Translations under genes and position numbers: made by a program | Assembly (NCBI GenBank): GCA_017549445.1 | Contig: JAFYUU010000001.1 | Span: forward strand, 16,332-80,331 | DNA: 64,000 nt | Source of the DNA: Alphaproteobacteria bacterium | GTDB taxonomy: Bacteria; Pseudomonadota; Alphaproteobacteria; Rs-D84 | Reading direction: 5' to 3' | The notes under the pieces: model-generated | What the model saw: only the letters and a program-made list of their open reading frames with translations | The model's database searches: none | What the model was told of the DNA's origin: nothing | Shown here: positions 1-64,000 of the stretch, piece by piece | How the letters are laid out: every line of letters starts with the position of its first letter | Numbering within the stretch: the first letter of the stretch is position 1

Positions 1-57
1 CTCTTTCAGGGACGACTGCAACGCTGAAATCAAATCTGATTTTTCTTCGCGTCTCAT
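1..57 (-). CDS. rplJ: 50S ribosomal protein L10, first 19 codons only (gene runs off the window start)
   Basis: Reverse-strand ATG at 57-55 preceded by a GAAGGA RBS. Translation MRREEKSDLISALQSSLKE resembles L10 N-termini. Position follows the conserved rplK-rplA-rplJ order. Confidence 0.7.
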   Translation of the reverse strand, partial: MRREEKSDLISALQSSLKE

Positions 58-251
58 GTCTATTTTTCCTTCAAGCTTCTGTTTTGTTTAACTTTCCATC
101 CAGATTTGCATCTGGGTGGGGCCTTGTGTTCCTGCCCCAAAGAATTTTCTTTGTCTATGATGGCAATTAAGCAACGTCTTTTTCGTCACACCATCAGTCA
201 CGGACAGAAATCTGTTGACCGGTGACAGGATTTATCCCGCCACCGGTATTA
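58..251 (-). promoter_or_regulatory. Structured rplA-rplJ intergenic leader (possible L10 autoregulatory leader or attenuator)
   Basis: 194-nt untranslated gap with several stems: ACCGGTG 218-224 / CACCGGT 241-247; 96-105 / 110-119 (10 bp, one mismatch); GGGGC 118-122 / GCCCC 134-138. Long structured rplJ leaders are known, but the family was not verified here. Confidence 0.3.
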
Positions 252-926
252 TTATTTTGCTTCAATCTTCAAGCCAGGCCCCTGGGTTGTTGCAACAGAT
301 GCACCCAAGATATACTGACCTTTGACCGAAGATGGTTTAATCTTCTTCAACTGATCAATCAATGCATTTGCGTTTTCAACCAATTTGTCGGTTGCAAATG
401 ACATTTTACCGATACCAGCGTGAATGATACCCTTCTTTTCTGCACGGTATTCAATCTGACCCGCCTTGGCTGTTTTAACGGCTTCGGCGATGTTGTTTGT
501 GACCGTTCCCAATTTTGGATTTGGCATCAAACCCTTGGGGCCCAAGACACGTGCAATCTTGGACATTTTTGGCATCATATCTGGTGTTGCGATAACACGA
601 TCAAAGTTGATTTCGCCACCGGCAACCTTGTCAATCAGGTCCGCACCGCCAACAACATCGGCACCTGCGTTTTTCGCTTCTTCAACAGAATTTTCTGTGA
701 ATACAGCAACACGAACGCTTTTACCAGTGCCATGTGGCAATGACAACATACCACGGATATTCTGATCGGCCTTGGTCACGTCAACACCCAAACGGATGGC
801 GATTTCCAAAGATTCATCAAACTTTTTCGAGCAGAAAGGACGCAATGCTTCAATTGCATCAGCCAAAGTATAAACCTTGTCTGTGTCCAAAGTTGCCCAT
901 GTTTTTTGTCTTTTTGTAACTTTCAT
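252..926 (-). CDS. rplA: 50S ribosomal protein L1
   Basis: 224 aa. The sequence (...DESLEIAIRLGVDVTKADQNIRGMLSLPHGTGKSVRVAVF...) is unmistakably L1 and lies next to rplK. Confidence 0.97.
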   Translation of the reverse strand: MKVTKRQKTWATLDTDKVYTLADAIEALRPFCSKKFDESLEIAIRLGVDVTKADQNIRGMLSLPHGTGKSVRVAVFTENSVEEAKNAGADVVGGADLIDKVAGGEINFDRVIATPDMMPKMSKIARVLGPKGLMPNPKLGTVTNNIAEAVKTAKAGQIEYRAEKKGIIHAGIGKMSFATDKLVENANALIDQLKKIKPSSVKGQYILGASVATTQGPGLKIEAK

Positions 927-929
927 ATC

Positions 930-1361
930 TTATTCCTCCACCTTTACGCCCATAGAACGGCACTGACCCGCAACAATGTTCATAGCGGATTCAATGGTAG
1001 AGCAATTCAAGTCAGGCATTTTTGCTTCGGCAATTTCTTTTACCTGGGCCTTGGTCAATGTTCCAACAAAGTCACGACCTGGTTTATGAGAACCGATTTT
1101 CAGTTTCAATGCCTTTTTGATATAATATGACACAGGTGGCAATTTCATGATGAATTCGAAACTGCGGTCTGTATAAACAGTGATAATACATGGAATTGGC
1201 ATTCCTGGTTCTTTATCAGATGTTTTGTCATTAAACTGTTTGCAGAATTCTGCAATGTTCACACCGGCGGCACCCAATGCTGGCCCAATCGGTGGTGCAG
1301 GATTTGCCTGCTTGGCAGGGACGACCAGTTTGACCAATCCCTTGACTTCTTTCTTTGCCAT
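930..1361 (-). CDS. rplK: 50S ribosomal protein L11
   Basis: 143 aa with [30 protein letters not shown], the canonical L11 N-terminal domain. Confidence 0.97.
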
Positions 1362-1469
1362 TTGTTCACTCCATTTTTTTGGTTTGTGTCGTGGTTCGAT
1401 ATGGCGTATCTACCACGGTTTGGTGTGATTTTACTGAATATTTTTCAGAAAACCACAAAAAACTTTATA

Positions 1470-2009
1470 TTAAACTTTTTCTACCTGACTGAATTCCAAA
1501 TCCATACTGGTTTCACGACCAAAGACCAGAACCGTCACAGTCATTTTTTGTTTTACATTGTCAACTTCGGACGCAATACCGTTAAAGCCCGCAAATGGCC
1601 CATCGATAACATGAACCTCTTGTCCGACTGTGTATTCGATATCTTCGATGGCGACTGCACCCTCTTCTACCTGTTTTTGCAGGCGACGTGCTTCTTCTTC
1701 GCTGACCGCAATTGGTTTGTTTTTCGCACCCAAGAACATTACAACCTGGGGAATCTGACGAACCAATGTAAATGTTTCGTTATTCATTGTCATTTGAACA
1801 ACAATATAACCTGGAAAGAATTTCTTTTCGGATTTCACACGTTTACCGGCCTTAACCTCGGTCACTTCACGTGTTGGAACCAAAATTTCGCCAAAATATG
1901 CATTCAAGCGACGTTTATCAATTTGTTCACGCAATCCACGGGCAACCTTGTCTTCGCACCCGGTATGAACATTCACAACAAACCATTGCATTTTTTCTTC
2001 CATAACCAA
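1470..2009 (-). CDS. nusG: Transcription termination/antitermination factor NusG
   Basis: 179 aa with an NGN domain (QWFVVNVHTGCEDKV) and a KOW domain (VHVIDGPFAGFNGIASEV). Lies in the secE-nusG-rplK order. The start could instead be the internal MQWF at 1991. Confidence 0.95.
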   Translation of the reverse strand: MVMEEKMQWFVVNVHTGCEDKVARGLREQIDKRRLNAYFGEILVPTREVTEVKAGKRVKSEKKFFPGYIVVQMTMNNETFTLVRQIPQVVMFLGAKNKPIAVSEEEARRLQKQVEEGAVAIEDIEYTVGQEVHVIDGPFAGFNGIASEVDNVKQKMTVTVLVFGRETSMDLEFSQVEKV

Positions 2010-2027
2010 CTTCCTTCTGCGGTTTTT

Positions 2028-2210
2028 TTACTCAAAAATCCAATTTACCAGTGCATTCAGACCACTGTCGACAACAAAGAAAAACAATGCCGCCAGCCCT
2101 GAAAACACCAAAATCATTATTGTTGCATGAACAACACTGTCACGTGATGGCCAGACAATCTTGAACCATTCACTGCGAACCGATTTAATATATTCCAGCA
2201 TTTTTTTCAT
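2028..2210 (-). CDS. secE: Preprotein translocase subunit SecE
   Basis: 60 aa with a single C-terminal TM helix and an (R/K)SEWFKIVWPS motif. Sits between tRNA-Trp and nusG as in most bacteria. Confidence 0.85.
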   Translation of the reverse strand: MKKMLEYIKSVRSEWFKIVWPSRDSVVHATIMILVFSGLAALFFFVVDSGLNALVNWIFE

Positions 2211-2437
2211 AAAACACGTCCAATTTTATAAATACCTTGCGACTGACTGGCAGGGCCAGAAGGAATGTTCGACATCGCTATCGCTCTACCTCACCACTCG
2301 TAATGGTTTCGCTGCGTTTTTCCTTGCAAAACCAAACTCGTATGCGAACCCAACATCTTTTATCAATTCGGGTTCGATTCCACGCACGCCCGTTTCAGTC
2401 AGTTTTCCACAATACGCACAGGCGTATTCTGAAAAAC

Positions 2438-2511
2438 TGGCAGGGGCAGAAGGAATCGAACCCTCATCCGCGGTTTTGGAGACCGATATTCTACCGTTGA
2501 ACTATGCCCCT
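2438..2511 (-). tRNA. tRNA-Trp (anticodon CCA), CCA end encoded
   Basis: Hand-folded cloverleaf on the reverse strand. Acceptor AGGGGCA/TGCCCCT, anticodon loop CTCCAAA, T-arm GAGGG-TTCGATT-CCTTC, discriminator G plus CCA. 74 nt. Confidence 0.9.
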
Positions 2512-2695
2512 GTGAACTGCAACACCCGTCTTTTACACCGGCCTGCACATCGACAGTCCGTGCCAGAATAGCACACCGACATAAAAAATCAAGTGGAAAT
2601 ATTATAATATTTTTATTTTTTACTTGCAAGACCTTTTTGATACAACAGGATTACTTTCCGCAAATCAATAGTTTTTTGTTTTTGCAAATTTTTTC

Positions 2696-2725
2696 TTGCA
2701 TGACATGCCATTTTTTGTCTACAAT
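2696..2725 (+). promoter_or_regulatory. Sigma-70-like promoter for the virB8-B9-B10 operon
   Basis: TTGCAT (2696-2701), 18-nt spacer, TACAAT (2720-2725), ending 25 nt upstream of the GTG start at 2751. Confidence 0.35.
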
Positions 2726-2750
2726 CGTTTTAATCAAGGGGGAGAAATCC

Positions 2751-3434
2751 GTGCAAAATCGTGTAAAACCGCCAATTTTATTATCTCGACTGTTGGGACT
2801 GGTGCTGTGTGCAACACTGGTGGTGGCGATTGCCATGCTGACCGTTTTGGACGGAATGTTTCCATTGAACAAGGCACAGGTATTCTTTTTAACCACCAGA
2901 CCACGTGACACAATCGAGGTTAAACTGACCGACCTGCCCCCGACAGATGAAAATTTGGTTAAATACAAACGGGCTTTTATTCGTGAATACATCAAGGCAC
3001 GCAATGAAATTGTGCCTGACGCTGATAAAATGCGGGCAAAATGGAACAATAATGCGGGGGCATTGGTCAGAAACTGGTCCAGCGATGCAGTATTCGAGGA
3101 TTTTAGCAACACACGTATGTGGAACGCAATTATGTATGATGGGGCGGGATTTGATTGGTCTTGTCCGGTGGGATTTGAACGGGGGGCAATCGTCGCCAGA
3201 AGCAGTGATGATGTGTATGCTGTAAAATTCCGCTATTTTTGTGCAAATAATGATGGACAGATTGCACCAAAAGATTATACAATCGTATTAAAGTTAGATA
3301 CTGATGATACAAGTGTGACCAAGTGGGCGGACAGGATAAACAACCCATTGGGGATTCGGGTCACAGAATACAAGGTAGAATCTGTGGACGGTGATAAAAG
3401 TGTCACAACAGATCCACTGGAATTTGATTTGTAA
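2751..3434 (+). CDS. virB8: Type IV secretion system protein VirB8-like
   Basis: N-terminal TM helix (LLSRLLGLVLCATLVVAIAMLTVL) followed by a periplasmic domain with VirB8-type motifs (KRAFIREYIKARNEI; NNPLGIRVTEYKVE near the C-terminus). GTG 2751 with an AGGGGGAG RBS is preferred over the ORF-track ATG at 2637. Confidence 0.75.
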   Translation: MQNRVKPPILLSRLLGLVLCATLVVAIAMLTVLDGMFPLNKAQVFFLTTRPRDTIEVKLTDLPPTDENLVKYKRAFIREYIKARNEIVPDADKMRAKWNNNAGALVRNWSSDAVFEDFSNTRMWNAIMYDGAGFDWSCPVGFERGAIVARSSDDVYAVKFRYFCANNDGQIAPKDYTIVLKLDTDDTSVTKWADRINNPLGIRVTEYKVESVDGDKSVTTDPLEFDL

Positions 3435-3461
3435 GAAACAGAAAACGGAAGGAAGATAGGT

Positions 3462-4988
3462 ATGACATTCGTGAAAAATTGGAAGTTAAACGTATCGGCA
3501 ATTTGCCTGGGGGTGATGTTGGCAATGCCTGCGGTGGCAATTGAATACGGTGTGCAGACCGCATGGGACAACCCAAATGCCAATATGGCAAGTGGCAGTT
3601 TGAAACCTGGCTATGCCCAACTGACCTGGTCGGCGGGTTCTGTTTTACCAATCAAATTACGCAACGGTATGGCGACAATGGTCAATCTGCCAAATGGTGA
3701 ACAGATTGCAGATATTGTCGCAGGAAATGAATCTTTGTTCGATATTTCTGCACAACAGGGCGATCGCACAATGTTTTTGTCGCCTAAACCAGATAATATG
3801 GGGTCGGATACAAATCTGATTGTGACGGGGAAGTCCGGAAACAGATATATCTTTTATCTGCGTAGCGAACCATCTAATTCCAGTGAAATTACATATTCCC
3901 AGGTTGATGTTATGCTGGACGGAAATGGCAAATTGCCAGTTATAGCGGGAGCAACGTCTGGCGGTGGGATGAATTCGGTCTTTACAAAAACAGCAAAAAC
4001 AACTGCGTCAAATACAGTTGGGGTGGATGGCGAAGATTATGGTTGGATTAAATCGATGAAAATCGATCCGTCTGAATTTAGATTTGACTTGGACATTTTC
4101 GTTCCAAACCCAGACGACTATGTTATCGCACCAGAACGTGTGTGGCGTGACAGAATCTTTACATATATTGACTTTGGCGACAAGGTTATTGCAATGACAC
4201 AAAGACCGGTTGTGTCGCTGATGGTTGAAGGTGGCGAATCGCCCGTGGGATTCCGCACAGATGGCGAAGATGGTCGTCTGTTGATTGTCGAAGCGGTTGG
4301 CGATATGGTTTTAAGAAGTGGCCAAAGAATTGTATGCATCAAGAAACGTGAAAAACCATTCTTGATTGCTGATACTGCGTCTGTTATGGCCCTGGCCGAG
4401 GCGAACGTTGCACAAAGTATGTTGTCAGGACAATCGTTGAACAATATTGCATACACGGCAGATATGGCCGCAATGAGTGCAGGCACTTCTTACACAGGGA
4501 CCCCAATGTTTATGGGCAATACTGCGACCGTCAATCCAATGACGGGGGCTGGAACATATATGCCCGCAGGATACATGGCCCCAGCCGTTGGTGGTGGAAA
4601 CAAAGCAATGACAATGTTGCCAATTCAACGTGATACCGCCGGTTCTTATTTGCCACAGTCAAATATTCCACTGATTACCAGCAATCAGAGTGGCGTGGCG
4701 GTTGAATTGAAATCCGACCCATCGGTCAAGGCATTAAATGATTACTGGACAGGGTTGATGGCGAAATTTAGTGGCGAAAGTGGCCAAGGAATACTGACCA
4801 AATATAAAGATATGGTGTTCTTTGCCGTGGACGAAGAAGGTGTGGGCGACCTGGGCGAAGGGGCATCGACCGCACGTCTGTATCGTCTGCGTATTGGGCC
4901 ATTTGCAGATATCACAACAGCACAGGAACTGTGTGATCAATTGTTGAAATTCAGCGGTGCCAGTTGCAGTGTCGTCAGAATTCAATAA
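3462..4988 (+). CDS. virB9: Type IV secretion system protein VirB9-like with C-terminal SPOR domain
   Basis: Signal peptide (...VMLAMPAVA). VirB9/CagX N-domain (LPIKLRNGMATMVNLPNGEQIADIVAGNESLFDIS...TNLIVTGKSGNRYIFYLRSE) and C-domain (APERVWRDRIFTYIDFGDK...RLLIVEAVGDMVLRSGQRIVCIKK). The last ~100 aa look like SPOR (ARLYRLRIGPFADITTAQELCDQLLKFSGASCSVVRIQ). Confidence 0.8.
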   Translation: MTFVKNWKLNVSAICLGVMLAMPAVAIEYGVQTAWDNPNANMASGSLKPGYAQLTWSAGSVLPIKLRNGMATMVNLPNGEQIADIVAGNESLFDISAQQGDRTMFLSPKPDNMGSDTNLIVTGKSGNRYIFYLRSEPSNSSEITYSQVDVMLDGNGKLPVIAGATSGGGMNSVFTKTAKTTASNTVGVDGEDYGWIKSMKIDPSEFRFDLDIFVPNPDDYVIAPERVWRDRIFTYIDFGDKVIAMTQRPVVSLMVEGGESPVGFRTDGEDGRLLIVEAVGDMVLRSGQRIVCIKKREKPFLIADTASVMALAEANVAQSMLSGQSLNNIAYTADMAAMSAGTSYTGTPMFMGNTATVNPMTGAGTYMPAGYMAPAVGGGNKAMTMLPIQRDTAGSYLPQSNIPLITSNQSGVAVELKSDPSVKALNDYWTGLMAKFSGESGQGILTKYKDMVFFAVDEEGVGDLGEGASTARLYRLRIGPFADITTAQELCDQLLKFSGASCSVVRIQ

Positions 4989-5024
4989 TTCGGCCCAAAA
5001 AGCACTTTCGATTATCCCTAGCAG

Positions 5025-7478
5025 GTGGTGGACAACAGTATGAGCAAAATTAAACAGCAATTCAAAACGTGGCAGGCAAATACCCCTAAACGGGTGCAGT
5101 GGTTGTTGGTTGCGGTGGCGGGTGTCGTAATACTGATTTTATTGACACTGATTTTTATGCGTAAGGAAGAAAAAGTTATAGAAGAACGTGAAGCAATTCC
5201 CGCAGAACTGAAATTTAATCCAGGCGACAGTATAAACTGGCCCGATGTGTTGGTGGGCGAAACCAAAGAGCAGACAATAAAAATTTCTGCAAATGTCCCT
5301 GTTAAAATCGCCAAGGTGAATTTAACACAGGATATAAAAGGACTGACCGTCAAACAGACGTGTGCCAGCATCGCAGAAATCAGTGCAGAAACTGCATGCA
5401 CGGTGCGTCTGATTTATACCCCAACCGCACAGATGACACCGGTGGTGGTGCCGCTGATGTTGGATTGGTATCCGATTGGGGATTCGCCAGACATGAATAA
5501 AATGGCAAAAATTACAGTTGTGCTGGGGGCCCAAATGCCCGAGGTTCAGCAACCTGCCCCGGTGCCGGTTAAACCTGTTGTCGATACACCAACAGAAGAA
5601 GACAACACCCCCGTGTTTTACGATGAAGAACCAGAAGACGAGGAAGAATATTACAGACAAGTCCCCGTTAAAAAAACACCCGCAATCGCACAAGAAAATC
5701 CATTTGACGAATACGAACAAGACGAGGAGGATATACCACAAATCCCGTCCGAGGCGTGTTCGGATTTTGCAATGCCTGGATACGGGACATCGGGTCGGCA
5801 GACGGGTTGGATTAAACCTGTTGATGGTGCCTATTATTTTTATCCTTTCTCGGATACAGAGTGTAAAAATCCAACGGGGGTCTATAACCCAGATAACGGA
5901 ATTATCACTGACATCAAAAGCAAAGGTAAAAAAATTGGAACAGATGCAGAACATGTCGGCTTTGTCGGTATGTTGGGCGGGGCGATTCCAAAACTGTCTA
6001 ACCCAGTAAAATCCGCAGGTGTCAATCGGGCAAAGCAATTGACCACACAGGAATTGGGAACAATGGCAAGTTCCAGTGCTGGGGGCGGTATGGCACGTAT
6101 GGGGCAAGACGGGTTCGAGGCAATGAATGGCCTGATCAAAGAAGAAATTGATAAGGAAATTTATCTGGGGTCAGCAAGCGATAATTCACGTGTTTTGGCA
6201 TCAAAACAATACGACAGACAATTTATTCTGCGTCAGTATAAACCAATTCCTGCGACAATCGTGTCAGAAATTCGTGCCGATCCCGAAGCATTGAGAAACA
6301 ATCGCCTGCCTGTGCGTGCAACGGTTGATAGAAACGTATATTCAGACGATGGACGCAACGTGATTATACCAACGGGAACGTTGCTGTTGGGGTATATCTC
6401 GGGCGAATTGCCAGGGCCATACACATCAATCGGACGTATGGATATTAACTGGTATCAGTTTATACTGCCAAATGGGGTAGAGTTTAATTTCAAACAAGGA
6501 ACTGCACCATTTTCAGGCGATGCACAGGGTCGTTCTGGTATCCCAGGTTATGGTAGCACCGACTATATGGAGCAATTCTTTATGCCGATGCTGACCGCAA
6601 TTGTGCCGGCGGCGGTGAATCTGATTGCACCGGTCAGTGATGCGTTCGTAAATCAAATTGACCTGGATAACAATACAGTGGTGCAAAGCGGAACCGTGCG
6701 TTCGTCAGAAATGGCAAAGAACGAGATTATTACCGCATGGAATCAGGTTGCACAAAAACTGATTGTCGATATGATGGATAACACAACACCACCATTTTCA
6801 ATCGCAGCAGGAACACGTATAACCGTTTATTCGCCAGTGGATTTGGTCGCATCTTGTGGCGAGGAAGGAAGTGGTAAAAAATGTTCGTTAGGGTATGCGG
6901 ACAGTAATCGTTGGGACGAATGGCACAACAATGCAGATCTGAAGCAAGACGGTTCGTGGGTTGGTCAGGTTCGCAGTTTCAATTTGGCAAAATATTGCGT
7001 CAAGGACAATAACGGCAGGTGGGATATACAGCCAAATAGCGAAACACAGATAGCAAAAGAAGGATACGATTACAGATCTGTGTTATTCTATTGCCAATCA
7101 TTGAACTATCAGGCGATAAACAATGCCAAGCAAGATGCGGTCTATCAAAATCAACAGCAACAGTTCGCATCGCAGGAATATAATACCCAATCTACTGCCG
7201 GGGTGTCGGGGGCACAGACGGGTATTGTTGGCAATAAAACTTATAACGAACAAGTTTTGGGATTGACGTATAACGAAGATGGATCAATCGAAAATCCGTT
7301 TGAAGACAAAAAAGATGAAGTCACGGAAACGGTCGAGGTCGTCACATGCGATGGCGGTATAATGCCAGATGCAAATGGATGCTGTCCGGGGGAAACATAT
7401 ACCGATATGGGCGATCAAGGATTTAACTGTTGTCCAGATGCAGGTGGCGATTGTTTCCCACCAATCATAAATAACTGA
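5025..7478 (+). CDS. virB10: Type IV secretion system protein VirB10/TrbI-like, extended
   Basis: N-terminal TM helix, then a Pro-rich linker (PEVQQPAPVPVKPVVDTP). TrbI/VirB10 domain at aa ~395-607 (LPVRATVDRNVYSDDGRNVIIPTGTLLLGYISG...RMDINWYQFILPNGVEF...DAQGRSGIPGYGSTDY...AAGTRITVYSPVDL). A 210-aa C-terminal extension follows. The start may be ATG 5040, preceded by an AGGTGG RBS. Confidence 0.8.
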   Translation: MVDNSMSKIKQQFKTWQANTPKRVQWLLVAVAGVVILILLTLIFMRKEEKVIEEREAIPAELKFNPGDSINWPDVLVGETKEQTIKISANVPVKIAKVNLTQDIKGLTVKQTCASIAEISAETACTVRLIYTPTAQMTPVVVPLMLDWYPIGDSPDMNKMAKITVVLGAQMPEVQQPAPVPVKPVVDTPTEEDNTPVFYDEEPEDEEEYYRQVPVKKTPAIAQENPFDEYEQDEEDIPQIPSEACSDFAMPGYGTSGRQTGWIKPVDGAYYFYPFSDTECKNPTGVYNPDNGIITDIKSKGKKIGTDAEHVGFVGMLGGAIPKLSNPVKSAGVNRAKQLTTQELGTMASSSAGGGMARMGQDGFEAMNGLIKEEIDKEIYLGSASDNSRVLASKQYDRQFILRQYKPIPATIVSEIRADPEALRNNRLPVRATVDRNVYSDDGRNVIIPTGTLLLGYISGELPGPYTSIGRMDINWYQFILPNGVEFNFKQGTAPFSGDAQGRSGIPGYGSTDYMEQFFMPMLTAIVPAAVNLIAPVSDAFVNQIDLDNNTVVQSGTVRSSEMAKNEIITAWNQVAQKLIVDMMDNTTPPFSIAAGTRITVYSPVDLVASCGEEGSGKKCSLGYADSNRWDEWHNNADLKQDGSWVGQVRSFNLAKYCVKDNNGRWDIQPNSETQIAKEGYDYRSVLFYCQSLNYQAINNAKQDAVYQNQQQQFASQEYNTQSTAGVSGAQTGIVGNKTYNEQVLGLTYNEDGSIENPFEDKKDEVTETVEVVTCDGGIMPDANGCCPGETYTDMGDQGFNCCPDAGGDCFPPIINN

Positions 7479-7486
7479 TAATCATT

Positions 7487-7515
7487 ACCCGCCCGTGTGG
7501 CGGGTCATTTATTTA
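7487..7515 (+). terminator. Rho-independent terminator after virB10
   Basis: Stem ACCCGCC (7487-7493) / GGCGGGT (7499-7505) with a 5-nt loop, followed by CATTTATTT. Confidence 0.55.
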
Positions 7516-7549
7516 ACAAAGCGGATTTAATATTATGTCTTGTATTTGC

Positions 7550-7576
7550 CACGCATCAATGATGCGTGATTTTTTT
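7550..7576 (+). terminator. Second tandem rho-independent terminator
   Basis: Stem CACGCATC (7550-7557) / GATGCGTG (7561-7568) with a 3-nt loop, followed by ATTTTTTT. Confidence 0.55.
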
Positions 7577-7759
7577 ACCAAATCCCAATACATAAAATTT
7601 GGCGATACAGGTAAAAAGAATCGATTCGCAGGCCTTTTTACAAAATGAACAAAATGCCAGTTTATTGATTCGGTTATCAATCACAGGTTGTTTTGTTTTG
7701 TTTGCACAACTATTTAGGATATAAATCCCAAGACCACAAAAAAAACAAAGGAGAGAAGA

Positions 7760-8110
7760 ATGAACAATACACACGCAATATCTTTACACGCAGAAAAATT
7801 CCAAAGTGCAGAACAGATTTGGTTCTGGTTTCTGTATTCACGTGCAATTCGCAACAGTTTCGTGCGACAAAACAATAACACCAGACGAAAGATATGTGAA
7901 CTGGTTGATGTAGAAACACTGATTACTAAACTGTATCTGGCAGGCCGATTAAACGATGAACAACTGGTCGTGATGAAAAAATATGGTGATAAAAGACGTG
8001 CACCACATCAATATATCTGGACAGAAAACAGTGACGCAGACAAATGGAAACGGGCGATGGAGGTGCTGGAATCAGCATGCAAGGAACGTGGTTGGATAGA
8101 AGAACAATAA
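7760..8110 (+). CDS. Hypothetical small protein (116 aa), possible HTH-like region
   Basis: Strong RBS (AAAGGAGAGAAGA ATG). No antisense gene competes for the locus. The segment RLNDEQLVVMKKYGDKRRAP weakly resembles sigma-70 region-4 / LuxR-type helices. No firm family assigned. Confidence 0.6.
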   Translation: MNNTHAISLHAEKFQSAEQIWFWFLYSRAIRNSFVRQNNNTRRKICELVDVETLITKLYLAGRLNDEQLVVMKKYGDKRRAPHQYIWTENSDADKWKRAMEVLESACKERGWIEEQ

Positions 8111-8124
8111 AGGGGGTTAGGGAA

Positions 8125-8463
8125 ATGATTATTATTGCCTTTTCAGAAAAGACATCAAAAATACTGCCCAGAATTGTATGCAGAAAATTCAAGCACGTTG
8201 CACCAATAATTTGCAAGGGCGAGTATCTGGTTATGTTGCAATTTGTGCGACCGGGGGTAATAGAAAAAATCAAATTAAATAATCGTGATTTATCTGTCTT
8301 GGCACAGTTTGGATGGGTGTTTGTATATCTGCCAATCGAATTACCAAATGATTTTTCGACATGCAATATTTGGTCGTGTGTAGGCCTGGCAAAACGAGCC
8401 ACCGCAATACACGCCCCAATGATTCAAACACCCGATGCGTTGTATAAAATGATTTGTAATTGA
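8125..8463 (+). CDS. Hypothetical small protein (112 aa)
   Basis: ATG 8125 with an AGGGGG RBS lies 15 nt after the stop of the previous gene, suggesting an operon. The ORF-track start at 8044 overlaps the upstream gene and lacks an RBS. No recognisable motifs. Confidence 0.55.
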   Translation: MIIIAFSEKTSKILPRIVCRKFKHVAPIICKGEYLVMLQFVRPGVIEKIKLNNRDLSVLAQFGWVFVYLPIELPNDFSTCNIWSCVGLAKRATAIHAPMIQTPDALYKMICN

Positions 8464-8466
8464 AAA

Positions 8467-8488
8467 AAGTGTGCCAATTGGCACACTT
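8467..8488. terminator. Bidirectional hairpin terminator between the 8125-8463 gene and yidC
   Basis: Perfect stem AAGTGTGCC / GGCACACTT with an AATT loop, flanked by an A-run on the left and a T-run on the right. Confidence 0.7.
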
Positions 8489-8491
8489 TTA

Positions 8492-10063
8492 TTATTTTGT
8501 GGAACGCTTGATAATATACATTTGGGCGATACCAAAGATGTTCGATACCGTCCAGTATAAAACCAATCCTGCCGGCATCCATGCAAACATTATTGTGAAT
8601 AATATCGGCATCCAACGCATCATCTTTTGCGTCTGGGCAGTAATATCATTTTTATCCGCTGATTTGTTTTTCTGGGTATTTGCGGACTGCAAATACTGTT
8701 GCAGCCACATGGTCGCACCCATCAATATCGGCAGAATAAAATATGGATCCATTACCGCCAGATCAGATATCCATAAAAATCCTGCACTTCGCATTTGGAC
8801 GGATATCAATAACGCCTTATACAATGCAAAGAAAATTGGTATCTGAATCAGCATTGGCAAACAACCGGACATAGGTGATGTCTTGTGTGTTTGATATATC
8901 TTCATCATTTCCATCTGCAAACGCATCTTGTCGTTGGCATACAATTTCTGGACACGCTGTAATTCGGGTTGCATTTTCTGCATTGCAATCATCGATGTAT
9001 ATGATTTGCGGGTCAATGGCCACATCAAGAAACGCAGTATCAATGTCATCAAAATAATTGCAACACCATAATTCATTACCAATGCATTTAACGTGTTCAG
9101 AATCCACAACATTGGACGTGCCAAAAATCCAAACCAACCGTAATCAATACTGCTGTCTATGCCAGGGATTTTTGCGTTGGCGGTGTCCAGGTTGGACTGA
9201 ACCAATGGGCCTGCATACAGGTTATATTCCACATCCAGTGTTGCACCAGCCAAGACCGTTGTCGCATTTGATGCGGTATTTGACGTGAACAGGTCGCCCG
9301 TCTTTTTTATCGTCATTGTCTGGTCTGGGGTGGAAATGTTTGCGACAGTTTCCCAATACTGGTCCGCAAAACCTGCAAAACCATTTGTTGTGTTATAGGC
9401 ATAGGAACGGCGTGATAACTTGTTCCAATTTATTCTGTCTAAATCAGAGTTTTCATAGACAATCGCACCAGTGGCAACACCTGCGGACTGATTTTCAGCA
9501 GGCACACGAACAATGCGTGCGTATGGGGCAATCGAAATGTCATGACCGGTCGTGTTGCGGATTGTGTCGGAGACACTGATTACATAATCAGATACCGTAA
9601 TCGTGCGGGTAAATTCTACACCGTCTGGATTACGCCAGGTATATGTGTTATCAGATGTGGTATTCCACACGGTCTGGGCCGTAGGTGCAGTGGTGCCAAC
9701 CGCAACAATACCAAATTCAGCATGGGCATCTGGGCCAGACAGTAATGAGACAGGGGACGGGTCAGATGCACTGACTGGAATACCCAATAATTTTACATCT
9801 GAAATACGCAGTCCCTGGACGGTGACATCTATTTTATCTGATGTAATTGCATGTGTTGGAACCGCAGACAAATCAACAACAGGAATATTTTCAGATGAAA
9901 CATTTTCCGCTGACTGTTTAGGCGACATAAACTGCCCCAGGGCCCACCAAGATAATAAAAACAGTATGCACCACCACAGAAAACCAGAAAGGGGTTTCTT
10001 GGTTTGTTTCTTATCGGCCTGCCACTGGTTGAAACCAGAACTCTTATCCATAAATTGAACCAT
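8492..10063 (-). CDS. yidC: Membrane protein insertase YidC
   Basis: 523 aa with an N-terminal TM helix, a large periplasmic domain and a conserved C-terminal core (MQKMQPELQRVQKLYANDKMRLQMEMMKIYQTHKTSPMSGCLPMLIQIPIFFALY). Confidence 0.95.
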   Translation of the reverse strand: MVQFMDKSSGFNQWQADKKQTKKPLSGFLWWCILFLLSWWALGQFMSPKQSAENVSSENIPVVDLSAVPTHAITSDKIDVTVQGLRISDVKLLGIPVSASDPSPVSLLSGPDAHAEFGIVAVGTTAPTAQTVWNTTSDNTYTWRNPDGVEFTRTITVSDYVISVSDTIRNTTGHDISIAPYARIVRVPAENQSAGVATGAIVYENSDLDRINWNKLSRRSYAYNTTNGFAGFADQYWETVANISTPDQTMTIKKTGDLFTSNTASNATTVLAGATLDVEYNLYAGPLVQSNLDTANAKIPGIDSSIDYGWFGFLARPMLWILNTLNALVMNYGVAIILMTLILRFLMWPLTRKSYTSMIAMQKMQPELQRVQKLYANDKMRLQMEMMKIYQTHKTSPMSGCLPMLIQIPIFFALYKALLISVQMRSAGFLWISDLAVMDPYFILPILMGATMWLQQYLQSANTQKNKSADKNDITAQTQKMMRWMPILFTIMFAWMPAGLVLYWTVSNIFGIAQMYIIKRSTK

Positions 10064-10082
10064 AATTATTTACACCTTTGTT

Positions 10083-10610
10083 TTATTTTACATTCTTCAT
10101 ACACCGACGACGGGCATAAATCCAACTGATTAAATATAGACCAACACCACACACAATGCAAATGTCCGCAAAATTAAATGCAGGATAATGCCAACCGCCA
10201 ATATGAAAATCCAAGAAATCAACAACCGCACCAAAACGGATTCTATCTATTAAATTGCCAATCGCACCACCGGCAATCAAGGCCAATGGAACACGTTCGT
10301 AGTTTGCACATCTGCAAAACAGATAATATAAAATTCCGCCAATTATCCCGCCAGTCGCAAATATCAATATAATCGGCAGGTATTCCCCCAATGCATTAAA
10401 CATTGAAAACGCAGTGCCAAAATTCCACGTGAATACTATGTTGAAAAAGTTTGTGACATATGCCATCAAGTATGGATTTGGAACCAATTCCCACGCATTG
10501 CCAACTGGAAACCAAGAACCTGTTATCAGGAATAACAAATATCCCTTGGTAAATAAATCAAGAACAATTACACCAAAAATTATCCCTAATATTGATAATG
10601 TGCGTTTCAT
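10083..10610 (-). CDS. lspA: Lipoprotein signal peptidase (signal peptidase II)
   Basis: Motifs FTWNFGTAFSMF and IGGAIGNLIDRIRFGAVVDFLDF...FNFADICI. The start MKRTLSILG at 10610 (GGGGAA RBS) is preferred over the ORF-track start at 10649. Confidence 0.9.
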   Translation of the reverse strand: MKRTLSILGIIFGVIVLDLFTKGYLLFLITGSWFPVGNAWELVPNPYLMAYVTNFFNIVFTWNFGTAFSMFNALGEYLPIILIFATGGIIGGILYYLFCRCANYERVPLALIAGGAIGNLIDRIRFGAVVDFLDFHIGGWHYPAFNFADICIVCGVGLYLISWIYARRRCMKNVK

Positions 10611-10675
10611 TTTTCTATTCCCCAATTTTGTATGCAGAAAATATAACAATATCAGGCAATAAAAGCAAATAAAAT

Positions 10676-10698
10676 GTCCCCAAATGGGGACTTTTATT
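10676..10698 (-). terminator. Intrinsic terminator after the kef-type gene
   Basis: Stem GTCCCC/GGGGAC (10676-10691) with a 4-nt loop. U-rich tract on the transcribed (minus) strand. Confidence 0.55.
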
Positions 10699-10699
10699 A

Positions 10700-12409
10700 T
10701 TATTCTTGTTTATCTGTAATTTGCGAATCCATATGCTTGTAATTATCGGAACGCATTTCTTCCAACAGGGAACGTATCTTGTTTTCAGATACACCCAAAT
10801 GCGACAGAACATTGCGGCCAAGAAATAAAGAGGACTCAATCGTTTCAGGCATCGCATAGGCAACACCTTCACGCAACAGGGCTCGTGAATCCGCCAGATT
10901 TCTGGCACGGGCAAACACAGGCACACGGGGAGCAATCGATTTTATCATCAATACCGTTTGACGGGCAGAATGTGCATTGTCCAGTGCAACCACAACCGCA
11001 CGTATAGAACGGGGCTTTAACCCAAATTCACGCAAAATATCCGCATTAGACGTGTCGCCATAGACAACGTTAAAACCATTTTCACGTGCCATCATAACTG
11101 TGCTGACATCTAAATCAATCGCAATGTATGGAACCTTGCGGGCGGACAACATTTGGGCGACAATCTGTCCCACACGGCCAAAGCCACAGATGATAACCTG
11201 GGGTTTGATATCAGGGACATCGTTTTCCAAATCACGGGTTCTGCGTTGAGCAGGCAAACGACCCGCACGCCACATCTTGTCATAAATTGCCAGCAATATT
11301 GGCGTCATCATTATCGATAAAACAATTATTGCAGACAAGATTTCTTGGTGTTGGGGTGGGATTGCGGAAATGCCACTGGTTCGCATGGTCTGCAACATCA
11401 GCAATCCAAATTCACCGCCCTGGGCCAATATCAGTGCAATCATCATCGCATCCGAGATAGGAACACGGCGGACACGGGCAACAACAAATATCGCCAAGAA
11501 TTTAACCGCAATCAATCCAACGACACCTGCAACGATAATATACCAATTGGTGAACAGCATTGGCAGATTAAAGCCCATACCAAGGGTGATAAAGAAAAAT
11601 GCCAAAAACATTGATGCATAAGGACTGATTTGTGCGTCAATCTGATGGCGATAGACCGTTTCTGACATCAGCATACCCGCCATAAACGCACCCAGCCCCG
11701 CAGGCAATCCCATCAAATCCAACAACACCGCCCAGATTACTATGTTCAGCATTACGGCCAGCAAAAAGGCCTCTTTGGATTTTAGTTTGGCAACCATACT
11801 AAGCAGTGGTGTCATTACAAAACGTCCCAAGACAACAACACCAACAATCAATGCCACAGATATAACAAAAACGTCAATCGCACTGGCCCCAAGGTTAAAG
11901 GTCTTGCCTGCGAACACTGGCAACATTGCCAAAAGCGGAATAGACAATAAATCTTGGAACAATAAAATTGAAAATGTCTGGCGACCCATGGTGGTGTTTA
12001 ACTGATTACGATCCGTCAATAAATCAAGGGCAGATGATGTGCTGGACATTGCCAACATCAAGGCAACCATTATGCATCCCATCATTGTCCAAGTGGTAAT
12101 CCCAAACAGCAACGGGAACAACATTATTGCAACCATCATTACCTGGGCCAGACCAAAGCCAAATATCGTGCGACGCATATTCCACAGACGGCGGATATTT
12201 ATTTCCAGACCAATCGTGAACCATAAAAACAATATCCCCATATCGCCCAGAAATGACCAGGTATCAGTCAATTCGAACAAATTGAAAACATAAGGACCGG
12301 ATAAAATACCCGTGAACAAAAATGCAACCAACGCACCAATCTTGGCACGACGCAGGCAATACACCAAAACAAATATTATGCCCAGAAACAATAAAACCGA
12401 TATTGGCAT
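10700..12409 (-). CDS. CPA2-family K+/H+ antiporter (KefB/KefC-like) with TrkA-N domain
   Basis: 569 aa. The N-terminal ~380 aa form a polytopic Na+/H+-exchanger-type domain. The C-terminal part is a Rossmann fold (VIICGFGRVGQIVAQML). Confidence 0.85.
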   Translation of the reverse strand: MPISVLLFLGIIFVLVYCLRRAKIGALVAFLFTGILSGPYVFNLFELTDTWSFLGDMGILFLWFTIGLEINIRRLWNMRRTIFGFGLAQVMMVAIMLFPLLFGITTWTMMGCIMVALMLAMSSTSSALDLLTDRNQLNTTMGRQTFSILLFQDLLSIPLLAMLPVFAGKTFNLGASAIDVFVISVALIVGVVVLGRFVMTPLLSMVAKLKSKEAFLLAVMLNIVIWAVLLDLMGLPAGLGAFMAGMLMSETVYRHQIDAQISPYASMFLAFFFITLGMGFNLPMLFTNWYIIVAGVVGLIAVKFLAIFVVARVRRVPISDAMMIALILAQGGEFGLLMLQTMRTSGISAIPPQHQEILSAIIVLSIMMTPILLAIYDKMWRAGRLPAQRRTRDLENDVPDIKPQVIICGFGRVGQIVAQMLSARKVPYIAIDLDVSTVMMARENGFNVVYGDTSNADILREFGLKPRSIRAVVVALDNAHSARQTVLMIKSIAPRVPVFARARNLADSRALLREGVAYAMPETIESSLFLGRNVLSHLGVSENKIRSLLEEMRSDNYKHMDSQITDKQE

Positions 12410-12439
12410 TTTCCCCCCTTCCCCGGTGATATAGTTTAA

Positions 12440-13264
12440 CTATAACAAATCATCGGCCAGCAATGCAAATGTTTTGGGCGATAAATTCTCGGCCCGTTCG
12501 GTGCCAGTCAAACCATATTTTTCCCACGCAACACCTGGTATAATCGCACGTATCATCTTGCGACGTTGGCCAAATAATTTGGCGGTGATTTGTTCTATCT
12601 TGTCCAGATTTTTTATTTCAGAAATTTTAGACGCATTTGGAATTATTTGGACAACGGCACTTTGCACCTTGGGACGGGGAACAAAGGCAGTATTTGGAAC
12701 ATCAAATAAAATTTTTGCGTCCGCAATCAACGAGGTCAAGACCGCCAACCGACCATAATGTTCGGCCCCTGGGGTGGCGGTGATACGTTGGGCAACCTCT
12801 TTCTGGAACATCAATGTTAAGGATTTTATTTTTTCGCCACTTGCAATTTTCTGCAACCAACCAATCAGCAACTGGGTGCCGACATTGTATGGCAAATTTG
12901 CACATACCGCATATTCAGCCAGACCCAATTTAGAAAAATCTACACGCAGTGCATCATCGTATATCACGTCTAATCTGCCGTTCGATGCATCAATCACACG
13001 GGATAAAATTGGCTGGGTCGTTTTGTCTTTTTCAATTGCGATAACACGTGGTGCGTTCGCCATTAAAATTGCACGGGTAAGACCGGCGGGGCCGGGTCCA
13101 ACCTCGACCACGGGGGTGGTAGAGATATCAGGAACACTGCGGGCAATGCGACCCGTCAGATTCAAATCAAATAAAAAGTTCTGGCCAAATTGTTTCTTGG
13201 GTTCAAGACCACAATCACGCATCATTTCCGATACGGGTGGCAATGTTGATACTGTGTCCGTCAT
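12440..13264 (-). CDS. rsmA: 16S rRNA (adenine1518/1519-N6)-dimethyltransferase
   Basis: 274 aa with FGQNFLFDLNLTGRIA and the SAM motif VVEVGPGPAGLTRAIL. Confidence 0.93.
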   Translation of the reverse strand: MTDTVSTLPPVSEMMRDCGLEPKKQFGQNFLFDLNLTGRIARSVPDISTTPVVEVGPGPAGLTRAILMANAPRVIAIEKDKTTQPILSRVIDASNGRLDVIYDDALRVDFSKLGLAEYAVCANLPYNVGTQLLIGWLQKIASGEKIKSLTLMFQKEVAQRITATPGAEHYGRLAVLTSLIADAKILFDVPNTAFVPRPKVQSAVVQIIPNASKISEIKNLDKIEQITAKLFGQRRKMIRAIIPGVAWEKYGLTGTERAENLSPKTFALLADDLL

Positions 13265-13857
13265 AGTGTTTTACGTCCCCCAAATGCTAGTGTCAATGTG
13301 CCATCATCAATATAGTCCAATTCGCCCCCCAATGGCACACCAGATGCCAATTCGGTGAACGATACATCTGGGACATTTCCGATAACCGACATAATGTAAT
13401 GCTGGGTCGTTTTGCCTTCGACCGTATTGGGCAAGGCAAAAATAATTTCTGTAATCTTTTCAGATGAAATACGTCCTGGCAATGTGGTCAGGTTCAGGTC
13501 TTGGGGTAAAATCCCCCCTGCCCCCGACAGCAAACCGCCAATAATGTGATAGCGGCCATGAAATACGGACGATTTTTCCAATGTCCAAACGTCTGCCAGA
13601 TCACGAACAATGCATAACTGGCCATTGGCACGGTTTGCGTCCCTGCAAAATTCACATGCATTGTCACGGTCGGTCAAAACACCACAAACAGGACACGGTG
13701 CAATCGATTCAGACGCATCCAACAATGCCGCTGCCAAGGCAGAACTGCGACCTGTTTTATCCTGCAACAGCGATAAAACTATGCGTTGACCACCACGACT
13801 GCCCACACGGGGTAATTTCGCAAATAACTTAATCAACTTGTCAATTTTTGGATTCAT
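13261..13857 (-). CDS. recR: Recombination protein RecR
   Basis: 198 aa with an HhH N-terminus (LPRVGSRGGQRI), a C4 zinc finger (CPVCGVLTDRDNACEFC) and a Toprim domain. Confidence 0.93.
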   Translation of the reverse strand: MNPKIDKLIKLFAKLPRVGSRGGQRIVLSLLQDKTGRSSALAAALLDASESIAPCPVCGVLTDRDNACEFCRDANRANGQLCIVRDLADVWTLEKSSVFHGRYHIIGGLLSGAGGILPQDLNLTTLPGRISSEKITEIIFALPNTVEGKTTQHYIMSVIGNVPDVSFTELASGVPLGGELDYIDDGTLTLAFGGRKTL

Positions 13858-13869
13858 AAAACAAATACC

Positions 13870-15114
13870 CTAGTGAAAAACAAAACTGTCAATGCCGTGT
13901 TCTGATGCCGAGTTTTTCAGATGCTGGGCAAAATTCTCGCTTAGGCCATTGGCACGAACACGATACATACCGTTGGGGGCCGTTTCGACAACCGCATCTA
14001 TGCCCAAGGTATTTTTGACACGGCCCGCATGGGACATAGCGGTGTTATATGAAGAAAACGCACCAAACTGAACCCCTGTTGTGCCACCAGAATTTGTCGT
14101 AGACGCAGACACGACATTGTTTGTCGTTGCATAAGACGGCATTGCATTGGCAGATGCCGTGTTGTATGCACCACTGAACGTTTGGGCGGGTTGTGGGTTT
14201 GGATACGCCACAGGTTGCGGTTGTGGCGGAACAGGTGCAACCGGTTGGGCATCATAGGTTGCCGCAGGCGGGGGTGGCGTGTGCGTTGCAGGCGACGTTC
14301 CCAATATCGCAAATCCTTTGTTCAACAACTGGGCCGCAACGTTGGCACGGACATCCTTGCTTTCTGCACCCAAAACAACCGACATTAAATGAGAATTGCC
14401 ACGATGGGCCGTTGCAACCAATGAATACTTGGATTTCTTGGTATAACCCGTTTTCATACCATCGCACCCATTAAACGACCCCAGCAGACGGTTGCCGTTG
14501 GTATAGGTTTTCCCGTTATAGGTCCAGGTCTTGATTCCAAAATATTTCCAATACTGGGGGAAATGTTTATAGACCGCCATAGACAACAGGGCAATATCAC
14601 GTGCCGTTGACATGTGGTCGTCATTTGGCAGACCTGATGAATTCTCGAAATTAGTGCGGGTTAAACCGATTTCGTGGGCAACACGGGTCATCAGTTGGGC
14701 AAAGGTTTCTTCCTGGCCACCCTTTAAGTTTTCCGCCAGCACACGTGCAATGTCGTTTGCACTGGTGACGGCAACGGCCTTGATCGCATCTTCGACACGT
14801 ATCTTACTGCCTGCACTGACCCCCAGTTTTACTGGTTCGGCACTGGCCGCAGATTTGGAAACAATCAGATAGTCATCAAGCGATAAACGACCATGTTCCA
14901 GTGCATCAAACGTTAAATATAGTGTCATTATCTTGGTCAATGATGCAGGATAATTTAATTCGTTGGCGTTTTCCTGGTATAAAACACGCCCCGTGTCCAT
15001 ATCCGCAACCAAGGCGGCACGATACTGGGCACCAAAAAGTGGGGTCGCAAACAAACACGCAAATAAAATTAGAAAACGCATTCTCATCAGGAACAGTTTA
15101 GTAAATTTTATCAC
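13870..15114 (-). CDS. D-alanyl-D-alanine carboxypeptidase (PBP5/6, peptidase S11) with C-terminal SPOR domain
   Basis: SxxK (ASLTKIMT), SxN (TSAND) and KTG (KTGYT) motifs. A Pro-rich linker is followed by a SPOR-like end (GVQFGAFSSYNTAMSHAGRV...GMYRVRANGLSENFAQHL). Confidence 0.88.
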   Translation of the reverse strand: MIKFTKLFLMRMRFLILFACLFATPLFGAQYRAALVADMDTGRVLYQENANELNYPASLTKIMTLYLTFDALEHGRLSLDDYLIVSKSAASAEPVKLGVSAGSKIRVEDAIKAVAVTSANDIARVLAENLKGGQEETFAQLMTRVAHEIGLTRTNFENSSGLPNDDHMSTARDIALLSMAVYKHFPQYWKYFGIKTWTYNGKTYTNGNRLLGSFNGCDGMKTGYTKKSKYSLVATAHRGNSHLMSVVLGAESKDVRANVAAQLLNKGFAILGTSPATHTPPPPAATYDAQPVAPVPPQPQPVAYPNPQPAQTFSGAYNTASANAMPSYATTNNVVSASTTNSGGTTGVQFGAFSSYNTAMSHAGRVKNTLGIDAVVETAPNGMYRVRANGLSENFAQHLKNSASEHGIDSFVFH

Positions 15115-15130
15115 ACACGGTCAACAACTA

Positions 15131-15154
15131 AAAAACGCCCAAATGGGCGTTTGT
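15131..15154 (-). terminator. Intrinsic terminator after pyk
   Basis: Stem AACGCCC/GGGCGTT with an AAAT loop. U-run on the minus strand (AAAAA on plus at 15130-15134). Confidence 0.6.
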
Positions 15155-16525
15155 TTAATCCAAGGTTCGCAAACTGATTTTATCTTCATCAACGATAACC
15201 AATTTGCCCATATTGATATTAAAACGACGTGCGGAATTAAACGCATCACGCATACCGAATAATTCTGGACTGTATATTGGGAACACGCCACGGGCCAGAC
15301 ACAACTGGTTCGCAACGACAGATTCATTACAGACCGCAACAATTGGAATATCTGGTTTGCGACAAGATATCTGAATACAAGCAGACGTATCACGGGCAAA
15401 CACAACAATCGCAGACGCACGGTTAAGGTATGCCATTGACGCAACAGAACGTGACCAATCGTTTTCGGGAATATTTTCCACGCGTGACCAATCATATGGA
15501 TTTGCAATCGCATCCATGTCTGCATGCGACAAGATTTTATACATCGTGTCAATCACATTTACAGGATTGATACCGATTGTTGTTTCTTCGGACGTCATGG
15601 TCGAATCCGCACGCAGGTATGCCGTGTTGGCAACGTCTGTAATTTCGGCACGGGTGGGGAATTCACTGTTCACCATAGAACCCAACATTTGTGTCGCAAC
15701 AATTACAGGTTTGTTCATCTTGCGACATTCACGAATAATATGACGAGAAATAGCAGGCACGGCCTCGAAAGGAACCTCGACTGCAAGGTCGCCACGGGCA
15801 ATCATTATACCGTCAGATGCAGATGCAATATCTGTGATACGATCAACCGCATTTGGCCGTTCTATTTTCGCAATGATTTTTATCGGGTGAGATGTGCGGG
15901 CAGTGATGAAATCACGAACCTCGGCAATGTCTTCGGGACGTTGCACAAACGATATTGCGACATAGTCGGGTTTCTTGGTAATCGCATATTCCAAATCCGC
16001 ACGATCCTTGGCCGTTAAAACTGACGTTGAAATTTCTGTGTCGGGCAGATTAAATCCACGACGTGACCAAATCTCGTCCCCACGAATAACGGTTGTTTCA
16101 ACACGGTCTGGGGACACAGAATCAACACGCATTTCAATCTTGCCATCGTTTAACAAAATACGTTCGCCAACATGCAAAGATGACAAAACGTCCGCATCAG
16201 GCAACTGGACACGGGTTTCGTCACCTGGGGTGTCGTCATTGTCAAAAACAAATCGTTGGCCGATGGTCAGTTTATATTTGCCTTCGGTCTTGAAATTACC
16301 AATACGGTGTTTTGGCCCCTGAACATCAATCATAATCGCAACGGGAATCCCCAATTTTTCAGACACAGAACGTATCATGTCGATTTTTGCACCCTGAACA
16401 TCGCCGGTATCATGACTGAAATTCAAACGACACACGTTCACACCCGCAGAAATCATACGGGTTAGGATTTGTTCATCTTCGCACTTTGGACCAATCGAGG
16501 CCGTAATTTTTGTGTATTTGTTCAT
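15155..16525 (-). CDS. pyk: Pyruvate kinase
   Basis: TKITASIGPKCE...GVNVCRLNFSHD, MIARGDLAVEVP and VIVATQMLGSM motifs. The start MNKYTK at 16525 (AGGAAG RBS) is preferred over the ORF-track start at 16573. Confidence 0.93.
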   Translation of the reverse strand: MNKYTKITASIGPKCEDEQILTRMISAGVNVCRLNFSHDTGDVQGAKIDMIRSVSEKLGIPVAIMIDVQGPKHRIGNFKTEGKYKLTIGQRFVFDNDDTPGDETRVQLPDADVLSSLHVGERILLNDGKIEMRVDSVSPDRVETTVIRGDEIWSRRGFNLPDTEISTSVLTAKDRADLEYAITKKPDYVAISFVQRPEDIAEVRDFITARTSHPIKIIAKIERPNAVDRITDIASASDGIMIARGDLAVEVPFEAVPAISRHIIRECRKMNKPVIVATQMLGSMVNSEFPTRAEITDVANTAYLRADSTMTSEETTIGINPVNVIDTMYKILSHADMDAIANPYDWSRVENIPENDWSRSVASMAYLNRASAIVVFARDTSACIQISCRKPDIPIVAVCNESVVANQLCLARGVFPIYSPELFGMRDAFNSARRFNINMGKLVIVDEDKISLRTLD

Positions 16526-16604
16526 ATTTTTTCTTCCTGTTTTTCTTGATTTTTTCGTTTTATGGTATATCATATCTGAGGTAAATAAACAAGGGGAAAA
16601 CGGA

Positions 16605-16853
16605 ATGAAACAAGCAAATCATGGTGCAATCGATAATCAACAGTTGGTCAGCATTATCGAAAGAATTGAAAAGTTAAACGAAGATTCTGCCGCAATCGCC
16701 GCAGACATCAAAGAAATTTTTAGCGAAGCAAAATCTGCCGGATTTGACCCTAAATATATCCGCCAGATGATACGTCTGCGTAAAATGGACCCAGATGAAA
16801 TCGACGAAGTGGACGAACTGACACAAATGTATCGTAATGCGTTGGGGCTGTAA
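16605..16853 (+). CDS. gapR: GapR-like nucleoid-associated protein (DUF2312)
   Basis: 82 aa. QQLVSIIERIEKLNEDSAAIAADIKEIFSEAKSAGFDPKYIRQMIRLRK aligns by eye with Caulobacter GapR. ATG 16605 has a GGGGAAAA RBS. The ORF-track start at 16512 is antisense overlap with pyk. Confidence 0.85.
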   Translation: MKQANHGAIDNQQLVSIIERIEKLNEDSAAIAADIKEIFSEAKSAGFDPKYIRQMIRLRKMDPDEIDEVDELTQMYRNALGL

Positions 16854-17167
16854 TGAAAACATTTACAAAACGCACAGAAGATTTTGTATGTGCCAACTGT
16901 GGCACGGCGGTTCAGGGCAATGGATATACCAACCATTGCCCGAATTGTTTGTGGTCAAGACACGTGGACAATAATCCCGGCGACCGAGAATCAACGTGCG
17001 GGGGCATGATGAAACCGATTTCTGTTGAAACAGACGGGGGCAGATTTGTTATTACGCACAGATGTGAAAAATGTGGTAAAACAATTCGCCAAAAAACGTC
17101 CGACACAGATAATATGGACGCAATTATACAAATCAGTCAAAATAATTCTTTTATTTTTGGAAAATAA
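16853..17167 (+). CDS. RNHCP domain-containing zinc-ribbon protein
   Basis: 104 aa with FVCANCGTAVQGNGYTNHCPNCLWSRHVDNNPGDRESTCGGMM...CEKCGK. Its ATG overlaps the gapR stop (TAATG). Confidence 0.75.
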   Translation: MKTFTKRTEDFVCANCGTAVQGNGYTNHCPNCLWSRHVDNNPGDRESTCGGMMKPISVETDGGRFVITHRCEKCGKTIRQKTSDTDNMDAIIQISQNNSFIFGK

Positions 17168-17190
17168 AAAACCGCCGTTTGGCGGTTTTT
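17168..17190. terminator. Bidirectional terminator between the RNHCP gene and pyrG
   Basis: AAAAACCGCC-GTTT-GGCGGTTTTT, with an A-run and a T-run flanking the stem. Confidence 0.75.
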
Positions 17191-17209
17191 ATTATCTGCC
17201 ATGAACCCA

Positions 17210-18784
17210 TCAATGTTTATGTCGCAATGCAGCGGCAATAAATGCATTAAACATAGGGTGACCCGAATATGGACTGGATTGAAATTCGGGATGAAACTGG
17301 CCCGCAACAAAGAAGGGATGATCAGGAATTTCTATAATCTCGGGCAGTTTGCCATCGGGACTGAGACCTGATATTTTCATGCCTGCCTGCTGGAATTTTT
17401 CACGCAGAGAAACATCCATTTCATAGCGGTGGCGGTGCCGTTCGCTGATTTCTGTTTTTCCATAGATTTGGTGGGCACGACTGGACGGACTTATCACACA
17501 AGGATAAGCCCCCAGACGCAGTGTTCCACCCATATCTTCGGCATCGCAATCGGCCATAATATCAATTACTGGGGTGCAGTTTTTCGAGAACTCGGTCGAG
17601 TCCGCATCCGCTATACCCAATACATTGCGGGCAAATTCTATCACAGCAACCTGCATGCCCAGACATATCCCCATGTATGGCACACGATTTTCACGTGCAT
17701 AATTTGCCGCCGATATTTTTCCCGCAACACCACGATTACCAAATCCACCAGGAACCAAAATCCCATCCAGACCCGTGCATTCGTCTGCTGAAAAACTTTC
17801 GGCATTTATCTTTTTAATCTTAACATGCACGTTATTTTGGATACCGGCATGGAATAATGCCTCGTTCAAGGATTTGTAAGCATCGGGAACCTCGAAATAT
17901 TTGCCGACAACACCAATGTGAACCGTTGGCAAGTCCGCAGACAGATGATGTTCTATCTTTTGGAAACGGGTCATGTCGCCAGTTGCACTGGGCAAACCAA
18001 AGTGTTCGGCAATTATGTCAAATACATGTTGGCCTTCGTATGCCAATGGAATTTTGTAGATGTTATCAACGTCAATTCCACTGATTACGTTTTGGGCCGG
18101 CATATTACAGAACATTCCAATCTTGGCACGTTCGTCCGATGTCAACATTCGTGGTGTGCGGACAATCAGCATATCTGCCTGAATCCCGTTTTCCAGTAAT
18201 CTGCGAACAGACATCTGGGTTGGCTTGGTTTTCAATTCGCCCGATTTTTCCAAATAAGGTGCCAGGGTTAAATGCACAAACATAACGTTGCGACGACCAA
18301 CCTGGTTGGCAAACTGGCGTATCGATTCAAGGAATATTTGGCCTTCGATGTCGCCAACCGTGCCACCGATTTCACATACAACAAAGTCCGTGTCCGTTGG
18401 TGCCGATATGTATTCTTTTATCTTGTTCGTGACGTGCGGTATCATCTGGACAGTCGCCCCCAGGTAATCCCCGTGACGTTCCGCATTCAGAACGTCCCAA
18501 TAAATGCGTCCGCCAGATACCGAATCGTTTCGGGATAACTGTGCCCCCAGAAAACGTTCATAATATCCCAAGTCCAAGTCCGTTTCATAACCATCGTTGG
18601 TGACGTAAACCTCGCCATGTTGAAAAGGGGACATTGTCCCCGGGTCTATGTTAAGATATGGATCAAATTTGCGTGCGTGAACCGTATAACCCCGGGATTG
18701 AAGAAGGGCGCCACACCCTGCCGCTGCGACGCCCTTGCCTAAACTGGATACAACCCCACCTGTGATAAAAATGTATTTCGCCAT
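17210..18784 (-). CDS. pyrG: CTP synthase
   Basis: 524 aa with MAKYIFITGGVVSSLGKG... and a glutamine amidotransferase C-domain (GICLGMQ, HRHRYE). Confidence 0.97.
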   Translation of the reverse strand: MAKYIFITGGVVSSLGKGVAAAGCGALLQSRGYTVHARKFDPYLNIDPGTMSPFQHGEVYVTNDGYETDLDLGYYERFLGAQLSRNDSVSGGRIYWDVLNAERHGDYLGATVQMIPHVTNKIKEYISAPTDTDFVVCEIGGTVGDIEGQIFLESIRQFANQVGRRNVMFVHLTLAPYLEKSGELKTKPTQMSVRRLLENGIQADMLIVRTPRMLTSDERAKIGMFCNMPAQNVISGIDVDNIYKIPLAYEGQHVFDIIAEHFGLPSATGDMTRFQKIEHHLSADLPTVHIGVVGKYFEVPDAYKSLNEALFHAGIQNNVHVKIKKINAESFSADECTGLDGILVPGGFGNRGVAGKISAANYARENRVPYMGICLGMQVAVIEFARNVLGIADADSTEFSKNCTPVIDIMADCDAEDMGGTLRLGAYPCVISPSSRAHQIYGKTEISERHRHRYEMDVSLREKFQQAGMKISGLSPDGKLPEIIEIPDHPFFVAGQFHPEFQSSPYSGHPMFNAFIAAALRHKH

Positions 18785-18861
18785 AAGAAGCCCCCTTATG
18801 GAATTTTATCATAGGAAATTTTCCGTTGCGGTGCAATCAAATAAATTCCTATACTGGCCGT

Positions 18862-20775
18862 ATGCAGAATTTGGCGAAATATCAAGATAATAATTGGTTT
18901 GGATGGGGCACAATCGCATTGGCGGGCGGTGCCGGGTTATACTTTGCAATGCAACACGAACCGTATATCCCATACCCATACATCTTGGCCGTTTGTTTGT
19001 GTGCGATTACTGCATGGGGACGAGTGCCAAAATTTTTGCGGATTATCACAACATTTTTATTCGGATTTGTTTATGCGTTTATCTTTACAAATCAGATAAA
19101 CACTCCGCAGATAAATTCCACAATGCGAAATGCTGAAATAGTCGGTCAGGTGTATAAGACAGATATCGCAAACAATAAAAAACGTATTTATATCCAAACA
19201 GATGACAATATGCGTGTGCGTCTGACCGTGGGCGATGATATCACAGTCCCCAACACAGGCGATACAATAAAGGCAACTGCAACACTGTTTCGACCAGCAG
19301 GCACATACGCACCAGAAACATTTGATTATGCACGATGGGCATACTTTAACAATCTGACGGCAACGGGGTATATTTCGGACTGCGTTATTACAAGGCCTGC
19401 ACGTGGGTTCAATATAAATTCCTGGCGTAATAAAATACATGAACGGGCGAATTCTTATCTGGTTGATGCGTTGGTGTTGGGGTATAAAAATGCGGTGCCT
19501 GACACAGACAGTAAAATTTGGACCACAGCTGGCGTGGGACACGTGTGGTCAATCAGTGGTTTTCATATGACACTGGTCGGTGGGTGGATTTTTGCAATAT
19601 TCTTTTTAATTTTTCGTGCAATACCGTATGTCACCAGACGTATCCCTGCCAGAATCCCAGCGATTATATGTGCATGGATTGGACTGGGGATTTATTTGTT
19701 TATTTCTGGGATAGATGTGGCAACGGTGCGTGCTTTCTTGATGACAACGTTGGTGTTTATGGCGTTTATTTTGGGACGAAGGGCATTTTCAATGCGAAAT
19801 GTATGCTTGGCATTTTGCATTATATTTTTATTAAATCCACACTATGTTATGCAACCTGGGTTTCAACTGTCTTTTTCCGCAGTGTTTGGACTGGTCTGGT
19901 TCTGGGACGAACGGCCGTTCGTTCAACGCAGTTTCACACAAAAGGTTTTACATGCAATTTATGCAACAATTATAACGTCTGGGGTTGCGACCGTTTTTAC
20001 CGCACCGTTCGTTATTGCACATTTTTATTCAATACCAATTTATGGACTGATTGGGAATCTGATATTACTGCCGATATTTTCATTTGCAATTATGCCGTGT
20101 GTTATGTTTGGGGCAATTGGGATTGATGTGGGTGTCAAATGGGCACACGGTATTTATGATTGGGCTTTGACAATAGCAACACAAATTTCCGACCTGCCAA
20201 TGGCAACTGTCACAATGCCACACACTCCAAATTCTGCGACGGTGTGTTTTATTCTGGGGCTGGCCACGATTATATTTATCAAAAATGCAAAGTATAAAAT
20301 CAATCATATAATCGGATGGGCTATCATCTGTGTGGGCGTGGGGATTGTTGCACTGCAAAGCAAGCCCATATTTATGTCAACGTTTGATAACACAGTGGTG
20401 GCATTCAGAAATGATAAAGACAATTTAATTTTTAACACAACCAGTTCTGCAAATCACTATTTTGCGTTTGATACATTTTTGCAACTAAATGGTCAACCCA
20501 CAGATTCAACACGACACAAACAAAAGTGCAAACGTGGTGTGTGCGAATTTACAAATGGCACAATTAAAATTGTTCAGGTATCACGATTTATTCCTTTGAT
20601 GAAAAATCTGAACAATTGGTGCAATGACAAGAGCATAACATATATTGTATCGCACCTGAAAATTGATGCACCAAATTGCAATCACAAAATTTTAAGTGGC
20701 GGAATTATTATCTATGATAACGGACAAATTAAACGGACGAAGTATGGTCGTCGCTGGCATAATCAGCACGGATAA
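18862..20775 (+). CDS. comEC: ComEC/Rec2-family DNA internalisation channel protein
   Basis: Polytopic protein whose core block TAGVGHVWSISGFHMTLVGGWIF matches the ComEC competence domain. No HxHxDH metallo-beta-lactamase motif was seen in the C-terminal region. Start uncertain (TTG 18826 or ATG 18862). Confidence 0.75.
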   Translation: MQNLAKYQDNNWFGWGTIALAGGAGLYFAMQHEPYIPYPYILAVCLCAITAWGRVPKFLRIITTFLFGFVYAFIFTNQINTPQINSTMRNAEIVGQVYKTDIANNKKRIYIQTDDNMRVRLTVGDDITVPNTGDTIKATATLFRPAGTYAPETFDYARWAYFNNLTATGYISDCVITRPARGFNINSWRNKIHERANSYLVDALVLGYKNAVPDTDSKIWTTAGVGHVWSISGFHMTLVGGWIFAIFFLIFRAIPYVTRRIPARIPAIICAWIGLGIYLFISGIDVATVRAFLMTTLVFMAFILGRRAFSMRNVCLAFCIIFLLNPHYVMQPGFQLSFSAVFGLVWFWDERPFVQRSFTQKVLHAIYATIITSGVATVFTAPFVIAHFYSIPIYGLIGNLILLPIFSFAIMPCVMFGAIGIDVGVKWAHGIYDWALTIATQISDLPMATVTMPHTPNSATVCFILGLATIIFIKNAKYKINHIIGWAIICVGVGIVALQSKPIFMSTFDNTVVAFRNDKDNLIFNTTSSANHYFAFDTFLQLNGQPTDSTRHKQKCKRGVCEFTNGTIKIVQVSRFIPLMKNLNNWCNDKSITYIVSHLKIDAPNCNHKILSGGIIIYDNGQIKRTKYGRRWHNQHG

Positions 20776-21487
20776 AATACAGGCCAGATGCAGGGGCCGT
20801 TGGGCCGGCAGAACTGCGATTCTTGGCGGATAAAATTTCATCTATATCGTATGGCTTGCCCAGACCGATTTCAATCAATGTGCCAACAATATTACGAACC
20901 ATGTGATGCAAAAATGAACGGGCAGAAAATGAAAAGATAATTTCATCGCCCTGTTGCGTGATTTCAATTTTATCCAATGTCTTGATGGGGGATTTGGCCT
21001 GACACTCGGACGCACGGAAACTGGTAAAATCGTGATTGCCAATTAAACGCAGGGACGCACGACGCATTGCGGAAACGTCTAATTTTCGTGGCACCCAATA
21101 AACACGATTGCGGGCCAAGACCGGGGCCGATGGACGGTTCAGAACCACGTATTTATAATGACGAGATGTGCAATCAAATCGGGCATTAAATTCATCGGAA
21201 ACAATTTGACAGTCAATCACAGATACTGGTTTGCCCGTCAGATAAAAATTTACCGCACGCATAACCGTGTTGGCAGATGTATCGCCCGGCAAATCAAAAT
21301 GAGCCGTCATCGCAACCGCATGAACACCTGCGTCTGTGCGACCCGCACCAACGACATCAGGACGAACACCACAAAACTGATAAATCGCATCTTTCATCAA
21401 TGATTGAACAGACGGGCCCTGGCGATTTTCCTGCCAGCCGATAAGGTCGGTTCCATCATATTCTAAAATTACTTTATATCGTGTCAT
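20729..21487 (-). CDS. truA: tRNA pseudouridine(38-40) synthase TruA
   Basis: MTRYKVILEYDGTDLIGWQ and the catalytic GAGRTDAGVHA motif. The start at 21487 is preferred over the ORF-track start at 21559, which overlaps fmt. Confidence 0.9.
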   Translation of the reverse strand: MTRYKVILEYDGTDLIGWQENRQGPSVQSLMKDAIYQFCGVRPDVVGAGRTDAGVHAVAMTAHFDLPGDTSANTVMRAVNFYLTGKPVSVIDCQIVSDEFNARFDCTSRHYKYVVLNRPSAPVLARNRVYWVPRKLDVSAMRRASLRLIGNHDFTSFRASECQAKSPIKTLDKIEITQQGDEIIFSFSARSFLHHMVRNIVGTLIEIGLGKPYDIDEILSAKNRSSAGPTAPASGLYFIRADYASDDHTSSV

Positions 21488-21504
21488 CTTGAACGCCGTG
21501 TTGT

Positions 21505-22311
21505 TTATTCGCCATACTTTATTTCGGCACCGTGCAGGCCGTTTAGAAAACTTTTCCAATCCATTGGCATTTTCCCAGCGGGCTGAATCCGAAGGATTTT
21601 CAATTCATCGTTTTCAATTCTTGTTTCCAATATCTTGACATCTGTGCCACTGATTTTTGTGCGACCCGAACCCAGGGCACGAATCTGATTATGGATTTGG
21701 GTTGCTGATTTTGACCAATCAATAATTTCATCCGTGCCAGTCCATTTGTGCGTATATGTTGGTGTGCCAATCTGAGGCAAGGCAGGATATTGTGATGGGT
21801 TTGACAAGTATTCAATCAAAATTTCCGAGCCGATTTTTGACACCAGTTTTTCTATCGTTTCATTTGTATCGTTTTCGCCAATTGGAAATTCCCGACAGAT
21901 ATGAATATCGCCTGCGTCCAGTTCCGCCGTCACGTCCATCAGGCATACACCTGATTTTTTATCACCGTTATAAATCGCTGTGCGAATTGGCGATGGCCCA
22001 CGATAGGCGGGCAACAAACTGGGGTGAATATTGACACAAGGTGCTGATGACAAAACATTATCCCGCAAAATAACACCGTATGAAATTACCACTATCATAT
22101 CTGGTGTATAATTATATTCGTTGATATTTGTGTGCAAGGTCAGATTGTTTTCCACCGCCCAATTATGAACAGGTGATGGGGTCATAATCTGTTTGCGACC
22201 CGTGGGTTTGGGGGCACGGGTAAAGACCGCCATTATTTCATGACCTGCGTTTTTTATTGCATCAAAAATCGGAACGACAAATTCGTTTGTCCCCATTAAA
22301 ACCAGTTTCAT
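21505..22311 (-). CDS. fmt: Methionyl-tRNA formyltransferase (short form)
   Basis: 268 aa with the HPSLLPAYRGPSPI motif. Its start overlaps the def stop by 4 nt. Confidence 0.9.
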   Translation of the reverse strand: MKLVLMGTNEFVVPIFDAIKNAGHEIMAVFTRAPKPTGRKQIMTPSPVHNWAVENNLTLHTNINEYNYTPDMIVVISYGVILRDNVLSSAPCVNIHPSLLPAYRGPSPIRTAIYNGDKKSGVCLMDVTAELDAGDIHICREFPIGENDTNETIEKLVSKIGSEILIEYLSNPSQYPALPQIGTPTYTHKWTGTDEIIDWSKSATQIHNQIRALGSGRTKISGTDVKILETRIENDELKILRIQPAGKMPMDWKSFLNGLHGAEIKYGE

Positions 22312-22808
22312 TTGCGACGTCTCACTTTTCTCATAACCATTTCACGACGCACAGGCGACAGATGGTCGATAAACAATACACCATCAAGGTGATCCGTTTC
22401 ATGTTGCACAATGCGTGCAGGCAATCCCATCATCTGGGCTGATAATTGTTTGCCCGTTTCGTCCGTCCATTCAACGATTACCGAACTGGGGCGGGTGACG
22501 TTGGAATAAACCGGCAGGTCGTCAGACCCAAGAACCGACAAGCAACCTTCTTCCATGGTGCATTTATCTTCGCCATAGGATACAATGCGTGGGTTTATCA
22601 TACGAAAGACCTGTTTGGAATCTGGATCCATCATAACCAGGAAACGAGATAATATCCCAACCTGGGGGGCTGCCAGACCAACACCGTTTTGTTCCTCCAT
22701 CATTTTGACCATTTCGTCCATTGTGGACAGCAGTTCAGGTGTGATGGCAGATACCGGGTCACATTTGGTCCGCAAAACTAAATCCCCACAAAGTTTCATT
22801 TGCAACAT
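22308..22808 (-). CDS. def: Peptide deformylase
   Basis: The three signature motifs are present: GVGLAAPQVG, EGCLS and HETDHLDG. Confidence 0.95.
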   Translation of the reverse strand: MLQMKLCGDLVLRTKCDPVSAITPELLSTMDEMVKMMEEQNGVGLAAPQVGILSRFLVMMDPDSKQVFRMINPRIVSYGEDKCTMEEGCLSVLGSDDLPVYSNVTRPSSVIVEWTDETGKQLSAQMMGLPARIVQHETDHLDGVLFIDHLSPVRREMVMRKVRRRK

Positions 22809-22849
22809 TTATAAATCCTTTTATAATTATTCTAGCAAAGGATTGAGAA

Positions 22850-23731
22850 ATGACAACTTATATTTTCGTATTATTGTTTATTATTATTGGCTTGCTGTTT
22901 GTGTTGCTGATGCGACGGCCGACGGTTGATATTTCTGCACTGCGTGAAGACAATGCACGGTTGCGGGAACGGTTGGCAGAACGGCTGGGGGTGCTGGCAC
23001 AAAATGCAAACGAATTGAAAAATATCAGTGGCGATATTGCAAACTTTAAGAATATTTTAATGGGAAACAAGCAGGCACGTGGAACATTCGGCGAAAGACA
23101 ACTGGAAGATTTGGTCGCAGATGTTATGCCACCAGAAACCTATGAATTTCAATACGTGTTGCCAACAAATGTGCGACCAGATTGTGTAATTCGCCTGCCC
23201 TATCCGCCAGGCGATATGGTAATTGACAGCAAATTCCCACTGGAAGCATACAATCGTATGCAGGAAAATCCAAATGACGGTCTGGCACGGAAACAGTTCG
23301 AGGTCGATGTCAGACGACACATAGATGCAATTGCAGATAAATATATTATCCCAGGGGTGACGGCGGATTCTGCGATGATGTTTATTGCGTCTGAATCAAT
23401 ATTCGAGACACTGCATCGGCAATTTCCAAATACAATTGAATACGGTGCAAAACAAAAGGTCTTTATCGTTTCGCCGGCAACACTGTGGGCAACGTTGAAT
23501 ACGATTCGTGCGGTGCTGTCAGATATAAAAATTAAACGTGTCGCAGGACAGATAAAAAAAGAACTGGATTTGCTGTTGACAGATTTGGGACGACTGGCCG
23601 ATCGGGCGGACAAGGTTCAACAGCACTTTGCCCAGGCACAAAATGACATTGATTTGTTGCAAACATCAATAGGCAAAATTTCGCCACGGGCTGAAAAAAT
23701 GCGGGCAATGGATTTTGGCGAAGACCAATAA
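22850..23731 (+). CDS. rmuC: DNA recombination protein RmuC (short)
   Basis: N-terminal TM helix and coiled coil, then an RmuC core (FGERQLEDLVADVM...RPDCVIRLPYPPGDMVIDSKFPLEAY...VFIVSPATLWATLNTIRAV). Confidence 0.85.
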   Translation: MTTYIFVLLFIIIGLLFVLLMRRPTVDISALREDNARLRERLAERLGVLAQNANELKNISGDIANFKNILMGNKQARGTFGERQLEDLVADVMPPETYEFQYVLPTNVRPDCVIRLPYPPGDMVIDSKFPLEAYNRMQENPNDGLARKQFEVDVRRHIDAIADKYIIPGVTADSAMMFIASESIFETLHRQFPNTIEYGAKQKVFIVSPATLWATLNTIRAVLSDIKIKRVAGQIKKELDLLLTDLGRLADRADKVQQHFAQAQNDIDLLQTSIGKISPRAEKMRAMDFGEDQ

Positions 23732-23739
23732 AAATGGTG

Positions 23740-24015
23740 CTATTTCTTGGATAGACGTTTTTTAGTTTTCTGGGGGGCTTGGTCCCCCAGAATTTGCATC
23801 TGCATTTGTAATATTAAATCTTCTTTTTCGTGAATTTGGCGAAGCAAATCTGTGTTTTCCAGTTTAATCTTTTCCAAGGCCTGACGGCTGACCACCAGTT
23901 GGGACGACATCTTGCGATTTCTGTCACGGTTCAACAGGTATGTAAATAATGCCCCCAGTATCGCACCACCTGATGCACTGACAAAATCAAAAAATGTTTC
24001 CATCGCATATGCCAT
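23740..24015 (-). CDS. Hypothetical small membrane / coiled-coil protein
   Basis: 91 aa with one TM helix (GGAILGALFTYLL) and a coiled-coil tail. There is no clear RBS and no homology was recognised. Confidence 0.4.
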   Translation of the reverse strand: MAYAMETFFDFVSASGGAILGALFTYLLNRDRNRKMSSQLVVSRQALEKIKLENTDLLRQIHEKEDLILQMQMQILGDQAPQKTKKRLSKK

Positions 24016-24055
24016 GGAAACATTTTAACACGAACCATATTTTTACACACTAGGT

Positions 24056-24652
24056 CTATTTTCTCATTCCTGTTTTGCGATTTATCCAGACCTGTTCATC
24101 GGCGATTTCCATCAAGGGCATATCCGATTTACTGTCCGAATAAGAACGGACAACATCAGGGATTATCTTGTTCTGTTTTGCCCATTCATCCAGTGCATAA
24201 ACCTTTTTCACACCCCAACAAATACGTTCGTATTTCCACGGTTTTTCTTTGTTCATTTGGGATGTAATTACTGCATCGAATTTCATATCACGAACCAATT
24301 GGGGAACCAGATAATCGGTGCTGGCAGAAATCAAGACAACCTTGTGCCCACAATCACGTTCGTATTGCACACGTTCCTTGGCCCAGCCAAAGCGTTCACG
24401 TTTATGCTGGCGGATGAAATCAGGTGCATATTTTTTTACCATGTCACGGGTTAAAAAACGGCGAATATTTTCACGCCACCACAGACCGTGCGGACGTATC
24501 CAACGCAAAACACCACAGACCATCATCAATGGCAAATACAACCATGGACGGATAGAATGCTTGAAACAATATCTGGCAAATTCCACATTGGAATCACGGG
24601 CAGATAGTGTGCCATCAAAATCGAATACAACAACAGTAGTTTTTCTTAACAT
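24056..24652 (-). CDS. HAD-superfamily hydrolase (subfamily IB-like)
   Basis: Motif I VVFDFDGTLS at the N-terminus. SASTDYL (motif II-like) and SDSKSDMPL (motif IV-like) are also present. Confidence 0.7.
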   Translation of the reverse strand: MLRKTTVVVFDFDGTLSARDSNVEFARYCFKHSIRPWLYLPLMMVCGVLRWIRPHGLWWRENIRRFLTRDMVKKYAPDFIRQHKRERFGWAKERVQYERDCGHKVVLISASTDYLVPQLVRDMKFDAVITSQMNKEKPWKYERICWGVKKVYALDEWAKQNKIIPDVVRSYSDSKSDMPLMEIADEQVWINRKTGMRK

Positions 24653-24710
24653 GAATTTTTACCTTTTGTTTGGTCGGCCAGATTATAGCAGGCACAATAC
24701 AAAAAAAGCA

Positions 24711-24735
24711 AATAAAATCCCCCAAACGGGGGATT
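24711..24735 (-). terminator. Intrinsic terminator after the RND pump gene
   Basis: Stem AATCCCCC/GGGGGATT (24716-24735) with an AAAC loop, followed on the minus strand by TTTTATTT. Confidence 0.65.
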
Positions 24736-24737
24736 GG

Positions 24738-27700
24738 TTATTTTCTGATACTTTGCCACCAATTACGTAATTTTTCCATCAAGAAGAACAATGCAGGTGT
24801 CAGGGTAAATGTCCATATCAAACTGGCCAGCATACCACCAATCATAACCGCACCCATGGCAACCTTCATACCGTCTGTTGACCACAGTTGTGGCACCATA
24901 CCCGCCATAACCGCAATAGATGTCATCAACACCATACCACGTTTGTCCTGTAATTCAGACCACAGGGCGGTATAGGCATCTTCGCCACGGGCGACACGGT
25001 TGACCGTTGGTTCCAAAACCAAAATGTTATTATTCACCACCAATCCAACCAACATAACAAATGCCAACATCGCACCAACGTTCATGGACGCACCAGACAA
25101 GAACATCAGGATAAACACACCTGCAAAACTGGTGATGATTGATGTCGCAATCGTGAACGGATGAATCAAGGAATTCAATATCGCCGCCAACAACATAAAT
25201 GTCAATATCGTTGCCAACAAGAAGGCATTTCCGATTTCTGTGGTCGTTTCGCCCTGAATTTCGGACATGCCACCAAATTCGGCATAGTATCCCGGTTGCC
25301 AATCAATCTTATTCAGGTTTGATTGAATCTTGGCCTGAACCGGGCCCATGGTAGATTTACCGATATTGATGTCAATTTCGGTTAAACGTTCTTTGTCCTT
25401 GCGACGAATTTCAGGTGTGGCAGATGCGGTTTCAACACGACCCACCGCAGACAGTGGCACCATACCCTTTTGCGAATTTACATACACAATGTCGAACATA
25501 GAAACATTTTTATATGCTTCGTCAAATTCCAGAACAATCGGATATTCTTCGCCGTTTTCTTTGTATTTATAATCGTCATTTCCGAACAAGGCCGTTCGCA
25601 GTGTCGTGCCTGCATAGGCATTTTGCACACCCCAGAAATTCATCTTTTCTTCGTCTGGGATAAACTGATATTCGTTTGCAGGGGCCTGTTGTGCCAATAC
25701 CGCCGATTGAACTTCGGGGATTTGGTTGGTCATATCGATAATCTGGTCGGCATATGCATTGCGAATTGCATCGTCTGGGCCAAATACGTTCAAGACCAAG
25801 TCCGCAGATACACCCGCATTTGATGACTGACCCGCACGGATTAAAACCTGGGCATCGGGAATATCAGACAAAGATGGCAACATTGCCTGGGCCAATTTCT
25901 TGTCCGAGATATCACGTTCGGACACATCGACCAATTCAACCTTAATCGATATGTTTTGCAGGCCACGTTCACCAATCTTGACGGTGGTGGATTTTACCTC
26001 GTCAAATTTGTGCAGACGTTCTTCTAACTGCTGGGCAATGGACAAGGATTTTTCATACGTCGAACCCATTGGGGCACGCACTGTCAATGTGATTTCGTTG
26101 GCATCTGTTGATGGCGAAAATTCATTTCCAACAAACTTCATCAACATAGATGACCCAATCAAAACCGCAATTGCCAAAATCAATACTTTGCCTGGGTTGG
26201 AATACTGAAATTCATACCATTTACGCAGACCGGTCTTTTCGACTTTTTCAGGCGATGACTTCTTTGCCTTTGACTGTTTTTCGCCACCGGTCAGACGCAA
26301 AAACTTGGCAATCATCATTGGTGTCAATGTGAACGAGAATAGCAATGACAACAGTGTCAGATACACAACCGTCATACCAAACTGCATCATAAACTTGCCC
26401 ACAATACCGCCCATAAATGCCAATGGCAAGAACACCACAACGTTCGTTCCAACACCGGCCAAAACAGATACAGCAACCTTTTTCGTTCCGTCAATAGATG
26501 CGTCTTCGGGCGATTTGCCGGCACGCATTTCTTGCAGGGCGGACTCAATCAAAATAATCGCATTCGACACCAACGTTCCCAAGGCAGACGAATATGCCAA
26601 CAATGTCATCGCATTGACGGTAAATCCAGATCCGTCCATAAAGAAGAACCCTGCAACCAATGATGCTGGAATCACAACGCCTGCGATAACAGTGGAACGC
26701 CAGTTGCGGGTAAATGCCAACAATACCAATACCGTCAGCAAGATACCCAAAACAATCGAATTGATTGTGTCGTTTGTTTCATCAGATACCGCCGTGGACG
26801 AATCATAAACGATTTCCATTTCAGCATCAGGAAAACGGGATTTCAAGTCGGCCTGATATTCAGGCATTTTTTTACGCAATTCTTGCGATATTTTAATTGC
26901 ATTACCGTCAGACGATTTTACAACAGATGCAATCACAACGTCTTGACCATTATAACGGGCACCGTTTTCGATTTCACGTGCACTGTCGGTAATTGTTGCG
27001 ACATCGGATAACTTGAACTTTTGTCCTTCGACCGTGGTCAGCCCCAGATTGCTGATTTCATCAATGGACGCAAATTCACCAATAAAACGCACGTTGGACG
27101 AATCTGTGCCGGCTTCTATCTTGCCACCGGGGACGTTCAAATTACGATTACCCAATGCGGATACAATATCCATAATTGTGACACCATGGGCGGTCATCAA
27201 TTCTGGATCCATTGCAATACGAACCGCACGTTGGCGACCACCAAAAATTGATACACTGGCCACACCATTGATACCCGTGATTTTGTTCGACAGAACGTCA
27301 TCGACATATTCTTCCAATTCACGTGCATCAGCACCGTGCAGTGTGATGTCCACCACCGCTTCTTGTAATGGATTTAATTTTTCCACAACCGGTTGGTCCA
27401 TATCGGTTGGAAATTCTGAAATCAATGCGTCTAACTTTGTCTTAATTTCAGATGCTTTGTCATTTACATTTACACCCAGGTTAAATTCAGCCAAAACCAT
27501 ACCGCTGTTTTCATAACCGTATGATGTCAGATTCTTTAACTCGGCCACTTCGGAAATGGCATCTTCGGCACGTTTTAGAATCTGGGATTCCATTTCAGAT
27601 GGCGAGGCACCCGGATAAACAAAAGTCGATGTCACAATTGGAAAGTCCAATGATGGTGTGCGTTCTATGTTCATCTTTGGAAAAGATACAAATCCCAAAA

Positions 27701-27761
27701 TGACCCAGAACAAAACGAACATCAATGTGGTGACTGGTCTGCGAACAAAAAATTTCAACAT
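24738..27761 (-). CDS. RND efflux transporter, AcrB/AcrD/AcrF family
   Basis: 1007 aa with an N-terminal MLKFFVRRPVTTLMFVLFWVILG and two large periplasmic loops separating blocks of TM helices. It is the last gene of the marR-tolC-mfp-RND operon. Confidence 0.92.
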   Translation of the reverse strand: MLKFFVRRPVTTLMFVLFWVILGFVSFPKMNIERTPSLDFPIVTSTFVYPGASPSEMESQILKRAEDAISEVAELKNLTSYGYENSGMVLAEFNLGVNVNDKASEIKTKLDALISEFPTDMDQPVVEKLNPLQEAVVDITLHGADARELEEYVDDVLSNKITGINGVASVSIFGGRQRAVRIAMDPELMTAHGVTIMDIVSALGNRNLNVPGGKIEAGTDSSNVRFIGEFASIDEISNLGLTTVEGQKFKLSDVATITDSAREIENGARYNGQDVVIASVVKSSDGNAIKISQELRKKMPEYQADLKSRFPDAEMEIVYDSSTAVSDETNDTINSIVLGILLTVLVLLAFTRNWRSTVIAGVVIPASLVAGFFFMDGSGFTVNAMTLLAYSSALGTLVSNAIILIESALQEMRAGKSPEDASIDGTKKVAVSVLAGVGTNVVVFLPLAFMGGIVGKFMMQFGMTVVYLTLLSLLFSFTLTPMMIAKFLRLTGGEKQSKAKKSSPEKVEKTGLRKWYEFQYSNPGKVLILAIAVLIGSSMLMKFVGNEFSPSTDANEITLTVRAPMGSTYEKSLSIAQQLEERLHKFDEVKSTTVKIGERGLQNISIKVELVDVSERDISDKKLAQAMLPSLSDIPDAQVLIRAGQSSNAGVSADLVLNVFGPDDAIRNAYADQIIDMTNQIPEVQSAVLAQQAPANEYQFIPDEEKMNFWGVQNAYAGTTLRTALFGNDDYKYKENGEEYPIVLEFDEAYKNVSMFDIVYVNSQKGMVPLSAVGRVETASATPEIRRKDKERLTEIDINIGKSTMGPVQAKIQSNLNKIDWQPGYYAEFGGMSEIQGETTTEIGNAFLLATILTFMLLAAILNSLIHPFTIATSIITSFAGVFILMFLSGASMNVGAMLAFVMLVGLVVNNNILVLEPTVNRVARGEDAYTALWSELQDKRGMVLMTSIAVMAGMVPQLWSTDGMKVAMGAVMIGGMLASLIWTFTLTPALFFLMEKLRNWWQSIRK

Positions 27762-27788
27762 GGTATTTCCCCCGTAATAATTTATGAA

Positions 27789-28397
27789 TTATTTTACAAC
27801 CTGAACACGTTGGCCCTGATCAACATGCGACAAGATTACAATATCGCCATCACGCAGGCCGTTTGTGATATATGCATTTTCAGAATCCTGTTGTGAAACA
27901 GTGACAGTGCGTGCAGACGCAACACCATTATCTACAACCATTACTGTATTGTCCAAGACCGCATACACAGGAACAAAATAACCCGTGGCGGAATATTGGG
28001 CATACTGCAAACCGTCCGACACACCAGATGTGCGAACAACGTGCATACCACTGTCCCAATCAATGTTTGATGATACAGACACAATCTTGCCGTCCCCTAT
28101 TTTTTGACCGGGACGCAGTTTTGATGCACGGGCCCCAGACACCAATGCACGGTTATTTTTTACAGATACAGGTTCACGCAAAACACCATCTTTGCGTTCA
28201 ACCGTTATTGCATGCACAGGTGTGCCATGTTCAATGGCGACACGTGATGCGTTAAATACGTGGCGAGAATTTTCTTCAGCCACCGCTGCAAAGCGAAACA
28301 CAACCCAACCAATCAATGCAACAAACAACAAGATTGTTGTAAATCGTTTCGTCTTTTTTGTTCCAAGTGCTTCTTTTACTTTTTCCATTTTTTTCAC
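27789..28397 (-). CDS. Efflux periplasmic adaptor (MFP)-like protein, unusually short
   Basis: 202 aa with an N-terminal TM anchor, then beta-rich segments (GQKIGDGKIVSVSSNIDWDSGMHVV; YFVPVYAVLDNTVMVVDNGVASARTVTV; DGDIVILS). Sits between the tolC-like and RND genes. Confidence 0.65.
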   Translation of the reverse strand: MKKMEKVKEALGTKKTKRFTTILLFVALIGWVVFRFAAVAEENSRHVFNASRVAIEHGTPVHAITVERKDGVLREPVSVKNNRALVSGARASKLRPGQKIGDGKIVSVSSNIDWDSGMHVVRTSGVSDGLQYAQYSATGYFVPVYAVLDNTVMVVDNGVASARTVTVSQQDSENAYITNGLRDGDIVILSHVDQGQRVQVVK

Positions 28398-28407
28398 CCA
28401 TTATAAA

Positions 28408-29742
28408 TTAGTTTGCCAGTTTCTTGATTGACTGTTCTGACATTAAAATATTGTATTTCATATTTAACAGTGCCATATCCAACTGATACAGGCCGGCGGA
28501 CACATCCGCCAATTCAACCGCAGACGTTTGACCTGCACCAAATCTGTCCTGGGAAAACTGATATGCCTTGGCCGCCAGGTCTCGAGCATCTTCCAATTTT
28601 GCCAGATTACCACGCAGATGATTATACTGCTTGATGGCATTGTCATATTTTTCCGAAGTCAATTTGCGGGATTTATCTAAATCCTGACGAACGGCTTCGG
28701 CATTCATGGCCTGGATTGTGGCATTGGCACGGTTCAGACCACCTGAAAAGATTGGAACCTGCAATGCGACACCAACCGATGCGGACTGAGATCCCTTGGT
28801 ATCAAACATATGTCCAATGTCACCCGCCATGGAATAATAACTGTATGATGCAGTGGCCGCCAATGTTGGATAGGCGTTTGCACGCTGGGAACGGGCATTG
28901 CGTTCATACATATTTATTTGTTCTGTTAAGATATCCCATTCTGGGGTTGATTCCAGTTTTTCTGGCACAGACAATGGACCAAAGGTTTGTGGGAACTGGT
29001 CAGTTAAAATTAGTTCTTCGTCTAAATCAATCCCCGCCATGATTTTCAACATTCTGTGTGCGGTATCACGATTAAATTTCGCATCAGACAAATTGATTTC
29101 TTTGGACGCAATATCTGATTCAATTTTAACCAGATTACTGCGGTTGGCACGACCTGCCGCCGTTAAACGACGACGGGCAGAACGGGCGTTGTTCAAATCA
29201 TTTTGTGCCAGGGCAACAATTTCATCGGTCATTTTGGCCGTCCAATACAGGTTAGCACCGGCATAGGCAACCTCGCGACGGGTCAATTCACGGGAAGAAT
29301 CTGCCATCTTGATTGCAGATTTTACCGATTTGACCGCATTGCCGATTTTGCCAAACGTATAGATTGGCTGGGTCAAAGACAGACCGGCCGTGAATATATT
29401 GTCCGGCATTTCAAATGATATAGATTGACCGTCCAATTCAGCCGACAACATACCACCCAATTCTGGTGGCAGGGTTATCGCACGTGAAGAAAATGGCTTT
29501 TCCACATTTACCATATTGCTGTAAGATACGGTTCCGTCCAACTTGAACCAACGATTTGCATTTACCGCATCTAATTGTGCCTGGGCCCGGTCAACGTTGG
29601 CGTTGGCACGTTTCAGATCATTAGATTCGGCAATCACACGTTCAACCGCATCTGACAAAGACAAATCCAGTGCATACGACGGCGTGACAATTACCCCCAT
29701 ACAAATCGCCGATATAAAAGATACCACTGCTGATTTACGCAT
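28408..29742 (-). CDS. TolC-family outer-membrane efflux protein
   Basis: 444 aa with a signal peptide. N-terminal LSLSDAVERVIAESNDLKRANANVDRAQAQLD and a two-repeat OEP architecture. Confidence 0.88.
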   Translation of the reverse strand: MRKSAVVSFISAICMGVIVTPSYALDLSLSDAVERVIAESNDLKRANANVDRAQAQLDAVNANRWFKLDGTVSYSNMVNVEKPFSSRAITLPPELGGMLSAELDGQSISFEMPDNIFTAGLSLTQPIYTFGKIGNAVKSVKSAIKMADSSRELTRREVAYAGANLYWTAKMTDEIVALAQNDLNNARSARRRLTAAGRANRSNLVKIESDIASKEINLSDAKFNRDTAHRMLKIMAGIDLDEELILTDQFPQTFGPLSVPEKLESTPEWDILTEQINMYERNARSQRANAYPTLAATASYSYYSMAGDIGHMFDTKGSQSASVGVALQVPIFSGGLNRANATIQAMNAEAVRQDLDKSRKLTSEKYDNAIKQYNHLRGNLAKLEDARDLAAKAYQFSQDRFGAGQTSAVELADVSAGLYQLDMALLNMKYNILMSEQSIKKLAN

Positions 29743-30184
29743 TACCCTTCTCCATCTTGGTTAAAATTTTATTCATTGTTTTCAGTGCCGACGTCAATTC
29801 CATTTCATCTTCATGTGACAGGCCAGAAAACATCTTTTCAACGCCATTGCGAAATGTATCCATTGCATCAGATGCCAATTTTGCACCAGCATCCGTCACA
29901 GAATACCATGTATTACGGCGATCATGTTCGTCAACCGTGCGTAGCACCAATCCGTCTGTTTCCAATTTGCGAAATAACGCACACAAATTTGGGGCAGACA
30001 CAAATTCACGACGTGCAATGTCTTTGAGCAATGCACGTCCACCCTGGTGCAGGCGAACCAAAATCGACATCTGTTGACGTGGAAAACCCGATAACTGCGA
30101 CTGATCAATACGCAGACGATCGGCATATTTATCCAACAGCCATATATTCGATTCCATAAGACGAACAAATTCCTTGCGTGACAT
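29735..30184 (-). CDS. MarR-family transcriptional regulator
   Basis: 149 aa with a winged helix (QMSILVRLHQGGRALLKDIARREFVSAPNLCALFRKLETDGLVLRTVDEHDRR). Overlaps the tolC-like start by 8 nt. Confidence 0.88.
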   Translation of the reverse strand: MSRKEFVRLMESNIWLLDKYADRLRIDQSQLSGFPRQQMSILVRLHQGGRALLKDIARREFVSAPNLCALFRKLETDGLVLRTVDEHDRRNTWYSVTDAGAKLASDAMDTFRNGVEKMFSGLSHEDEMELTSALKTMNKILTKMEKGNA

Positions 30185-30340
30185 TTTATTTTCCTTTATA
30201 ATTGATAGGATTGCAAAAACGTTAAAAATCTTAATTATTATAAATATGAATAATTTTTTTTCAAGTGCTTTTTTCAGAAAATTTTATTTTTTTTCTAAAA
30301 TTCTGTGTCTCAAGCCAATAATAAATATCACACCAAGTTT

Positions 30341-30368
30341 TTGACAATCGGATTTTCGGGGATATAAT
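30341..30368 (+). promoter_or_regulatory. Perfect-consensus sigma-70 promoter (TTGACA-16-TATAAT) directly upstream of the 30378 ATG
   Basis: TTGACA 30341-30346, 16-nt spacer, TATAAT 30363-30368. The ATG begins 10 nt after the -10 box and there is no SD sequence. Confidence 0.6.
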
Positions 30369-30377
30369 TGGGCTGAT

Positions 30378-31760
30378 ATGACCAAGTTTTTGGATACTGA
30401 CAAATTTTTCTATCATGGAACACGGGCAGAATTTGATACCTTTCGCCCGCTGTCGCATTTTGGGTCTTTGCGGGCGGCACAACATATTCTGACACGGCCA
30501 CAAACACTGGAAGAAGAAGCGTTTGATTTTTTGAGTTCTAAAATTAGGCAAATGTTTTCCAAAACATGCCTGAACGAACACGAAAAGAAAATTATCCCTG
30601 TAAAACTGAACCTGACCAATACATACGAATTACAGGACAAGCACGCCGTTCACGATTATAAATACTATTACGATACTATGTGCCACCACGTGACACAGGA
30701 TTTGGGGTTGGACGGAATCCCAAAGTTCGTTGACGTTATATTTATGGAACCGTTTTCTATGTCAGATTCCGCGGTGATTTCGGAACTGATGACGGACAAC
30801 CTGTATTTGCCAACAACAAACAGATATGAAAATGTAAATCATTTAACTGCCCAGCGAATGATTCACTATTTCGAAACAATGGGATACGACGGATTCCACT
30901 ATGTCAATATGCATGAAGATATTGGACACATATCTTATATTCCGTTTAGACCATGCAACATCATTCGACAAGACCGTCAAATCATCGCACCAGAAAAACC
31001 AAACACTATTATCACCGCACACTATGACACGGACGATATTCGTCAGGCAACATGGGGCGAAAATTGGGCCATACGACACGAGAAAAAATTTCACACCCAG
31101 GTGCAACAATATCAACAAAATTTGCTCTGCCCAAATTTGATTGCCGATAAACAGGACACAAAAGAATACTGGGTGCGGATATTAGAAACAGATTTATTGC
31201 CAAAACTGGAAAAAATAACAAACCAGTCCAGATATGGGTATCACGGTCTGACACATACGGAACAGGTTGCACTTTACGGGATTGACATTGCGATTGCGTG
31301 CCAATGCGATGTATTGCCAGTGCTGTTGGCGTGCGGACTGCACGACGTGGCACGAACAAACGATAAATACTGCGAAGAGCACGGGCCACGTGCCGTGCCA
31401 ATCGGGGATAAATTTATTACACAGCATTACCCAAATATGCTGCCAGCAGAAAAGAATAAAATTCTGAATGCGGTGCGTAATCATACCATCGGACGCAAGG
31501 CCCCAGATATAATTTCTGCGTGTCTGTGGGACGCAGACAGAATACGTCTGTCGTGGGAATATGGATTCAGACCTGAATTCTTTTCGACTAAATTTGGTTT
31601 GCATCTGGCGGGGCTGGACAAAGAAGAACAAAAAGAATACATAAAAAATCAAAATAATATGCTGGTCAGATTGGGGTTAAAAACCAAGAAACAAATTGCA
31701 CACGAGCAAAGAATAAACGCAATTCAACGTGATACGGTTTTCAGCCCCAAGACCAAATAA
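30378..31760 (+). CDS. Hypothetical two-domain protein: N-terminal ART-like (tentative) plus C-terminal HD-domain phosphohydrolase
   Basis: 460 aa with no signal peptide. The C-terminal part carries HD motifs (YHGLTHTEQV...LLACGLHDVARTND...CLWDADRIRL). The N-terminal part has FYHGTRAEFDTFRPLSHFGSLRAA and YDGFHYVNMHEDIGHISYIPFRP, reminiscent of H-Y-E ADP-ribosyltransferase-like modules of polyvalent proteins. Confidence 0.6.
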   Translation: MTKFLDTDKFFYHGTRAEFDTFRPLSHFGSLRAAQHILTRPQTLEEEAFDFLSSKIRQMFSKTCLNEHEKKIIPVKLNLTNTYELQDKHAVHDYKYYYDTMCHHVTQDLGLDGIPKFVDVIFMEPFSMSDSAVISELMTDNLYLPTTNRYENVNHLTAQRMIHYFETMGYDGFHYVNMHEDIGHISYIPFRPCNIIRQDRQIIAPEKPNTIITAHYDTDDIRQATWGENWAIRHEKKFHTQVQQYQQNLLCPNLIADKQDTKEYWVRILETDLLPKLEKITNQSRYGYHGLTHTEQVALYGIDIAIACQCDVLPVLLACGLHDVARTNDKYCEEHGPRAVPIGDKFITQHYPNMLPAEKNKILNAVRNHTIGRKAPDIISACLWDADRIRLSWEYGFRPEFFSTKFGLHLAGLDKEEQKEYIKNQNNMLVRLGLKTKKQIAHEQRINAIQRDTVFSPKTK

Positions 31761-31808
31761 TAAAACACTTGCAAAAAGCGGAAATATAAGTATAATCATT
31801 GTCGCTAT

Positions 31809-31882
31809 TGGGGTGTCGTCTAATGGTAGGACAAGAGATTTTGGTTCTCTTTATCATGGTTCGAATCCGTGCGCCCCAACCA
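31809..31882 (+). tRNA. tRNA-Gln (anticodon UUG), CCA end encoded
   Basis: Hand-folded: acceptor TGGGGTG/CGCCCCA, anticodon stem AGAGA/TCTCT with loop TTTTGGT, T-arm CATGG-TTCGAAT-CCGTG, discriminator A plus CCA. Confidence 0.9.
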
Positions 31883-31891
31883 GAAATTAAA

Positions 31892-31915
31892 TCGCCCTTG
31901 TAGGGCGGTTTTTTG
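31892..31915 (+). terminator. Rho-independent terminator after tRNA-Gln
   Basis: Stem CGCCC/GGGCG with a TTGTA loop, followed by GTTTTTTG. Confidence 0.7.
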
Positions 31916-31992
31916 TTGATTTTGGTGGGGCTTTTCGGCATCATCTGTATCAGTGGGGGACTGGGGACGAGCAACAAACGGATAATCGGGTT

Positions 31993-32778
31993 ATGGACAC
32001 GTTGAAAATTACGCTAAATTCGTCTTGGTTACGGTTGCACAAATCCATCGCAACACCAGTCAATTTCTTGTTCAAATCTAAACACGAACGTGAACAGCAC
32101 AGATACGAAGAATGTTTATTCCTGACACAATCTGGGAATAATTTAATCTATACAACCCTGACGGGGCGGTATGCCGTCCAACAATGGGAAGCGGTCGATT
32201 TCGACCTGCCATGGCCCATAACCATCAACACGGCAACTGTGCCGTATAAAATAAAAAGCAATCGGGCATGTTTGGAAATCCCGTCTTGCACAGGTTCGGC
32301 ATTAGAAACATTCTATGACACAAATCGCCCTGCGTTTATCAAAGGTTCTGATTTACAAACAACGATTATCGCAATTGATGGGCGACGTGCAAACATTGAA
32401 TTTATCAAGCCATATGGGCGGTTAGACAAACTGAATCAGATTATTAAAACGGTTGAGGAAAATCCCTTTACCGATTCCAATCAATATCAATGGTTCACAC
32501 GGGACAACGGGGGTAAAATTGACTATTGCGAAATCAGCAAAATTTATAAAACTGTCCTGGGGCAAGACGTCTTCGAATACGAATATCTGCGTTATCCAGG
32601 TGACACGATAATAATGCAACGCATCAATGAACTGCACAAAGCGGTGGACCGTTATGGCACGCTGGAACGAGTGGTAGAAAATGGATTTGATGAATTCACG
32701 TATCGTTTGCCAATCGCATTATTCAAGAAGGCAACACAAACTGTTATCTGGCAAGGCATTCCCGTGCGGGTTAGATAA
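31993..32778 (+). CDS. Hypothetical protein (261 aa)
   Basis: Long ORF in an otherwise unoccupied interval. No signal peptide, TM helix or recognisable motif, and the RBS is weak. Confidence 0.5.
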   Translation: MDTLKITLNSSWLRLHKSIATPVNFLFKSKHEREQHRYEECLFLTQSGNNLIYTTLTGRYAVQQWEAVDFDLPWPITINTATVPYKIKSNRACLEIPSCTGSALETFYDTNRPAFIKGSDLQTTIIAIDGRRANIEFIKPYGRLDKLNQIIKTVEENPFTDSNQYQWFTRDNGGKIDYCEISKIYKTVLGQDVFEYEYLRYPGDTIIMQRINELHKAVDRYGTLERVVENGFDEFTYRLPIALFKKATQTVIWQGIPVRVR

Positions 32779-32793
32779 TTTATTTAGAAGATA

Positions 32794-33717
32794 CTAGTTG
32801 AACAAAATACTGTTGGGGCCTTGAAAATCCTTGCCCAGTAGGTTTACCGTCCCTACACTTTCCGCATGATAACGACCACCAATAAAGCCACTGCCGTGTG
32901 TCATTACCCCCATAGTATCACCAGAAACATTGAAAACGCCACCACCGGAATTGCCACTCCAGGCCTGACAATCAGTCAAGATACCATCGCTACTGTATCT
33001 GCAACGCGATTCCTTCAGATTTGCAGTGTCTCGCAATATATCGTTACGATAAGCAGAATCTAGTTGACGGATAAATGATGCACCATCAGGCATATACACA
33101 CCAAAGGTAGATGCTTCAGATGATATTTCTTTAATCTCGGGCGAGGCGGGATTGTGTTCTTTTAAATATTGGACATATTTCTCTTTAAGTTCCCAAATTT
33201 CTGTGTCACTCATCACCCTTAACGCACCGTGACCAATCACACGAACGTCATAATTGACGATGAACGAACCACGGGGTGCACGTGCAATTTGAACATGCGG
33301 AACTTCATCGGATTCTGGAACAGTATACACAGCCCAATCCCCCAGAAAATCCATAACATTATCGCCCAACTTGTGCTTGTGAACAGCGATTATTTTACCA
33401 CTGGACGTTTTTATATTGATTGTAGCATACGGTATGTTTTTGCGATCCACTGCACAATGTCTGGCTGTAATCATGTATAATTTTTTTTGATGCCGGACAA
33501 TTGTTCCTGTGCAATACACAAAATTACCATTTTCAATCAATGCCACAACCGAACTATACGGCACTGTCGAACGTTGACTGGCAGACACATAACAACGTCT
33601 ATCAATGGTGTATTTGTCTGGATCGGAACAGCCATCAGTGGCACCCGCATGTAAAATGCCTGGACATAGCAATACAAAAAGCATACACCGAATATTCACG
33701 GTATCATATTTTATCAT
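32794..33717 (-). CDS. Secreted trypsin-like serine protease (S1 family)
   Basis: Signal peptide (CMLFVLLCPGILHAGA). Catalytic His context ITARHC and catalytic Ser context WSGNSGGGVF. Confidence 0.75.
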   Translation of the reverse strand: MIKYDTVNIRCMLFVLLCPGILHAGATDGCSDPDKYTIDRRCYVSASQRSTVPYSSVVALIENGNFVYCTGTIVRHQKKLYMITARHCAVDRKNIPYATINIKTSSGKIIAVHKHKLGDNVMDFLGDWAVYTVPESDEVPHVQIARAPRGSFIVNYDVRVIGHGALRVMSDTEIWELKEKYVQYLKEHNPASPEIKEISSEASTFGVYMPDGASFIRQLDSAYRNDILRDTANLKESRCRYSSDGILTDCQAWSGNSGGGVFNVSGDTMGVMTHGSGFIGGRYHAESVGTVNLLGKDFQGPNSILFN

Positions 33718-33763
33718 ACTTTGAAGAATTTATAAACCTTATTTCTTTTTTTATGATTATGTG

Positions 33764-33883
33764 AAGCAAAACAGCATTGTTGGTGCATGCAGTTTGGTAA
33801 ATAAAAAGTTCTTTGATGAAAATGTTATTCTGGTTGGGATACCTGCCCAGGTTAAAAAGCACGGCATCCAATGGGAAAGATGA
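33764..33883 (+). pseudogene. Remnant of the 3' end of a left-handed beta-helix (hexapeptide-repeat) acetyltransferase gene
   Basis: The frame reads KQNSIVGACSLVNKKFFDENVILVGIPAQVKKHGIQWER-stop. This matches the usual C-terminus of LbH acetyltransferases (..S.IGAGSVVTKD.P.N.V..G.PA..IK). A stop codon lies 13 codons upstream, and there is no start codon or N-terminal part. Confidence 0.4.
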
Positions 33884-33954
33884 TTTATAAAAATCCAAGG
33901 CAATAAAACTTGTCTTGCGGGGTGGGGATAAATGTTTCATACTGATAGGCAGAG

Positions 33955-35280
33955 ATGAAAAAATATTGTATCCCGATTTTCTTGATTTGTATCACGACTT
34001 TCTGTAAAGCAAAACAGATTGAGATGACACCAGTTCAGGCAATTAAAACCGCTGGTGAATTTATTGATGTGGGGGACATGGAAAATGCCTGGCAGATTTT
34101 AACACTGATGCCAGAAACGAACAATCAGGCAATCGAGATTGAAAGAAAATTCTTGAAAGCACAAATCCTGCAACAGCAAGGCGACCCACAGGGGGCCATA
34201 AAATTATATCAACAGATTTTAGATAAAAATCCAGAACTGGCACGGGTGCGGTTCGAGTTGGCAGTATGCTATATGCAAACAAAACAATGGCAACGGGCCG
34301 ATTGGCACCTGCGGTTGGCAATGGCGGACGATGCACTGGGGACTGATGCAAAACAGGTCATGAACGCATACAGATATATTGTGCGACAAAACAAACGGTG
34401 GAACGTATGGTTTAATGTTGGACTGGCCCCCGATAACAACATAAACAATTCCGTTGCTGGACAAGAATGCGTGTCCACAATCGTGGGGCCTGTGTGCAAC
34501 AGATTGAACAAGCCGGAATCTAGCATCGGATACAATGCAACAGTGGGTGGTAATCACGAATTTGTCTTATCTGGTCGGTGGCGATGGAAGTCACAGGCAA
34601 ATTTAGACACAAACATTTATCATAAACATAAATTCGATGAATTACATATTTCTGCCCAGACGGGCCCAAGATTTATCTGGGAAAACGGGGACGTGTGGTT
34701 AGCAGGAACAATCGGACGCAGATGGTATGGTTGGGAAAGATATAACTGGTATGCAGGGGCAAAAATTGCAGGGCAATTTGATTTATCAAATAAACTGGGG
34801 TTGGGGTTGAATCTGCAATTCACAAACAACAAATATGATTTATATGATGAATTCTTTTCAGGACAAACCTATTCGGCAAACATACATACAATGTACGCAT
34901 TTAATTCCAGTATCTACACCGTATTCAAGACAGGAATAATTCGGGAAAATGCACGTAGTGATATGTATTCTTATACGCAACCATACGTGGCGGTGGGTAT
35001 GGGGGTGCAATTACCATACGGATTTAATGTTTATGCAGAACCTGCGGTGTATCTGTCAAAGTATGACGCACCACAATGGACAATACAAGATAACAACTTT
35101 GCACAAATCACCGAACGAAATCAGACATGGCGATATATGTTGGCGATTTCCAACAATAATATCAGGATTTGGAATACTGTGCCGATGATTACATTTGCAT
35201 ACACGAAACGTGATTCTAATATCTGGCAAAGACAATATGAAAAAGCATCGATTGCAATCACACTGACCCAGCGTTTTTAG
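33955..35280 (+). CDS. Slam-like outer-membrane protein (TPR N-domain plus DUF560-type beta-barrel)
   Basis: Signal peptide, then TPR-like helices (AIKLYQQILDKNPELARVRFELAVCYMQTKQWQRADWHLRLA). The C-terminal ~280 aa show an alternating beta-strand pattern (WNVWFNVGLAPDNNINN...) ending in the aromatic terminus TLTQRF. Confidence 0.6.
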   Translation: MKKYCIPIFLICITTFCKAKQIEMTPVQAIKTAGEFIDVGDMENAWQILTLMPETNNQAIEIERKFLKAQILQQQGDPQGAIKLYQQILDKNPELARVRFELAVCYMQTKQWQRADWHLRLAMADDALGTDAKQVMNAYRYIVRQNKRWNVWFNVGLAPDNNINNSVAGQECVSTIVGPVCNRLNKPESSIGYNATVGGNHEFVLSGRWRWKSQANLDTNIYHKHKFDELHISAQTGPRFIWENGDVWLAGTIGRRWYGWERYNWYAGAKIAGQFDLSNKLGLGLNLQFTNNKYDLYDEFFSGQTYSANIHTMYAFNSSIYTVFKTGIIRENARSDMYSYTQPYVAVGMGVQLPYGFNVYAEPAVYLSKYDAPQWTIQDNNFAQITERNQTWRYMLAISNNNIRIWNTVPMITFAYTKRDSNIWQRQYEKASIAITLTQRF

Positions 35281-35308
35281 TTGACAATTATTTTTACTGT
35301 ATTATAAT
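35281..35308 (+). promoter_or_regulatory. Second perfect-consensus sigma-70 promoter (TTGACA-16-TATAAT) directly upstream of the 35319 ATG
   Basis: TTGACA 35281-35286, 16-nt spacer, TATAAT 35303-35308. The ATG begins 11 nt after the -10 box and there is no SD sequence. The 7-bp inverted repeat TTGACAA (35281-35287) / TTGTCAA (35309-35315) brackets the promoter. Confidence 0.6.
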
Positions 35309-35318
35309 TTGTCAAAAA

Positions 35319-36281
35319 ATGAAAACCAATGCTAATCTTTCCAACCCCCACATCACGCCACACAGTGGTCCACGCCAACGCAATTTGGCGGCCGAGATTG
35401 CACGCAGCAATATCAAATATCTGAAACAGATAATCAACACCACGGACGAAAGGGGAAGAGAAGCATTGGCACCATGTCTTAGCCCCGAGATTTGGGTGAT
35501 GGCAAACAGTTCTTCGCCACAGGAAGTGATAAAAAAACTGGAACTGGCCATAAAACTGGATAAATACAGACCAAGGGATTTGTTTATCGAAATGTTTGCC
35601 ATTCATACAGATTTGGAATATGTCGGGGGCGAATTTTCAACATATAATCCACATCTGGCAAAAATGATGCGAAACATGGTCGCACCGCAACAGATTCTGG
35701 ACGAAATATTGATGGATATTCACACCAGTTGCCTGCAAGTTGCCGAACAATATGCGTTGGATTGGCAATATGTTATACGCAAAAATCAAATTATGATGAT
35801 GCATGCAAAAAAGCAGGGAAAAACGGGCAATAAAGACGCAATGGAACTGTTCTTGGATTCGATAACACAAGATATGCTGGCACTGTATGGTATTCCAGGA
35901 AATTTGCTGGCCGTCAAGGTTGTGGACAGTTGGAATCAGGTGCCCAAACACATGAGAAATAATCTGGATAAACAGGCATATGCTATTTTAACAACGTTCA
36001 AAGGCACTTCTTATGCTGAAATTCATATTCACAGGCAACGTATCTATAACAATAGTCGTGAAACAGACAAGTTCTGTCGGGTAATATCGGCACTGGCACA
36101 CGAATTTGGGCATTACATTGATGAAATTCAACCAAATCATGGGGCACTGGGCGAACAAAAGGCATATCTGGGAAACCTGTTCGATGACGTGGCGGACTAT
36201 GAAGACAAGCCAACCGAAGAAAGTTCCGCATGTATAGGAGAAATAGTTTATCGAAAACTGAGCCAATCAAAGTTAAGATAA
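35319..36281 (+). CDS. Hypothetical protein with C-terminal HExxH zinc-metalloprotease-like motif
   Basis: 320 aa with no signal peptide. The motif ISALAHEFGHYIDE lies ~60 aa from the C-terminus. Confidence 0.55.
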   Translation: MKTNANLSNPHITPHSGPRQRNLAAEIARSNIKYLKQIINTTDERGREALAPCLSPEIWVMANSSSPQEVIKKLELAIKLDKYRPRDLFIEMFAIHTDLEYVGGEFSTYNPHLAKMMRNMVAPQQILDEILMDIHTSCLQVAEQYALDWQYVIRKNQIMMMHAKKQGKTGNKDAMELFLDSITQDMLALYGIPGNLLAVKVVDSWNQVPKHMRNNLDKQAYAILTTFKGTSYAEIHIHRQRIYNNSRETDKFCRVISALAHEFGHYIDEIQPNHGALGEQKAYLGNLFDDVADYEDKPTEESSACIGEIVYRKLSQSKLR

Positions 36282-37019
36282 TTTTTTATCTTCTGATGAA
36301 TAATACAGACGTGTGTATTCACGCATTACATCAACCACCATGCCACGAAATCCCAGTTTATCCCAATAATGAGATGCAGTGTAAAGACCAACGCTGAAAT
36401 CGTTAAAGCCCACACATTCCCAGTCAATAAACCCAACTATGTCCATCGTTTCGGGATTTAAAATAAAGTTTCCACCAATATCATTATGAAACCAACCGTG
36501 CATAAAAGATGGTGCTTGGGTCGGGACAGATTTGTATTTGCGGATTGATACCGGATCTGCGATACCCGTTTGATAAATGAACAGGGCAATTTGGTTTGCA
36601 ATATGATAACGATTTGCCAAATACGCAGAACGTGGAATCTGGTCCAGGGTGACACCTGGGAAAAATTCGTATTTCCGAACCGCCAGACCGTTAAAGTCCA
36701 AAATCTGCATTTGGGGAATCTTCATTGAAATCTTTTTCCGCAGTGCATCGGTTATATCACGTTCACGTTCTGCACGTTCACGACCATTGTCCAACAAAGG
36801 AAACTTGAACGCATAACGTCCGCCCGCCAAAACAATAAAGTTCTGGCACCCCCAACCAACACAGGTGGTCAGTGGAATTTTAGAATCGTTAAAGTAAGAA
36901 CGCACAAATTTTACATACTGACGTGTATTATAACGCAAACGAACACGCACCAAATTGCGACGGGCACGACCCGGGATAAAACCACAAACGATATTAGAAA
37001 ATAAATTACGTATATTCAT
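36273..37019 (-). CDS. Aminoglycoside/choline-kinase-like phosphotransferase (APH family)
   Basis: 248 aa with the catalytic-loop motif WFHNDIGGNFIL and the metal-binding FIDWE motif. Confidence 0.7.
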   Translation of the reverse strand: MNIRNLFSNIVCGFIPGRARRNLVRVRLRYNTRQYVKFVRSYFNDSKIPLTTCVGWGCQNFIVLAGGRYAFKFPLLDNGRERAERERDITDALRKKISMKIPQMQILDFNGLAVRKYEFFPGVTLDQIPRSAYLANRYHIANQIALFIYQTGIADPVSIRKYKSVPTQAPSFMHGWFHNDIGGNFILNPETMDIVGFIDWECVGFNDFSVGLYTASHYWDKLGFRGMVVDVMREYTRLYYSSEDKKLS

Positions 37020-37036
37020 TTGTATTCTGAAAAATT

Positions 37037-37111
37037 TGGCAACCCCAACGGGAATTGAACCCGTGTTACCAGAATGAGAATCTGATGTCCTAACCGCTAG
37101 ACGATGGGGTC
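37037..37111 (-). tRNA. tRNA-Glu (anticodon CUC as read), CCA end encoded
   Basis: Reverse strand: acceptor GACCCCA/TGGGGTT, the D-arm GTCTAGCGGTTAGGAC typical of tRNA-Glu, anticodon stem TCAGA/TCTGG with loop TTCTCAT, T-arm ACGGG-TTCAATT-CCCGT. Confidence 0.85.
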
Positions 37112-37173
37112 ACGTATTGGGATTCTACACACTGTTTATATTTTTTGCAATCGTTTTGTGTGATGTTTTTCAT

Positions 37174-37200
37174 AAAAAAATGTCCCAATTGGGACATTTT
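37174..37200 (-). terminator. Intrinsic terminator after the suhB-like gene
   Basis: Stem AAAATGTCCC/GGGACATTTT with an AATT loop, overlapping the stop codon. U7 run on the minus strand. Confidence 0.7.
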
Positions 37201-37906
37201 AGATTTCTACTTTGCCGTTCGTGGCAATTAAATCCGCCATCATTTCGATTTTTCCGCCGGCCTCGCGGACAAGCAAATCGCCCGCCGCAATTTCTGCATA
37301 ATCCAATGCATCAGATACAAATGCGTCTAATTTCCCAGCAGCAACCCATGCCAAATCCATCGCAGGGCAACCCGTCCGCAGTGCATTTTCACCAATCATT
37401 GGGCGATTGTCAGATGTGTTATACGCAACCGTCAATTCTGATGGTTCAGTAATATTAGATACACGGATACGCGCCGAATGATATGCCGAATAAACATATG
37501 CACCACGACCGTTTTCCGCATAGTATAAACGTTCATCTATTGGCGAATAAACCAACGCAATTTGCGTTTCATCGTTGGAACGCAGTGCCAAAGATATTGC
37601 AAAATGCGGATTTCCACGAACAAAATTCGATGCACCAGACAGGGCCAAGACAAATTCGTCACGACCGTCACCTTCACGGGTTATTTCTGGTGTCAACAGA
37701 CCCGCAGATGGACGAACCAACAACAGGTCTGACAATATACTTTCTTCGATACGGGATGCGGCCTTGGCCACAAAATCACGTGCACCACGCAGGGATTGTT
37801 GCAGATTTTCAACCTCGCCAAAGTCATGACGCAATGATACGGCCGTCCGCTGTAATGCCATGAACATCTTGTTTAATTCGGTCGAACCCTTAATCAACAA
37901 TTCCAT
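37199..37906 (-). CDS. Inositol monophosphatase/SuhB-family protein with degenerate active site
   Basis: 235 aa that aligns by eye with SuhB (PHFAISLAL; ALDLAWVAAGKLDAF; AAGDLLVREAGG). The metal-binding block WxIDPxDGTxNF reads FVLALSGASNF instead. Confidence 0.7.
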   Translation of the reverse strand: MELLIKGSTELNKMFMALQRTAVSLRHDFGEVENLQQSLRGARDFVAKAASRIEESILSDLLLVRPSAGLLTPEITREGDGRDEFVLALSGASNFVRGNPHFAISLALRSNDETQIALVYSPIDERLYYAENGRGAYVYSAYHSARIRVSNITEPSELTVAYNTSDNRPMIGENALRTGCPAMDLAWVAAGKLDAFVSDALDYAEIAAGDLLVREAGGKIEMMADLIATNGKVEI

Positions 37907-37931
37907 TTTCCGCCCCCATCAGACGTATAGA

Positions 37932-38144
37932 TTAAAACTTGAACCCTGCGAATTTGCTCTTGAACTCGGCCGCACGTTGACCCTTTTCACCAGCATTAGA
38001 ACGCTGACCTGTCCAGGCAGAATGATTCAAATTGTCTGTTGATAAAACCAAGTCCTTTTTAACAGAAGAATACATTTTAACAGTATTGCCATCCGTCATT
38101 GTGACGTTGATTTCATGATATTCTGGATGAATTCCTTGTTTCAT
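37932..38144 (-). CDS. rpmE: 50S ribosomal protein L31 (Cys-free type)
   Basis: 70 aa with MKQGIHPEYHEINVTMTDGNTVKMYSS...HSAWTG. No zinc-ribbon cysteines. Confidence 0.9.
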   Translation of the reverse strand: MKQGIHPEYHEINVTMTDGNTVKMYSSVKKDLVLSTDNLNHSAWTGQRSNAGEKGQRAAEFKSKFAGFKF

Positions 38145-38233
38145 TTTATTACCCTTTTATAAAATATAAGCCCGTTTATTATATTTGTTTTTTTTCATAA
38201 ATCAAGCAATATTAGCATTTTATGTGCCTGATT

Positions 38234-38743
38234 TTAATAACGGCCAATGCAACCCAGATAGGAATTGCCCGTTGATTCAAGAACATTTATAAACTGGCTT
38301 TGATTTTTTCCAGAAAATAGTGCCAAAATCGTCCCGGCATCCGTTGCCAACATATCCGCAACAGTCGCAATCCCGGCATTCATTTTCTTGAAAAAACCAC
38401 TGGTTGGGTAAATTTCTGCCGCCAACAACTGGTTCGAACCACGGGGTTTGGCACGACGGTCTGATTCTATGACCATCAGCTGACACTCGGGCGAGATGAT
38501 AACCTTGTCCGTGACGACCGCACCGCCACCCAGCAATTCACCCCACCAACCCGTCGATTCGCAAAAGACAGGATAATATACACACGCATCTGGATTCTGG
38601 GCCAACAGGTCCGCCAAATCCAAATCACCCGTTACCACGCTGGGCATAACACCCGTTGCGGTATTTATAACCTTGCGAGACAACTGATACGTTGGATCAG
38701 TCGTTGTCTTGCGTGGCCAATAAAGAATCGGAAACTGTTTCAT
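38234..38743 (-). CDS. Hypothetical protein (169 aa)
   Basis: ORF filling the gap between the VirB6-like gene P0 and rpmE on the same strand. No RBS and no motifs recognised. Confidence 0.5.
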   Translation of the reverse strand: MKQFPILYWPRKTTTDPTYQLSRKVINTATGVMPSVVTGDLDLADLLAQNPDACVYYPVFCESTGWWGELLGGGAVVTDKVIISPECQLMVIESDRRAKPRGSNQLLAAEIYPTSGFFKKMNAGIATVADMLATDAGTILALFSGKNQSQFINVLESTGNSYLGCIGRY

Positions 38744-38813
38744 TGCTAAGAATTATATCAGATTCGGAGATTACAAAAAAGGGGGGCAGGTTAAATAAAG
38801 GGCTTGCATTTTT

Positions 38814-40094
38814 TTATTTTGTAATTTTTTCGTAATATCCCTTGATGCCATTCCATAAAATATTGATGTCTTTTTTCGCCTTGTCATAGAATTCTTGGGA
38901 TACGCTGACGTTAAATATCGTCTTGATTAAAGCCGGTATCATCGTCATAAACATCGCAATAAACACACCCAATAACACAATCGTTATCAGCGAATCGTTT
39001 CGCATCATCAGACCATCAAGCAGAATCGTCGAATCGTTTTGTTCAAATGCCAACTGTAATCTGAACACACCGTCCCAAGTCCCAAATACAGCGTTCAGAA
39101 ACATTACTGAAAATGTTAAAAACACACCCGTCAGGGCCAGACCCAACGCACCATTTACGGCACTGTCCACAATGGCAGGCATACCCTTGGAATGGGCACC
39201 CTTGGGGAAAAGTTTCCAATCGGAAAACAACCAGGACATCAGCGTCAGGGGCAACAAGATTAAATCCATACCAATCTTGACGAAGATTTCCAGAAAAAAC
39301 AGCGGTATCGGCAACAGGGCGACAAAAAACAGAACCATTACCAATAATCCTGCAAAGAACATTGGAACATTTGGAAATATCGGAATATCCCACATAATTT
39401 TATGCATATAACGTTCATTAAATGCCATACCCATCATTGTCCAGCCAACCGTCATTCCCAGCGATGTCATTTGATGGACATTTGCCAACTGGCACGTCAG
39501 ATTGTGACGCAGGCGGGGCGAAAACGCACCGCCGTCTGGGGATGTTTTATCCGCCAGGGCCGTGGCAACAATGCACGTGTCAAAATTAGAATCGTCCGTT
39601 ATAACATGGTTGACCGCCAGCCCCACGTTAAACACCGGGGTAATAACAATATCTGATATCATTCGGGGCAGTGGCGTGACCAACAAAATACATATTATCG
39701 CAGTTCTGACAAATTTAGTGGTGAATTGTGTGCCAATGGCAGAAGGCGATTCGGGTGGTGTTCCATTGAAATATCCCGACAATAATTTCCAAGCCATCCA
39801 GACCGCAACCAGTGTCAAAATAATTGGAATCATTGCCGAACCAAGACCAGAATAAACACGGGGTAAAAATCCAGACAGGGTCGAGATAATGTCTGAAAAC
39901 ATTTGGCAAGACCAACAACTGGAAAAGAATTTCATCGCATCGACCATGTTGACGGGGGCGACACTGCGGTATATTGAAAAACCCGCCAAAGTCCCCAGGC
40001 CTGCAATACCGACCGCAATCCAGGGAGCAACCGCCCCTGCCCCGATTGGCAGAAAGGATAAAAACACTATCCAAAATTTTTTTAATCGATTCAT
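38814..40094 (-). CDS. Polytopic membrane protein, paralog P0 of the array (VirB6/TrbL-like, tentative)
   Basis: Using the start MNRLKKFWIV at 40094, the protein is 427 aa. The 74-codon upstream extension in the ORF track is antisense to the neighbouring gene P1. It has many hydrophobic helices, a CWSC motif at residues 60-63, a central loop with a Cys pair, and an amphipathic charged C-terminus. It shares this architecture with 40169-45380. Confidence 0.6.
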   Translation of the reverse strand: MNRLKKFWIVFLSFLPIGAGAVAPWIAVGIAGLGTLAGFSIYRSVAPVNMVDAMKFFSSCWSCQMFSDIISTLSGFLPRVYSGLGSAMIPIILTLVAVWMAWKLLSGYFNGTPPESPSAIGTQFTTKFVRTAIICILLVTPLPRMISDIVITPVFNVGLAVNHVITDDSNFDTCIVATALADKTSPDGGAFSPRLRHNLTCQLANVHQMTSLGMTVGWTMMGMAFNERYMHKIMWDIPIFPNVPMFFAGLLVMVLFFVALLPIPLFFLEIFVKIGMDLILLPLTLMSWLFSDWKLFPKGAHSKGMPAIVDSAVNGALGLALTGVFLTFSVMFLNAVFGTWDGVFRLQLAFEQNDSTILLDGLMMRNDSLITIVLLGVFIAMFMTMIPALIKTIFNVSVSQEFYDKAKKDINILWNGIKGYYEKITK

Positions 40095-40104
40095 TGCTTT
40101 TAAG

Positions 40105-40134
40105 TATATCACATTTTGTCCCAAATGTGATATA
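40105..40134. promoter_or_regulatory. Perfect 12-bp inverted repeat (candidate operator) in the divergent P0/P1 intergenic region
   Basis: TATATCACATTT (40105-40116), TGTCCC spacer, AAATGTGATATA (40123-40134). The right arm overlaps a TATAAT box (40131-40136) facing P1. The left arm ends 10 nt from the P0 start codon. Confidence 0.5.
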
Positions 40135-40168
40135 ATTGAAAAGATAAATATTATAAAGAGAGAATAAA

Positions 40169-41416
40169 TTGCGTCGTTTTTTTGCAACAGCACTGTTTTT
40201 TGTGGGACTGGCGTTGATGCCTGGTGCTGGGCACGCAGATTTAATTCAATCGTTTGACCTGTCGCCCGTGGTGCCAACTGTGTTGGACGCAATGATGATG
40301 GTCGCAACGGGAACATACGAATACTTTGTTCAAGATGGATGGGGAATTATACAGTTGCTGATTTGGGGATTTTTGGGATTCTCGATTGCACTGGGGCTGA
40401 TTAAAATGTATTTCCCAAAACAGATTCTGCAATTTGTTGGTTTTTCCGGCGGTGGCGAAATGTGGGATGGAAAGGCCACACCAAAAAATATGATAGAAGG
40501 AATACTGAAACCAGGATTGCGTGCAATTATTGCGGTGATTTTCCTGTTGCAGATTAAACCTGTGTTTATGACAAACTGGATATTAAATCCGTTTTTAGAA
40601 TTTGGTTCGATTTACACACGTGTTGTGCTGGGCACAATGAACGAAGCAAATATCGTCAACCCTGAAAAAGTGACCTGCCCCGCCGACATCGTGGAAAAAG
40701 CATGGATTTCTGAAAAGTCCTGTGAATTTTTGACCCAACCTGTTGCAGACCTGTCACACGCAAACAACCAGGTCATTCGCCGGGGAATTCAATTTATGAA
40801 ACAAGGTTTGCGGGGTATGCTGACACTGTTTTCACATAACGGTGGGGAAAACCTGATGAACCTGTTGTCGGGTATTGTAATTATCGTCACGTTCGCTGGG
40901 TGCAATTTATTTATGGCACTGTTGATTATCCAGGCAATCTTTAATCTGGGGATTGCAATTATACTGTATCCATTTAACGTCCTGGTGTGGGTGATAAAAG
41001 ACGACAAGGACTGGTTCAATCTGTGGCCCGCATTCAGCAATATCGTCAAGGCACTGCAAGATATAATAATTACGATGATTTCTTGTGCATTTATACTGTG
41101 CATAAACGTTGCAGTTATCAAGGCGTTGTTCCAATGGAACTCGTCCGTGTTCGTTGCTGCGGCAGGCGGAACCGCATCAGGTAATATTCCAACCGTTGCA
41201 AATAACGCAATGGGGTTCGGACAACATTCTGTGCTGATAATTTCTGCAATACTGACGTTCTATATCATGAAACGTGTGTTCGATGTCACGCAAAGTCAAT
41301 TAAAGGCATACACAGGAGGTATGGACGGACTGTATAACACGGTTAAATCTGATGCCAAGGCAACCGTCAGCATTGTTAAAGACCTGGGGAAAAAAGTTAA
41401 AGGATTGTTTAAGTAA
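40169..41416 (+). CDS. Polytopic membrane protein, paralog P1 (VirB6/TrbL-like, tentative)
   Basis: 415 aa with a TTG start after an AAAGAGAGAA RBS. Cleavable-looking signal peptide (ALFFVGLALMPGAGHA), several TM helices, a central Cys-pair loop (CPADIVEKAWISEKSC) and a charged C-terminal tail. Confidence 0.6.
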   Translation: MRRFFATALFFVGLALMPGAGHADLIQSFDLSPVVPTVLDAMMMVATGTYEYFVQDGWGIIQLLIWGFLGFSIALGLIKMYFPKQILQFVGFSGGGEMWDGKATPKNMIEGILKPGLRAIIAVIFLLQIKPVFMTNWILNPFLEFGSIYTRVVLGTMNEANIVNPEKVTCPADIVEKAWISEKSCEFLTQPVADLSHANNQVIRRGIQFMKQGLRGMLTLFSHNGGENLMNLLSGIVIIVTFAGCNLFMALLIIQAIFNLGIAIILYPFNVLVWVIKDDKDWFNLWPAFSNIVKALQDIIITMISCAFILCINVAVIKALFQWNSSVFVAAAGGTASGNIPTVANNAMGFGQHSVLIISAILTFYIMKRVFDVTQSQLKAYTGGMDGLYNTVKSDAKATVSIVKDLGKKVKGLFK

Positions 41417-41421
41417 ATATC

Positions 41422-42639
41422 ATGGACGAACTGATGCGTAATTTTGTTGATAAAACAGTCCAGTGTTGGGGATGCGAATTGTTTGATCGCCTGTTCCAGG
41501 TTATCAATGTGGCCGTGACCGCCGTGTATGACAATATCGCACAGTTCTGTATGATACTGATGTTGGTGATATTTGCGTTTATGATTCTGAATGCATTTTA
41601 CCAGAATATGAAGGCACTGCACGATAACAAGTCGCCAGATACGTGGTATAAAAAGTCGGTCCAAAAAGCATTTGTAAATTCTGCGTTCGTGTTGGCACTG
41701 TTGGGATTGGGTGTGACGGTGCCACGACTTATCACAACAATAACGTTCGAGCCAGTCGCAACAACCACACAGTTGTATTCCCAGGCAATAATCGGTATGA
41801 ATCAAGATGAAATAAATGAACGGGTCACATACCAGCCAATCAAATTGGATAATACTCAACAAGAGATGTTTTTCAGACCACAACTGCGTGACAGGGTTAT
41901 CTTGTTGATGAAGACAACCATCGCAGAATTTCAATCCTATATCAAACTGGGTATAGCGATGATGGACAAGGCATTTTCTTGGGACGCACTGTTAAAGTTC
42001 GGTTTGGGGTCGATTATGAAACATGTCGCACTGTTTATGGCGGGGCTGTATATGTTTATCACGTTTATGCGGATTTTTATGCAATACTGTTTTAGATTCG
42101 CAGACGTTATTGTGGCAATGGCTATGTTCGCATTTTTCTTTCCGCTGTCGCTGATGATGATGGCATTCAAGGGCGTAGAGCATGTGCCAGATTGGCTGAC
42201 ACATTTTGGCAAAGGGGTCGGGACAGATCAATTCAAGAAACTGGTAAATGCAATTGTGGCATTGGCTTCGTGCGTAATTACATACACCGTGATTATGGTA
42301 ATATTGGCCAAGTTCTTTTCTGACCCAGATGTCGCAAGTGTTGGACTGATGGAAAAAATTACAACAGGACAGATTTTCGAGTCCGATTTGTCACTGGAAA
42401 ATTTAGAAGATATAACACTGGTAAAAACTGTTATACTGACATACGTTATGGTTTTCATTTACAAACAAATCCCACAGGTGACTAAAACAATCCTGTCGGC
42501 ATTTAATGTGGGTGAAGAAACAAGTTTAAGTGACCAATTGGCAAAAGACGCAGAACGTTTGGTCACGGTCGCAGCACAGGGTGCCGTCAAGGTCGGAAAA
42601 ATTATCGCATCTGGTGGCGAAGAAAAAAAAGATGAATAA
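41422..42639 (+). CDS. Polytopic membrane protein, paralog P2 (VirB6/TrbL-like, tentative)
   Basis: 405 aa, starting 5 nt after the P1 stop. CWGC motif at residues 15-18 followed by TM helices. C-terminal tail ...GGEEKKDE. Confidence 0.6.
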   Translation: MDELMRNFVDKTVQCWGCELFDRLFQVINVAVTAVYDNIAQFCMILMLVIFAFMILNAFYQNMKALHDNKSPDTWYKKSVQKAFVNSAFVLALLGLGVTVPRLITTITFEPVATTTQLYSQAIIGMNQDEINERVTYQPIKLDNTQQEMFFRPQLRDRVILLMKTTIAEFQSYIKLGIAMMDKAFSWDALLKFGLGSIMKHVALFMAGLYMFITFMRIFMQYCFRFADVIVAMAMFAFFFPLSLMMMAFKGVEHVPDWLTHFGKGVGTDQFKKLVNAIVALASCVITYTVIMVILAKFFSDPDVASVGLMEKITTGQIFESDLSLENLEDITLVKTVILTYVMVFIYKQIPQVTKTILSAFNVGEETSLSDQLAKDAERLVTVAAQGAVKVGKIIASGGEEKKDE

Positions 42640-42648
42640 AGGCAGATA

Positions 42649-44079
42649 ATGAAAGCAAAACTGATTCTGTTGGCATTAAAAATATTTATGGTTGCCGTCA
42701 CTTTGGGGATTGGTATTTGGTATCTGTCTTCGTCAATCGGTGGTGGGGCATTGACATACACCAGTGTTGATAATTTCTTGATAGCAGTTGGGGCAACAGA
42801 TGGAGATGTCGCAAGTGTCAATGGTTGTTTCCTGTGCAGGTATTTAACCGATTTGTTCACGGTGCTGGGGGACGCAACGGGAATGTTCTGGGAACGGATG
42901 TTGAATATACTGTTGGTGCTGATGGCGTTGGGGTTTGGTCTGTTTATGATTATAACGGGGGTTAAACATGTGTGGGAAGCACTGAAAGATTCTGGAAACA
43001 ACCCAAAGACAGACGATAAACGCATAAATGCAAAACCATGGGTTGATAAAGTTGTTAAACAGGGTATTCGGGTGTTATTTGTGTCGGCACTGTTGGGTGG
43101 TTTGGCATTTGGCGGAACAGATGCACTGCGATTTATTTCTAATTTGATTATCACACCTGTGTTATATGTGGGGGCAGAACTGGCGATGATGGCCAGTGGT
43201 ATTTCGGATGGAGCAACGTGCGGTGCATTAGCCACATCAGGCAATGAAATTCTGGGACCTGTGTTGGGGTCATTTATGTGCGTAATTGGAAATATAAACA
43301 GTGTTATCCTGGCTGGGGCATCAGGGGGATTTGCGTTGATGAACTATGCCTGGTTAGGCATGGGGGGCGGTGCGTTCACGTGGATTGCAGGACTGGGGTT
43401 GGTGCTGATGTTTCTGATGATTGGTTTTGATTTGTTCTTTCAGATTCTGTCCGTGATATTCAAACTGATTTTCGTAATTATCTTTATGCCGTTCCTGTTG
43501 GTTGCATACGCATTCGAAGGGGCATGGAAGGTTGCGGGGGGACTGTTCAAAAGTGGTATCAATATGGTGGTCAAATCCGCCGTGCAAATTGTTATTGTCT
43601 CGTTAAAGGTTGTTATTATTTATGCAACCGTGGCATATGCATCTGATGCATATATGCCAGGGCCTGTTGATGGATACAGTGCAATCTTGCCACCGATAAT
43701 GGGTATGGGGCCGGAAAATCCAGATACACAGACAATGGCGGTTATTGATGTGTTCGCACAGTGCGAAAAAGTCGGACTGAGTGATGGCGAAATGGATAAA
43801 GACAAATTCACAGAATGTTTCAATGAAAAAAAATCCCAGGTAGAAAGTGTTTATCCTGATGCGTTTGGTTTCTTGGACGATGGGTGGGATTTCTTGGTTA
43901 TGATGTTTGGATTGTTCTTTATTTATTTCTATGTAATCAAGGCACGGGTGGATAATATCATCGGTAAAGAATCGTCTGAACAGTTTGACTTTGGCGGGCA
44001 GTTAAAATTACTGGGGCAGAAAATCTGGGCCGTGCCAAAGCAAATCGGTGAAGCAATCGCCAAAGCAGTGGAATCTTAA
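42649..44079 (+). CDS. Polytopic membrane protein, paralog P3 (VirB6/TrbL-like, tentative)
   Basis: 476 aa, starting 9 nt after the P2 stop. N-terminal TM helix, CFLC at residues 60-63, Gly-rich TM helices, and an extra Cys-containing acidic loop (CEKVGLSDGEMDKDKFTEC). Confidence 0.6.
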   Translation: MKAKLILLALKIFMVAVTLGIGIWYLSSSIGGGALTYTSVDNFLIAVGATDGDVASVNGCFLCRYLTDLFTVLGDATGMFWERMLNILLVLMALGFGLFMIITGVKHVWEALKDSGNNPKTDDKRINAKPWVDKVVKQGIRVLFVSALLGGLAFGGTDALRFISNLIITPVLYVGAELAMMASGISDGATCGALATSGNEILGPVLGSFMCVIGNINSVILAGASGGFALMNYAWLGMGGGAFTWIAGLGLVLMFLMIGFDLFFQILSVIFKLIFVIIFMPFLLVAYAFEGAWKVAGGLFKSGINMVVKSAVQIVIVSLKVVIIYATVAYASDAYMPGPVDGYSAILPPIMGMGPENPDTQTMAVIDVFAQCEKVGLSDGEMDKDKFTECFNEKKSQVESVYPDAFGFLDDGWDFLVMMFGLFFIYFYVIKARVDNIIGKESSEQFDFGGQLKLLGQKIWAVPKQIGEAIAKAVES

Positions 44080-44081
44080 AA

Positions 44082-52604: not shown

Positions 52605-54773
52605 TTATTGTTCCTGGTTATTTTTTTCTTCTTCCATGTCAGCAGGACGTTTCCAGTCACGGATATCTTGAATCCAAGAATCTTGCATACACTGTTCACG
52701 CAGGGCGGCAGAATTCACCTTGGATTTATCGCCGTATAAGGTTCCGGCTTCAATGCTGGTCTTGATAACAGCAACCATATCAGATGTTGCACCCGTGCCG
52801 TTCAAGATTTCGTTCAATGTCACGATGTTGCGACATGTGTTTGTTGTGTAATCTTGGGTGTTCAGACATTCGGTATTATCAGGTTCATCAATAACGGCCT
52901 TGAACTGTGCCATGGACGGATTACAAATCATTTCTTCATAGCAGTGTGGAACGTTTGATATCTGGGCACAATATGTCTTGATACGTGCAGTTGGCCAGTT
53001 TTCATTACTGCTGGAAACTTCTTCATAGCAATCGTAGATTTCACTTAAACATTCGTTAAAGTTTGTGCCGGCCGTGACCGCCTTGCTTAGAATCGTTTCG
53101 ACTTCTTCGTTATAGAATTCCAAACGTTTTTGTTGCAGGGCCTGTTGGGCGGCAACCTTTTGATAGCCAATGTTCTGGGCCGTGGCACGCAGTTGTTCAC
53201 CATATGCATCACAGTCCGCATTCGCATCCAGTGCATATTTCTGCATAATACTGCGACGAGCATCGGCAACGGGCTTACGCAAACTGTAATACGGGTCACC
53301 AGATGCAGACGTATAACCAAAACATGTCGCAGAATTTGACAATGTATAGTTAGAATTTGGTGTAATGAAATTCAATGTGTATTCGCCAGTATTATTGCTG
53401 GTCACACTGATAACACTGTTATAGTTATATGGACACTGGGATTGACCATTGCCACAGTATGTGTTGTTTGGACGACCGCAGGCCTCGTAAATGCCGTTAA
53501 AGCAACTGTCCAGAACACGATTACATACGTTGTTATGTGCATATTCGAACAGTTCATAACCCCACGTTTCCGCCAAGGAATCCTTTATCGCATCATCTGT
53601 TCCCAGATTTGCAATCGTGCCACCTATACCAGACAAACCACCAACAATGTCGGTCAGTGTGCTGAACGCATCGGTCAATTTATCCCTGTCATCGGTCAGA
53701 ATTGTGATTGTTTGTTCCTTGGCATCGGCCCAGGCCTGCAATGAGGCCAAGATATCAGAACTGTTGCCGTCTATGTTATCGATATCAAATCCAAAATTGT
53801 TCCCCGAGGATTCACAATATTTTGGTTTAGCACAGGTTTCGGCCCCTTCGTAGATACCGTGACTGGTGCACCATTTGTATGCATCGGAATCGACACTGCC
53901 CGTGGTCCAAGAACCGTCTTTATATGCATCCTGCCAAGAAACGCAGTTCATAACCTTTTCTGCATCGGTCAGCATAAACGCCTGGGATACGTCTTTACCC
54001 TTGTTCGCAATCAACAGGGCCAATTCACCAGAAACCTTAATCAATTCTTCGTTTGCGGTTTCAAGGGCGGCTTCGGCCTCGGCAAATGCTTTGACACGAC
54101 CGGCACATGCACAACGGCGTTGGGCCGCATTACGTGCCGTGCAAATTTCGTCCATACAGGTATAATATGATTCCATACAGTTGCTGTATGCATCGGCAGA
54201 AATCAGACCAGTTGTAGGATCGATAATATTGGAATAATTACCCGTGTATAATTTGTTCGACAGGTATGTATATGTGTTTGATGTTGCAATCGCCTTGGAC
54301 CCACGGATTGCACTGCCCTGGTGGGAAACACGTGCAACATTGGTGGCGTCACGACCACGAACCGCACGATTTGATGCAGATACCGTCTGAGGGGTTACGG
54401 TGCGTGTTGCCGTGCGAGATACGACATTACGGGCAACCGTTGCACGTGACGCATTTGACACATTACCACGATTATTAGAACGAGATACAACATTACGAGA
54501 TGCAACCGAACGGGAAGGTGTTTTTGCATTCGCTGTTGTGCGATTTACAGTGTTTGCAGTGGTGTTATTGCGTGGACTGGCCCGACCTGAACGTGCAGGG
54601 GTGCCCGCACGATTTGCCTGGGGACCATAGAACACGTCGTTCATTGGGGCAATCGGATCCGCCCACACCGAACGCATTGACATCAATGTCGAACAAGTTA
54701 AAAATGCACCACCCAGCAAAAACACCGTGCCAATGGCATTTTTACAACAATCTGTTATTTTACGAGTTTTCAT
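52605..54773 (-). CDS. Secreted cysteine-rich protein, paralog C (divergent)
   Basis: Start MKTRKIT at 54773 with a GGAGGGAAGGA RBS. Signal peptide (...LMSMRSVWA), an R/S/T/N-rich region with SRNVVSR repeats, then CMESYYTCMDEICTARNAAQRRCAC and many further Cys. Confidence 0.8.
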   Translation of the reverse strand: MKTRKITDCCKNAIGTVFLLGGAFLTCSTLMSMRSVWADPIAPMNDVFYGPQANRAGTPARSGRASPRNNTTANTVNRTTANAKTPSRSVASRNVVSRSNNRGNVSNASRATVARNVVSRTATRTVTPQTVSASNRAVRGRDATNVARVSHQGSAIRGSKAIATSNTYTYLSNKLYTGNYSNIIDPTTGLISADAYSNCMESYYTCMDEICTARNAAQRRCACAGRVKAFAEAEAALETANEELIKVSGELALLIANKGKDVSQAFMLTDAEKVMNCVSWQDAYKDGSWTTGSVDSDAYKWCTSHGIYEGAETCAKPKYCESSGNNFGFDIDNIDGNSSDILASLQAWADAKEQTITILTDDRDKLTDAFSTLTDIVGGLSGIGGTIANLGTDDAIKDSLAETWGYELFEYAHNNVCNRVLDSCFNGIYEACGRPNNTYCGNGQSQCPYNYNSVISVTSNNTGEYTLNFITPNSNYTLSNSATCFGYTSASGDPYYSLRKPVADARRSIMQKYALDANADCDAYGEQLRATAQNIGYQKVAAQQALQQKRLEFYNEEVETILSKAVTAGTNFNECLSEIYDCYEEVSSSNENWPTARIKTYCAQISNVPHCYEEMICNPSMAQFKAVIDEPDNTECLNTQDYTTNTCRNIVTLNEILNGTGATSDMVAVIKTSIEAGTLYGDKSKVNSAALREQCMQDSWIQDIRDWKRPADMEEEKNNQEQ

Positions 54774-54860
54774 ATATCCTTCCCTCCGCATCTGGTATCG
54801 CCCAGAAATCCGGTCTTTTTACACGCACACGTGGGACGCAATGCGTGTATACTTTGTATA

Positions 54861-54889
54861 ATTATAACATTTTTCGACTGGTCTGTAAA
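54861..54889 (-). promoter_or_regulatory. Sigma-70-like promoter for Cys-rich paralog C
   Basis: On the minus strand: TTTACA (54889-54884), 17-nt spacer, TATAAT (54866-54861), about 90 nt upstream of the start codon. Confidence 0.4.
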
Positions 54890-54928
54890 CAACAAATAAC
54901 CCGCCCAAACGGACGGGTTATATTGATT

Positions 54929-57589
54929 TTAGTTCTTTCTTGGGAACCGAACTGCGGCCTGGGCAGCAGCCAGACGTGCAATTGGCACACGGAACGGAGA
55001 ACAAGACACTGAATTAAATCCAACCTGATGGAAGAATTCAATCGAGTCAGGATCACCGCCATGTTCACCACATACACCCAGATGGATATTTTCACCCTTG
55101 GTGTTGCGGGCCTTTTGGACAGCGTCTTTAATCAGCAGACCAACACCCAAACGATCAACAGATGCAAATGGATCTGCAACGTATACACCACGGGCACGAT
55201 ATTCGTCCAAGATTTTGGCCGTATCGTCACGTGACATACCCAATGTTGTCTGGGTCAGGTCGTTTGTTCCAAATTCGAAGAATTCGCAACTTTCTGCAAT
55301 TTCATTTGCCAGAACCGCCGCACGTGGCAATTCAATCATTGAACCAACCGTGTATTCAATGCTGTCACCCGTTTCAGCAAACAATGATTGGGCCGTGGCA
55401 TCGATAACCGCCTTGACGATATCGACTTCTTTTTTAGAACCAACCAATGGAACTTCGATTTCTGGGAACACACGGATTCCGTTCTTTTTACATTCCAGCG
55501 CAGCCGACAAAATCGCACGTGTTTGCATTTCGCAAATTTCTGGGTATGTAATCGCCAAACGGCAACCACGATGACCCAACATTGGATTCTGTTCATGCAA
55601 TGCTTCTGCACGGGCCTTGATGAATTCTACGGACTTGCCAATATGTTTGGCCAATTCTTCGATTTCTGCATCGGTATGTGGCAAGAATTCGTGTAATGGT
55701 GGGTCAATCAAACGAATTGTGACCGGCAGACCGTCCATAATCTTGAACAATTCAACAAAGTCAGCACGCTGATATGGCAACAATTTTGCCAATGCAACAC
55801 GGCGACCGGTTTCGTCTTCGGCCAAAATCATTTCACGCATATCCTGGATACGGGATGGGTCAAAGAACATATGTTCTGTTCGTGCCAAACCGATACCTTC
55901 GGCACCAAAATCACGTGCCTGTTTTGCATCTTTTGGCGTTTCAGCATTTGCCTTGACCGTCAATGTTTTGATTTGGTCAACCCATTCCATCAATGTTCCA
56001 AAATTACCCGTCAGTTCAACAGATACAGTTGGGATTTTACCTTCGATAATCTGGCCCTTGGCACCGTCAATAGAAATCCAATCGCCTTCGTGGATAACTG
56101 TGCCATCTGTTGTTTTCAAGGTTTTGGCTTCGTAATCAATTTTGATATCAGGTGAACCAGACACGCATGGCGTTCCCATACCACGGGCAACCACAGCCGC
56201 ATGTGATGTCATACCACCACGGGCAGTGATAACACCCTGGGCTGCATTCATACCAGCGATATCTTCTGGGGACGTTTCGATACGAATCAACATAACCTGT
56301 TTGCCTTCGGCCGCCCATTTTTCTGCGTCTTCGGCATTAAACACTGCCTGACCAACGGCCGCACCTGGGGATGCAGGCAGACCTGTTGCAATAACACGCT
56401 TTTGGGCCTTGGGGTCCAACATTGGATGCAACAAGTGATCCAACTGGTCTGCACCAACACGCAAGATTGCTTCTTCTTTGGTCAACAGACCTTCTTCCAC
56501 CATTTCAACCGCCATACGGACAGCAGCGGCAGCAGTGCGTTTACCATTACGGCACTGCAACATCCACAATTTGCCATGTTCGATTGTAAATTCCATATCC
56601 TGCATATCTTTGTAATGACGTTCCAATTTTTCACGAACATCACACAGTTCTGCATAGACAGATGGCATTGCTTCTTCCAAAGACAGACGACCGGAATCAT
56701 CTTTGCTCATTGGTTGCGGTGTGCGAATACCCGCCACAACGTCTTCACCCTGGGCATTTATCAAGTATTCGCCATAGTATTTGTTTTCACCGGTGGCTGG
56801 GTCACGGCTGAAACACACACCCGTGGCACTGTCGTCACCAGAATTTCCGAACACCATTGCCTGGACGTTCACAGCGGTTCCCCAATCGGCAGGAATATTA
56901 TTCAATTTACGATATGTGATGGCCTTTTTGCTCATCCAAGAGCCGAACACCGCACCAATTCCCAATTTCAACTGTTCCCATGGATCCTGTGGGAATACTT
57001 TACCAATTTTGACACCGATTTCCTTGAACTTTTCAACCAATTCTTTCAGGTCTTCTGCGGTCAGTTCTGTGTCCTGTTTATAACCCTTGTCTTCCTTCAT
57101 ACGTTCCAGTGTATGTTCGAACAAATCAATGTCTGCACCCATAACAACGTCACTGAACATCATGATAAAGCGACGATAGGAATCATATGCAAAACGTTCG
57201 TTGCCAGAAATCTTGGCCAATGCACGAACCGTTTCGTCATTCAAACCCAAATTCAATACTGTATCCATCATACCAGGCATTGATACACGTGCCCCAGAAC
57301 GAACAGATACCAACAATGGATTTTCCAGATCCGCAAACTTTTTACCCATAATGGATTCCACGTGTGCAATACCGGCACGCACCTGGTCCATCAAATCAGA
57401 CGGATATGTTTGATTGTTTTCATAGTAGTATGTGCAAACCTCGGTCGTGACGGTAAAGCCCGCAGGAACAGGCAAACCAACCAGGTTCATTTCGGCCAAA
57501 TTCGCACCTTTGCCACCCAGCAGATTTTTCATATCTGCCTGACCTTCGGCCTGGCCATTACCGAAAGTGTATACCCATTTGTTGCTCAT
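54929..57589 (-). CDS. ppdK: Pyruvate, phosphate dikinase
   Basis: 886 aa with MSNKWVYTFGNGQAEGQADMKNLLGGKGANLAEM, a phosphohistidine domain (GGMTSHAAVVARGMG) and a PEP-utilising C-domain. Confidence 0.97.
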   Translation of the reverse strand: MSNKWVYTFGNGQAEGQADMKNLLGGKGANLAEMNLVGLPVPAGFTVTTEVCTYYYENNQTYPSDLMDQVRAGIAHVESIMGKKFADLENPLLVSVRSGARVSMPGMMDTVLNLGLNDETVRALAKISGNERFAYDSYRRFIMMFSDVVMGADIDLFEHTLERMKEDKGYKQDTELTAEDLKELVEKFKEIGVKIGKVFPQDPWEQLKLGIGAVFGSWMSKKAITYRKLNNIPADWGTAVNVQAMVFGNSGDDSATGVCFSRDPATGENKYYGEYLINAQGEDVVAGIRTPQPMSKDDSGRLSLEEAMPSVYAELCDVREKLERHYKDMQDMEFTIEHGKLWMLQCRNGKRTAAAAVRMAVEMVEEGLLTKEEAILRVGADQLDHLLHPMLDPKAQKRVIATGLPASPGAAVGQAVFNAEDAEKWAAEGKQVMLIRIETSPEDIAGMNAAQGVITARGGMTSHAAVVARGMGTPCVSGSPDIKIDYEAKTLKTTDGTVIHEGDWISIDGAKGQIIEGKIPTVSVELTGNFGTLMEWVDQIKTLTVKANAETPKDAKQARDFGAEGIGLARTEHMFFDPSRIQDMREMILAEDETGRRVALAKLLPYQRADFVELFKIMDGLPVTIRLIDPPLHEFLPHTDAEIEELAKHIGKSVEFIKARAEALHEQNPMLGHRGCRLAITYPEICEMQTRAILSAALECKKNGIRVFPEIEVPLVGSKKEVDIVKAVIDATAQSLFAETGDSIEYTVGSMIELPRAAVLANEIAESCEFFEFGTNDLTQTTLGMSRDDTAKILDEYRARGVYVADPFASVDRLGVGLLIKDAVQKARNTKGENIHLGVCGEHGGDPDSIEFFHQVGFNSVSCSPFRVPIARLAAAQAAVRFPRKN

Positions 57590-57728
57590 TAGTTCTCCTT
57601 TTAGAATTAAAACGCCAAAGGATTGTGGGGTATGATTGACCTAATTGCAAGAAAAAAATCGGATATTTTTTCTTTTTTATTATAAAAGAAGCCGTTTTAT
57701 TTTATAATGCATTCAACGGATAGGAATT

Positions 57729-58199
57729 ATGAGTTTTAGAAAAAGTTTTTTTATTGCATTATTGATTTCTGCATTTCCAGCAATTACACAGGGGGCAACA
57801 CTTCCCACGTGCACACGGGAACAAATGAGATTGTTGTATTCATCATCTAAAAACTGTCTGAATACCATTACCACATCGACCGCTTCCCTATATGTATGCT
57901 GTCCAGTATGCACGGCATCATCAGCAACCATACCCGCATGCCCGAATCTGGATTGGTTGTATAACTCTTTGACCGGACTTTGCGAGCGACAATCAGAACT
58001 ATCAGAAGACGATACAGGATACATGGAAGAAACATTTGGAACCTGTGAACCTACATCAAGCGAATTAGAAATCAAGACAATTTATTACAGCAAGGAATAT
58101 GCCACACCAGACAACACAACAACCTGTTTGCGTCAATTCCAAGAAGAAAACCCAGAACTTGACCCATCTTTGCCAACGGTCCCAGACATAAAACAATGA
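57729..58199 (+). CDS. Small secreted cysteine-containing protein
   Basis: 156 aa with a signal peptide (ALLISAFPAITQGA), a Cys-rich mature part (CCPVC, CPNLDWLYNSLTGLC) and an acidic C-terminus. Overlaps the next gene by ATGA. Confidence 0.65.
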   Translation: MSFRKSFFIALLISAFPAITQGATLPTCTREQMRLLYSSSKNCLNTITTSTASLYVCCPVCTASSATIPACPNLDWLYNSLTGLCERQSELSEDDTGYMEETFGTCEPTSSELEIKTIYYSKEYATPDNTTTCLRQFQEENPELDPSLPTVPDIKQ

Positions 58200-59167
58200 A
58201 CAAGATAACCATTGCATTTTTATTATCAACATTGACAATACCTGCGTTTGCAGATTGTGTTTCCTTGGGCAAAAATTATGTCAGTTGCAAACCGGGGTAT
58301 TTTCTGCCTTTGACAGCATTTGGGCAAGAATCCAAATGCACACCATGTCCGTATGGACCATATGGTGAAGAAGACAAAGGACAAACTTCACCAGACAGAA
58401 ATACCGGTGGGGTTGTGGTCTGCACGACGGCGGAATTTGTCGGCGACAATGGATATTATAAGTATATTGGATATACCAAAACTTTTCATGCATGCAATGC
58501 GGGATATTATCTGAATAAAGCAACGTTTGGAGGGGCGTGCACGAAATGCCCAGACAATGGGAAATCGGTGGATAAAAATTCCGAAGGGATTACTGCGTGC
58601 ACGGGAATGTATGATGCAACGGGATGGTATGTATTTAATACAGATGGCACAAAAAAATATACAAAATGTGTGGCAGGGTATTATCTGGAAAATGCAAAAT
58701 GCGAACCATGTCCAGACGGAACAACTTCGCCGAATGAAAACACGGGCGGATTGGACAGTTGTAAAATAAGCAGTGATAAAACAGGATACTATCAAGAAAA
58801 AGATGGCAAGAAAATTTATTCTATGTGCAAGGCGGGATATTATTTAACCAGCGAAAAAACATGCGTTGCGTGTCCCGACCATGGAACATCACCAGACAAA
58901 AATCCCAAGGGAATCACCGCATGCACAGGAATGTACACTTCAACAGGGTGGTATGAATTTGATGCAAGCGGTGTTGCAAAATATATCAAATGTGTGGCGA
59001 ACTATTATCTGAAAAACGCAGCGTGCAATTCTTGCCCCAGTGGTGGAAAATCGCCAGATAAAAACACAGGCGGAATTACCAGTTGCTATACCATAGCCGG
59101 AACAGGAACAGACAATACTGGAAGATTCGAAACCAAAAAAAATACCGAATGTCATTATGTGGAATAA
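58196..59167 (+). CDS. Secreted protein made of CxxCP cysteine-rich repeats (GCC2/GCC3- or TNFR-like)
   Basis: 323 aa with a signal peptide (TLTIPAFA) and 22 Cys (my manual count). It contains five copies of C-x-(A/P)GY(Y/F)L-x(n)-C-x2-CP-x(n)-G-x-S(P/V)(D/N)-x-N-x(n)-G-x(2-3)-C. Confidence 0.75.
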   Translation: MNKITIAFLLSTLTIPAFADCVSLGKNYVSCKPGYFLPLTAFGQESKCTPCPYGPYGEEDKGQTSPDRNTGGVVVCTTAEFVGDNGYYKYIGYTKTFHACNAGYYLNKATFGGACTKCPDNGKSVDKNSEGITACTGMYDATGWYVFNTDGTKKYTKCVAGYYLENAKCEPCPDGTTSPNENTGGLDSCKISSDKTGYYQEKDGKKIYSMCKAGYYLTSEKTCVACPDHGTSPDKNPKGITACTGMYTSTGWYEFDASGVAKYIKCVANYYLKNAACNSCPSGGKSPDKNTGGITSCYTIAGTGTDNTGRFETKKNTECHYVE

Positions 59168-59190
59168 AAAGCGTCCAATCGCACGCTTTT
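59167..59190. terminator. Bidirectional terminator between the repeat protein and the pta/ptb-like gene
   Basis: Stem AAAAGCGT/ACGCTTTT with an 8-nt loop, followed by TTATTTTT. Confidence 0.6.
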
Positions 59191-60152
59191 TATTTTTGCA
59201 TACGGCACGCACAGGCAATCGAATATAACTTGGACAATTTAGAATCCGAACGTGAATTTACGATAATCGGTGCAGTCGCCCCCATTACAATTCCGCCAAA
59301 TACCCAATCTCCGAATTGAACCATTGCCTTGATGGTGTTATTGCCGGCCTCGATATTATGAAACATCAAGACGTCCGCCTGACCTGCAACAGGGTCTGTG
59401 ACACCCTTAATCCGTGCGGCATCTGGGGATACGGCAATGTCAAATGCCAGTGGCCCCGAGACAATACAATCGGCAATCTCGCCCCGTTGATTCATCTGTT
59501 GCAGGGCAGTTGCATCAACCGTTGCCTGCATCGCAGGATTTAATGTTTCAACCGCACACAGGCACGCAACACGAGGCATATCAACACCCATGTGTCGGGC
59601 AAATGATACGGCATTATTTATTATGTGAACCTTGTCCGATAATGTTGGATACATAATCATCGCAATATCGGTTAAAAACAGTGTTCGGTCATACTGACCC
59701 GAATACATTATTGCAACGTGCGATAATTTGCCAGGACCACGAATACCCGTTTCCCGATTTAGTGCGGCACGCAATATGTCTGCTGTGTGAATATGGCCCT
59801 TCATCAAAATATCGGCGTGACCGTTTCTGACCAGACGGACCGCCATTTCTGCGGATTTTATATCTGATTGACAATCGATAATCTTGAATTGCGATATATC
59901 TAAATCGTTTTCAGATGCAACCTGGGCGATACGGGTGGAATCGCCACACAAAATCGCCGTGGCAAAATCCAATCGGTTCGCCATAACAACCGCCGACAAG
60001 GCGTCTGCGTCATCAGCACAAGCCAGTGCAATTGTACGTGGACTGTCGGGACGCATTGACATCAATCTTGAAATAAATTTTTCTTCCATTTCTGCTTTCT
60101 CTTCGGGGGCAAGCATAGGATCTTTTGCCACATTTGGCAAGAAAAATCCCAC
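59190..60152 (-). CDS. Phosphate acetyl/butyryl-transferase family protein
   Basis: 320 aa. The overall pattern matches the PTA_PTB family (..ALACADDADALSAVVMANRLDFATAILCGD...ADILMKGHIHT...GQADVLMFHNIEAGN...). Confidence 0.75.
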   Translation of the reverse strand: MGFFLPNVAKDPMLAPEEKAEMEEKFISRLMSMRPDSPRTIALACADDADALSAVVMANRLDFATAILCGDSTRIAQVASENDLDISQFKIIDCQSDIKSAEMAVRLVRNGHADILMKGHIHTADILRAALNRETGIRGPGKLSHVAIMYSGQYDRTLFLTDIAMIMYPTLSDKVHIINNAVSFARHMGVDMPRVACLCAVETLNPAMQATVDATALQQMNQRGEIADCIVSGPLAFDIAVSPDAARIKGVTDPVAGQADVLMFHNIEAGNNTIKAMVQFGDWVFGGIVMGATAPIIVNSRSDSKLSKLYSIACACRMQK

Positions 60153-60178
60153 ATAAAAATGTGGGAATTTATTCCTGA

Positions 60179-61210
60179 TTATTTTTGACGACCCTTGGCA
60201 CGATCCAGCAGTAATCCCAGTGGCACCGTCTGGGGTTCGCCATCACCAACCGCATAGGTTATATCATGTATTGGTGTGAAATGATTCTTTTGCCAGTGAC
60301 TGCCATGAGTAAATCTGACCATACTCAAATTTTCCAGCAATGGAATGTTCTGGCGACCATACTGGATATAATTCAGGCAATACCGTGATGCAGGGGTGCG
60401 ATACAATACTATACTGCCATCGGCAAATGGCTGTTCCGATATGATGTAATGAACGTCTCTTAACGCAACACCGTGACGCAAATCCAAATCGTAAAACCAG
60501 ACAGCACCATTGGCACGATGCTGGATATATGGGCCAGATGGGATAATTTGTAAATCAGATATCGCATTCAAGACAACATTGCCGTGTTGCATGTCGATTA
60601 TGCTCTGTTTATCTGGGGATACATCAGGATATATTTTTGCAGGCCCACAGCATAATTCAGCCGTTGGGACCGCAATATATCGATTATTTATTACATTGGT
60701 CAGGGGTTCAACCGAACGACCTATTTCCAGACAAGGACGACCATTTTTTTCAACCTGACGCAGGGGCAAATTACGTGCATATACGCCAGTTTTTACGTCA
60801 TAAAAGGCACCTGTTAAATATCCAGACCGGTGGGCATAGGGTTCCAGATGTAAAACAGTATCCGCACCAGATGGCGAGTGTTCCAAATATTCCGGCAGGT
60901 TTATAGCCGAGATATACTTTGTGCCATATTTTTTATCATCGTATCTTTTTCCTGCGTCCAAATCGCCCTGGATTTCCAGATTTATTTTCTGGGGCGAATG
61001 GATTTGTGGATATACCGCAATCTGTGGTGGGGTTTCTTTTTTATATTCAACACGGGTAAAAATGTGACCGCCGGGATAAACATGCACCCATGGTAATAAA
61101 GCACACGAATTATACCACGTGTCTTTATATTCTTCGGGCAGGTAAAACGTATCGACATAACCAAGACGGTTTTCAAGTGTTTCGGGGTAAGGCCACTGTT
61201 TTTTACTCAT
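60179..61210 (-). CDS. Hypothetical protein (343 aa)
   Basis: Start MSKKQWPYP at 61210 with an AAAGGAA RBS. No signal peptide and no recognised motif. Confidence 0.55.
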   Translation of the reverse strand: MSKKQWPYPETLENRLGYVDTFYLPEEYKDTWYNSCALLPWVHVYPGGHIFTRVEYKKETPPQIAVYPQIHSPQKINLEIQGDLDAGKRYDDKKYGTKYISAINLPEYLEHSPSGADTVLHLEPYAHRSGYLTGAFYDVKTGVYARNLPLRQVEKNGRPCLEIGRSVEPLTNVINNRYIAVPTAELCCGPAKIYPDVSPDKQSIIDMQHGNVVLNAISDLQIIPSGPYIQHRANGAVWFYDLDLRHGVALRDVHYIISEQPFADGSIVLYRTPASRYCLNYIQYGRQNIPLLENLSMVRFTHGSHWQKNHFTPIHDITYAVGDGEPQTVPLGLLLDRAKGRQK

Positions 61211-61338
61211 TATAAATTCCTTTGTTGTATTCTGTATTCCCACCCACACCGATATTACTATAACAATGCAATTTTATCCGTGCAAGGGTTTTAATACCTG
61301 TATTTATCAATGGTGGACAGTGATATAATCGGAGTATA

Positions 61339-61830
61339 ATGAAACAGTCCAGACATTTTAATCTTGCATCGGCGGTCGTGCTGGGGATGCATGATGCGTT
61401 GGTATCGCTGACGGGGTTGATTGCAGGATTGACCTTTGCGGATATGGAACGGGGAACAATTGTAATGACGGCGATTATTGCGTCTGTCACGGCAGGTCTG
61501 TCGATGAGTGCGTCAAACTATCTGGCAGAAAAGTCCAATCAAAATAAATACGCTCTGCGTGCAGGTGCGATTACAGGGACCGCATATATTGCGACCAGTA
61601 TAATTCTGGTGTCGCCATATTTGGTTGGGTATCGGCCATATTTGGCACTGATATTTACACTGATATTGGTGGTGGTAATTATATTTGGATGCAATCTGGT
61701 TATTTGCAGACGACAGAACAAAAAGTTCTGGCGACATGCGATAGAAATGCTGGTTATATGTGGTGCGGTATCAATAATATCATTTTGCATTGGCGAAATC
61801 GCCAAACACACCCTGGGGATAGATGTGTAA
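61339..61830 (+). CDS. VIT1/CCC1-family metal transporter (membrane domain only)
   Basis: 163 aa with AVVLGMHDALVSLTGLIAGL and SMSASNYLAEKS motifs and several TM helices. There is no N-terminal ferritin-like domain. Confidence 0.7.
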   Translation: MKQSRHFNLASAVVLGMHDALVSLTGLIAGLTFADMERGTIVMTAIIASVTAGLSMSASNYLAEKSNQNKYALRAGAITGTAYIATSIILVSPYLVGYRPYLALIFTLILVVVIIFGCNLVICRRQNKKFWRHAIEMLVICGAVSIISFCIGEIAKHTLGIDV

Positions 61831-61973
61831 ATAAAATCACGCCACGGGTTAGTGTGGCGTGTGATACAGGTTTCTTTTCCCCCCCGCAGGAATCACTATA
61901 TCAGATGGGAATTTGATAACAAATAGGATACTTGTCGGGAAAAATTTAACCGCCACATGGGCGGTTGTAGATA

Positions 61974-62204
61974 TTAGTGTATCTTGCTCTCGTCGCCGAT
62001 GCAATGAGTATACTTTAACATATCACGTTTATGCTTGGCAAACAGGGCCTGTGCCTCGTCCAGAGTATGACGGACAGAACGGGTCACCCATACCAAGTCA
62101 GCACGCATACGCTGGGTCGTAGAGATTACGTAGTGACCACCAACCATTTCCAACACCAAGGAATCGGTCTTTTGTGTATAAATTTCCAGTGCTTTGTTCG
62201 ACAT
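61974..62204 (-). CDS. Hypothetical small protein (76 aa)
   Basis: AAAGG RBS upstream of the ATG. A hairpin AACCGCC/GGCGGTT (61950-61968) lies downstream. No homology recognised. Confidence 0.45.
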   Translation of the reverse strand: MSNKALEIYTQKTDSLVLEMVGGHYVISTTQRMRADLVWVTRSVRHTLDEAQALFAKHKRDMLKYTHCIGDESKIH

Positions 62205-62291
62205 CTTGTTGCCTTTGCTGTATTAGTGTGCAGGAATTGTATAGACAATCCAACAAAAGTCAAGTAAAAACAACCAAGAATCAATCTGGGT

Positions 62292-64000
62292 TTATTCCTG
62301 AATAAATCCACCGGACTGCATTCGCCACAGACGGGCATACTCGCCACGTTTACGCAATAATGCGTTATGGGTTCCCTGTTCAACGATATGACAATCTTTT
62401 AACACAATAATCCTATCCATATTACGCAAAGTTGACAGACGGTGGGCAATCGCAAGTGTGGTGCGACCACTGGCCAATTCATCAAATGACTTTTGGATAC
62501 TGGATTCGGTCTCACTGTCAAGGGCGGATGTGGCTTCGTCCAGAATCAATATAGGCGAATCCTTGAGAAATGCACGTGCAATCGCAACACGCTGGCGTTG
62601 ACCACCAGACAGTTTTATGCCACGGTCACCAACCATAGAATTATATTTCTTGTCTGTTGACATGATAAAGTCGTGGGCCATCGCACGACGAGATGCAGTT
62701 TGGATTTCTGACAGGGTCGCATTATGTTTGCCATAGGCAATGTTTTCACGCAATGTGCGATTAAACATCGTTGGTTCTTGGGGAATAAATGAAATCGCAT
62801 TACGCAAGGAATCCTGGGATACAGTGCGAATGTCTTGGCCGTCAATCAATATGTTCCCGTGGGTCGGATCATAAAAACGCATCAGTAAATTTACCAATGT
62901 TGTTTTACCCGCACCAGATGGACCAACCAATCCAACACGTTCGCCACACTTGATTTTCAGATTGAAATTCCGCAGAATCCATTTGCGTTTATAACGAAAT
63001 GATACATTTCTGAACTCGATTTTGCCACAGGTGACATTTAACGCAGGGGCGTTGGGAATGTCAGATACATCAATCGGCACAACCAATTCTTTATATGCCT
63101 TGGCCGCAGCCCCCAGTTTGTCCGAAATGGTCGGGACCTGGTTCATAATCTGACCAATTGTCCCCATAACTGTAAAGAACACAGAATTTGTAAATACTAT
63201 TTCGGCAATCGTTATCGCATCGTGCATGTATAACCACGCACATAAAAACAGGGTCAAACCATATGATAAATCCCATAATATAATCGGAACACCACGAAAG
63301 AAACGCTGGATAAACCAAGAATGAATTGTGGTGGTAATTGTCTTTTGACGAGAGGGTTCCAAATAACGGCGTTCATGTCCCGCACCAGAAAACAGTTTCA
63401 CAACAGAAAAATTAGAAATACTGTCTATGTTTTTACCTGACAATTCACTGGCGGCGGCACTGGCCGTTTTTGATGCACGGGTCATTGGCTTTATCATACG
63501 CCAACTGTATATCGCACGAAACACAAACACAAAACCAAATATAAATGCAACATAGGTGTTGATTGAAAATATTAAACCTACGTTTATCGCCACAACCGCC
63601 AACAGACAGATAATTCGCCAAAACTCGTCCACGGCACGAAAACCATCTGCGACATACATGATTTGTGTGTGAACCTTGCCCGACATGCGACCTGTCCAGA
63701 AAGACATGGACTGGGAATGAACATAATCGTTCAAGACAACTGATATTTTATTCTTTATCTTGGGGGCCCACCGTCCCAGAAACATTTCACGCAACAACAT
63801 ACTGCTGTCAATTATCAACAGTAAAACTGTTATCAAAATAATCGTTGGCATGGCATGTTGGATAAAGGTCATGTCAGGTGGGACTGGTTGCTCGAACAAA
63901 GCGATAAACCAACGTTGGAAATTAGGAAACAGAACACCGTCCATCGCAACAATGAAAAAGAATATCGCCCACGCAATCAATGCCCCAACAGCCCCTGGCA
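62292..64000 (-). CDS. ABC transporter, fused permease/ATPase (MsbA-like exporter), 5' end beyond the window
   Basis: Six-TM exporter domain plus an NBD with Walker A GPSGAGKTT, signature LSGGQRQR and Walker B ILILDEATSALD. The reading frame stays open to position 64000, so the TTG start at 63980 in the ORF track is doubtful. Confidence 0.9.
   Translation of the reverse strand, partial: PGAVGALIAWAIFFFIVAMDGVLFPNFQRWFIALFEQPVPPDMTFIQHAMPTIILITVLLLIIDSSMLLREMFLGRWAPKIKNKISVVLNDYVHSQSMSFWTGRMSGKVHTQIMYVADGFRAVDEFWRIICLLAVVAINVGLIFSINTYVAFIFGFVFVFRAIYSWRMIKPMTRASKTASAAASELSGKNIDSISNFSVVKLFSGAGHERRYLEPSRQKTITTTIHSWFIQRFFRGVPIILWDLSYGLTLFLCAWLYMHDAITIAEIVFTNSVFFTVMGTIGQIMNQVPTISDKLGAAAKAYKELVVPIDVSDIPNAPALNVTCGKIEFRNVSFRYKRKWILRNFNLKIKCGERVGLVGPSGAGKTTLVNLLMRFYDPTHGNILIDGQDIRTVSQDSLRNAISFIPQEPTMFNRTLRENIAYGKHNATLSEIQTASRRAMAHDFIMSTDKKYNSMVGDRGIKLSGGQRQRVAIARAFLKDSPILILDEATSALDSETESSIQKSFDELASGRTTLAIAHRLSTLRNMDRIIVLKDCHIVEQGTHNALLRKRGEYARLWRMQSGGFIQE

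Follow-up and report, generated by a model that had tools for sequence, protein, structure and literature searches.

The window, a 64,000 nt stretch of DNA (GCA_017549445.1, contig JAFYUU010000001.1, positions 16,332-80,331, forward strand), originates from a MAG, 64% complete, of the uncultured gut bacterium Candidatus Enterousia, a genus listed as Alphaproteobacteria incertae sedis by NCBI and placed in the order Rs-D84 by GTDB. Three tightly packed ORFs (2637..3434, 3462..4988 and 5025..7478, all + strand), with gaps of 27 and 36 nt between them, are readily apparent, and from the likely VirB8 start to the VirB10 stop the trio spans 2751-7478 (+). An initial sequence-only reading had recognized these ORFs as virB8, virB9 and virB10, lying between tRNA-Trp/secE/nusG and yidC, and both the identities and the location hold. 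Based on Pfam and ARAGORN, the upstream flank encodes L1, L11, NusG, SecE and, on the - strand, a tRNA-Trp (CCA; 2438..2511) that marks the boundary and is part of a secE-nusG-rplK-rplA housekeeping block; the downstream flank encodes YidC, LspA, a KefB-like protein, KsgA and RecR. The trio had also been credited with its own promoter-like site and two terminators. Immediately 3' of the virB10 stop codon, scanning did locate a pair of hairpins resembling intrinsic terminators (7487-7505 and 7550-7568, +), but the promoter is a weak sigma-70-like candidate (CCGACA-18-TATTAT; 2576..2605, +), with 9/12 matches in a consensus scan, that sits in the 240-nt gap ahead of virB8 and, as a consensus match alone, is putative in function. 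Further downstream are two small genes conserved in position, sm1 (7760-8110, +; 116 aa) and sm2 (8125-8463, +; 112 aa), followed by a hairpin (8465-8490). sm1 is present after virB10 at 73, and sm2 at 70, of 80 species-level loci and both also occur in several other genera. Neither has a Pfam or NCBIfam match, and they may be part of the secretion system or unrelated to it. The GC content of the trio is that of its neighbourhood. A few short contigs from a gut metatranscriptome map to virB8 and virB9, and these may be DNA carry-over.

All three proteins have Pfam matches above the curated cut-offs by which such matches were judged, the NCBIfam names agree, at sub-equivalog scores, and the genes are thus confirmed as encoding VirB8, VirB9/CagX-SPOR and VirB10/TrbI. 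The VirB8 match to PF04335 has a score of 45.5 bits (cut-off 23.2). The virB8 frame is open from 2637, with ATG 2700 an alternative start, but GTG 2751, which is preceded by a GGGGAG Shine-Dalgarno sequence, is more likely the start than 2696 or 2700 and would result in a 227 aa protein (2751..3434, +); orthologues have 213-281 aa by the ORF calling used. VirB8 is bitopic, with a short N-terminus, one TM helix and an NTF2-type periplasmic domain containing an NPLG motif, and its family profile matches structures 4lso, 7o41_D and 4o3v (VirB8/TrwG/TraE).

The assignments of VirB9 (508 aa; 3462..4988, +) and VirB10 (817 aa; 5025..7478, +) are based on Pfam, alignment, AF2 models and Foldseek. Taken whole, the models have low confidence (mean pLDDT 51-53), and only individual domains in them can be trusted. 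VirB9 matches both CagX/VirB9 (PF03524; 75.2 bits, cut-off 34.2) and SPOR (PF05036; 22.9 bits, cut-off 21). Behind a signal peptide come the N- and C-terminal domains of VirB9 (~53-300), a linker that is variable and rich in Ala, Gly, Met and Thr, and a C-terminal SPOR-type domain (~411-507) with a beta-alpha-beta-beta-alpha-beta order; pLDDT values are ~80-87 in the NTD and 70-86 in the SPOR part. The VirB9 family profile matches TrwF 7o3j_B, and the top Foldseek matches of the model are 8rt6_B TrwF and 6gyb_B (X. citri VirB9), with E 7.5e-9. VirB10 matches TrbI/VirB10 (PF03743; 65.1 bits, cut-off 35) and, in NCBIfam, NF038091 (VirB10) and the choice-of-anchor-D domain. As M6 is invariant in the alignment, translation probably starts at ATG 5040. 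From the N-terminus, VirB10 has a TM helix (~24-46), an ASH/PapD-like Ig domain (60-170), a Pro/Glu-rich linker, a conserved two-Cys beta domain (245-310), the TrbI barrel with two long antenna-like helices (403-606) and a 210-aa C-terminal extension that ends in an invariant Cys-rich tail. The family profile matches CagY, ComB10 and TrwE structures, and Foldseek matched the model to 6fvi (ASH domain), with TrwE/VirB10 7o3j_A also among the top matches.

The order rplK-nusG-secE, virB8-virB9-virB10-sm1-sm2, yidC-lspA-kefB is present in 80/80 species-level loci, the relatives being Candidatus Enterousia MAGs, and virB8-virB9-virB10 are in the same order beside nusG/secE in 17 further family genomes of other genera (G014, G030 and 15 others). 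VirB9-SPOR is single-copy in 140/140 good genomes of the order, spanning six families, and VirB10 is encoded in all 42 good genomes of the family. VirB9 sequences are 56-80% identical across genera, and the reading frames are intact, with the exception of one in-frame stop in the VirB9 match of G016.

Within the 64-kb window there is no gene for an ATPase of the VirB4, VirB11 or VirD4 type. In agreement with the sequence-only reading, profile scans that covered all contigs of this MAG revealed no virB4, virB11, virD4 or relaxase gene adjoining the trio; the T2SS-E/VirB11-type matches listed for this genome are on other contigs, C6 and C15. The description of the module as stand-alone does not survive, as VirB3-VirB4, VirB11 and VirD4 are encoded at separate sites across the lineage and this genome itself has a VirB11. 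Scans for virB2, virB3, virB4, virB11 and virD4 located VirB11 and a VirB2-like protein in this genome, and VirB3-VirB4 and VirD4 in its relatives. The VirB11-like ATPase, present in one copy in nearly every good family genome, is encoded here at C6:23150-24145 and shares 89% identity with its G014 counterpart, which matches TIGR02788 with E 5e-45, below the equivalog cut-off. VirB4 is present in 41/42 good family genomes as a single gene of ~805 aa with VirB3 upstream and with one above-cut-off match per genome, and VirD4 in 42/42 good genomes of the family and 140/140 of the order. Neither VirB4 nor VirD4 has a match in the contigs of this 64%-complete MAG. For VirB4 this is probably due to the assembly: in G014, the virB3-virB4 operon adjoins a cluster that is here cut by the end of contig C15, and the expected site is beyond that end. 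The G014 virD4 is flanked by an rsmE-type RNA methyltransferase gene, itself beside a pseudouridine synthase gene, and by another gene, and this entire 20-kb neighbourhood is absent from the assembly. Extrapolating from these relatives, the VirB4 and VirD4 genes of this genome would fall in assembly gaps. VirB4, VirB11 and VirD4 are each encoded at a separate housekeeping site. Where they share a contig with the trio, virD4 is 54 kb (G061) or 290 kb (G076) away, and virB4 ~155-160 kb (G030, G053).

The VirB2-like pilin candidate (C15:11511-11849) is conserved across genera, and such proteins have a signal peptide, two hydrophobic helices and TrbC scores of at most 23.7 bits, under the cut-off of 27.9. 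A VirB7-like lipoprotein, homologous to lipoproteins that precede virB8 in out-group operons, is encoded after bamA (C4:25956-26102) and is followed by possible degenerate VirB8-like genes (Pfam 14.7 bits; hhalign probabilities of 9.6% and 36%). A VirB6-like array had been proposed 31 kb from the trio, and five polytopic membrane paralogues, aligned to each other with 14-20% identity, are encoded there: a divergent member (38814..40316, -) and four in tandem (40169-41416, 41422-42639, 42649-44079 and 44082-45380, all +). None of the five has a Pfam or PDB match. The best checked TrbL (PF04610) matches in relatives, with 23.3 and 22.7 bits (G042, G021) and 17.6 bits (G060), are under the cut-off of 25.9 and correspond to orthologues of 42649-44079 and 44082-45380. 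The four-gene tandem (40169..45380) is the strongest candidate for the VirB6 of this system and, as for VirB2, this candidate assignment is based on sub-threshold Pfam scores, topology and position. No VirB1 or VirB5 was identified. The sequence-only reading had also contemplated a conjugative region with a relaxase elsewhere in the genome. Neither Relaxase (PF03432; MOBQ/P) nor TrwC (PF08751; MOBF) has a match in the contigs of this genome, or above cut-off in any of 61 genomes, in a search confined to these two families.

As the other parts are kept at their own sites and there is no relaxase match, we consider it likely that the trio is one islet of a complete, chromosomal, single-copy, vertically inherited but dispersed P-type VirB/VirD4 T4SS of Rs-D84. 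With fixed synteny, universal single copies and the common relaxases lacking, the results favour a scattered chromosomal T4SS over a conjugative element, as had been proposed. The system would occupy at least seven sites, encoding the VirB2-like pilin, VirB3-VirB4, the five VirB6-like proteins, the VirB7-like protein, VirB8-VirB9-VirB10, VirB11 and VirD4. The trio islet would provide the envelope-spanning scaffold: VirB10 is predicted to be anchored in the inner membrane and to extend its barrel and antenna helices to the outer membrane, VirB9 and VirB10 would form the outer-membrane core ring, the SPOR-type domain of VirB9, on its flexible linker, probably ties this ring to peptidoglycan, and VirB8 would build the platform for periplasmic and inner-membrane assembly. 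We infer that the products of the scattered islets come together in a single machine, with VirB4, VirB11 and VirD4 as its motors. Its cargo would be proteins and not conjugative DNA, in line with the effector translocation first suggested, and would be delivered into or onto the partner cell on which this biosynthetically crippled bacterium depends. With its parts at fixed, scattered sites, the system is therefore probably an inherited tool of a partner-dependent bacterium for acting on other cells.

That the dispersed machine moves DNA instead, by ComB-like uptake or by conjugation or DNA release with an unrecognised relaxase, is unlikely. In its favour, VirB10 matches the ComB10 model NF038092 (48 bits) and a ComB10 structure, the relaxase search covered two families only, and tiny genomes that lack nucleotide synthesis could gain from DNA import. 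However, the ComB DNA-uptake systems of Helicobacter are not known to use VirD4 or VirB11, both of which are near-universal in this lineage. There is also no match to a MOBQ relaxase, the class used by the nearest plasmid relatives, and a fixed, order-wide conjugation system in genomes of 0.7-1 Mb without mobile DNA is hard to rationalise.

As the closest plasmid homologues belong to a cluster of conjugative type that includes a MobA/MobL relaxase, the trio could be viewed as the decaying remnant of an integrative conjugative element or plasmid that has broken up. This is very improbable given frames that, save for the one G016 stop, are intact, the same secE-adjacent position in all genomes examined, one copy per genome with a composition like that of the neighbourhood, the level of VirB9 identity maintained across genera and the lack of a Relaxase or TrwC match. 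Equally hard to sustain is a stand-alone scaffold that lacks ATPases, in which a T4SS outer-membrane core would have taken on a new role in attachment or as a passive conduit. The ATPase-free window, the lack of VirB4 and VirD4 in the contigs of this genome and the unusual extra domains on VirB9 and VirB10 might suggest it, but the whole-genome searches contradict it: this genome has a VirB11, the region where its VirB4 is expected coincides with a contig end and, as VirB4 and VirB11 are near-universal in the family and VirD4 is universal in family and order, the motors that an ATPase-free device would lack are present.

Candidatus Enterousia and other Rs-D84 are common in ruminant, rodent, bird and human guts, with genomes below 1 Mb (~0.7-1 Mb in Rs-D84). 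Rs-D84 lack biosynthesis and standard transporters and are thought to depend on partner cells. This lifestyle is in keeping with the proposed machine, although the comparative paper that describes the lifestyle (PMC12306168) makes no mention of a secretion system. As the dispersed T4SS is universally retained in such small genomes, it is the best current lead to the Rs-D84 way of life and to how these bacteria obtain what they cannot make. For imaging, VirB9-SPOR or VirB10 could mark the surface or the periplasm, and VirD4 could be used to fish for substrates.

The core-complex genes of R388 and X. citri are contiguous. The VirB8, VirB9 and VirB10 domains match these minimal P-type cores (R388 TrwH/F/E with TrwG; X. 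citri VirB7/9/10) by profile and by fold, but the solved chains are short (VirB9 homologues 255-266 aa; TrwE/VirB10 395 aa) and so have no room for the SPOR tail, the Ig-like N-domain or the Cys-rich C-extension. Plasmid p1 of Sphingosinicella sp. BN140058 (NZ_CP035502.1) encodes a conjugative-type VirB/D4 system with identities of 31% (VirB4), 38% (VirB9), 30% (VirB10), 39% (VirB11) and 30% (VirD4). Its cluster is contiguous and plasmid-borne (MobA/MobL...B4...B8-B9-B10-B11-D4), with a MOBQ relaxase and a shorter VirB9 (430 aa) and VirB10 (548 aa). The closest chromosomal homologues are B7-B8-B9(SPOR)-B10-B11 operons in alphaproteobacteria with small genomes of 1.1-2.5 Mb (G180, G429, G233, G195, G280, G253). 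Identities are 35-41% for VirB9, which shares the SPOR tail, and 50-59% for VirB11, and in three of these operons virB8 is preceded by the gene for the same small lipoprotein. In these operons virB11 is still attached, with virD4 7 kb off in one case, and VirB10 is a giant of 1273-2222 aa, whereas in Rs-D84 VirB10 has 817 aa and the lipoprotein and VirB11 genes have moved away. With the nearest chromosomal and plasmid relatives thus retaining B11 and, in some cases, D4, virB8-virB9-virB10 alone does differ from the B8-B9-B10-B11(-D4) operon, as the sequence-only reading had pointed out.

That reading had also likened the locus to the Rickettsiales vir homolog (rvh) system. Like rvh (Gillespie et al. 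2009; PMC2653234), the Rs-D84 system is a chromosomal, vertically inherited P-type T4SS of a reduced genome, broken up into an archipelago of islets, with a five-fold VirB6-like array (the VirB6 identity being only a candidate in Rs-D84), a VirB7-like lipoprotein in its own islet, beside possible degenerate VirB8-like genes, no relaxase (in Rs-D84, of the two families searched) and a presumed role in host or partner interaction. Duplicated virB4, virB8 and virB9 are described for rvh in that paper, and rvh has five islets and a B8-B9-B10-B11-D4 operon, whereas Rs-D84 has at least seven islets, single-copy VirB4 and VirB9, and VirB11 and VirD4 each alone. Rs-D84 also has VirB6-like proteins of 405-500 aa, a VirB9 with a SPOR domain and a VirB10 with Ig-like and Cys-rich additions. 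Given a lineage outside Rickettsiales, single genes for VirB4 and VirB9 and the lack of a B8-D4 operon, the resemblance to rvh is one of layout and not of membership. Tentatively, and with rather less than even confidence, we suggest that Rs-D84, independently of Rickettsiales, domesticated a VirB/D4 system of the conjugation type, which became an indispensable chromosomal organelle with fully dispersed genes and the physical interface to the partner cell exploited by these extracellular gut bacteria. This would be a second, convergent domestication of the rvh type and the first in a gut-lumen lineage. The organelle would comprise at least seven islets, a five-fold VirB6, a wall-tethered VirB9 and a Cys-tailed VirB10. 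For the T4SS field, the dispersed system would provide a second lineage in which the genes of an operon-encoded machine have been scattered over the chromosome and yet remain stoichiometrically functional, and with it a way to ask if genome reduction repeatedly leads to an architecture of the rvh type, VirB6 multiplication included.

The three open reading frames lie on the forward strand at 2637-3434, 3462-4988 and 5025-7478 of the window, separated by spacers of 27 and 36 nt. HMM searches place all three above the Pfam curated cut-offs, and so confirm the identities proposed in the sequence-only reading, with matches to VirB8 (PF04335, 45.5 bits, cut-off 23.2), CagX/VirB9 (75.2 bits, cut-off 34.2) followed by a C-terminal SPOR domain (22.9 bits, cut-off 21), and TrbI/VirB10 (65.1 bits, cut-off 35). 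The NCBIfam names agree with those from Pfam, and the low, sub-equivalog scores indicate that the trio proteins are divergent. For virB8 the most likely start is the GTG at 2751, which has a Shine-Dalgarno sequence (GGGGAG) ahead of it, and for virB10 the ATG at 5040. As had been described, the trio is embedded in housekeeping DNA, preceded by genes for L1, L11, NusG, SecE and tRNA-Trp and followed by those for YidC, LspA, a KefB-like protein, KsgA and RecR (Pfam, ARAGORN), and its GC content is that of its surroundings. The promoter candidate before the trio is weak; virB10 is followed by two terminator-like hairpins within 7487-7568. Past these, on the same strand, are two small genes, sm1 and sm2 (7760-8463; 116 and 112 aa), whose placement is conserved in 70-73 of 80 Enterousia loci and recurs in several further genera, and that have no Pfam or NCBIfam family match and no predicted membrane segment. 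In one gut metatranscriptome, a few short contigs map to virB8 (2828-3052) and virB9 (3945-4207), which lends weak support to transcription of these genes but does not show a single transcript.

A PDB search with the single VirB8 sequence gave no relevant match. With profiles built from orthologues, VirB8 finds the VirB8 structures of Bartonella, R388, Brucella, Rickettsia typhi and pKM101, VirB9 finds those of TrwF and the X. citri VirB9, and VirB10 finds those of CagY, ComB10 and TrwE; Foldseek searches with AF2 models of VirB9 and VirB10 agree with these assignments. As the two whole-protein models are poor (mean pLDDT 53.5 and 51.2), statements are kept to the level of domains. VirB8 is bitopic and carries an NPLG motif. 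In VirB9, a signal peptide and an N-terminal domain (pLDDT ~80-87) precede an extremely conserved C-terminal VirB9 domain; beyond a variable low-complexity linker, residues 411-507 form a SPOR-type domain of beta-alpha-beta-beta-alpha-beta topology (pLDDT 70-86) that is kept across the order Rs-D84. In VirB10, a transmembrane helix is followed by an ASH/PapD-like Ig domain (residues 60-170, pLDDT 86-91; Foldseek match to 6fvi, E 7e-6), a Pro/Glu-rich linker, a two-Cys beta domain and the TrbI barrel, with long helices (514-544 and 561-585) at the position of the outer-membrane antenna. The barrel is followed by a C-terminal extension of 210 residues. Within it, the cysteines at 611, 620, 658, 690, 775, 786, 787, 802, 803 and 810 are invariant. 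At 6994-7083, a related strain (run X2) that is otherwise about 98% identical has 82 unrelated nt in place of 88 nt, making residues ~657-686 of the extension a strain-variable patch.

The window comes from a metagenome-assembled genome of 763 kb in 19 contigs, 64% complete, and the relatives of its VirB9 come from Candidatus Enterousia and from alphaproteobacterial MAGs of ruminant, mouse and human guts, which GTDB assigns to the order Rs-D84. All member genomes of the order are ~0.7-1 Mb and lack most biosynthesis and standard transporters, and dependence on partner cells is presumed (PMC12306168); that paper nowhere mentions secretion or a T4SS, and our literature search found no paper combining Rs-D84 with type IV secretion. 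The gene order rplK-nusG-secE, virB8-virB9-virB10-sm1-sm2, yidC-lspA-kefB is present, allowing for contig ends, in all 80 species-level loci retrieved, and also in the related genomes G014 and G030, the latter a single contig. The trio also adjoins nusG/secE in 15 further genomes from other genera of the family, with all of the ORFs full-length and identities to the window of 56-72% for VirB9, 25-49% for VirB8 and 29-55% for VirB10. Of 151 genomes examined in the order, 150 have a single copy of VirB9-SPOR, including all 140 good genomes, from six families; an in-frame stop interrupts the match in one genome only. The description of a fixed chromosomal T4SS, here read as vertically inherited, is supported by both synteny and copy number.

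The remaining components of a scattered T4SS were sought by whole-genome searches of 61 family genomes, 42 of them good, and motor genes were found, far from the trio in the genomes whose contigs allow the distance to be measured. VirB4 is encoded by one gene of ~805 aa in 41 of the 42 good genomes, with a VirB3 gene directly upstream (PF05101, 26 bits, above cut-off), about 155-160 kb from the trio in the two genomes G030 and G053. VirD4 is present in 42/42 good family genomes and 140/140 order-wide, 54 kb from the trio in one genome (G061) and 290 kb in another (G076). Its neighbours in G014 are an unnamed gene on one side and, on the other, an rsmE-type methyltransferase gene followed by one for a pseudouridine synthase. 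VirB11 (331-333 aa; TIGR02788, E 5e-45) occurs as one copy in nearly every family genome, and at C6:23150-24145 in the window's own. VirB4 and VirD4 have no match in the contigs of that 64%-complete genome. This is probably an assembly effect, as the virB3-virB4 operon adjoins in G014 a Tad/T2SS-like cluster that is here cut by the end of contig C15, and the whole VirD4 neighbourhood is also absent. The cluster itself (C15:152288-159736; 1868-9780 of the extracted locus L023) resembles Tad/T2SS or type IV pilus systems, includes a 545-aa T2SS-E ATPase and, in relatives, lies about 10 kb from virB3-virB4. Following virB4 in G014 (L022 10901-11882), where VirB5 would stand, is a gene for a conserved secreted 206-aa protein with no significant family match (best E 0.22) and, 3' to it, a gene for a lipocalin-like protein (PF12702, E 3e-34). 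G030 has a homologue of the 206-aa protein (L027 7966-8595; 209 aa, 58% identity).

Candidates for the smaller and membrane components are also dispersed. A stand-alone gene at C15:11511-11849 (-) encodes a VirB2/TrbC-like pilin candidate of ~113 aa that combines a signal peptide with two hydrophobic helices, is conserved across genera and stays under the TrbC cut-off; a far weaker second candidate is at C8:16301-16501 (-). Directly after bamA, at C4:25956-26102 (+), is a gene for a 48-aa lipoprotein (lipobox LAGC), designated VirB7-like because it is homologous to the small lipoproteins encoded just before virB8 in T4SS operons of the out-group. Encoded 3' of this gene (L155 5986-7530) are two rapidly evolving bitopic proteins, of 231 and 217 aa and so similar in size to VirB8; compared with VirB8, they gave 14.7 bits with Pfam, hhalign probabilities of 9.6% and 36% and no PDB match, so that an affinity is only hinted at. 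The VirB6-like candidate is an array of five paralogous membrane proteins at 38814-45380. The array itself returned nothing from Pfam (E up to 5), PDB profile searches, or hmmsearch and phmmer against out-group and plasmid ORFs, and its candidacy comes from relatives, where the best three of the TrbL/VirB6 matches that were checked, all under the threshold, hit orthologues of the array. Also in the window, at 33955-35280 (+), is a gene for a surface lipoprotein assembly modifier of the Slam type (PF04575, E 2e-29), which has TPRs at its N-terminus and suggests that this tiny-genome bacterium has surface-exposed lipoproteins.

The trio is most probably one islet, supplying the scaffold across the envelope, of a VirB/D4 system that is complete and dispersed, and the universal co-retention of the islets in genomes of <1 Mb argues for their working together as one machine. 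No PF03432 (Relaxase) or PF08751 (TrwC) match above cut-off was found in any of the 61 family genomes. VirD4 without such a relaxase, together with a partner-dependent lifestyle, points to a protein substrate that would be passed to a partner cell. Uptake or transfer of DNA is a less likely alternative: the presence of VirD4 with no match to these two relaxase families speaks against transfer, and a ComB-type uptake system is down-weighted by the lineage-wide presence of VirD4 and VirB11. A decaying ICE is rejected given full-length ORFs and single-copy parts at fixed sites among housekeeping genes, and these features, with the lack of PF03432 and PF08751 matches, argue against a mobile element, in keeping with the earlier view that it is not conjugative. 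A stand-alone scaffold lacking ATPases is rejected by the VirB4, VirB11 and VirD4 motors found in the family.

The dispersed protein-delivery system favoured here probably derives from a linked operon, the likely ancestral layout being that of the nearest homologues outside Rs-D84. In small-genome alphaproteobacteria outside the order, B7-B8-B9(SPOR)-B10-B11 are still together. In the closest chromosomal relatives, out-group alphaproteobacteria (loci L142-L147), VirB10 reaches 1273-2222 aa, between 1.5 and almost 3 times the length of the window's protein, itself enlarged at 817 aa. The order B9-x-B10-B11-D4 is seen in one genome, where an ORF of VirB8 size without a family match lies upstream. 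On Sphingosinicella plasmid p1, the cluster MobA/MobL...B4...B8-B9-B10-B11-D4 is contiguous. B7, B11 and D4 have thus become unlinked from the trio in Rs-D84. The best NCBIfam matches, to models PRK13897-13900, provide only a lead for placement relative to the named rvh and lvh systems. The Rickettsiales vir homolog (rvh) T4SS is described as an archipelago of islets with five VirB6 genes and vertical inheritance (PMC2653234). The suggested rvh pattern holds for layout, as scattered, inherited islets and five candidate VirB6-like genes are paralleled in Rs-D84, through either shared descent or convergence, but not for membership, from which the Rs-D84 system is set apart by lineage, by single-copy VirB4 and VirB9 in place of the rvh duplicates and by operon structure.

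What the first reader, a model, noticed from the sequence alone, without database searches (positions are those of the whole stretch)
4689..4988. VirB9 fused to a C-terminal SPOR (septal peptidoglycan-binding) domain
After both canonical VirB9 domains and a low-complexity linker, the last ~100 aa read like a SPOR domain (VAVELKSDPSVKALNDYW...ARLYRLRIGPFADITTAQELCDQLLKFSGASCSVV). SPOR domains bind denuded glycan strands at division sites. VirB9 is part of the outer-membrane core complex. I do not recognise a VirB9-SPOR fusion as a described architecture. It would tether the T4SS core directly to peptidoglycan, possibly at the septum or new pole.
Basis: partly seen in the sequence, partly recalled or inferred. 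Interest (0 to 1): 0.65.

Follow-up and report, generated by a model that had tools for sequence, protein, structure and literature searches.

The report
VirB9 with a SPOR-like tail
The outer-membrane core protein (VirB9) of a type IV secretion system in a tiny-genome gut bacterium really does end in a tethered SPOR-type cell-wall-binding fold, an unannotated add-on shared by a whole branch of alphaproteobacterial VirB9 proteins, but its key sugar-binding glutamine is replaced by an acidic residue, so the proposed targeting to the division septum is doubtful.

Summary
ORF 3462..4988 (+) encodes a 508-aa VirB9: CagX domain at residues 53-295, an 87-aa low-complexity linker, then a ~100-aa C-terminal domain. 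That domain passes Pfam SPOR's gathering score. AlphaFold2 models it as beta-alpha-beta-beta-alpha-beta (pLDDT 85), and its three best PDB fold matches are SPOR domains (DedD, RlpA). The gene lies in a virB8-virB9-virB10 cluster between rplA/secE and yidC. The organism is 'Candidatus Enterousia', a gut alphaproteobacterium with a genome under 1 Mbp.

The fusion is not peculiar to this genome. About 80 species keep it under purifying selection. Metagenomic VirB9s down to ~35% identity carry it. So do VirB9s of complete virB/virD4 operons on plasmids of cultured Sphingosinicella and Erythrobacter. Annotations call all of them plain 'TrbG/VirB9', and I found no paper describing the fusion.

The functional reading is only partly supported. 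The position of the most conserved glycan-contacting Gln (FtsN Q251, RlpA Q270) is Glu415 here, and Glu or Asp in 33 of 35 family members. Q251E is the published binding-defective FtsN mutant. Most likely this is a periplasmic wall-tethering module with altered or weakened ligand specificity, not a canonical septal denuded-glycan reader. I rate it a new variant of a known kind, of moderate interest.

The parts
2637..3434 (+). virB8 (265-aa ORF from a TTG; the true start may lie further downstream)
   Evidence: Pfam VirB8 PF04335, E 1e-11, res 51-247. Conserved upstream of virB9 in 74 of 80 related loci.
3462..4988 (+). virB9 with C-terminal SPOR-like domain (508 aa plus stop)
   Evidence: ORF list. 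CagX and SPOR Pfam hits. 1560 homologues; the best 120 are 503-528 aa long and cover 97-100% of the query.
3462..3539 (+). probable Sec signal peptide (res 1-26, ...AMPAVA|IE); no lipobox
   Evidence: Read from the sequence. No predictor was run, so this is an inference.
3618..4346 (+). VirB9/CagX region (res 53-295), covering both VirB9 domains. The C-terminal domain (res ~196-320) is almost invariant between species.
   Evidence: PF03524 E 8e-21. For res 196-320: amino-acid identity 0.99, dN 0.016 against dS ~1.6 in 79 species.
4422..4682 (+). low-complexity flexible linker (res 321-407)
   Evidence: 76% G/A/T/S/M/P/N/Q, 4.6% charged. Least conserved part of the protein (identity 0.68, dN 0.278). 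pLDDT below 50 for the 21 linker residues (387-407) included in the first AF2 model. The spacing between the VirB9 region and the tail differs between relatives, inferred from their lengths and tail start positions.
4683..4985 (+). SPOR-like domain (res 408-508): b1 411-419, a1 422-437, short helix 446-451, b2 452-459, loop, b3 471-481, a2 484-498, b4 503-507
   Evidence: Pfam SPOR 26.2 bits, above GA 21. AF2 pLDDT 85.2. Foldseek top three are DedD and RlpA SPOR. hhalign against a canonical SPOR alignment: probability 80%, E 1.3e-5, over b3-a2-b4.
4704..4706 (+). Glu415 codon (GAA), at the place of the canonical SPOR glycan-binding Gln (FtsN Q251 / RlpA Q270)
   Evidence: Family column: E 24, D 9, Q 1, V 1 of 35. 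Pfam coordinates, assuming no gaps, place Q15 of the carboxypeptidase SPOR fragment, P0125 Q409 and P0128 E451 at the same profile position. The register was not confirmed by hhalign of the first halves.
4884..4892 (+). Arg475-Leu476-Arg477 on beta3, matching FtsN R285 / RlpA R309 and R311 (the basic patch for the MurNAc lactyl group)
   Evidence: hhalign pairs LYRLRIGP with WNRVVIGP. Column counts: R475 R26/H6, R477 R30 of 35. Residue roles from PMC6895207.
4932..4967 (+). Cys491 (alpha2) and Cys502 (just before beta4): invariant pair, probably a periplasmic disulfide
   Evidence: 35 of 35 in the family alignment. Invariant in A1 and A5. The disulfide itself is an inference.
5025..7478 (+). 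virB10 (817 aa), with long N- and C-terminal extensions
   Evidence: Pfam TrbI PF03743 E 9.8e-18, res 403-606; NCBIfam T4SS_VirB10. Present in 80 of 80 related loci.

Best explanation
The gene encodes a genuine VirB9, the outer-membrane core-complex subunit of a VirB-type type IV secretion system. Its C-terminus carries a diverged SPOR-fold domain on an ~87-residue flexible linker that follows the VirB9 C-terminal domain.

The fusion is old. It is shared by a branch of alphaproteobacterial VirB9 proteins, including plasmid-borne virB/virD4 operons, and was inherited vertically in the reduced-genome gut lineage Ca. Enterousia.

Most likely mechanism (inferred, not shown): after Sec export, the VirB9 domains assemble with VirB10 under the outer membrane. 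In solved VirB systems there are about 14 copies per machine; that number comes from my knowledge of those structures and was not tested here. The disulfide-stabilised SPOR-like domains would then hang down into the periplasm on their linkers and contact the peptidoglycan sacculus. This would give multivalent anchoring or positioning of the core complex in the wall.

The canonical Gln of the glycan cleft is a conserved Glu or Asp, while the two beta3 arginines are kept. The ligand is therefore probably not bound in the FtsN/RlpA manner. Possibilities are a weak, avidity-dependent hold on glycan strands or a shifted specificity. Septal or polar targeting via denuded glycans is possible but is not the favoured reading.
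For: Domain identity:
- Pfam CagX, and SPOR above its gathering score.
- Relatives align to nearly the whole SPOR profile: P0125 positions 5-76, P0128 positions 3-76.
- 12 of 104 VirB9 representatives hit SPOR, and no other wall-binding family appears.
- AF2 model with pLDDT 85 and b-a-b-b-a-b topology.
- Two independent models both give DedD and RlpA SPOR as the best PDB folds.
- hhalign to canonical SPOR: probability 80%, E 1.3e-5.

Selection:
- dN 0.12 against dS ~1.9 for the domain. It is more constrained than the VirB9 N-domain (0.17) and the linker (0.28).

Tether:
- The linker is low-complexity, poorly conserved and predicted disordered over the part modelled; its length appears to differ between relatives.

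Periplasmic location:
- An invariant Cys pair and an N-terminal signal-like segment.

Breadth and ancestry:
- 291 GTDB species genomes encode a relative. The best 80 were kept, and 72 of them match from residue 1-5 through residue 508.
- The local HMM finds the domain in 33 of 150 VirB9 50%-cluster representatives. These include most of the 40 nearest to the query in their VirB9 part, plus five further down the ranking.
- The Sphingosinicella and Erythrobacter plasmid VirB9s carry it inside virB2-virB11/virD4 operons.

Context:
- virB8-9-10 synteny next to core genes holds in 80 loci.
- The organism makes peptidoglycan and has a canonical SPOR protein.

Arginines matching RlpA R309/R311 are retained.
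Against: - No binding or localisation data exist.
- Only the second half of the domain is recognisable as SPOR by sequence.
- Profile searches against PDB sequences found no SPOR.
- Foldseek E-values are modest (about 3e-3), and generic ferredoxin-like folds follow closely.
- The key Gln is Glu or Asp, the same change as the binding-defective FtsN Q251E.
- The aromatic residue after the G-[SA] motif (RlpA F274) is absent.
- A role with no peptidoglycan contact at all therefore cannot be excluded.
- The rest of the T4SS (VirB4, VirB11, VirD4, pilins) is not in the 64-kb window or within 10 kb in 80 relatives. A working secretion machine in Enterousia is assumed, not shown.
Confidence: 0.6

Rival explanations
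1. This is a canonical SPOR function. The domain binds denuded glycan strands made by division amidases, so new T4SS core complexes are recruited to the septum and inherited at new poles.
For: The domain is SPOR-homologous in fold and sequence. The arginines matching the RlpA lactyl-binding patch are conserved. All characterised SPOR domains bind denuded glycans (abstract of 10.1101/2022.07.01.498525). About 14 copies per machine (my knowledge of VirB structures, not tested here) could make up for low single-site affinity. One family member (P0125) still has Gln.
Against: Glu or Asp replaces the most conserved cleft residue in 33 of 35 members. Q251E in FtsN reduces septal localisation and denuded-glycan binding. 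The aromatic residue equivalent to RlpA F274 is missing. The same genome keeps a canonical VQFGAF SPOR on another protein, which shows the canonical motif is retained where needed.
Confidence: 0.15
2. The domain is a SPOR-derived fold that has lost peptidoglycan binding and now works as a protein-protein module inside the secretion machine. It might contact the extended VirB10, VirB8 or a VirB7-like lipoprotein, or form a peripheral ring as the N0 domain of Xanthomonas VirB7 does.
For: The cleft Gln and the aromatic residue are lost, while other surface positions are strongly conserved (W429, L425, the Cys pair). The first half of the domain has drifted beyond SPOR recognition. VirB10 in this cluster has unusual long extensions. 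No VirB7-like gene was recognised in the window.
Against: The two beta3 arginines of the glycan-binding face stay conserved. A long, poorly conserved linker fits reaching a distant, non-stoichiometric target such as the wall better than a fixed docking site. SPOR is the only Pfam family matched, and no protein-interaction precedent for this variant was found.
Confidence: 0.17
3. The SPOR resemblance is convergent or chance. The tail is an unrelated small ferredoxin-like alpha/beta domain.
For: Pfam aligns only 36 of 76 profile positions. PDB sequence profiles find nothing. Foldseek E-values are only ~1e-3, and ribosomal S6, CutA and PII-like folds follow.
Against: The score is above the curated Pfam threshold in the window protein and in several relatives, and some align almost full-length. 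The YRLRIGP...A..lC..L...G..C.VV motif matches the SPOR consensus, with hhalign probability 80% and E 1.3e-5. SPOR domains rank 1-3 out of 350,542 chains for two independent models, each with probability 1.00.
Confidence: 0.06

Closest known systems
SPOR domains of FtsN, DamX, DedD (E. coli) and RlpA (P. aeruginosa); Pfam PF05036
   Same: About 75-100-residue b-a-b-b-a-b fold. YR[LV]R[IV]GP beta3 motif, with arginines matching FtsN R285 / RlpA R309 and R311. Attached to its parent protein by a long disordered linker. Periplasmic. RlpA is likewise anchored at the outer membrane and reaches the wall from that side.
   Different: The parent protein is a secretion-system core subunit, not a division protein or lytic transglycosylase. 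The beta1-alpha1-beta2 half is not recognisable by sequence. The cleft Gln is Glu or Asp, and the following aromatic residue is absent. There is an extra short helix and a 10-15-residue acidic loop between beta2 and beta3. The family-specific Cys pair links alpha2 to beta4, whereas in FtsN (from my own knowledge) the disulfide joins C252 to C312.
Canonical VirB9/TrbG proteins (A. tumefaciens VirB9, pKM101 TraO; from my own knowledge about 290 aa)
   Same: CagX/VirB9 Pfam domain covering both VirB9 domains. Encoded between virB8 and virB10. In the plasmid relatives it is part of a complete virB2-virB11/virD4 operon.
   Different: About 190 extra C-terminal residues (linker plus SPOR-like domain). 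NCBIfam equivalog scores are far below their cut-offs (54 bits against 217.7). In Enterousia the cluster is chromosomal, sits among core genes and has no other T4SS genes nearby.
Peptidoglycan-binding modules attached to other envelope-spanning machines: OmpA-like DotK in Dot/Icm, TagL/TssL extensions in T6SS, GspA/ExeA in T2SS, LysM protein TsaP at the type IV pilus secretin, MotB (all from my own knowledge, not tested here)
   Same: The general principle of anchoring a trans-envelope nanomachine to the sacculus through a dedicated wall-binding domain.
   Different: Those use OmpA-like, PF01471 or LysM domains, usually on accessory proteins. Here a SPOR-derived domain is fused in cis to the conserved core subunit VirB9, and whether it binds the wall is unproven.
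CagX (H. pylori VirB9 homologue; from my own knowledge 522 aa)
   Same: A VirB9-family protein of about 500 aa, much longer than the canonical form. It gives Pfam family PF03524 its name.
   Different: From my own knowledge, CagX's extra sequence is N-terminal and not SPOR-like. The only Helicobacter entry among the plasmid matches, a H. suis TrbG/VirB9 protein, aligns with res 56-317 of the query and not with the tail.

Membership tests
SPOR domain (Pfam PF05036) | Sequence match to the family profile at or above the curated gathering score (21 bits) | tested here: met
   22.9 bits for the whole protein and 26.2 bits (E 1e-5) for res 410-508, but only profile positions 41-76 align. Relatives P0125, P0127 and P0128 align over positions 3/5/9-76 at 14-19 bits. 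12 of 104 VirB9 representatives hit at E<=0.01.
SPOR domain (Pfam PF05036) | [quoted passage not shown] | tested here: met
   AF2 pLDDT 85.2, pTM 0.76, elements E-H-(h)-E-E-H-E. Foldseek top three are DedD 6ztg and RlpA SPOR 6i09/6i05. All three have probability 1.00; target-normalised TM is 0.68-0.69 for the two RlpA entries and 0.27 for DedD, whose PDB chain is 193 residues (same ranking set).
SPOR domain (Pfam PF05036) | Conserved Gln in beta1 (FtsN Q251 / RlpA Q270), which hydrogen-bonds the MurNAc lactyl and GlcNAc N-acetyl groups | tested here: not met
   Glu415 in the window. E 24, D 9, Q 1, V 1 in 35 family members. Importance of the Gln and the effect of Q251E. The register rests on the predicted beta1, the [IV]-x-L-G-[SA] pattern and Pfam coordinates. 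hhalign of the first halves was not significant.
SPOR domain (Pfam PF05036) | Basic residue(s) on beta3 facing the cleft (FtsN R285; RlpA R309, R311) | tested here: met
   R475 (R 26, H 6 of 35) and R477 (R 30 of 35). hhalign pairs LYRLRIGP with FtsN WNRVVIGP.
SPOR domain (Pfam PF05036) | Binds denuded (peptide-free) glycan strands and localises to the septum in an amidase-dependent way | not testable with these tools
   Needs biochemistry or microscopy. The sequence evidence (Q to E/D) argues against canonical affinity.
VirB9/TrbG (Pfam PF03524 CagX; TIGR02781) | Match to the VirB9 family profile | tested here: met
   PF03524 75.2 bits against GA 34.2. The TIGR02781 equivalog scores only 54 bits against a cut-off of 217.7, so it is a family member but not an equivalog of Ti-type VirB9.
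VirB9/TrbG (Pfam PF03524 CagX; TIGR02781) | Encoded with virB8 and virB10 (core-complex neighbours) | tested here: met
   VirB8 PF04335 upstream and TrbI/VirB10 PF03743 downstream. Conserved in 74 and 80 of 80 loci.
Complete VirB/D4-type T4SS | Presence of the ATPases VirB4, VirB11 and VirD4, plus VirB2/3/5/6 | tested here: inconclusive
   None among the large ORFs of the 64-kb window or within +-10 kb in 80 related loci. The rest of the genome could not be searched. The plasmid relatives do have the full set.

The most novel reading that the evidence does not exclude
A whole branch of alphaproteobacterial type IV secretion systems, from conjugative-type plasmids of Sphingomonadales to the chromosomal system of sub-1-Mbp gut symbionts, carries a ring of tethered SPOR-derived domains whose cleft Gln has been switched to a conserved acidic residue. 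That switch would retune the domain to a different wall feature, for example de-N-acetylated (positively charged) or otherwise modified glycan. The machine would then be sited or locked at a specific wall landmark, or would even grip the wall of a partner cell. This would be the first SPOR variant with a changed ligand code and the first cis-encoded wall-reader on a T4SS core subunit.
Probability: 0.12. Interest if true: 0.75.

Novelty: new variant of a known kind. Interest (0 to 1): 0.45.

Why it matters
How VirB-type secretion systems pass through, and are fixed in, the peptidoglycan layer is poorly understood. How some of them end up at particular cell sites is also unclear. A wall-binding-type domain fused directly to the core subunit VirB9, conserved across many species, gives a concrete handle on both questions. 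The same architecture occurs on plasmids of culturable Sphingosinicella and Erythrobacter, so it is experimentally accessible. The natural Gln-to-Glu/Asp change also offers a test of how SPOR ligand recognition can evolve. For Ca. Enterousia, a suspected obligate symbiont or parasite with about 900 genes, the near-invariant VirB9 C-terminal domain marks this system as central to its biology. The find also exposes an annotation gap: of the 120 closest database homologues, only one carried a precomputed SPOR hit.

Tried and rejected
- Profile searches of the tail against PDB sequences (shallow alignment A1 and diverse alignment A5) found no SPOR, only noise.
- hhalign of the family profile against single sequences (the window carboxypeptidase SPOR, FtsN SPOR) was weak, although the register was consistent.
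- MAFFT of three SPOR sequences misaligned because of the domain's internal b-a-b repeat. I rebuilt the alignment as A7.
- hhalign restricted to the first halves (A8 vs A9) was not significant, so the E415 = Q251 equivalence is not proven by sequence profiles.
- The first AF2 run, with only close homologues, gave a mediocre model (pLDDT 62). It was superseded by the run with the diverse alignment.
- The Pfam scan of all 150 representatives exceeded the residue limit and was repeated on 104.
- Cluster look-ups of 20 distant representatives gave almost no taxonomy.
- I considered that the three tandem Pfam-less ORFs at 48217..54791 might be VirB6 paralogues, as in Rickettsiales. I rejected this: they are secreted, Cys-rich proteins, not multi-pass membrane proteins.
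- I looked for a VirB1-type lytic transglycosylase among the hypothetical ORFs of the two plasmid operons and found none.
- A ComB-like DNA-uptake reading was considered, because virB8-10 alone resembles comB8-10, ComEC is in the window, and one relative is labelled ComB9 by JGI. It was not pursued: VirB10 scores better than ComB10, and the nearest cultured relatives are plasmid transfer operons with relaxase and VirD4.
- The Enterousia genome paper in Microbiology (2023) is not held.
Full report
**1. What is at the coordinates**

Window 4689..4988 is the last 99 codons plus the TAA stop of a 508-codon ORF at 3462..4988 on the + strand.

Pfam finds CagX/VirB9 (PF03524, E 8e-21, residues 53-295). 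It also finds SPOR (PF05036) at 22.9 bits on the whole protein and at 26.2 bits (E 1e-5) on residues 410-508 alone. The curated cut-off is 21 bits. Only profile positions 41-76 of 76 are aligned. NCBIfam sees a distant VirB9: 54 bits against an equivalog cut-off of 217.7.

Between the VirB9 region and the tail lies an 87-residue stretch (res 321-407). It is 76% G/A/T/S/M/P/N/Q and 4.6% charged.

The flanking genes are virB8 (2637..3434, PF04335) and a long virB10 (5025..7478, 817 aa, with the TrbI domain only at res 403-606). The cluster sits between tRNA-Trp/secE/nusG/rplK/rplA on one side and yidC on the other.

**2. Is the tail a SPOR domain?**

An AlphaFold2 run using only close homologues gave a mediocre model (pLDDT 62), but it already had b-a-b-b-a-b topology. 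A second run on res 408-508 used 21 diverse family members. It gave pLDDT 85.2 and pTM 0.76, with strands at 411-419, 452-459, 471-481 and 503-507 and helices at 422-437 and 484-498, plus a short extra helix.

Both models, searched against 350,542 PDB chains, returned the same top three: the SPOR domains of DedD (6ztg) and P. aeruginosa RlpA (6i09, 6i05). Each has probability 1.00. Target-normalised TM is 0.68-0.71 for RlpA. E-values are 1e-3 to 7e-3. Generic ferredoxin-like folds come next.

A family profile compared with a small canonical SPOR alignment gave hhalign probability 80% and E 1.3e-5 over beta3-alpha2-beta4. That canonical alignment held four Enterousia carboxypeptidase tails, FtsN (sequence verified against 1uta) and CwlC.

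Sequence-profile searches against PDB sequences found no SPOR. The first half of the domain is not recognisable by profile comparison.

My conclusion is that the tail is homologous to SPOR, with a strongly diverged N-terminal half.

**3. Distribution**

The big protein database holds 1560 homologues. The best 120 are 503-528 aa long, 74-99% identical and cover 97-100% of the query. Those that carry a name are called 'TrbG/VirB9'. Only one has a precomputed SPOR hit.

Among GTDB species representatives, 291 genomes encode a relative. The best 80 are titled Candidatus Enterousia or unnamed gut alphaproteobacterial, proteobacterial or unclassified bacterial MAGs, 73-80% identical. In 72 of them the match runs from residue 1-5 through residue 508. 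They have the same rplA-virB8-virB9-virB10-yidC neighbourhood.

Enterousia belongs to order Rs-D84. Its genomes are under 1 Mbp and lack the TCA cycle, respiration and flagella. They do encode RodA, MreB and MrdA. An obligate symbiont or parasite lifestyle has been proposed for the lineage (PMC12306168).

Across 79 species the tail has dN 0.122. The VirB9 N-domain has 0.169 and the linker 0.278. The C-domain has 0.016, which is 99% amino-acid identity. dS is saturated at about 1.6-1.9 throughout. The tail is therefore under clear purifying selection.

In the 50%-identity representative library, 482 VirB9 relatives were found. A local HMM of the tail, iterated to convergence, recognises it in 33 of the 150 best representatives, and in 23 of the 91 that are at least 380 aa long. 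These include most of the 40 nearest to the query in their VirB9 part, plus five ranked further down, so the fusion is probably old. Another ~20 of the 91 show only the terminal 'lC..l...G..C.v' motif. In all, 49 of the 91 end in a two-Cys tail. Pfam SPOR is hit by 12 of 104 representatives. In P0125, P0127 and P0128 the alignment spans almost the entire profile.

The tail also occurs in cultured bacteria. The nearest plasmid VirB9s are from Sphingosinicella sp. BN140058 p1 (430 aa) and Erythrobacter aureus (432 aa). Both end in the same domain: 25.4 and 21.7 bits with the family HMM, and Pfam SPOR is the only, sub-threshold, Pfam hit to the tail. Both lie in full virB2-virB11/virD4 operons with a topoisomerase gene just downstream. 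The Sphingosinicella operon also has a MobA/MobL relaxase.

**4. Does it work like FtsN or RlpA SPOR?**

The RlpA-glycan structure paper names these contacts: Q270 (side chain to the MurNAc lactyl group and the GlcNAc N-acetyl group, 'highly conserved'), the backbone of residues 271-276, F274 (CH/pi contact), and the basic patch R302/R309/R311. It equates them with FtsN Q251, S254, W283, R285 and I313 (PMC6895207).

In the VirB9 tail the beta3 motif L473-Y-R475-L-R477-I-G-P aligns with FtsN W283-N-R285-V-V-I-G-P. R475 and R477 are conserved (R 26 and H 6; R 30, out of 35).

Beta1 reads V-A-V-E415-L-K-S-D. The family consensus is I-[AS]-[IV]-E-L-G-[SA]-x, where canonical SPOR has V-Q-x-G-[AS]-F. 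The column at 415 is E 24, D 9, Q 1, V 1, and no aromatic residue follows.

Pfam's coordinates, assuming no gaps, put Q15 of the carboxypeptidase SPOR fragment, P0125 Q409 and P0128 E451 at the same profile position. This register is not confirmed by profile-profile alignment.

[quoted passage not shown] It also states that Q251E reduces septal localisation and glycan binding of the isolated FtsN SPOR domain (10.1101/2024.05.13.594014). The natural state of the VirB9 tail therefore equals a known loss-of-affinity mutation, and it is conserved as such.

The same window encodes a D-Ala-D-Ala carboxypeptidase (13870..15114, minus strand) with a canonical VQFGAF SPOR that passes Pfam's cut-off (22.7 bits). 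The lineage thus keeps the canonical motif where it is needed.

**5. Best explanation and rivals**

I favour a periplasmic tether. VirB9 domains assemble under the outer membrane. By analogy with solved VirB core complexes there would be about 14 copies; this number is my own knowledge and was not tested here. Each copy dangles a disulfide-stabilised SPOR-like domain on a flexible linker towards the sacculus. The result would be multivalent anchoring or positioning, with a ligand mode different from, or weaker than, canonical denuded-glycan binding. My confidence in the whole statement is 0.6. For the domain identity alone it is about 0.9.

Three rivals remain:
- A SPOR-derived protein-protein module that has lost wall binding (0.17).
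- A chance or convergent ferredoxin-like fold (0.06).

Whether Enterousia has the rest of a T4SS could not be tested. No ATPase or pilin genes lie in the window or within 10 kb in 80 relatives.

**6. Comparison with known systems and novelty**

The domain passes the Pfam and fold criteria for SPOR but fails the conserved-Gln criterion. I therefore call it SPOR-like (SPOR-derived) rather than a canonical SPOR.

Wall-binding modules on other trans-envelope machines are well known from my own background knowledge: OmpA-like, LysM and PF01471 domains in Dot/Icm, T6SS, T2SS, type IV pili and flagella. The principle is therefore not new.

A SPOR-type domain fused in cis to VirB9 does not appear in the searchable literature. 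No paper combines 'VirB9' with 'SPOR domain'. The 14 listed of the 16 papers that combine 'SPOR domain' with 'type IV secretion' show no sign of it in their titles or abstracts. The two papers that hold both the words SPOR and VirB9, and the one that holds SPOR and TrbG, do not concern it: I opened one and it cites VirB9 only in its reference list, and I judged the others by title and abstract. Public annotations ignore it.

Verdict: a real, conserved and widespread but unannotated architecture, and a new variant of a known kind. Interest is moderate. It is raised by the conserved Gln-to-acidic switch and by experimental tractability in Sphingomonadales plasmids. It is lowered by the lack of any functional evidence.

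Noticed in passing
window 5025..7478 (+): VirB10 is 817 aa, but the TrbI domain covers only res 403-606. It has a ~390-aa N-terminal part with an acidic and Pro-rich stretch. It also has a ~210-aa C-terminal extension ending in a Cys-rich tail (...VTCDGGIMPDANGCCPGETYTDMGDQGFNCCPDAGGDCFPPIINN). Neither extension has a significant Pfam match.
   Followed up: partly
window 48217..50382, 50436..52505, 52605..54791 (all - strand): Three tandem paralogous ORFs of 689-728 aa. Each has a signal peptide, a Ser/Thr/Arg-rich N-region and a Cys-rich body, and none has a Pfam hit. They could be surface or secreted proteins of this reduced-genome symbiont. They are not VirB6-like.
   Followed up: partly
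window 13870..15114 (-): A Peptidase_S11 D-Ala-D-Ala carboxypeptidase with a Pro/Gln-rich linker and a canonical C-terminal SPOR domain (VQFGAF...MYRVRANGL). The SPOR scores 22.7 bits when scanned alone, and it was missed at E<=1e-3 in the whole-protein scan.
   Followed up: yes
window 3462..4988, res 196-320 (4047..4421): The VirB9 C-terminal domain is about 99% identical in amino acids across 79 species even though synonymous sites are saturated (dN 0.016, dS ~1.6). This is an unusually tight constraint for a secretion-system outer-membrane subunit.
   Followed up: partly
window 18826..20775 (+): ComEC-type competence channel (PF03772 plus DUF4131) in the same window as a stand-alone virB8-9-10 cluster. 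A ComB-like DNA-uptake role for the T4SS genes was considered but not tested.
   Followed up: no
window 7760..8110 (+): A 116-aa ORF directly downstream of virB10 with no Pfam match. Its conservation in relatives was not examined.
   Followed up: no
L081 5307..18174 and L082 2239..14998 (Sphingosinicella and Erythrobacter plasmids): Complete virB2-virB11/virD4 operons whose VirB9 carries the same tail. No SLT/VirB1-type lytic transglycosylase was detected among the hypothetical ORFs in or next to these operons.
   Followed up: partly
representatives P0163, P0165, P0170, P0173, P0194, P0199, P0204 and others: Many more distant, high-GC VirB9 homologues of 400-630 aa end in a two-Cys motif ('..A..lC..l...G..C.v..') that the family HMM matches only weakly. 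In all, 49 of 91 long representatives have such a tail. The module may therefore be much more widespread than the 33 firm hits.
   Followed up: partly

Follow-up and report, generated by a model that had tools for sequence, protein, structure and literature searches.

A double-length VirB10 of Candidatus Enterousia carries an Ig-like domain, a two-cysteine module and a lineage-specific C-terminal tail ending in six cysteines

The protein encoded at positions 5040–7478 (plus strand; 812 amino acids and a stop codon) of the window, the 64,000-nucleotide stretch of alphaproteobacterial DNA analysed here, is a true VirB10, the channel subunit of a type IV secretion system (T4SS), at double the usual length; it belongs to Candidatus Enterousia, of the order Rs-D84. 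The gene was defined from the list of open reading frames (ORFs) and the translation, from matches to TrbI/VirB10 HMMs and from full-length homologues. In the explanation that we prefer, and to which we lend about half of our confidence, it is the VirB10 of a vertically inherited chromosomal T4SS with three additions, the last of which would act as a docking tail in the periplasm. The first is an ASH/PapD-like Ig domain just outside the inner membrane, which is old and common to other alphaproteobacterial VirB10s. The second is a small two-Cys beta module that precedes the barrel and is found order-wide. The third, confined to one family, is a tail of 210 residues that combines a putative disulfide loop, a folded subdomain, a flexible tether of ~50 residues and a six-Cys module of 45 residues.

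Members of Rs-D84/Enterousia are widespread uncultured inhabitants of the gut with genomes of less than 1 Mb, believed to live at the expense of other cells. They were proposed to be obligate symbionts or parasites that need cell contact, and the Enterousia lineage ferments anaerobically and has no respiratory chains (PMC12306168). Judged by VirB4 and VirD4, a T4SS is universal across the order Rs-D84: VirB4 was present in 29 of 29 high-quality genomes of the order and VirD4 in 21 of 21. Neither of the two was found in the source assembly, which is 64% complete.

The virB10 frame contains no internal stop from either a GTG at 5025 or an ATG at 5040 through 7478, and the GTG, as an alternative start, gives a VirB10 of 817 aa. 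Because an SD-like AGGTGG lies 8–14 nt upstream of the ATG and the homologues start at an identical MSKIKQQ, residues are numbered here from the ATG at 5040 (812 aa); residue numbers in the earlier note are higher by five. Directly 5' of virB10, in the same operon, lies virB9 (3462–4988, plus strand, 508 aa; PF03524 CagX, 75 bits), whose residues 471–506 form a SPOR-like C-terminal tail (PF05036, 22.9 bits against a cut-off of 21). The first gene of the operon is virB8-like (2637–3434, plus strand; PF04335 VirB8, 45.5 bits), and the gene order given by the HMM searches is virB8-virB9-virB10. No VirB7 adjoining this operon was recognised in profile searches.

Assignment to the family came from the barrel. 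PF03743 (TrbI) covered residues 398–601 with 65.1 bits (gathering score 35) and was aligned over profile positions 3–185 of 188. The equivalog model NF038091 (T4SS_VirB10) aligned to residues 387–602 with 62.5 bits, below its cut-off of 220, and the protein is therefore a divergent member that was filed by its Pfam domain and gene context. The bitopic topology read from the sequence, with a short N-tail, a single TM helix and a Pro-rich periplasmic spacer, also fits VirB10. Residues 1–20 make up the cytoplasmic N-tail and residues 21–40 the TM helix (WLLVAVAGVVILILLTLIFM), in a region (5040–5171, plus strand) with an entropy of 0.74 bits. The barrel itself (residues 391–602; 6210–6845, plus strand) has no Cys and an entropy of 0.39 bits, and was matched by PF03743, NF038091 and the PDB entries of ComB10 and CagY. 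Putative antenna helices were placed inside the TrbI domain from the sequence, at about residues 503–578, after which the chain re-enters the barrel for the last strands. The protein shares the N-tail, TM helix, Pro-rich spacer, TrbI barrel with two antenna helices, and gene position after virB8 and virB9, with the canonical minimised type IVA VirB10/TrbI proteins (A. tumefaciens VirB10, pKM101 TraF, R388 TrwE, X. citri VirB10 and H. pylori ComB10). In contrast to these, it is about twice as long, and its barrel is preceded by an Ig-like domain and a two-Cys module and followed by 210 residues. Typical VirB10 ORFs were of 360–600 aa in the 401 alphaproteobacterial genomes sampled.

The architecture is widely conserved. 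At E ≤ 0.001 the protein was matched by 905 others, and the best 120 listed were all full length (778–851 aa); more than 100 full-length homologues were 50–59% identical. All 14 Cys were invariant in an alignment of 120 homologues with 52–59% identity. They are split 2+2+2+2+6 over five add-on modules, and the TM region and the TrbI core hold none. The possibility, raised in the earlier note, that a frameshift had fused a separate downstream ORF to virB10 is ruled out by this conservation across independent assemblies. The same arrangement was seen in the best 120 homologues, which come from many samples, in other Enterousia genomes, where it is complete and without stops, and uninterrupted in 17 named GenBank MAG contigs, one of them a circular 958-kb chromosome. 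A frameshift or assembly artefact is thus a negligible prospect.

The first addition follows the TM helix. Residues 54–168 (5199–5543, plus strand), with the invariant Cys108 and Cys120, were modelled by AlphaFold2 (AF2) as an ASH/PapD-like Ig beta-sandwich of eight strands with pLDDT 92–97. The best Foldseek match was 6fvi, the ASH domain of CEP192 (E 6e-6, TM 0.59 normalised to the target), and the top matches comprised ASH, SPD-2, CEP192, hydin, MSP and PapD (E 6e-6 to 1e-3), mixed with other Ig-like folds. An Ig/PapD/ASH-type sandwich between the TM helix and the Pro-rich linker had been suggested in the earlier note, and both the model and the Foldseek result upheld it. Profile matches were sub-threshold: Pfam ASH (PF15780) scored 19 bits against a gathering score of 27, NCBIfam choice-of-anchor D also fell below its threshold, and a weak ASH-type sequence match at E ≤ 0.1 appeared in 4 of 18 homologues. 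PDB sequence-profile searches with the domain gave no match, and structure comparison alone succeeded. The likeness to the ASH/PapD-like/MSP domains (CEP192, hydin, MSP, PapD; PF15780; bacterial choice-of-anchor D) therefore lies at the level of the fold, with weak sequence matches, whereas the VirB10 domain falls below the Pfam score, has an invariant Cys pair of its own and sits in a T4SS subunit. It was found in all six Rs-D84 families, and it also heads the giant VirB10s of other small-genome Alphaproteobacteria. The domain is thus not special to this protein but an ancestral trait of a broader set of alphaproteobacterial VirB10s.

A variable Pro/Glu-rich (Pro/acidic) linker follows at residues 169–235 (linker 1; 5544–5744, plus strand), with pLDDT <50, an entropy of 1.9 bits and a length of 51–85 aa among homologues, where it drew low-complexity matches to TonB_N (polyproline) and PARP. 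It leads to the second addition, the two-Cys beta module M (residues 236–335; 5745–6044, plus strand; entropy 0.74 bits), with the invariant Cys240 and Cys275. Its structured core at residues 243–303 was predicted by AF2 as six short strands and a helix (pLDDT 84–89). Neither Pfam nor NCBIfam matched M, and each of the six Rs-D84 families retains the module and its two Cys. A second variable linker (residues 336–390; 6045–6209, plus strand; entropy 1.88 bits, 19% gaps, low pLDDT) then joins M to the barrel. Giant 'beta-flower' VirB10s of 1,349–2,681 aa occur in other uncultured Alphaproteobacteria with small genomes, P0286 among them, and carry at most the annotation 'DUF3659 domain-containing protein'. 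They too have a TM helix, followed in order by an ASH-like Ig domain in which the Cys pair recurs, a beta-rich region, TrbI and a tail of 108–150 aa. They differ in carrying ~1,600 aa of Bflower/DUF3659 hairpin repeats where the Enterousia protein has a single module of ~65 aa, and in tails that are acidic, of low complexity and without the Cys module. By eye, M resembles these repeats (G-x-IG-W/Y...DG-x-V-x-D-x2-G-x2-IG). A phmmer comparison of M with the repeats gave only E 0.5–0.8, and Pfam returned no Bflower match; that M may be a short version of the repeats is an unproven lead.

The third addition begins where the barrel ends, at residue 602, and comprises residues 603–812. These 210 residues lie beyond the canonical domain, because PF03743 ends at residue 601 and the alignment with ComB10 (2bhv), which spans residues 425–596 only, at residue 596. 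A Cys-rich extension of this length after TrbI had been described in the earlier note, and the domain ends in Pfam, NCBIfam and ComB10 agree with it. The alternative that the tail is a normal part of the TrbI domain was rejected, since all three alignments end at residues 596–602 and the tails of the other Rs-D84 families differ. The extension is also lineage-specific, as had been supposed: by alignment and search it is present in one family, that of Enterousia and its sister genera (f1), and lacking in the remaining five families of Rs-D84, in which the VirB10 tail is short or acidic and of low complexity. CagY of H. pylori, an expanded VirB10, likewise combines a barrel with large lineage-specific additions, and its fragment 8cb2 matches the barrel of the Enterousia protein. 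However, the additions of CagY are N-terminal repeat regions and the protein ends with the barrel, whereas here a structured Cys-rich tail follows it. In canonical VirB10 the C-terminus accepts a tag and stays open to solvent once the core has assembled, as pKM101 TraF was purified via a C-terminal Strep-tag (PMC3630358).

AF2 modelled the tail with moderate overall confidence (mean pLDDT 65). Its first part (residues 603–644; 6846–6971, plus strand) consists of a loop between the invariant Cys606 and Cys615 and a hypervariable stretch, with an entropy of 1.67 bits, a length of 41–58 aa and pLDDT <50. It is among the fastest-evolving stretches of the protein: comparison with a 96%-identical relative showed 40 differences, 12 of them within residues 608–634. 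Such fast change would also suit an external diversifying pressure, and we count it against the explanation that we prefer. The second part (residues 645–712; 6972–7175, plus strand) was predicted as a small folded subdomain (pLDDT 77–89) with invariant columns; it contains Cys653, Cys685 and a long helix at residues 678–712 (YDYRSVLFYCQSLNYQAINNAKQ), and Foldseek gave no fold match for it. A Gln/Asn/Gly-rich flexible tether follows (residues 713–765; 7176–7334, plus strand; pLDDT 38–67), with a conserved LGLTYxEDGxIxNPF motif. The terminal six-Cys module (residues 766–810; 7335–7469, plus strand), delimited by its consensus and C-terminal position, was modelled with a beta-hairpin at pLDDT 73–85. 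The earlier note had counted seven Cys in the last 43 residues; the number is six (770, 781, 782, 797, 798 and 805), and the string that it quoted is 41 residues long. Searches of Pfam and NCBIfam at E ≤ 10 returned nothing relevant for the tail or the module.

The end-module is not confined to VirB10. Its consensus over 140 copies is C-x-DG-x2-P-D/N-x2-G-CC-x-GE-x-Y/F-T/K-D-M/L-G-x3-G-F-x-CC-P-x2-GGD-C-F/Y-PP. The module profile matched nothing in Pfam, NCBIfam or the PDB (0 hits to PDB sequence profiles) and, on this evidence from sequence, these 45 residues are an undescribed domain. Among 1.84 billion representative proteins there were 254 matches. The module occurred in all 107 Enterousia genomes and all 14 sister-genus genomes, and in none of the 29 sampled genomes of other Rs-D84 families; in 144 of 148 carriers it lay at most 6 residues from the C-terminus. 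The carriers fall into four classes, namely VirB10, a family of bitopic membrane proteins of ~700 aa, proteins of 60–250 aa with N-terminal hydrophobic segments, and a trypsin-like protease, and the module also ends Sec-exported soluble proteins. In carriers of 70–100 aa, a hydrophobic N-segment of 17–24 residues lies just 10–25 residues ahead of the module. Should this segment stay uncleaved as an anchor, the module would have to act in the periplasm, close to the inner membrane; the segments might instead be cleaved signal peptides, in which case the argument falls. Instead of vir genes, the module genes have gyrB/lolDE and gcrA, or lolDE/ftsK, as neighbours.

Because the same bacteria end other envelope proteins with the module, a periplasmic docking part is likelier than a surface adhesin. 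Its presence on both inner-membrane-anchored and Sec-exported soluble proteins suggests a broad function in the periplasm or envelope and not one as a T4SS tip. We thus favour a tail that would remain on the periplasmic side, with its Cys pairs oxidised by the DsbA-like enzyme of the lineage. The 14 tethered end-modules of a VirB10 ring would then dock the outer-membrane core to an envelope target, which might be a protein, a glycan such as peptidoglycan, or further copies of the module itself. The target would be shared with the other carriers, that is, the TolA/TonB-like bitopic protein, the small exported proteins and the protease, and the module would be a lineage-specific C-terminal address or docking domain rather than a tip specific to the T4SS.

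The earlier note had reasoned that the C-terminal region of VirB10 helps to form the outer-membrane pore, so that the module could be exposed at the surface as an adhesin or host-contact tip. This step is not supported: the VirB10 pore is formed by two antenna helices within the TrbI domain (PMC6536674), the module is found on inner-membrane-anchored proteins, and no positive evidence for such a tip was obtained. We consider it improbable that the tail or end-module reaches the surface, through or beside the pore, and binds a partner or host cell there. Residues 608–634 are a hot spot of change between close relatives, as in an exposed recognition loop, but this stretch is predicted to be disordered, and relaxed constraint explains its variation equally well. 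The module has three conserved aromatics and several acidic residues, a make-up known from small glycan-binding domains, and a secreted protease also bears it; yet searches of Pfam, NCBIfam, PDB profiles and Foldseek showed no likeness to known adhesins. Surface contact would also agree with the proposal of an obligate symbiont or parasite that needs contact (PMC12306168) and with the universal T4SS of the order. However, the antenna helices inside TrbI, and not the C-terminus, make the pore (PMC6536674), fourteen folded subdomains and modules would have to cross or bypass an opening of 3–4.5 nm, and the module sits on short-linker inner-membrane-anchored proteins and on a bitopic protein without a known outer-membrane route.

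The subdomain and module might instead brace the core, by packing on VirB9 or a neighbouring VirB10 or by replacing a VirB7-type lipoprotein, and so stabilise the 14-mer in a lineage whose core is also remodelled elsewhere; in the other carriers the module would then serve oligomerisation of an unrelated kind. We regard this as unlikely. It would accord with a core that is decorated as a whole (the SPOR-like tail of VirB9, and the Ig-like domain and M module of VirB10), with the failure to recognise a VirB7 beside the operon, and with small module-only proteins that might join the ring. A disulfide connects VirB7 to VirB9 in Agrobacterium, which offers a parallel. On the other hand, the flexible tether of ~50 residues (pLDDT 38–67) parts the module from the folded subdomain, unlike a rigid brace, the same T4SS is built without the tail in the five remaining Rs-D84 families, and the module genes lie apart from the vir genes, near lolDE/ftsK or gcrA.

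A DsbA-like CGYC protein was found in 21 of 21 high-quality genomes, and DsbB in none of the 31 genomes searched. Since these anaerobes appear to lack DsbB, disulfides need not form and the Cys could bind metal instead. That the six invariant Cys, with their two CC pairs, hold a metal or sense redox through their thiols in place of three disulfides is, in our judgement, a slim chance. The lack of DsbB (0/31) and the anaerobic, fermentative lineage without respiratory chains (PMC12306168) would suit it, as would an invariant Glu and a conserved Asp that adjoin the Cys. Nevertheless, the DsbA-like CGYC protein is conserved in the lineage, the even Cys count per module and the compact AF2 hairpin are typical of disulfide-stabilised mini-domains, and Pfam, NCBIfam and PDB profiles revealed no likeness to known metal-binding families.

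The C...CC...CC...C spacing and predicted beta-hairpin of the module are also those of a granulin-type CC-ladder, and granulin C (2jyu) ranked second in Foldseek, at a level that is not significant (E 3.7, probability 0.12, 23 columns). With a best Foldseek E of 3.7 and no profile match in the PDB, Pfam or NCBIfam, the module was not assigned to the granulins or knottins, and the modelled likeness may serve as a lead only. In its strict C-terminal position on unrelated exported and envelope proteins of one lineage, the module recalls the T9SS CTD, PEP-CTERM, GlyGly-CTERM and other C-terminal sorting domains. This is an analogy only, as there is no sequence or fold relation to them and the Enterousia module also occurs on inner-membrane-anchored proteins.

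Tentatively, and with a good deal less confidence than in the docking tail, we suggest that the six-Cys module is a new domain family that acts as a common C-terminal address, gathering the outer-membrane core of the T4SS, the periplasm-spanning TolA/TonB-like protein, the small exported proteins and the protease at one envelope site of these partner-dependent bacteria. Such a site could be a glycan, for example peptidoglycan, or the contact zone with a partner cell. If true, one family of Alphaproteobacteria with tiny genomes would have evolved a simple system for sorting or docking. A full-text literature search found no paper mentioning both Rs-D84 and type IV secretion. As the T4SS is universal in the order and its core subunits bear conserved additions, this machine stands out as the candidate interface with the partner. 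The decorated VirB10 indicates that a VirB10 C-terminus can bear a large folded add-on, and it illustrates the remodelling of a T4SS core in reduced genomes. Compact and unannotated, the six-Cys domain has a highly distinct signature by which a few envelope proteins, probably partners in one task, can be recognised, and it offers a practical entry point for metaproteomics, structural studies and binding assays.

The virB10 gene occupies a single open frame running in the window from a GTG at 5025 to 7478. ATG 5040 was taken as the start, giving a protein of 812 aa, because the Shine-Dalgarno-like AGGTGG directly precedes it and homologue N-termini begin at the same residues as its product. Residues are numbered here from this ATG; those of an earlier note, counted from the GTG, are 5 higher. 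Upstream lie a VirB8-like gene (2637-3434) and, between it and virB10, a VirB9/CagX gene (3462-4988, + strand), and the operon is flanked by nusG-rplK-rplA and yidC. Just 3' of virB10, a 116-aa ORF (7760-8110, + strand) had no Pfam or NCBIfam match.

A protein search with VirB10 returned 905 matches, the best 120 of which are all 778-851 aa long and cover the whole query at 52-59% identity; one homologue is 96% identical. The full architecture is also present, stop-free, in same-genus genomes. These full-length homologues and intact copies exclude a frameshift fusion, so the long reading frame is real, as the earlier note had claimed. All 14 cysteines of the query (108, 120, 240, 275, 606, 615, 653, 685, 770, 781, 782, 797, 798 and 805) are invariant in the alignment of 120 homologues and are split over five modules as 2+2+2+2+6, with none in the N-tail, the TM helix or the TrbI barrel. 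The last 41 residues of the C-terminal end quoted earlier hold 6 cysteines, not the 7 then counted.

The same gene occurs on named GenBank contigs of Candidatus Enterousia MAGs and of "uncultured Alphaproteobacteria", all of gut origin (chicken, ruminant, horse and human), and one of them is a circular 958-kb chromosome. Enterousia, of the GTDB order Rs-D84, are described as anaerobes with reduced genomes, probably dependent on other cells, and secretion systems go unmentioned in that description (PMC12306168); our literature search found no paper naming Rs-D84 together with type IV secretion. The window comes from a 763-kb assembly that is 64% complete, and neither VirB4 nor VirD4 was found in it; high-quality Rs-D84 relatives have genomes of 0.7-1.1 Mb. 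VirB4 was present in 29/29 and VirD4 in 21/21 high-quality Rs-D84 genomes, and the operon is therefore part of a complete, vertically inherited T4SS. The VirB9/CagX protein, at 508 aa, is nearly double the usual length, and its C-terminal end is SPOR-like (PF05036, aa 471-506, 22.9 bits against a cut-off of 21). The T4SS core of this lineage is decorated throughout, in VirB9 as well as in VirB10.

The segment following the TM helix of VirB10 had been called an Ig/PapD/ASH-type beta-sandwich, and structure prediction bore this out. AlphaFold2, given aa 44-345 aligned across 18 sequences, gave eight strands at pLDDT 92-97 for aa 54-168, and the first Foldseek match in the PDB was the ASH/PapD-like domain of CEP192 (6fvi, E 6e-6, TM 0.59 by target), followed by SPD-2, hydin, MSP and PapD-family chaperones. 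By sequence, the matches were sub-threshold: the ASH profile scored 19 bits against 27, choice-of-anchor D reached E 6e-4, and such matches appeared in 4 of the 18 homologues at E <= 0.1; a search against PDB sequence profiles gave none. The same prediction resolved a two-Cys module (aa 236-335; window 5745-6044) that the earlier note had not singled out. It bears the invariant Cys240 and Cys275, is predicted to form six short strands and a helix (aa 243-303, pLDDT 84-89), and equals the TM region in conservation (entropy 0.74 bits). It contains the hairpin motifs G-x-IGW and DG-x-I/V-x-D-x2-G-x2-IG.

The TrbI domain that follows matched Pfam at aa 398-601 (65 bits, cut-off 35) and the NCBIfam VirB10 model at aa 387-602, the latter far under its equivalog cut-off. 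The profile stops at aa 601-602, and the alignment to ComB10 (2bhv) is limited to aa 425-596, which upholds the 210-aa extension reported earlier. This tail begins with the Cys606-Cys615 loop and a stretch that is both hypervariable and poorly predicted (aa 603-644, low confidence), continues with a small folded unit comprising Cys653, Cys685 and a long helix (aa 645-712, pLDDT 77-89) and a Gln/Asn/Gly-rich tether in which the motif LGLTYxEDGxIxNPF is conserved (aa 713-765, pLDDT 38-67), and ends in the six-Cys module, a predicted hairpin (aa 766-810, pLDDT 73-85). Foldseek found nothing significant for the tail (best E 3.7); granulin C ranked second at a low probability, 0.12.

We compared VirB10 genes from the five other Rs-D84 families. 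None of them lacks the Ig-like domain and its Cys pair, the two-Cys module or TrbI; past TrbI they carry only 15-140 acidic or low-complexity residues, and the six-Cys module is absent from these tails. Profile searches recovered the module from every Enterousia genome (107/107, at 2-4 copies) and, within the same family, from 14/14 genomes of nine sister genera, and from 0/29 sampled in the other Rs-D84 families. The Cys-rich tail therefore arose at the level of this family, in agreement with the earlier suggestion that it is lineage-specific. The Ig-like domain is older than this tail. Its profile matched in 29 of 401 alphaproteobacterial genomes, mostly in ORFs with the length of giant VirB10 ORFs (1,349-2,681 aa) from other small-genome alphaproteobacterial lineages; typical alphaproteobacterial VirB10 ORFs have 360-600 aa, compared with 812 aa here. 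For one giant protein, this placement of the domain was confirmed directly. There the order is a TM helix, an ASH-like Ig domain that shares the Cys pair of the query, ~1,600 aa of Bflower (PF21784/PF21785) and DUF3659 repeats, TrbI and an acidic tail of 108-150 aa. Giant proteins of this kind occur at loci L045-L048 (genomes G436, G367, G323 and G137) and as protein P0286, and are named in databases at most "DUF3659 domain-containing protein". The hairpin motifs of the two-Cys module resemble their beta-flower unit by eye, a likeness that is not significant (E 0.5-0.8).

Searched against 1.84 billion representative proteins, the tail profile gave only 254 matches, 24 of them at E <= 1e-30 and spanning most or all of the tail; among the other matches listed, most align only to profile positions ~165-216, the six-Cys module. 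Of the best 150 matches, 148 carry the module, which in 144 of these 148 ends <=6 residues from the C-terminus, and 15 proteins have two or three copies. The consensus from 140 copies is C-x-DG-x2-P-D/N-x2-G-CC-x-GE-x-Y/F-T/K-D-M/L-G-x3-G-F-x-CC-P-x2-GGD-C-F/Y-PP. It matched no Pfam, NCBIfam or PDB entry, and the named members of its cluster are all "hypothetical protein" from alphaproteobacterial MAGs.

Besides VirB10, the genome encodes a bitopic 699-aa carrier (contig C11, 24081-26177, - strand), with ~25 representative homologues of 635-852 aa. In it, a cytoplasmic coiled coil and a Pro-rich region precede a single TM helix, beyond which a Pro/Glu-rich periplasmic stretch of ~220 aa leads to the module at the end. 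This layout looks like that of a TolA/TonB-type protein spanning the periplasm, anchored in the inner membrane, with a long Pro-rich spacer and a head at the C-terminus. Its gene adjoins a GcrA-like gene. A second class comprises small carriers (60-250 aa) that have a hydrophobic segment at the N-terminus, represented here by a 248-aa protein with a signal peptide and two tandem modules (contig C15, 144090-144833, - strand), encoded between gyrB and lolD/lolE; its counterpart in relatives is two adjacent genes (~210 and ~80 aa). At a locus in another genome (L042:3090-5018; G016, contig C53), three genes lie between lolD and ftsK. The first encodes a 344-aa protein that combines a TM helix, an Ig-like domain paralogous to that of VirB10 and helical Cys-pair repeats; the next two encode six-Cys module proteins of 212 and 77 aa. 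The paralogous domain has the same Cys pair as VirB10 and a weak ASH match, and the Ig-like domain has therefore been reused outside VirB10 too. A metagenomic protein absent from this genome, P0249, is a 436-aa trypsin-family protease with a signal peptide (PF00089, 31.8 bits, cut-off 20.6) that ends in the module. This is an undescribed, strictly C-terminal six-Cys module common to a few envelope proteins of one tiny-genome gut family.

Where does the tail sit? The earlier note held that the C-terminal region of VirB10 helps form the outer-membrane pore, and that the appended Cys-rich module could thus be surface-exposed, as an adhesin or host-contact tip. That premise is wrong: the pore is made by two antenna helices within the barrel domain, with a loop outside (PMC6536674). 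From the sequence, we place the antenna helices of the query at about aa 503-578, after which the chain would turn back to form the final strands of the barrel, ahead of the tail. In one other Rs-D84 family (f3; loci L031-L034, L036 and L038), an insertion of ~20-40 residues divides the TrbI match and coincides with the inferred antenna region (e.g. RSDGTYQALDTF...), and the part expected outside is therefore remodelled there. The purification of the pKM101 core complex by a Strep-tag on the C-terminus of TraF/VirB10, reported without the side on which it lies (PMC3630358), means that the canonical C-terminus is accessible and tolerates additions. Exposure of the tail finds some favour in its variability: the 40 differences from the 96%-identical homologue cluster at three sites, with 16 in linker 1, 6 in linker 2 and 12 at aa 608-634, compared with 1 in TrbI and 0 in the two-Cys module. 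The tail site may mark an exposed loop under diversifying pressure, or it may be no more than a loop that is disordered, and no positive evidence for a surface adhesin was found.

In many small carriers, only 10-25 residues separate the module from a hydrophobic N-segment of 17-24 residues; this segment resembles a membrane anchor more than a signal peptide that is cleaved off, and if it is an anchor, the module works near the inner membrane. This genome (contig C6, 11878-12843, + strand) also encodes a DsbA-like Thioredoxin_4 protein that has a CGYC active site and, at its N-terminus, a membrane segment; the protein occurs in 21/21 high-quality Rs-D84 genomes, and DsbB was absent from all 31 genomes searched. 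Taking together the anchor-like N-segments, the TolA/TonB-like carrier and the DsbA-like protein, we favour a reading in which several envelope proteins would share the six-Cys module as a tethered docking element in the periplasm.

Follow-up and report, generated by a model that had tools for sequence, protein, structure and literature searches.

The 441-aa protein encoded at positions 33955..35280 (+) of the 64,000-nucleotide stretch of DNA analysed here (the window) is identified by its sequence as a genuine Slam/DUF560 outer-membrane protein of the type 11 secretion system (T11SS). It is very probably functional, with a TbpB-fold lipoprotein of a family that we call c1, encoded on a different contig (C18) of the same genome (G000), as its most likely cargo, and with three proteins encoded around it (an S1 protease, an HExxH protein and one of 261 aa) unrelated to its activity. 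The original prediction recognised the Slam and proposed that it exports the adjacent protease to the cell surface, which would make a new cargo class; the protease carries none of the hallmarks of cargo, and adjacency by itself pointed to the wrong gene.

The features of the reading frames at the Slam locus go far beyond what chance would produce. The Pfam SlipAM profile (PF04575, DUF560) matches the 441-aa protein over its full length (profile positions 1–288 of 288, residues 149–441, nt 34399-35277) with 103.4 bits (cut-off 22, E 2.1e-29), a match recovered again by a scan of the whole genome. TPR matches lie within residues 62–116 (nt 34138-34302), both to TPR_Slam (PF24575, 40.0 bits, cut-off 35.2) and to TPR_19 (40.4, cut-off 25). 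Read straight off the sequence, residues 1–19 (nt 33955-34011), MKKYCIPIFLICITTFCKA followed by KQ, form a Sec signal peptide that lacks a lipobox, and the protein ends in TLTQRF, its last residue being the aromatic Phe typical of outer-membrane proteins. The layout described at the outset, a signal peptide, TPR helices and a barrel with an aromatic end, is thereby confirmed, and the Slam/DUF560 identity drawn from it is upheld by profile searches in which both the DUF560 and the TPR families were matched above cut-off. Several of the 280 homologues that we found carry the NCBI name ‘surface lipoprotein assembly modifier’; the protein is a regular member of a known system, one that the NCBI pipeline already names in sister genomes. 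A sequence search of the PDB returned no Slam structure, matching TPR proteins only. The 14-stranded topology of the barrel we infer solely from the full-length PF04575 match, since a crude amphipathicity count over this region did not resolve 14 strands.

The genomic neighbourhood of related Slams points to their cargo. A c1 gene lies on the same strand and within 600 nt of Slam in 22 of 33 distinct related loci, directly upstream in 20 of those 22, and often in 2–4 tandem copies. Slam and c1 also occur together across 41 genomes (20 with both, 2 with Slam only, 2 with c1 only and 17 with neither; odds ratio 85, p=1.7e-7), and within the genus c1 is present in all 13 Slam-bearing genomes and missing from 10 of 11 that lack Slam. 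In three genomes c1 is not next to Slam (in one of them the upstream flank is missing) but is carried elsewhere, and the family as a whole gives 1–6 matches per genome. Its hallmarks are a lipobox, usually a GGGSGG linker, and an FGGK end; among the full-length proteins listed the lipobox is found in all and a Gly-rich linker in most (e.g. MKKxxILTSVLALAAC-GGGSGG). Ten members searched against Pfam matched no family at E<=0.01, and the c1 profile, when searched against PDB sequences, yielded only noise from the Gly-linker.

A single c1 copy is kept in the genome studied here, apart from the Slam contig (C18:20751-22082, -; found at E 1.4e-28). It encodes a 443-aa lipoprotein with the lipobox LAGC (MLAGC), and the gene is intact and 98% conserved in other samples. 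No Pfam family, TbpBBD included, was matched by this copy at E<=1. Because the c1 family is very divergent, a word-based homologue search with this copy gave only 2 matches, and the alignment used for folding was therefore built from neighbouring-gene loci. The resulting AlphaFold2 model (pLDDT 82.4, pTM 0.76) predicts a helical domain, a β handle (strands within residues 176–264) and a C-terminal barrel (274–442). Foldseek places TbpB, the TbpB C-lobe, PmSLP, NHBA, fHbp, LbpB, HphA and HpuA at the head of its PDB matches, at probability 1.00; the PmSLP entry is titled ‘Slam-dependent surface lipoprotein’, and these leading matches are known Slam cargo. The predicted fold and the synteny together indicate that c1 is a family of TbpB-fold, probably surface-exposed, lipoproteins; while the model establishes the fold class, the predicted likeness to known cargo is at the level of the fold only and is not accompanied by a sequence signature. 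As the assembly is only 64% complete, further cargo genes could exist.

We infer actual translocation by Slam, and what c1 would bind, in the following scheme, in which Slam would serve as the functional T11SS outer-membrane protein of a Candidatus Enterousia-like gut or rumen alphaproteobacterium. The c1 lipoprotein would leave the cytoplasm through Sec, acquire its lipid and be cut by LspA, the gene for which (signal peptidase II, 10083..10649, -) lies within the window and contains a PF01252 match at C1:26453-26914(-) of the assembly, equivalent to window positions 10122-10583 (E 1.6e-32). Once carried to the outer membrane, c1 would be recognised by Slam through its C-terminal 8-stranded barrel and moved to the cell surface, where its variable helical N-terminal domain would face the host or a partner cell. 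According to published work, an 8-stranded barrel at the C-terminus is the common feature of T11SS cargo, and a Slam gene often either stands next to that of its lipoprotein cargo or is unlinked from it (PMC5449769, PMC12282271, PMC8406197). The S1 protease, HExxH and 261-aa genes would then be accessory genes of an islet, sitting in the place that c1 holds upstream of Slam in relatives.

This islet is bordered by tRNA-Gln(ttg) on the left (31809..31882, +) and tRNA-Glu(ctc) on the right (37037..37111, -), both located with ARAGORN, which places the Slam locus in a variable region associated with tRNA genes. G003, the relative whose synteny is clearest, carries c1-c1-Slam in the same tRNA-Gln to tRNA-Glu interval beside TolC-MarR. 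The gene order first described for the window, with the S1 protease divergent from Slam and the HExxH protein downstream of it, was confirmed. The HExxH protein (320 aa, 35319..36281, +, motif AHEFGH) had been considered as a further neighbour that Slam might export; its reading frame, the longest possible in that frame, begins with no hydrophobic segment and has no signal peptide, and it is preceded by a σ70 consensus promoter (TTGACA-16-TATAAT, 35281..35308, +) that agrees at 12/12 consensus positions in a pattern scan, so its transcription would be possible independently of Slam. It matched no Pfam or NCBIfam family, and neither the 261-aa protein, a neighbour from the reading-frame list (31993..32778, +) with no assigned function, nor a 37-aa intergenic peptide resembling an acetyltransferase tail matched Pfam. 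The HExxH and 261-aa proteins were also compared as hidden cargo with the cargo profile and rejected (hhalign <=0.3%, signal peptide in neither).

The 307-aa protein encoded divergently from Slam (32794..33717, -) belongs, by its sequence, to peptidase family S1 with a chymotrypsin fold, and would be secreted or periplasmic. Trypsin_2 (residues 69–271, E 2.4e-10, 41.8 bits, cut-off 27.6) and Trypsin (28, cut-off 20.6) are its sole Pfam matches, the triad H87, D127 and S257 is invariant in 13 homologues, and a hydrophobic N-terminal segment with an A-x-A site of the signal-peptidase-I type, but no lipobox, is conserved across them; the description of a trypsin-like protease that has a signal peptide but lacks a canonical lipobox was accurate. 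PDB sequence matches are to trypsins and V8-like enzymes. In common with Streptomyces trypsin (PDB 3i78) and the V8/Spl/exfoliative-toxin-like glutamyl endopeptidases, it has a Sec signal peptide, a single-domain size and the His/Asp/Ser triad in TA(K/R)HC, GDWA and GNSGG; unlike them, it has a lineage-specific N-terminal motif with a conserved Cys pair (DxCTNPxEYTIDRRCYV) and an insert of ~60–80 residues separating the two barrels of the fold, part of it helical in a low-confidence model, and belongs to a multi-copy, fast-evolving family confined to some Enterousia-like genomes. The C-terminus was inspected for the 8-stranded barrel by which Slam cargo is recognised, and none is present: the S1 alignment to 3i78 spans nearly the whole mature protein (profile positions 47–276 of 304), just 50 residues follow the catalytic Ser257, which is the usual end of an S1 fold, and hhalign of the protease against the cargo profile gives a probability of 1.2%. 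This absence was judged from the alignment and the domain boundaries, the single-sequence AlphaFold2 model (pLDDT 32) being unusable.

Export of the protease (or of the HExxH protein) by Slam to the surface or the medium, as a new, barrel-less enzyme cargo class, is, in our view, extremely unlikely. The idea draws on the divergent adjacency of the two genes, with a spacer of 237 nt, on an arrangement kept in same-species strains (and restricted to them), and on the Sec signal of the protease in a system where secretion of non-lipidated proteins is possible (PMC8406197); marine cluster-3 T11SS proteins, moreover, seldom co-occur with barrel cargo (PMC12282271). Set against this, along with the missing barrel and the missing signal peptide of the HExxH protein, are the distributions of the genes across relatives. 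Slam and the protease show no association among the 41 genomes (4 with both, 18 with Slam only, 4 with the protease only and 15 with neither; odds ratio 0.83, Fisher p=1): half of the 8 protease-carrying genomes lack Slam, one of which (G021) has 7 protease-family matches, and in the genome studied here the four other members of a set of 5 paralogues are on separate contigs, away from Slam. Of 33 related Slam loci, 32 also lack the pairing, and the one with an S1 gene within 5 kb is L060. There, three S1 genes lie 1–4.3 kb upstream of a Slam that has no adjacent c1, which favours the enzyme as cargo; however, a tRNA-Lys and a gene on the opposite strand stand between them and Slam, three c1 genes are present elsewhere in that genome, and the partner gene of this protease cassette also precedes the C12 protease paralogue of our genome. 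We regard L060 as a separate cassette, and as an independent link between Slam and protease it is weak. The unusual divergence of our Slam would also fit an altered cargo. Of 146 positions >=95% conserved among 119 homologues, it deviates at 20, where the others show a median of 1 deviation and a maximum of 11; its terminal branch (0.79, median 0.29) is also the longest of the clade, and by these comparisons it is the most diverged, or fastest-evolving, of its family. Its nesting, with support of 98/96, inside a clade containing c1-linked Slams nevertheless favours c1 as cargo. Such outlier status could reflect altered specificity. Divergence at near-invariant positions despite a low dN/dS, together with the replacement of the adjacent c1 genes by an S1 protease gene, is what suggests a shift towards a barrel-less, non-lipidated enzyme, the neighbouring protease; this has scarcely any probability in our estimate, and if true would give a type 11 secretion substrate with no canonical targeting barrel.

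The same divergence can be read as decay, with Slam an orphan heading for loss after the adjacent c1 was lost, under relaxed constraint and exporting nothing. The missing neighbouring cargo gene agrees with this, as does the loss of Slam from about half of the related genomes, in which it is not found. Yet the reading frame is unbroken, the Pfam profile is matched over its full length, and same-species strains differ in the Slam gene by 20 synonymous and 9 non-synonymous changes (dN/dS 0.11), indicating that Slam is at present under purifying selection; as an intact cargo-type lipoprotein is moreover kept in the genome and conserved in other samples, we consider decay very unlikely. We give an equally small chance to the S1 protease being coupled to Slam, rather than carried by it, as an enzyme that processes or releases the surface lipoprotein. 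Models for such an enzyme are NalP, which releases LbpB and NHBA in Neisseria, and LapG-type gating. Besides the neighbouring genes of our window and the S1 genes near Slam in L060, there is one genome (G007) in which 1.3 kb separates a c1 gene (C4:73960-75243) from a pair of S1 genes (C4:76518-78244). Most c1/Slam loci, though, have no protease close by, no cleavage motif was identified, and the protease family is found in G013, G021, G023 and G024, all of which lack both Slam and c1. The within-species dN/dS of the protease, calculated from only 14 differences, is 0.72 and suggests that its evolution is relaxed or diversifying, not that of a conserved partner. The protease is likely a bystander in the islet, unrelated to Slam, and export of the c1 lipoprotein by Slam is the reading that we retain.

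The cargo of Neisseria meningitidis Slam1 (TbpB, LbpB and fHbp) is encoded at other places in the genome, and other DUF560 type 11 systems include Slam2/HpuA, NilB/NilC, HrpB/HrpC and the Slam/PmSLP pair of Pasteurella multocida. Like Slam1 and other DUF560 outer-membrane proteins, the protein described here has a signal peptide, a periplasmic TPR region, a full-length DUF560/SlipAM barrel and an aromatic C-terminus, and, as in those systems, its candidate cargo is a lipoprotein with a predicted handle and 8-stranded barrel of the TbpB-like fold, usually with a flexible Gly-rich linker. The candidate cargo gene is unlinked in this genome, as for Slam1, though adjacent in most relatives. Cluster 1 T11SS loci have been reported in tRNA-associated variable regions (PMC12282271), and the present locus resembles them in this respect. 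In contrast to Slam1 and other DUF560 systems, the host is an uncultured gut or rumen alphaproteobacterium of ~0.9 Mb; unlike known cargo, c1 has a helical N-terminal domain and neither a Pfam TbpBBD nor a lipoprotein-C signature; and, against the norm of its family, Slam is here unusually diverged at family-conserved positions.

The known cargo proteins TbpB, LbpB, HpuA and hemophilin act as co-receptors for TonB-dependent uptake. A search for TonB-dependent receptors in 41 genomes of this order found none, and it follows that c1 would not be a co-receptor of this kind: Slam and TbpB-fold lipoproteins in a clade with no such receptors suggest a role for c1 other than feeding TonB-dependent uptake, and most likely these surface lipoproteins bind a ligand of the host or of a partner cell. 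As a diverse family that has no Pfam model, c1 represents the probable T11SS cargo of Enterousia-like gut and rumen bacteria, and models built from it would improve the annotation of these very small genomes. This receptor-less set of Slam and c1 offers a handle on how uncultured symbionts with reduced genomes interact with their hosts.

The 441-residue protein encoded at 33955-35280 (+) is rightly called a Slam. Its residues 149-441 match the SlipAM/DUF560 family PF04575 over the full profile (1-288 of 288; 103 bits, E 2.1e-29, cut-off 22 bits), and residues 62-116 match the TPR_Slam family PF24575 (40.0 bits, cut-off 35.2 bits) as well as several generic TPR families. The chain opens with a Sec-type signal that lacks a lipobox (MKKYCIPIFLICITTFCKA↓KQ) and ends ...TLTQRF. 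The signal peptide, TPR and DUF560 regions of the original prediction are thereby confirmed, and its account of the surroundings holds, with a divergent S1 protease that has a signal peptide and no canonical lipobox (307 residues, 32794-33717 (-)) and an HExxH ORF downstream (35319-36281 (+)). The identification is not new: public annotation already makes it for sister genomes, with NCBI naming several relatives 'surface lipoprotein assembly modifier' or 'DUF560 domain-containing protein'. Public gene calls at two loci, L047 and L048, begin the protein at Met24 (418 residues) and so remove the signal peptide; the 441-residue start is the one that fits an outer-membrane protein and the homologues.

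The genome itself (G000; 763 kb, 19 contigs, 64% complete) contains a single DUF560 gene, and 22 of 41 genomes, comprising this one and 40 relatives, carry a Slam. Relatives of the protein (50-57% identical) come from ∼0.9-Mb MAGs whose source samples are rumen, sheep ileum and other material of animal or gut type; these MAGs carry the labels Candidatus Enterousia, Alphaproteobacteria or 'uncultured Rickettsiales'. Clustering of the ORFs neighbouring Slam in 20 loci from relatives and 15 more from public genomes (33 distinct loci counted) gave one recurrent family, here termed c1. A c1 gene lies on the same strand within 600 nt of Slam in 22 of the 33 loci (two of those lacking it are cut by a contig edge), directly upstream in 20 and often as 2-4 tandem copies. 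The c1 proteins (encoded at L016:5862-7850, L018:9791-14166 and L051:3496-5923, among others) are classical lipoproteins, typically starting MKKxxILTSVLALAAC then GGGSGG..., with conserved blocks GLxYSDFG, FxGGY, FTGxAxG and WYDV, and mostly closing with ...FGGK or a sequence very near it. They are recognised by no public family model, a Pfam search yielding no domain and a sequence-level search of the PDB no relative. Enterousia-like MAGs hold one to six c1 matches each, usually in tandem and directly upstream of Slam.

Across the 41 genomes, Slam and c1 occur together in 20, Slam alone in two, c1 alone in two and neither in 17 (odds ratio 85, Fisher p=1.7e-7, a value that overstates independence since the genomes are related). 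Gain and loss are nevertheless scattered across the Slam tree, and within the genus c1 is present in 13/13 Slam-bearing genomes and absent from 10/11 Slam-less ones. Three genomes whose Slam has no adjacent c1, one with its upstream flank lost at a contig edge, hold c1 elsewhere.

A c1 profile search of G000 found one clear member, encoding 443 residues with the lipobox MLAGC (contig C18, 20751-22082 (-), outside the window); about 25 lipobox proteins are predicted in the genome. The gene stands mid-way along a 38.6-kb contig and is therefore truly unlinked from Slam. A signal peptidase II gene, lspA, lies within the window at 10083-10649 (-). An AlphaFold2 model of the C18 protein, built from an 18-sequence alignment (pLDDT 82.4, pTM 0.76), is a confident one: it includes a disordered tether and assigns residues 31-174 to a helical domain, 176-264 to a β handle and 274-442 to a C-terminal barrel. 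When compared with the PDB by Foldseek, the top matches to this model were mostly experimentally known Slam/T11SS cargo with a probability of 1.00: TbpB (4o3w, 3hol, 3v8u), the TbpB C-lobe (5kkx), PmSLP, a 'Slam-dependent surface lipoprotein' (9b3e), the NHBA C-domain (6cuj), fHbp, LbpB (7n88), HphA (8gm3) and HpuA (9mr0). T11SS cargo are unified by an effector, pedestal and 8-stranded-barrel layout (PMC12282271; PMC5449769), and the predicted C18 protein follows the same plan, as would the c1 family at large, with its variable N-terminal domain and TbpB-like handle and barrel.

The Slam islet is bordered by tRNA-Gln(ttg) (31809-31882) and tRNA-Glu(ctc) (37037-37111). In one relative, G003, the same tRNA pair, beside the same TolC-MarR genes, brackets a 12-kb interval holding c1-c1-Slam, and the window's Slam nests among c1-linked Slams including that of G003 (support 98/96). 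The simplest reading of the locus is that an ancestral c1-Slam module would have occupied a variable tRNA islet, and that its neighbouring c1 genes would have been lost in this species and unrelated accessory genes taken the space. Within the species the islet differs from strain to strain, as another strain (L046:7853-9530) carries three extra genes (200 residues, 180 residues and an 81-residue GIY-YIG protein) between tRNA-Gln and the gene for a 261-residue protein, all missing from the window at 31883-31992. Slam or c1-Slam modules of other species adjoin other tRNAs (L025, L028, L031, L032, L051, L060, L061 and others): eight loci have tRNA-Lys(ctt), and Ser, Thr, Pro and Gln/Glu tRNAs also occur. 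This pattern agrees with the modules having been placed more than once in variable regions linked to tRNAs, and fits the reported association of T11SS with mobile islands and tRNA genes (PMC12282271).

The original prediction proposed that Slam exports the divergent protease to the cell surface as a new class of cargo. The protease matches Pfam Trypsin_2 (residues 69-271) and Trypsin, and an alignment with 13 homologues (28-41% identity) shows invariant His87 (TA[KR]HC), Asp127 (GDWA) and Ser257 (GNSGG), conserved Cys pairs and a signal-peptidase-I type N-terminus (...A↓xDxC) rather than a lipobox. The chain ends just 50 residues past the catalytic Ser, and its profile aligns with PDB trypsins over positions 47 to 276 of 304; the mature protein is therefore a single S1 domain with an internal insertion, leaving no room at the C-terminus for the 8-stranded Slam-recognition barrel of at least 110 residues. 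Profile-profile comparison of the protease with c1 gave a probability of only 1.2%. The family is multi-copy and patchy, with five copies in G000 on C1, C5 (2371-5091 (-)), C12 (1415-2485 (+)), C15 (111479-112447 (-)) and C16 (1-1166 (-)), one of the paralogues having 906 residues and a long Cys-rich, Gly-rich, charged C-terminal extension. Seven matches in G021 and three in G024 occur in genomes with neither Slam nor c1, and Slam and protease are unassociated over the 41 genomes (4/18/4/15, odds ratio 0.83, p=1). The protease-Slam-HExxH order was seen only in strains of the same species (97-99% identity), and by tblastn none of the window's protease, HExxH or 261-residue proteins adjoins Slam in the first 20 relative loci. 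The protease is thus unsupported as Slam cargo.

The sole exception among 33 related loci is a sheep-rumen MAG (L060), whose Slam has three S1 genes 1-4.3 kb upstream. This protease cassette is set apart from Slam by a tRNA-Lys and a lipoprotein gene on the opposite strand, and the genome has three c1 genes elsewhere. By our own estimate a single coincidence of this kind would be expected at roughly the 0.3-0.7 level, given several protease loci per ∼0.9-Mb genome and the tendency of both gene types to favour tRNA-linked islets. The L060 cassette includes a partner gene, present ahead of the C12 paralogue as well, which suggests a separate protease cassette; the C12 partner (C12:516-1439) belongs to a small paralogous family with more copies on C8, C10 and C19. 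A c1 gene was seen next to protease genes in one case only, in the relative G007 (C4:73960-78244), where 1.3 kb separates it from two tandem S1 genes and Slam is encoded far away.

The HExxH neighbour (320 residues, motif AHEFGH) is no cargo candidate either. T11SS cargo is Sec-dependent (PMC8406197), and both this and the 261-residue protein (31993-32778 (+)) lack a signal peptide, their ORFs being already the longest possible; both were therefore rejected. They have no family match and no resemblance to c1. A perfect promoter of its own (TTGACA-16-TATAAT, 35281-35308 (+)) precedes the HExxH gene, set right behind the Slam stop codon and leaving 10 nt to the start of the HExxH ORF; the opposite strand has a near-perfect promoter of this type at 35315-35287. 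Between protease and Slam, the spacer contains an open stretch at 33790-33885 (+) that reads ...IVGACSLVNKKFFDENVILVGIPAQVKKHGIQWER to a stop; it looks like the C-terminal end of a hexapeptide-repeat acetyltransferase and may be a gene remnant from rearrangement. Pfam gave no match for this 37-residue peptide.

Slam itself is unusually diverged. Among the 146 positions that 119 homologues conserve at 95% or more, it differs at 20 (other members: median 1, maximum 11), with changes such as Y138A, Y218D, W341T and G407N/F408T, and its terminal branch (0.79, median 0.29) is the longest in its clade. Between same-species strains we count 20 synonymous and nine non-synonymous differences (dN/dS 0.11, against 0.72 for the protease and 0.33 for the HExxH gene), indicating purifying selection at present. 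The divergence may reflect co-evolution with diverged cargo, past relaxed constraint or a change of specificity, and is the main reason why we leave the protease a very slight chance of being cargo.

This divergence, and c1 as a candidate cargo family that lacks annotation, in a clade without TonB-dependent receptors, form a modestly interesting side result. TbpB-fold lipoproteins are classic partners of such receptors. The receptor barrel PF00593 is absent from all 41 genomes searched in this order (29 of which are at least 90% complete and at most 5% contaminated; positive controls worked), although 22 carry Slam, with TbpB-fold lipoproteins. Unlike TbpB, c1 has no TonB-dependent receptor partner there and therefore cannot be a TbpB-like co-receptor for TonB-dependent uptake; it more likely binds host or partner-cell molecules through its variable N-terminal domains, by analogy with fHbp, NHBA, PmSLP and NilC. 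As for gene arrangement, the three genomes with c1 away from Slam share the unlinked Slam and cargo of Neisseria Slam1, which serves TbpB, LbpB and fHbp.
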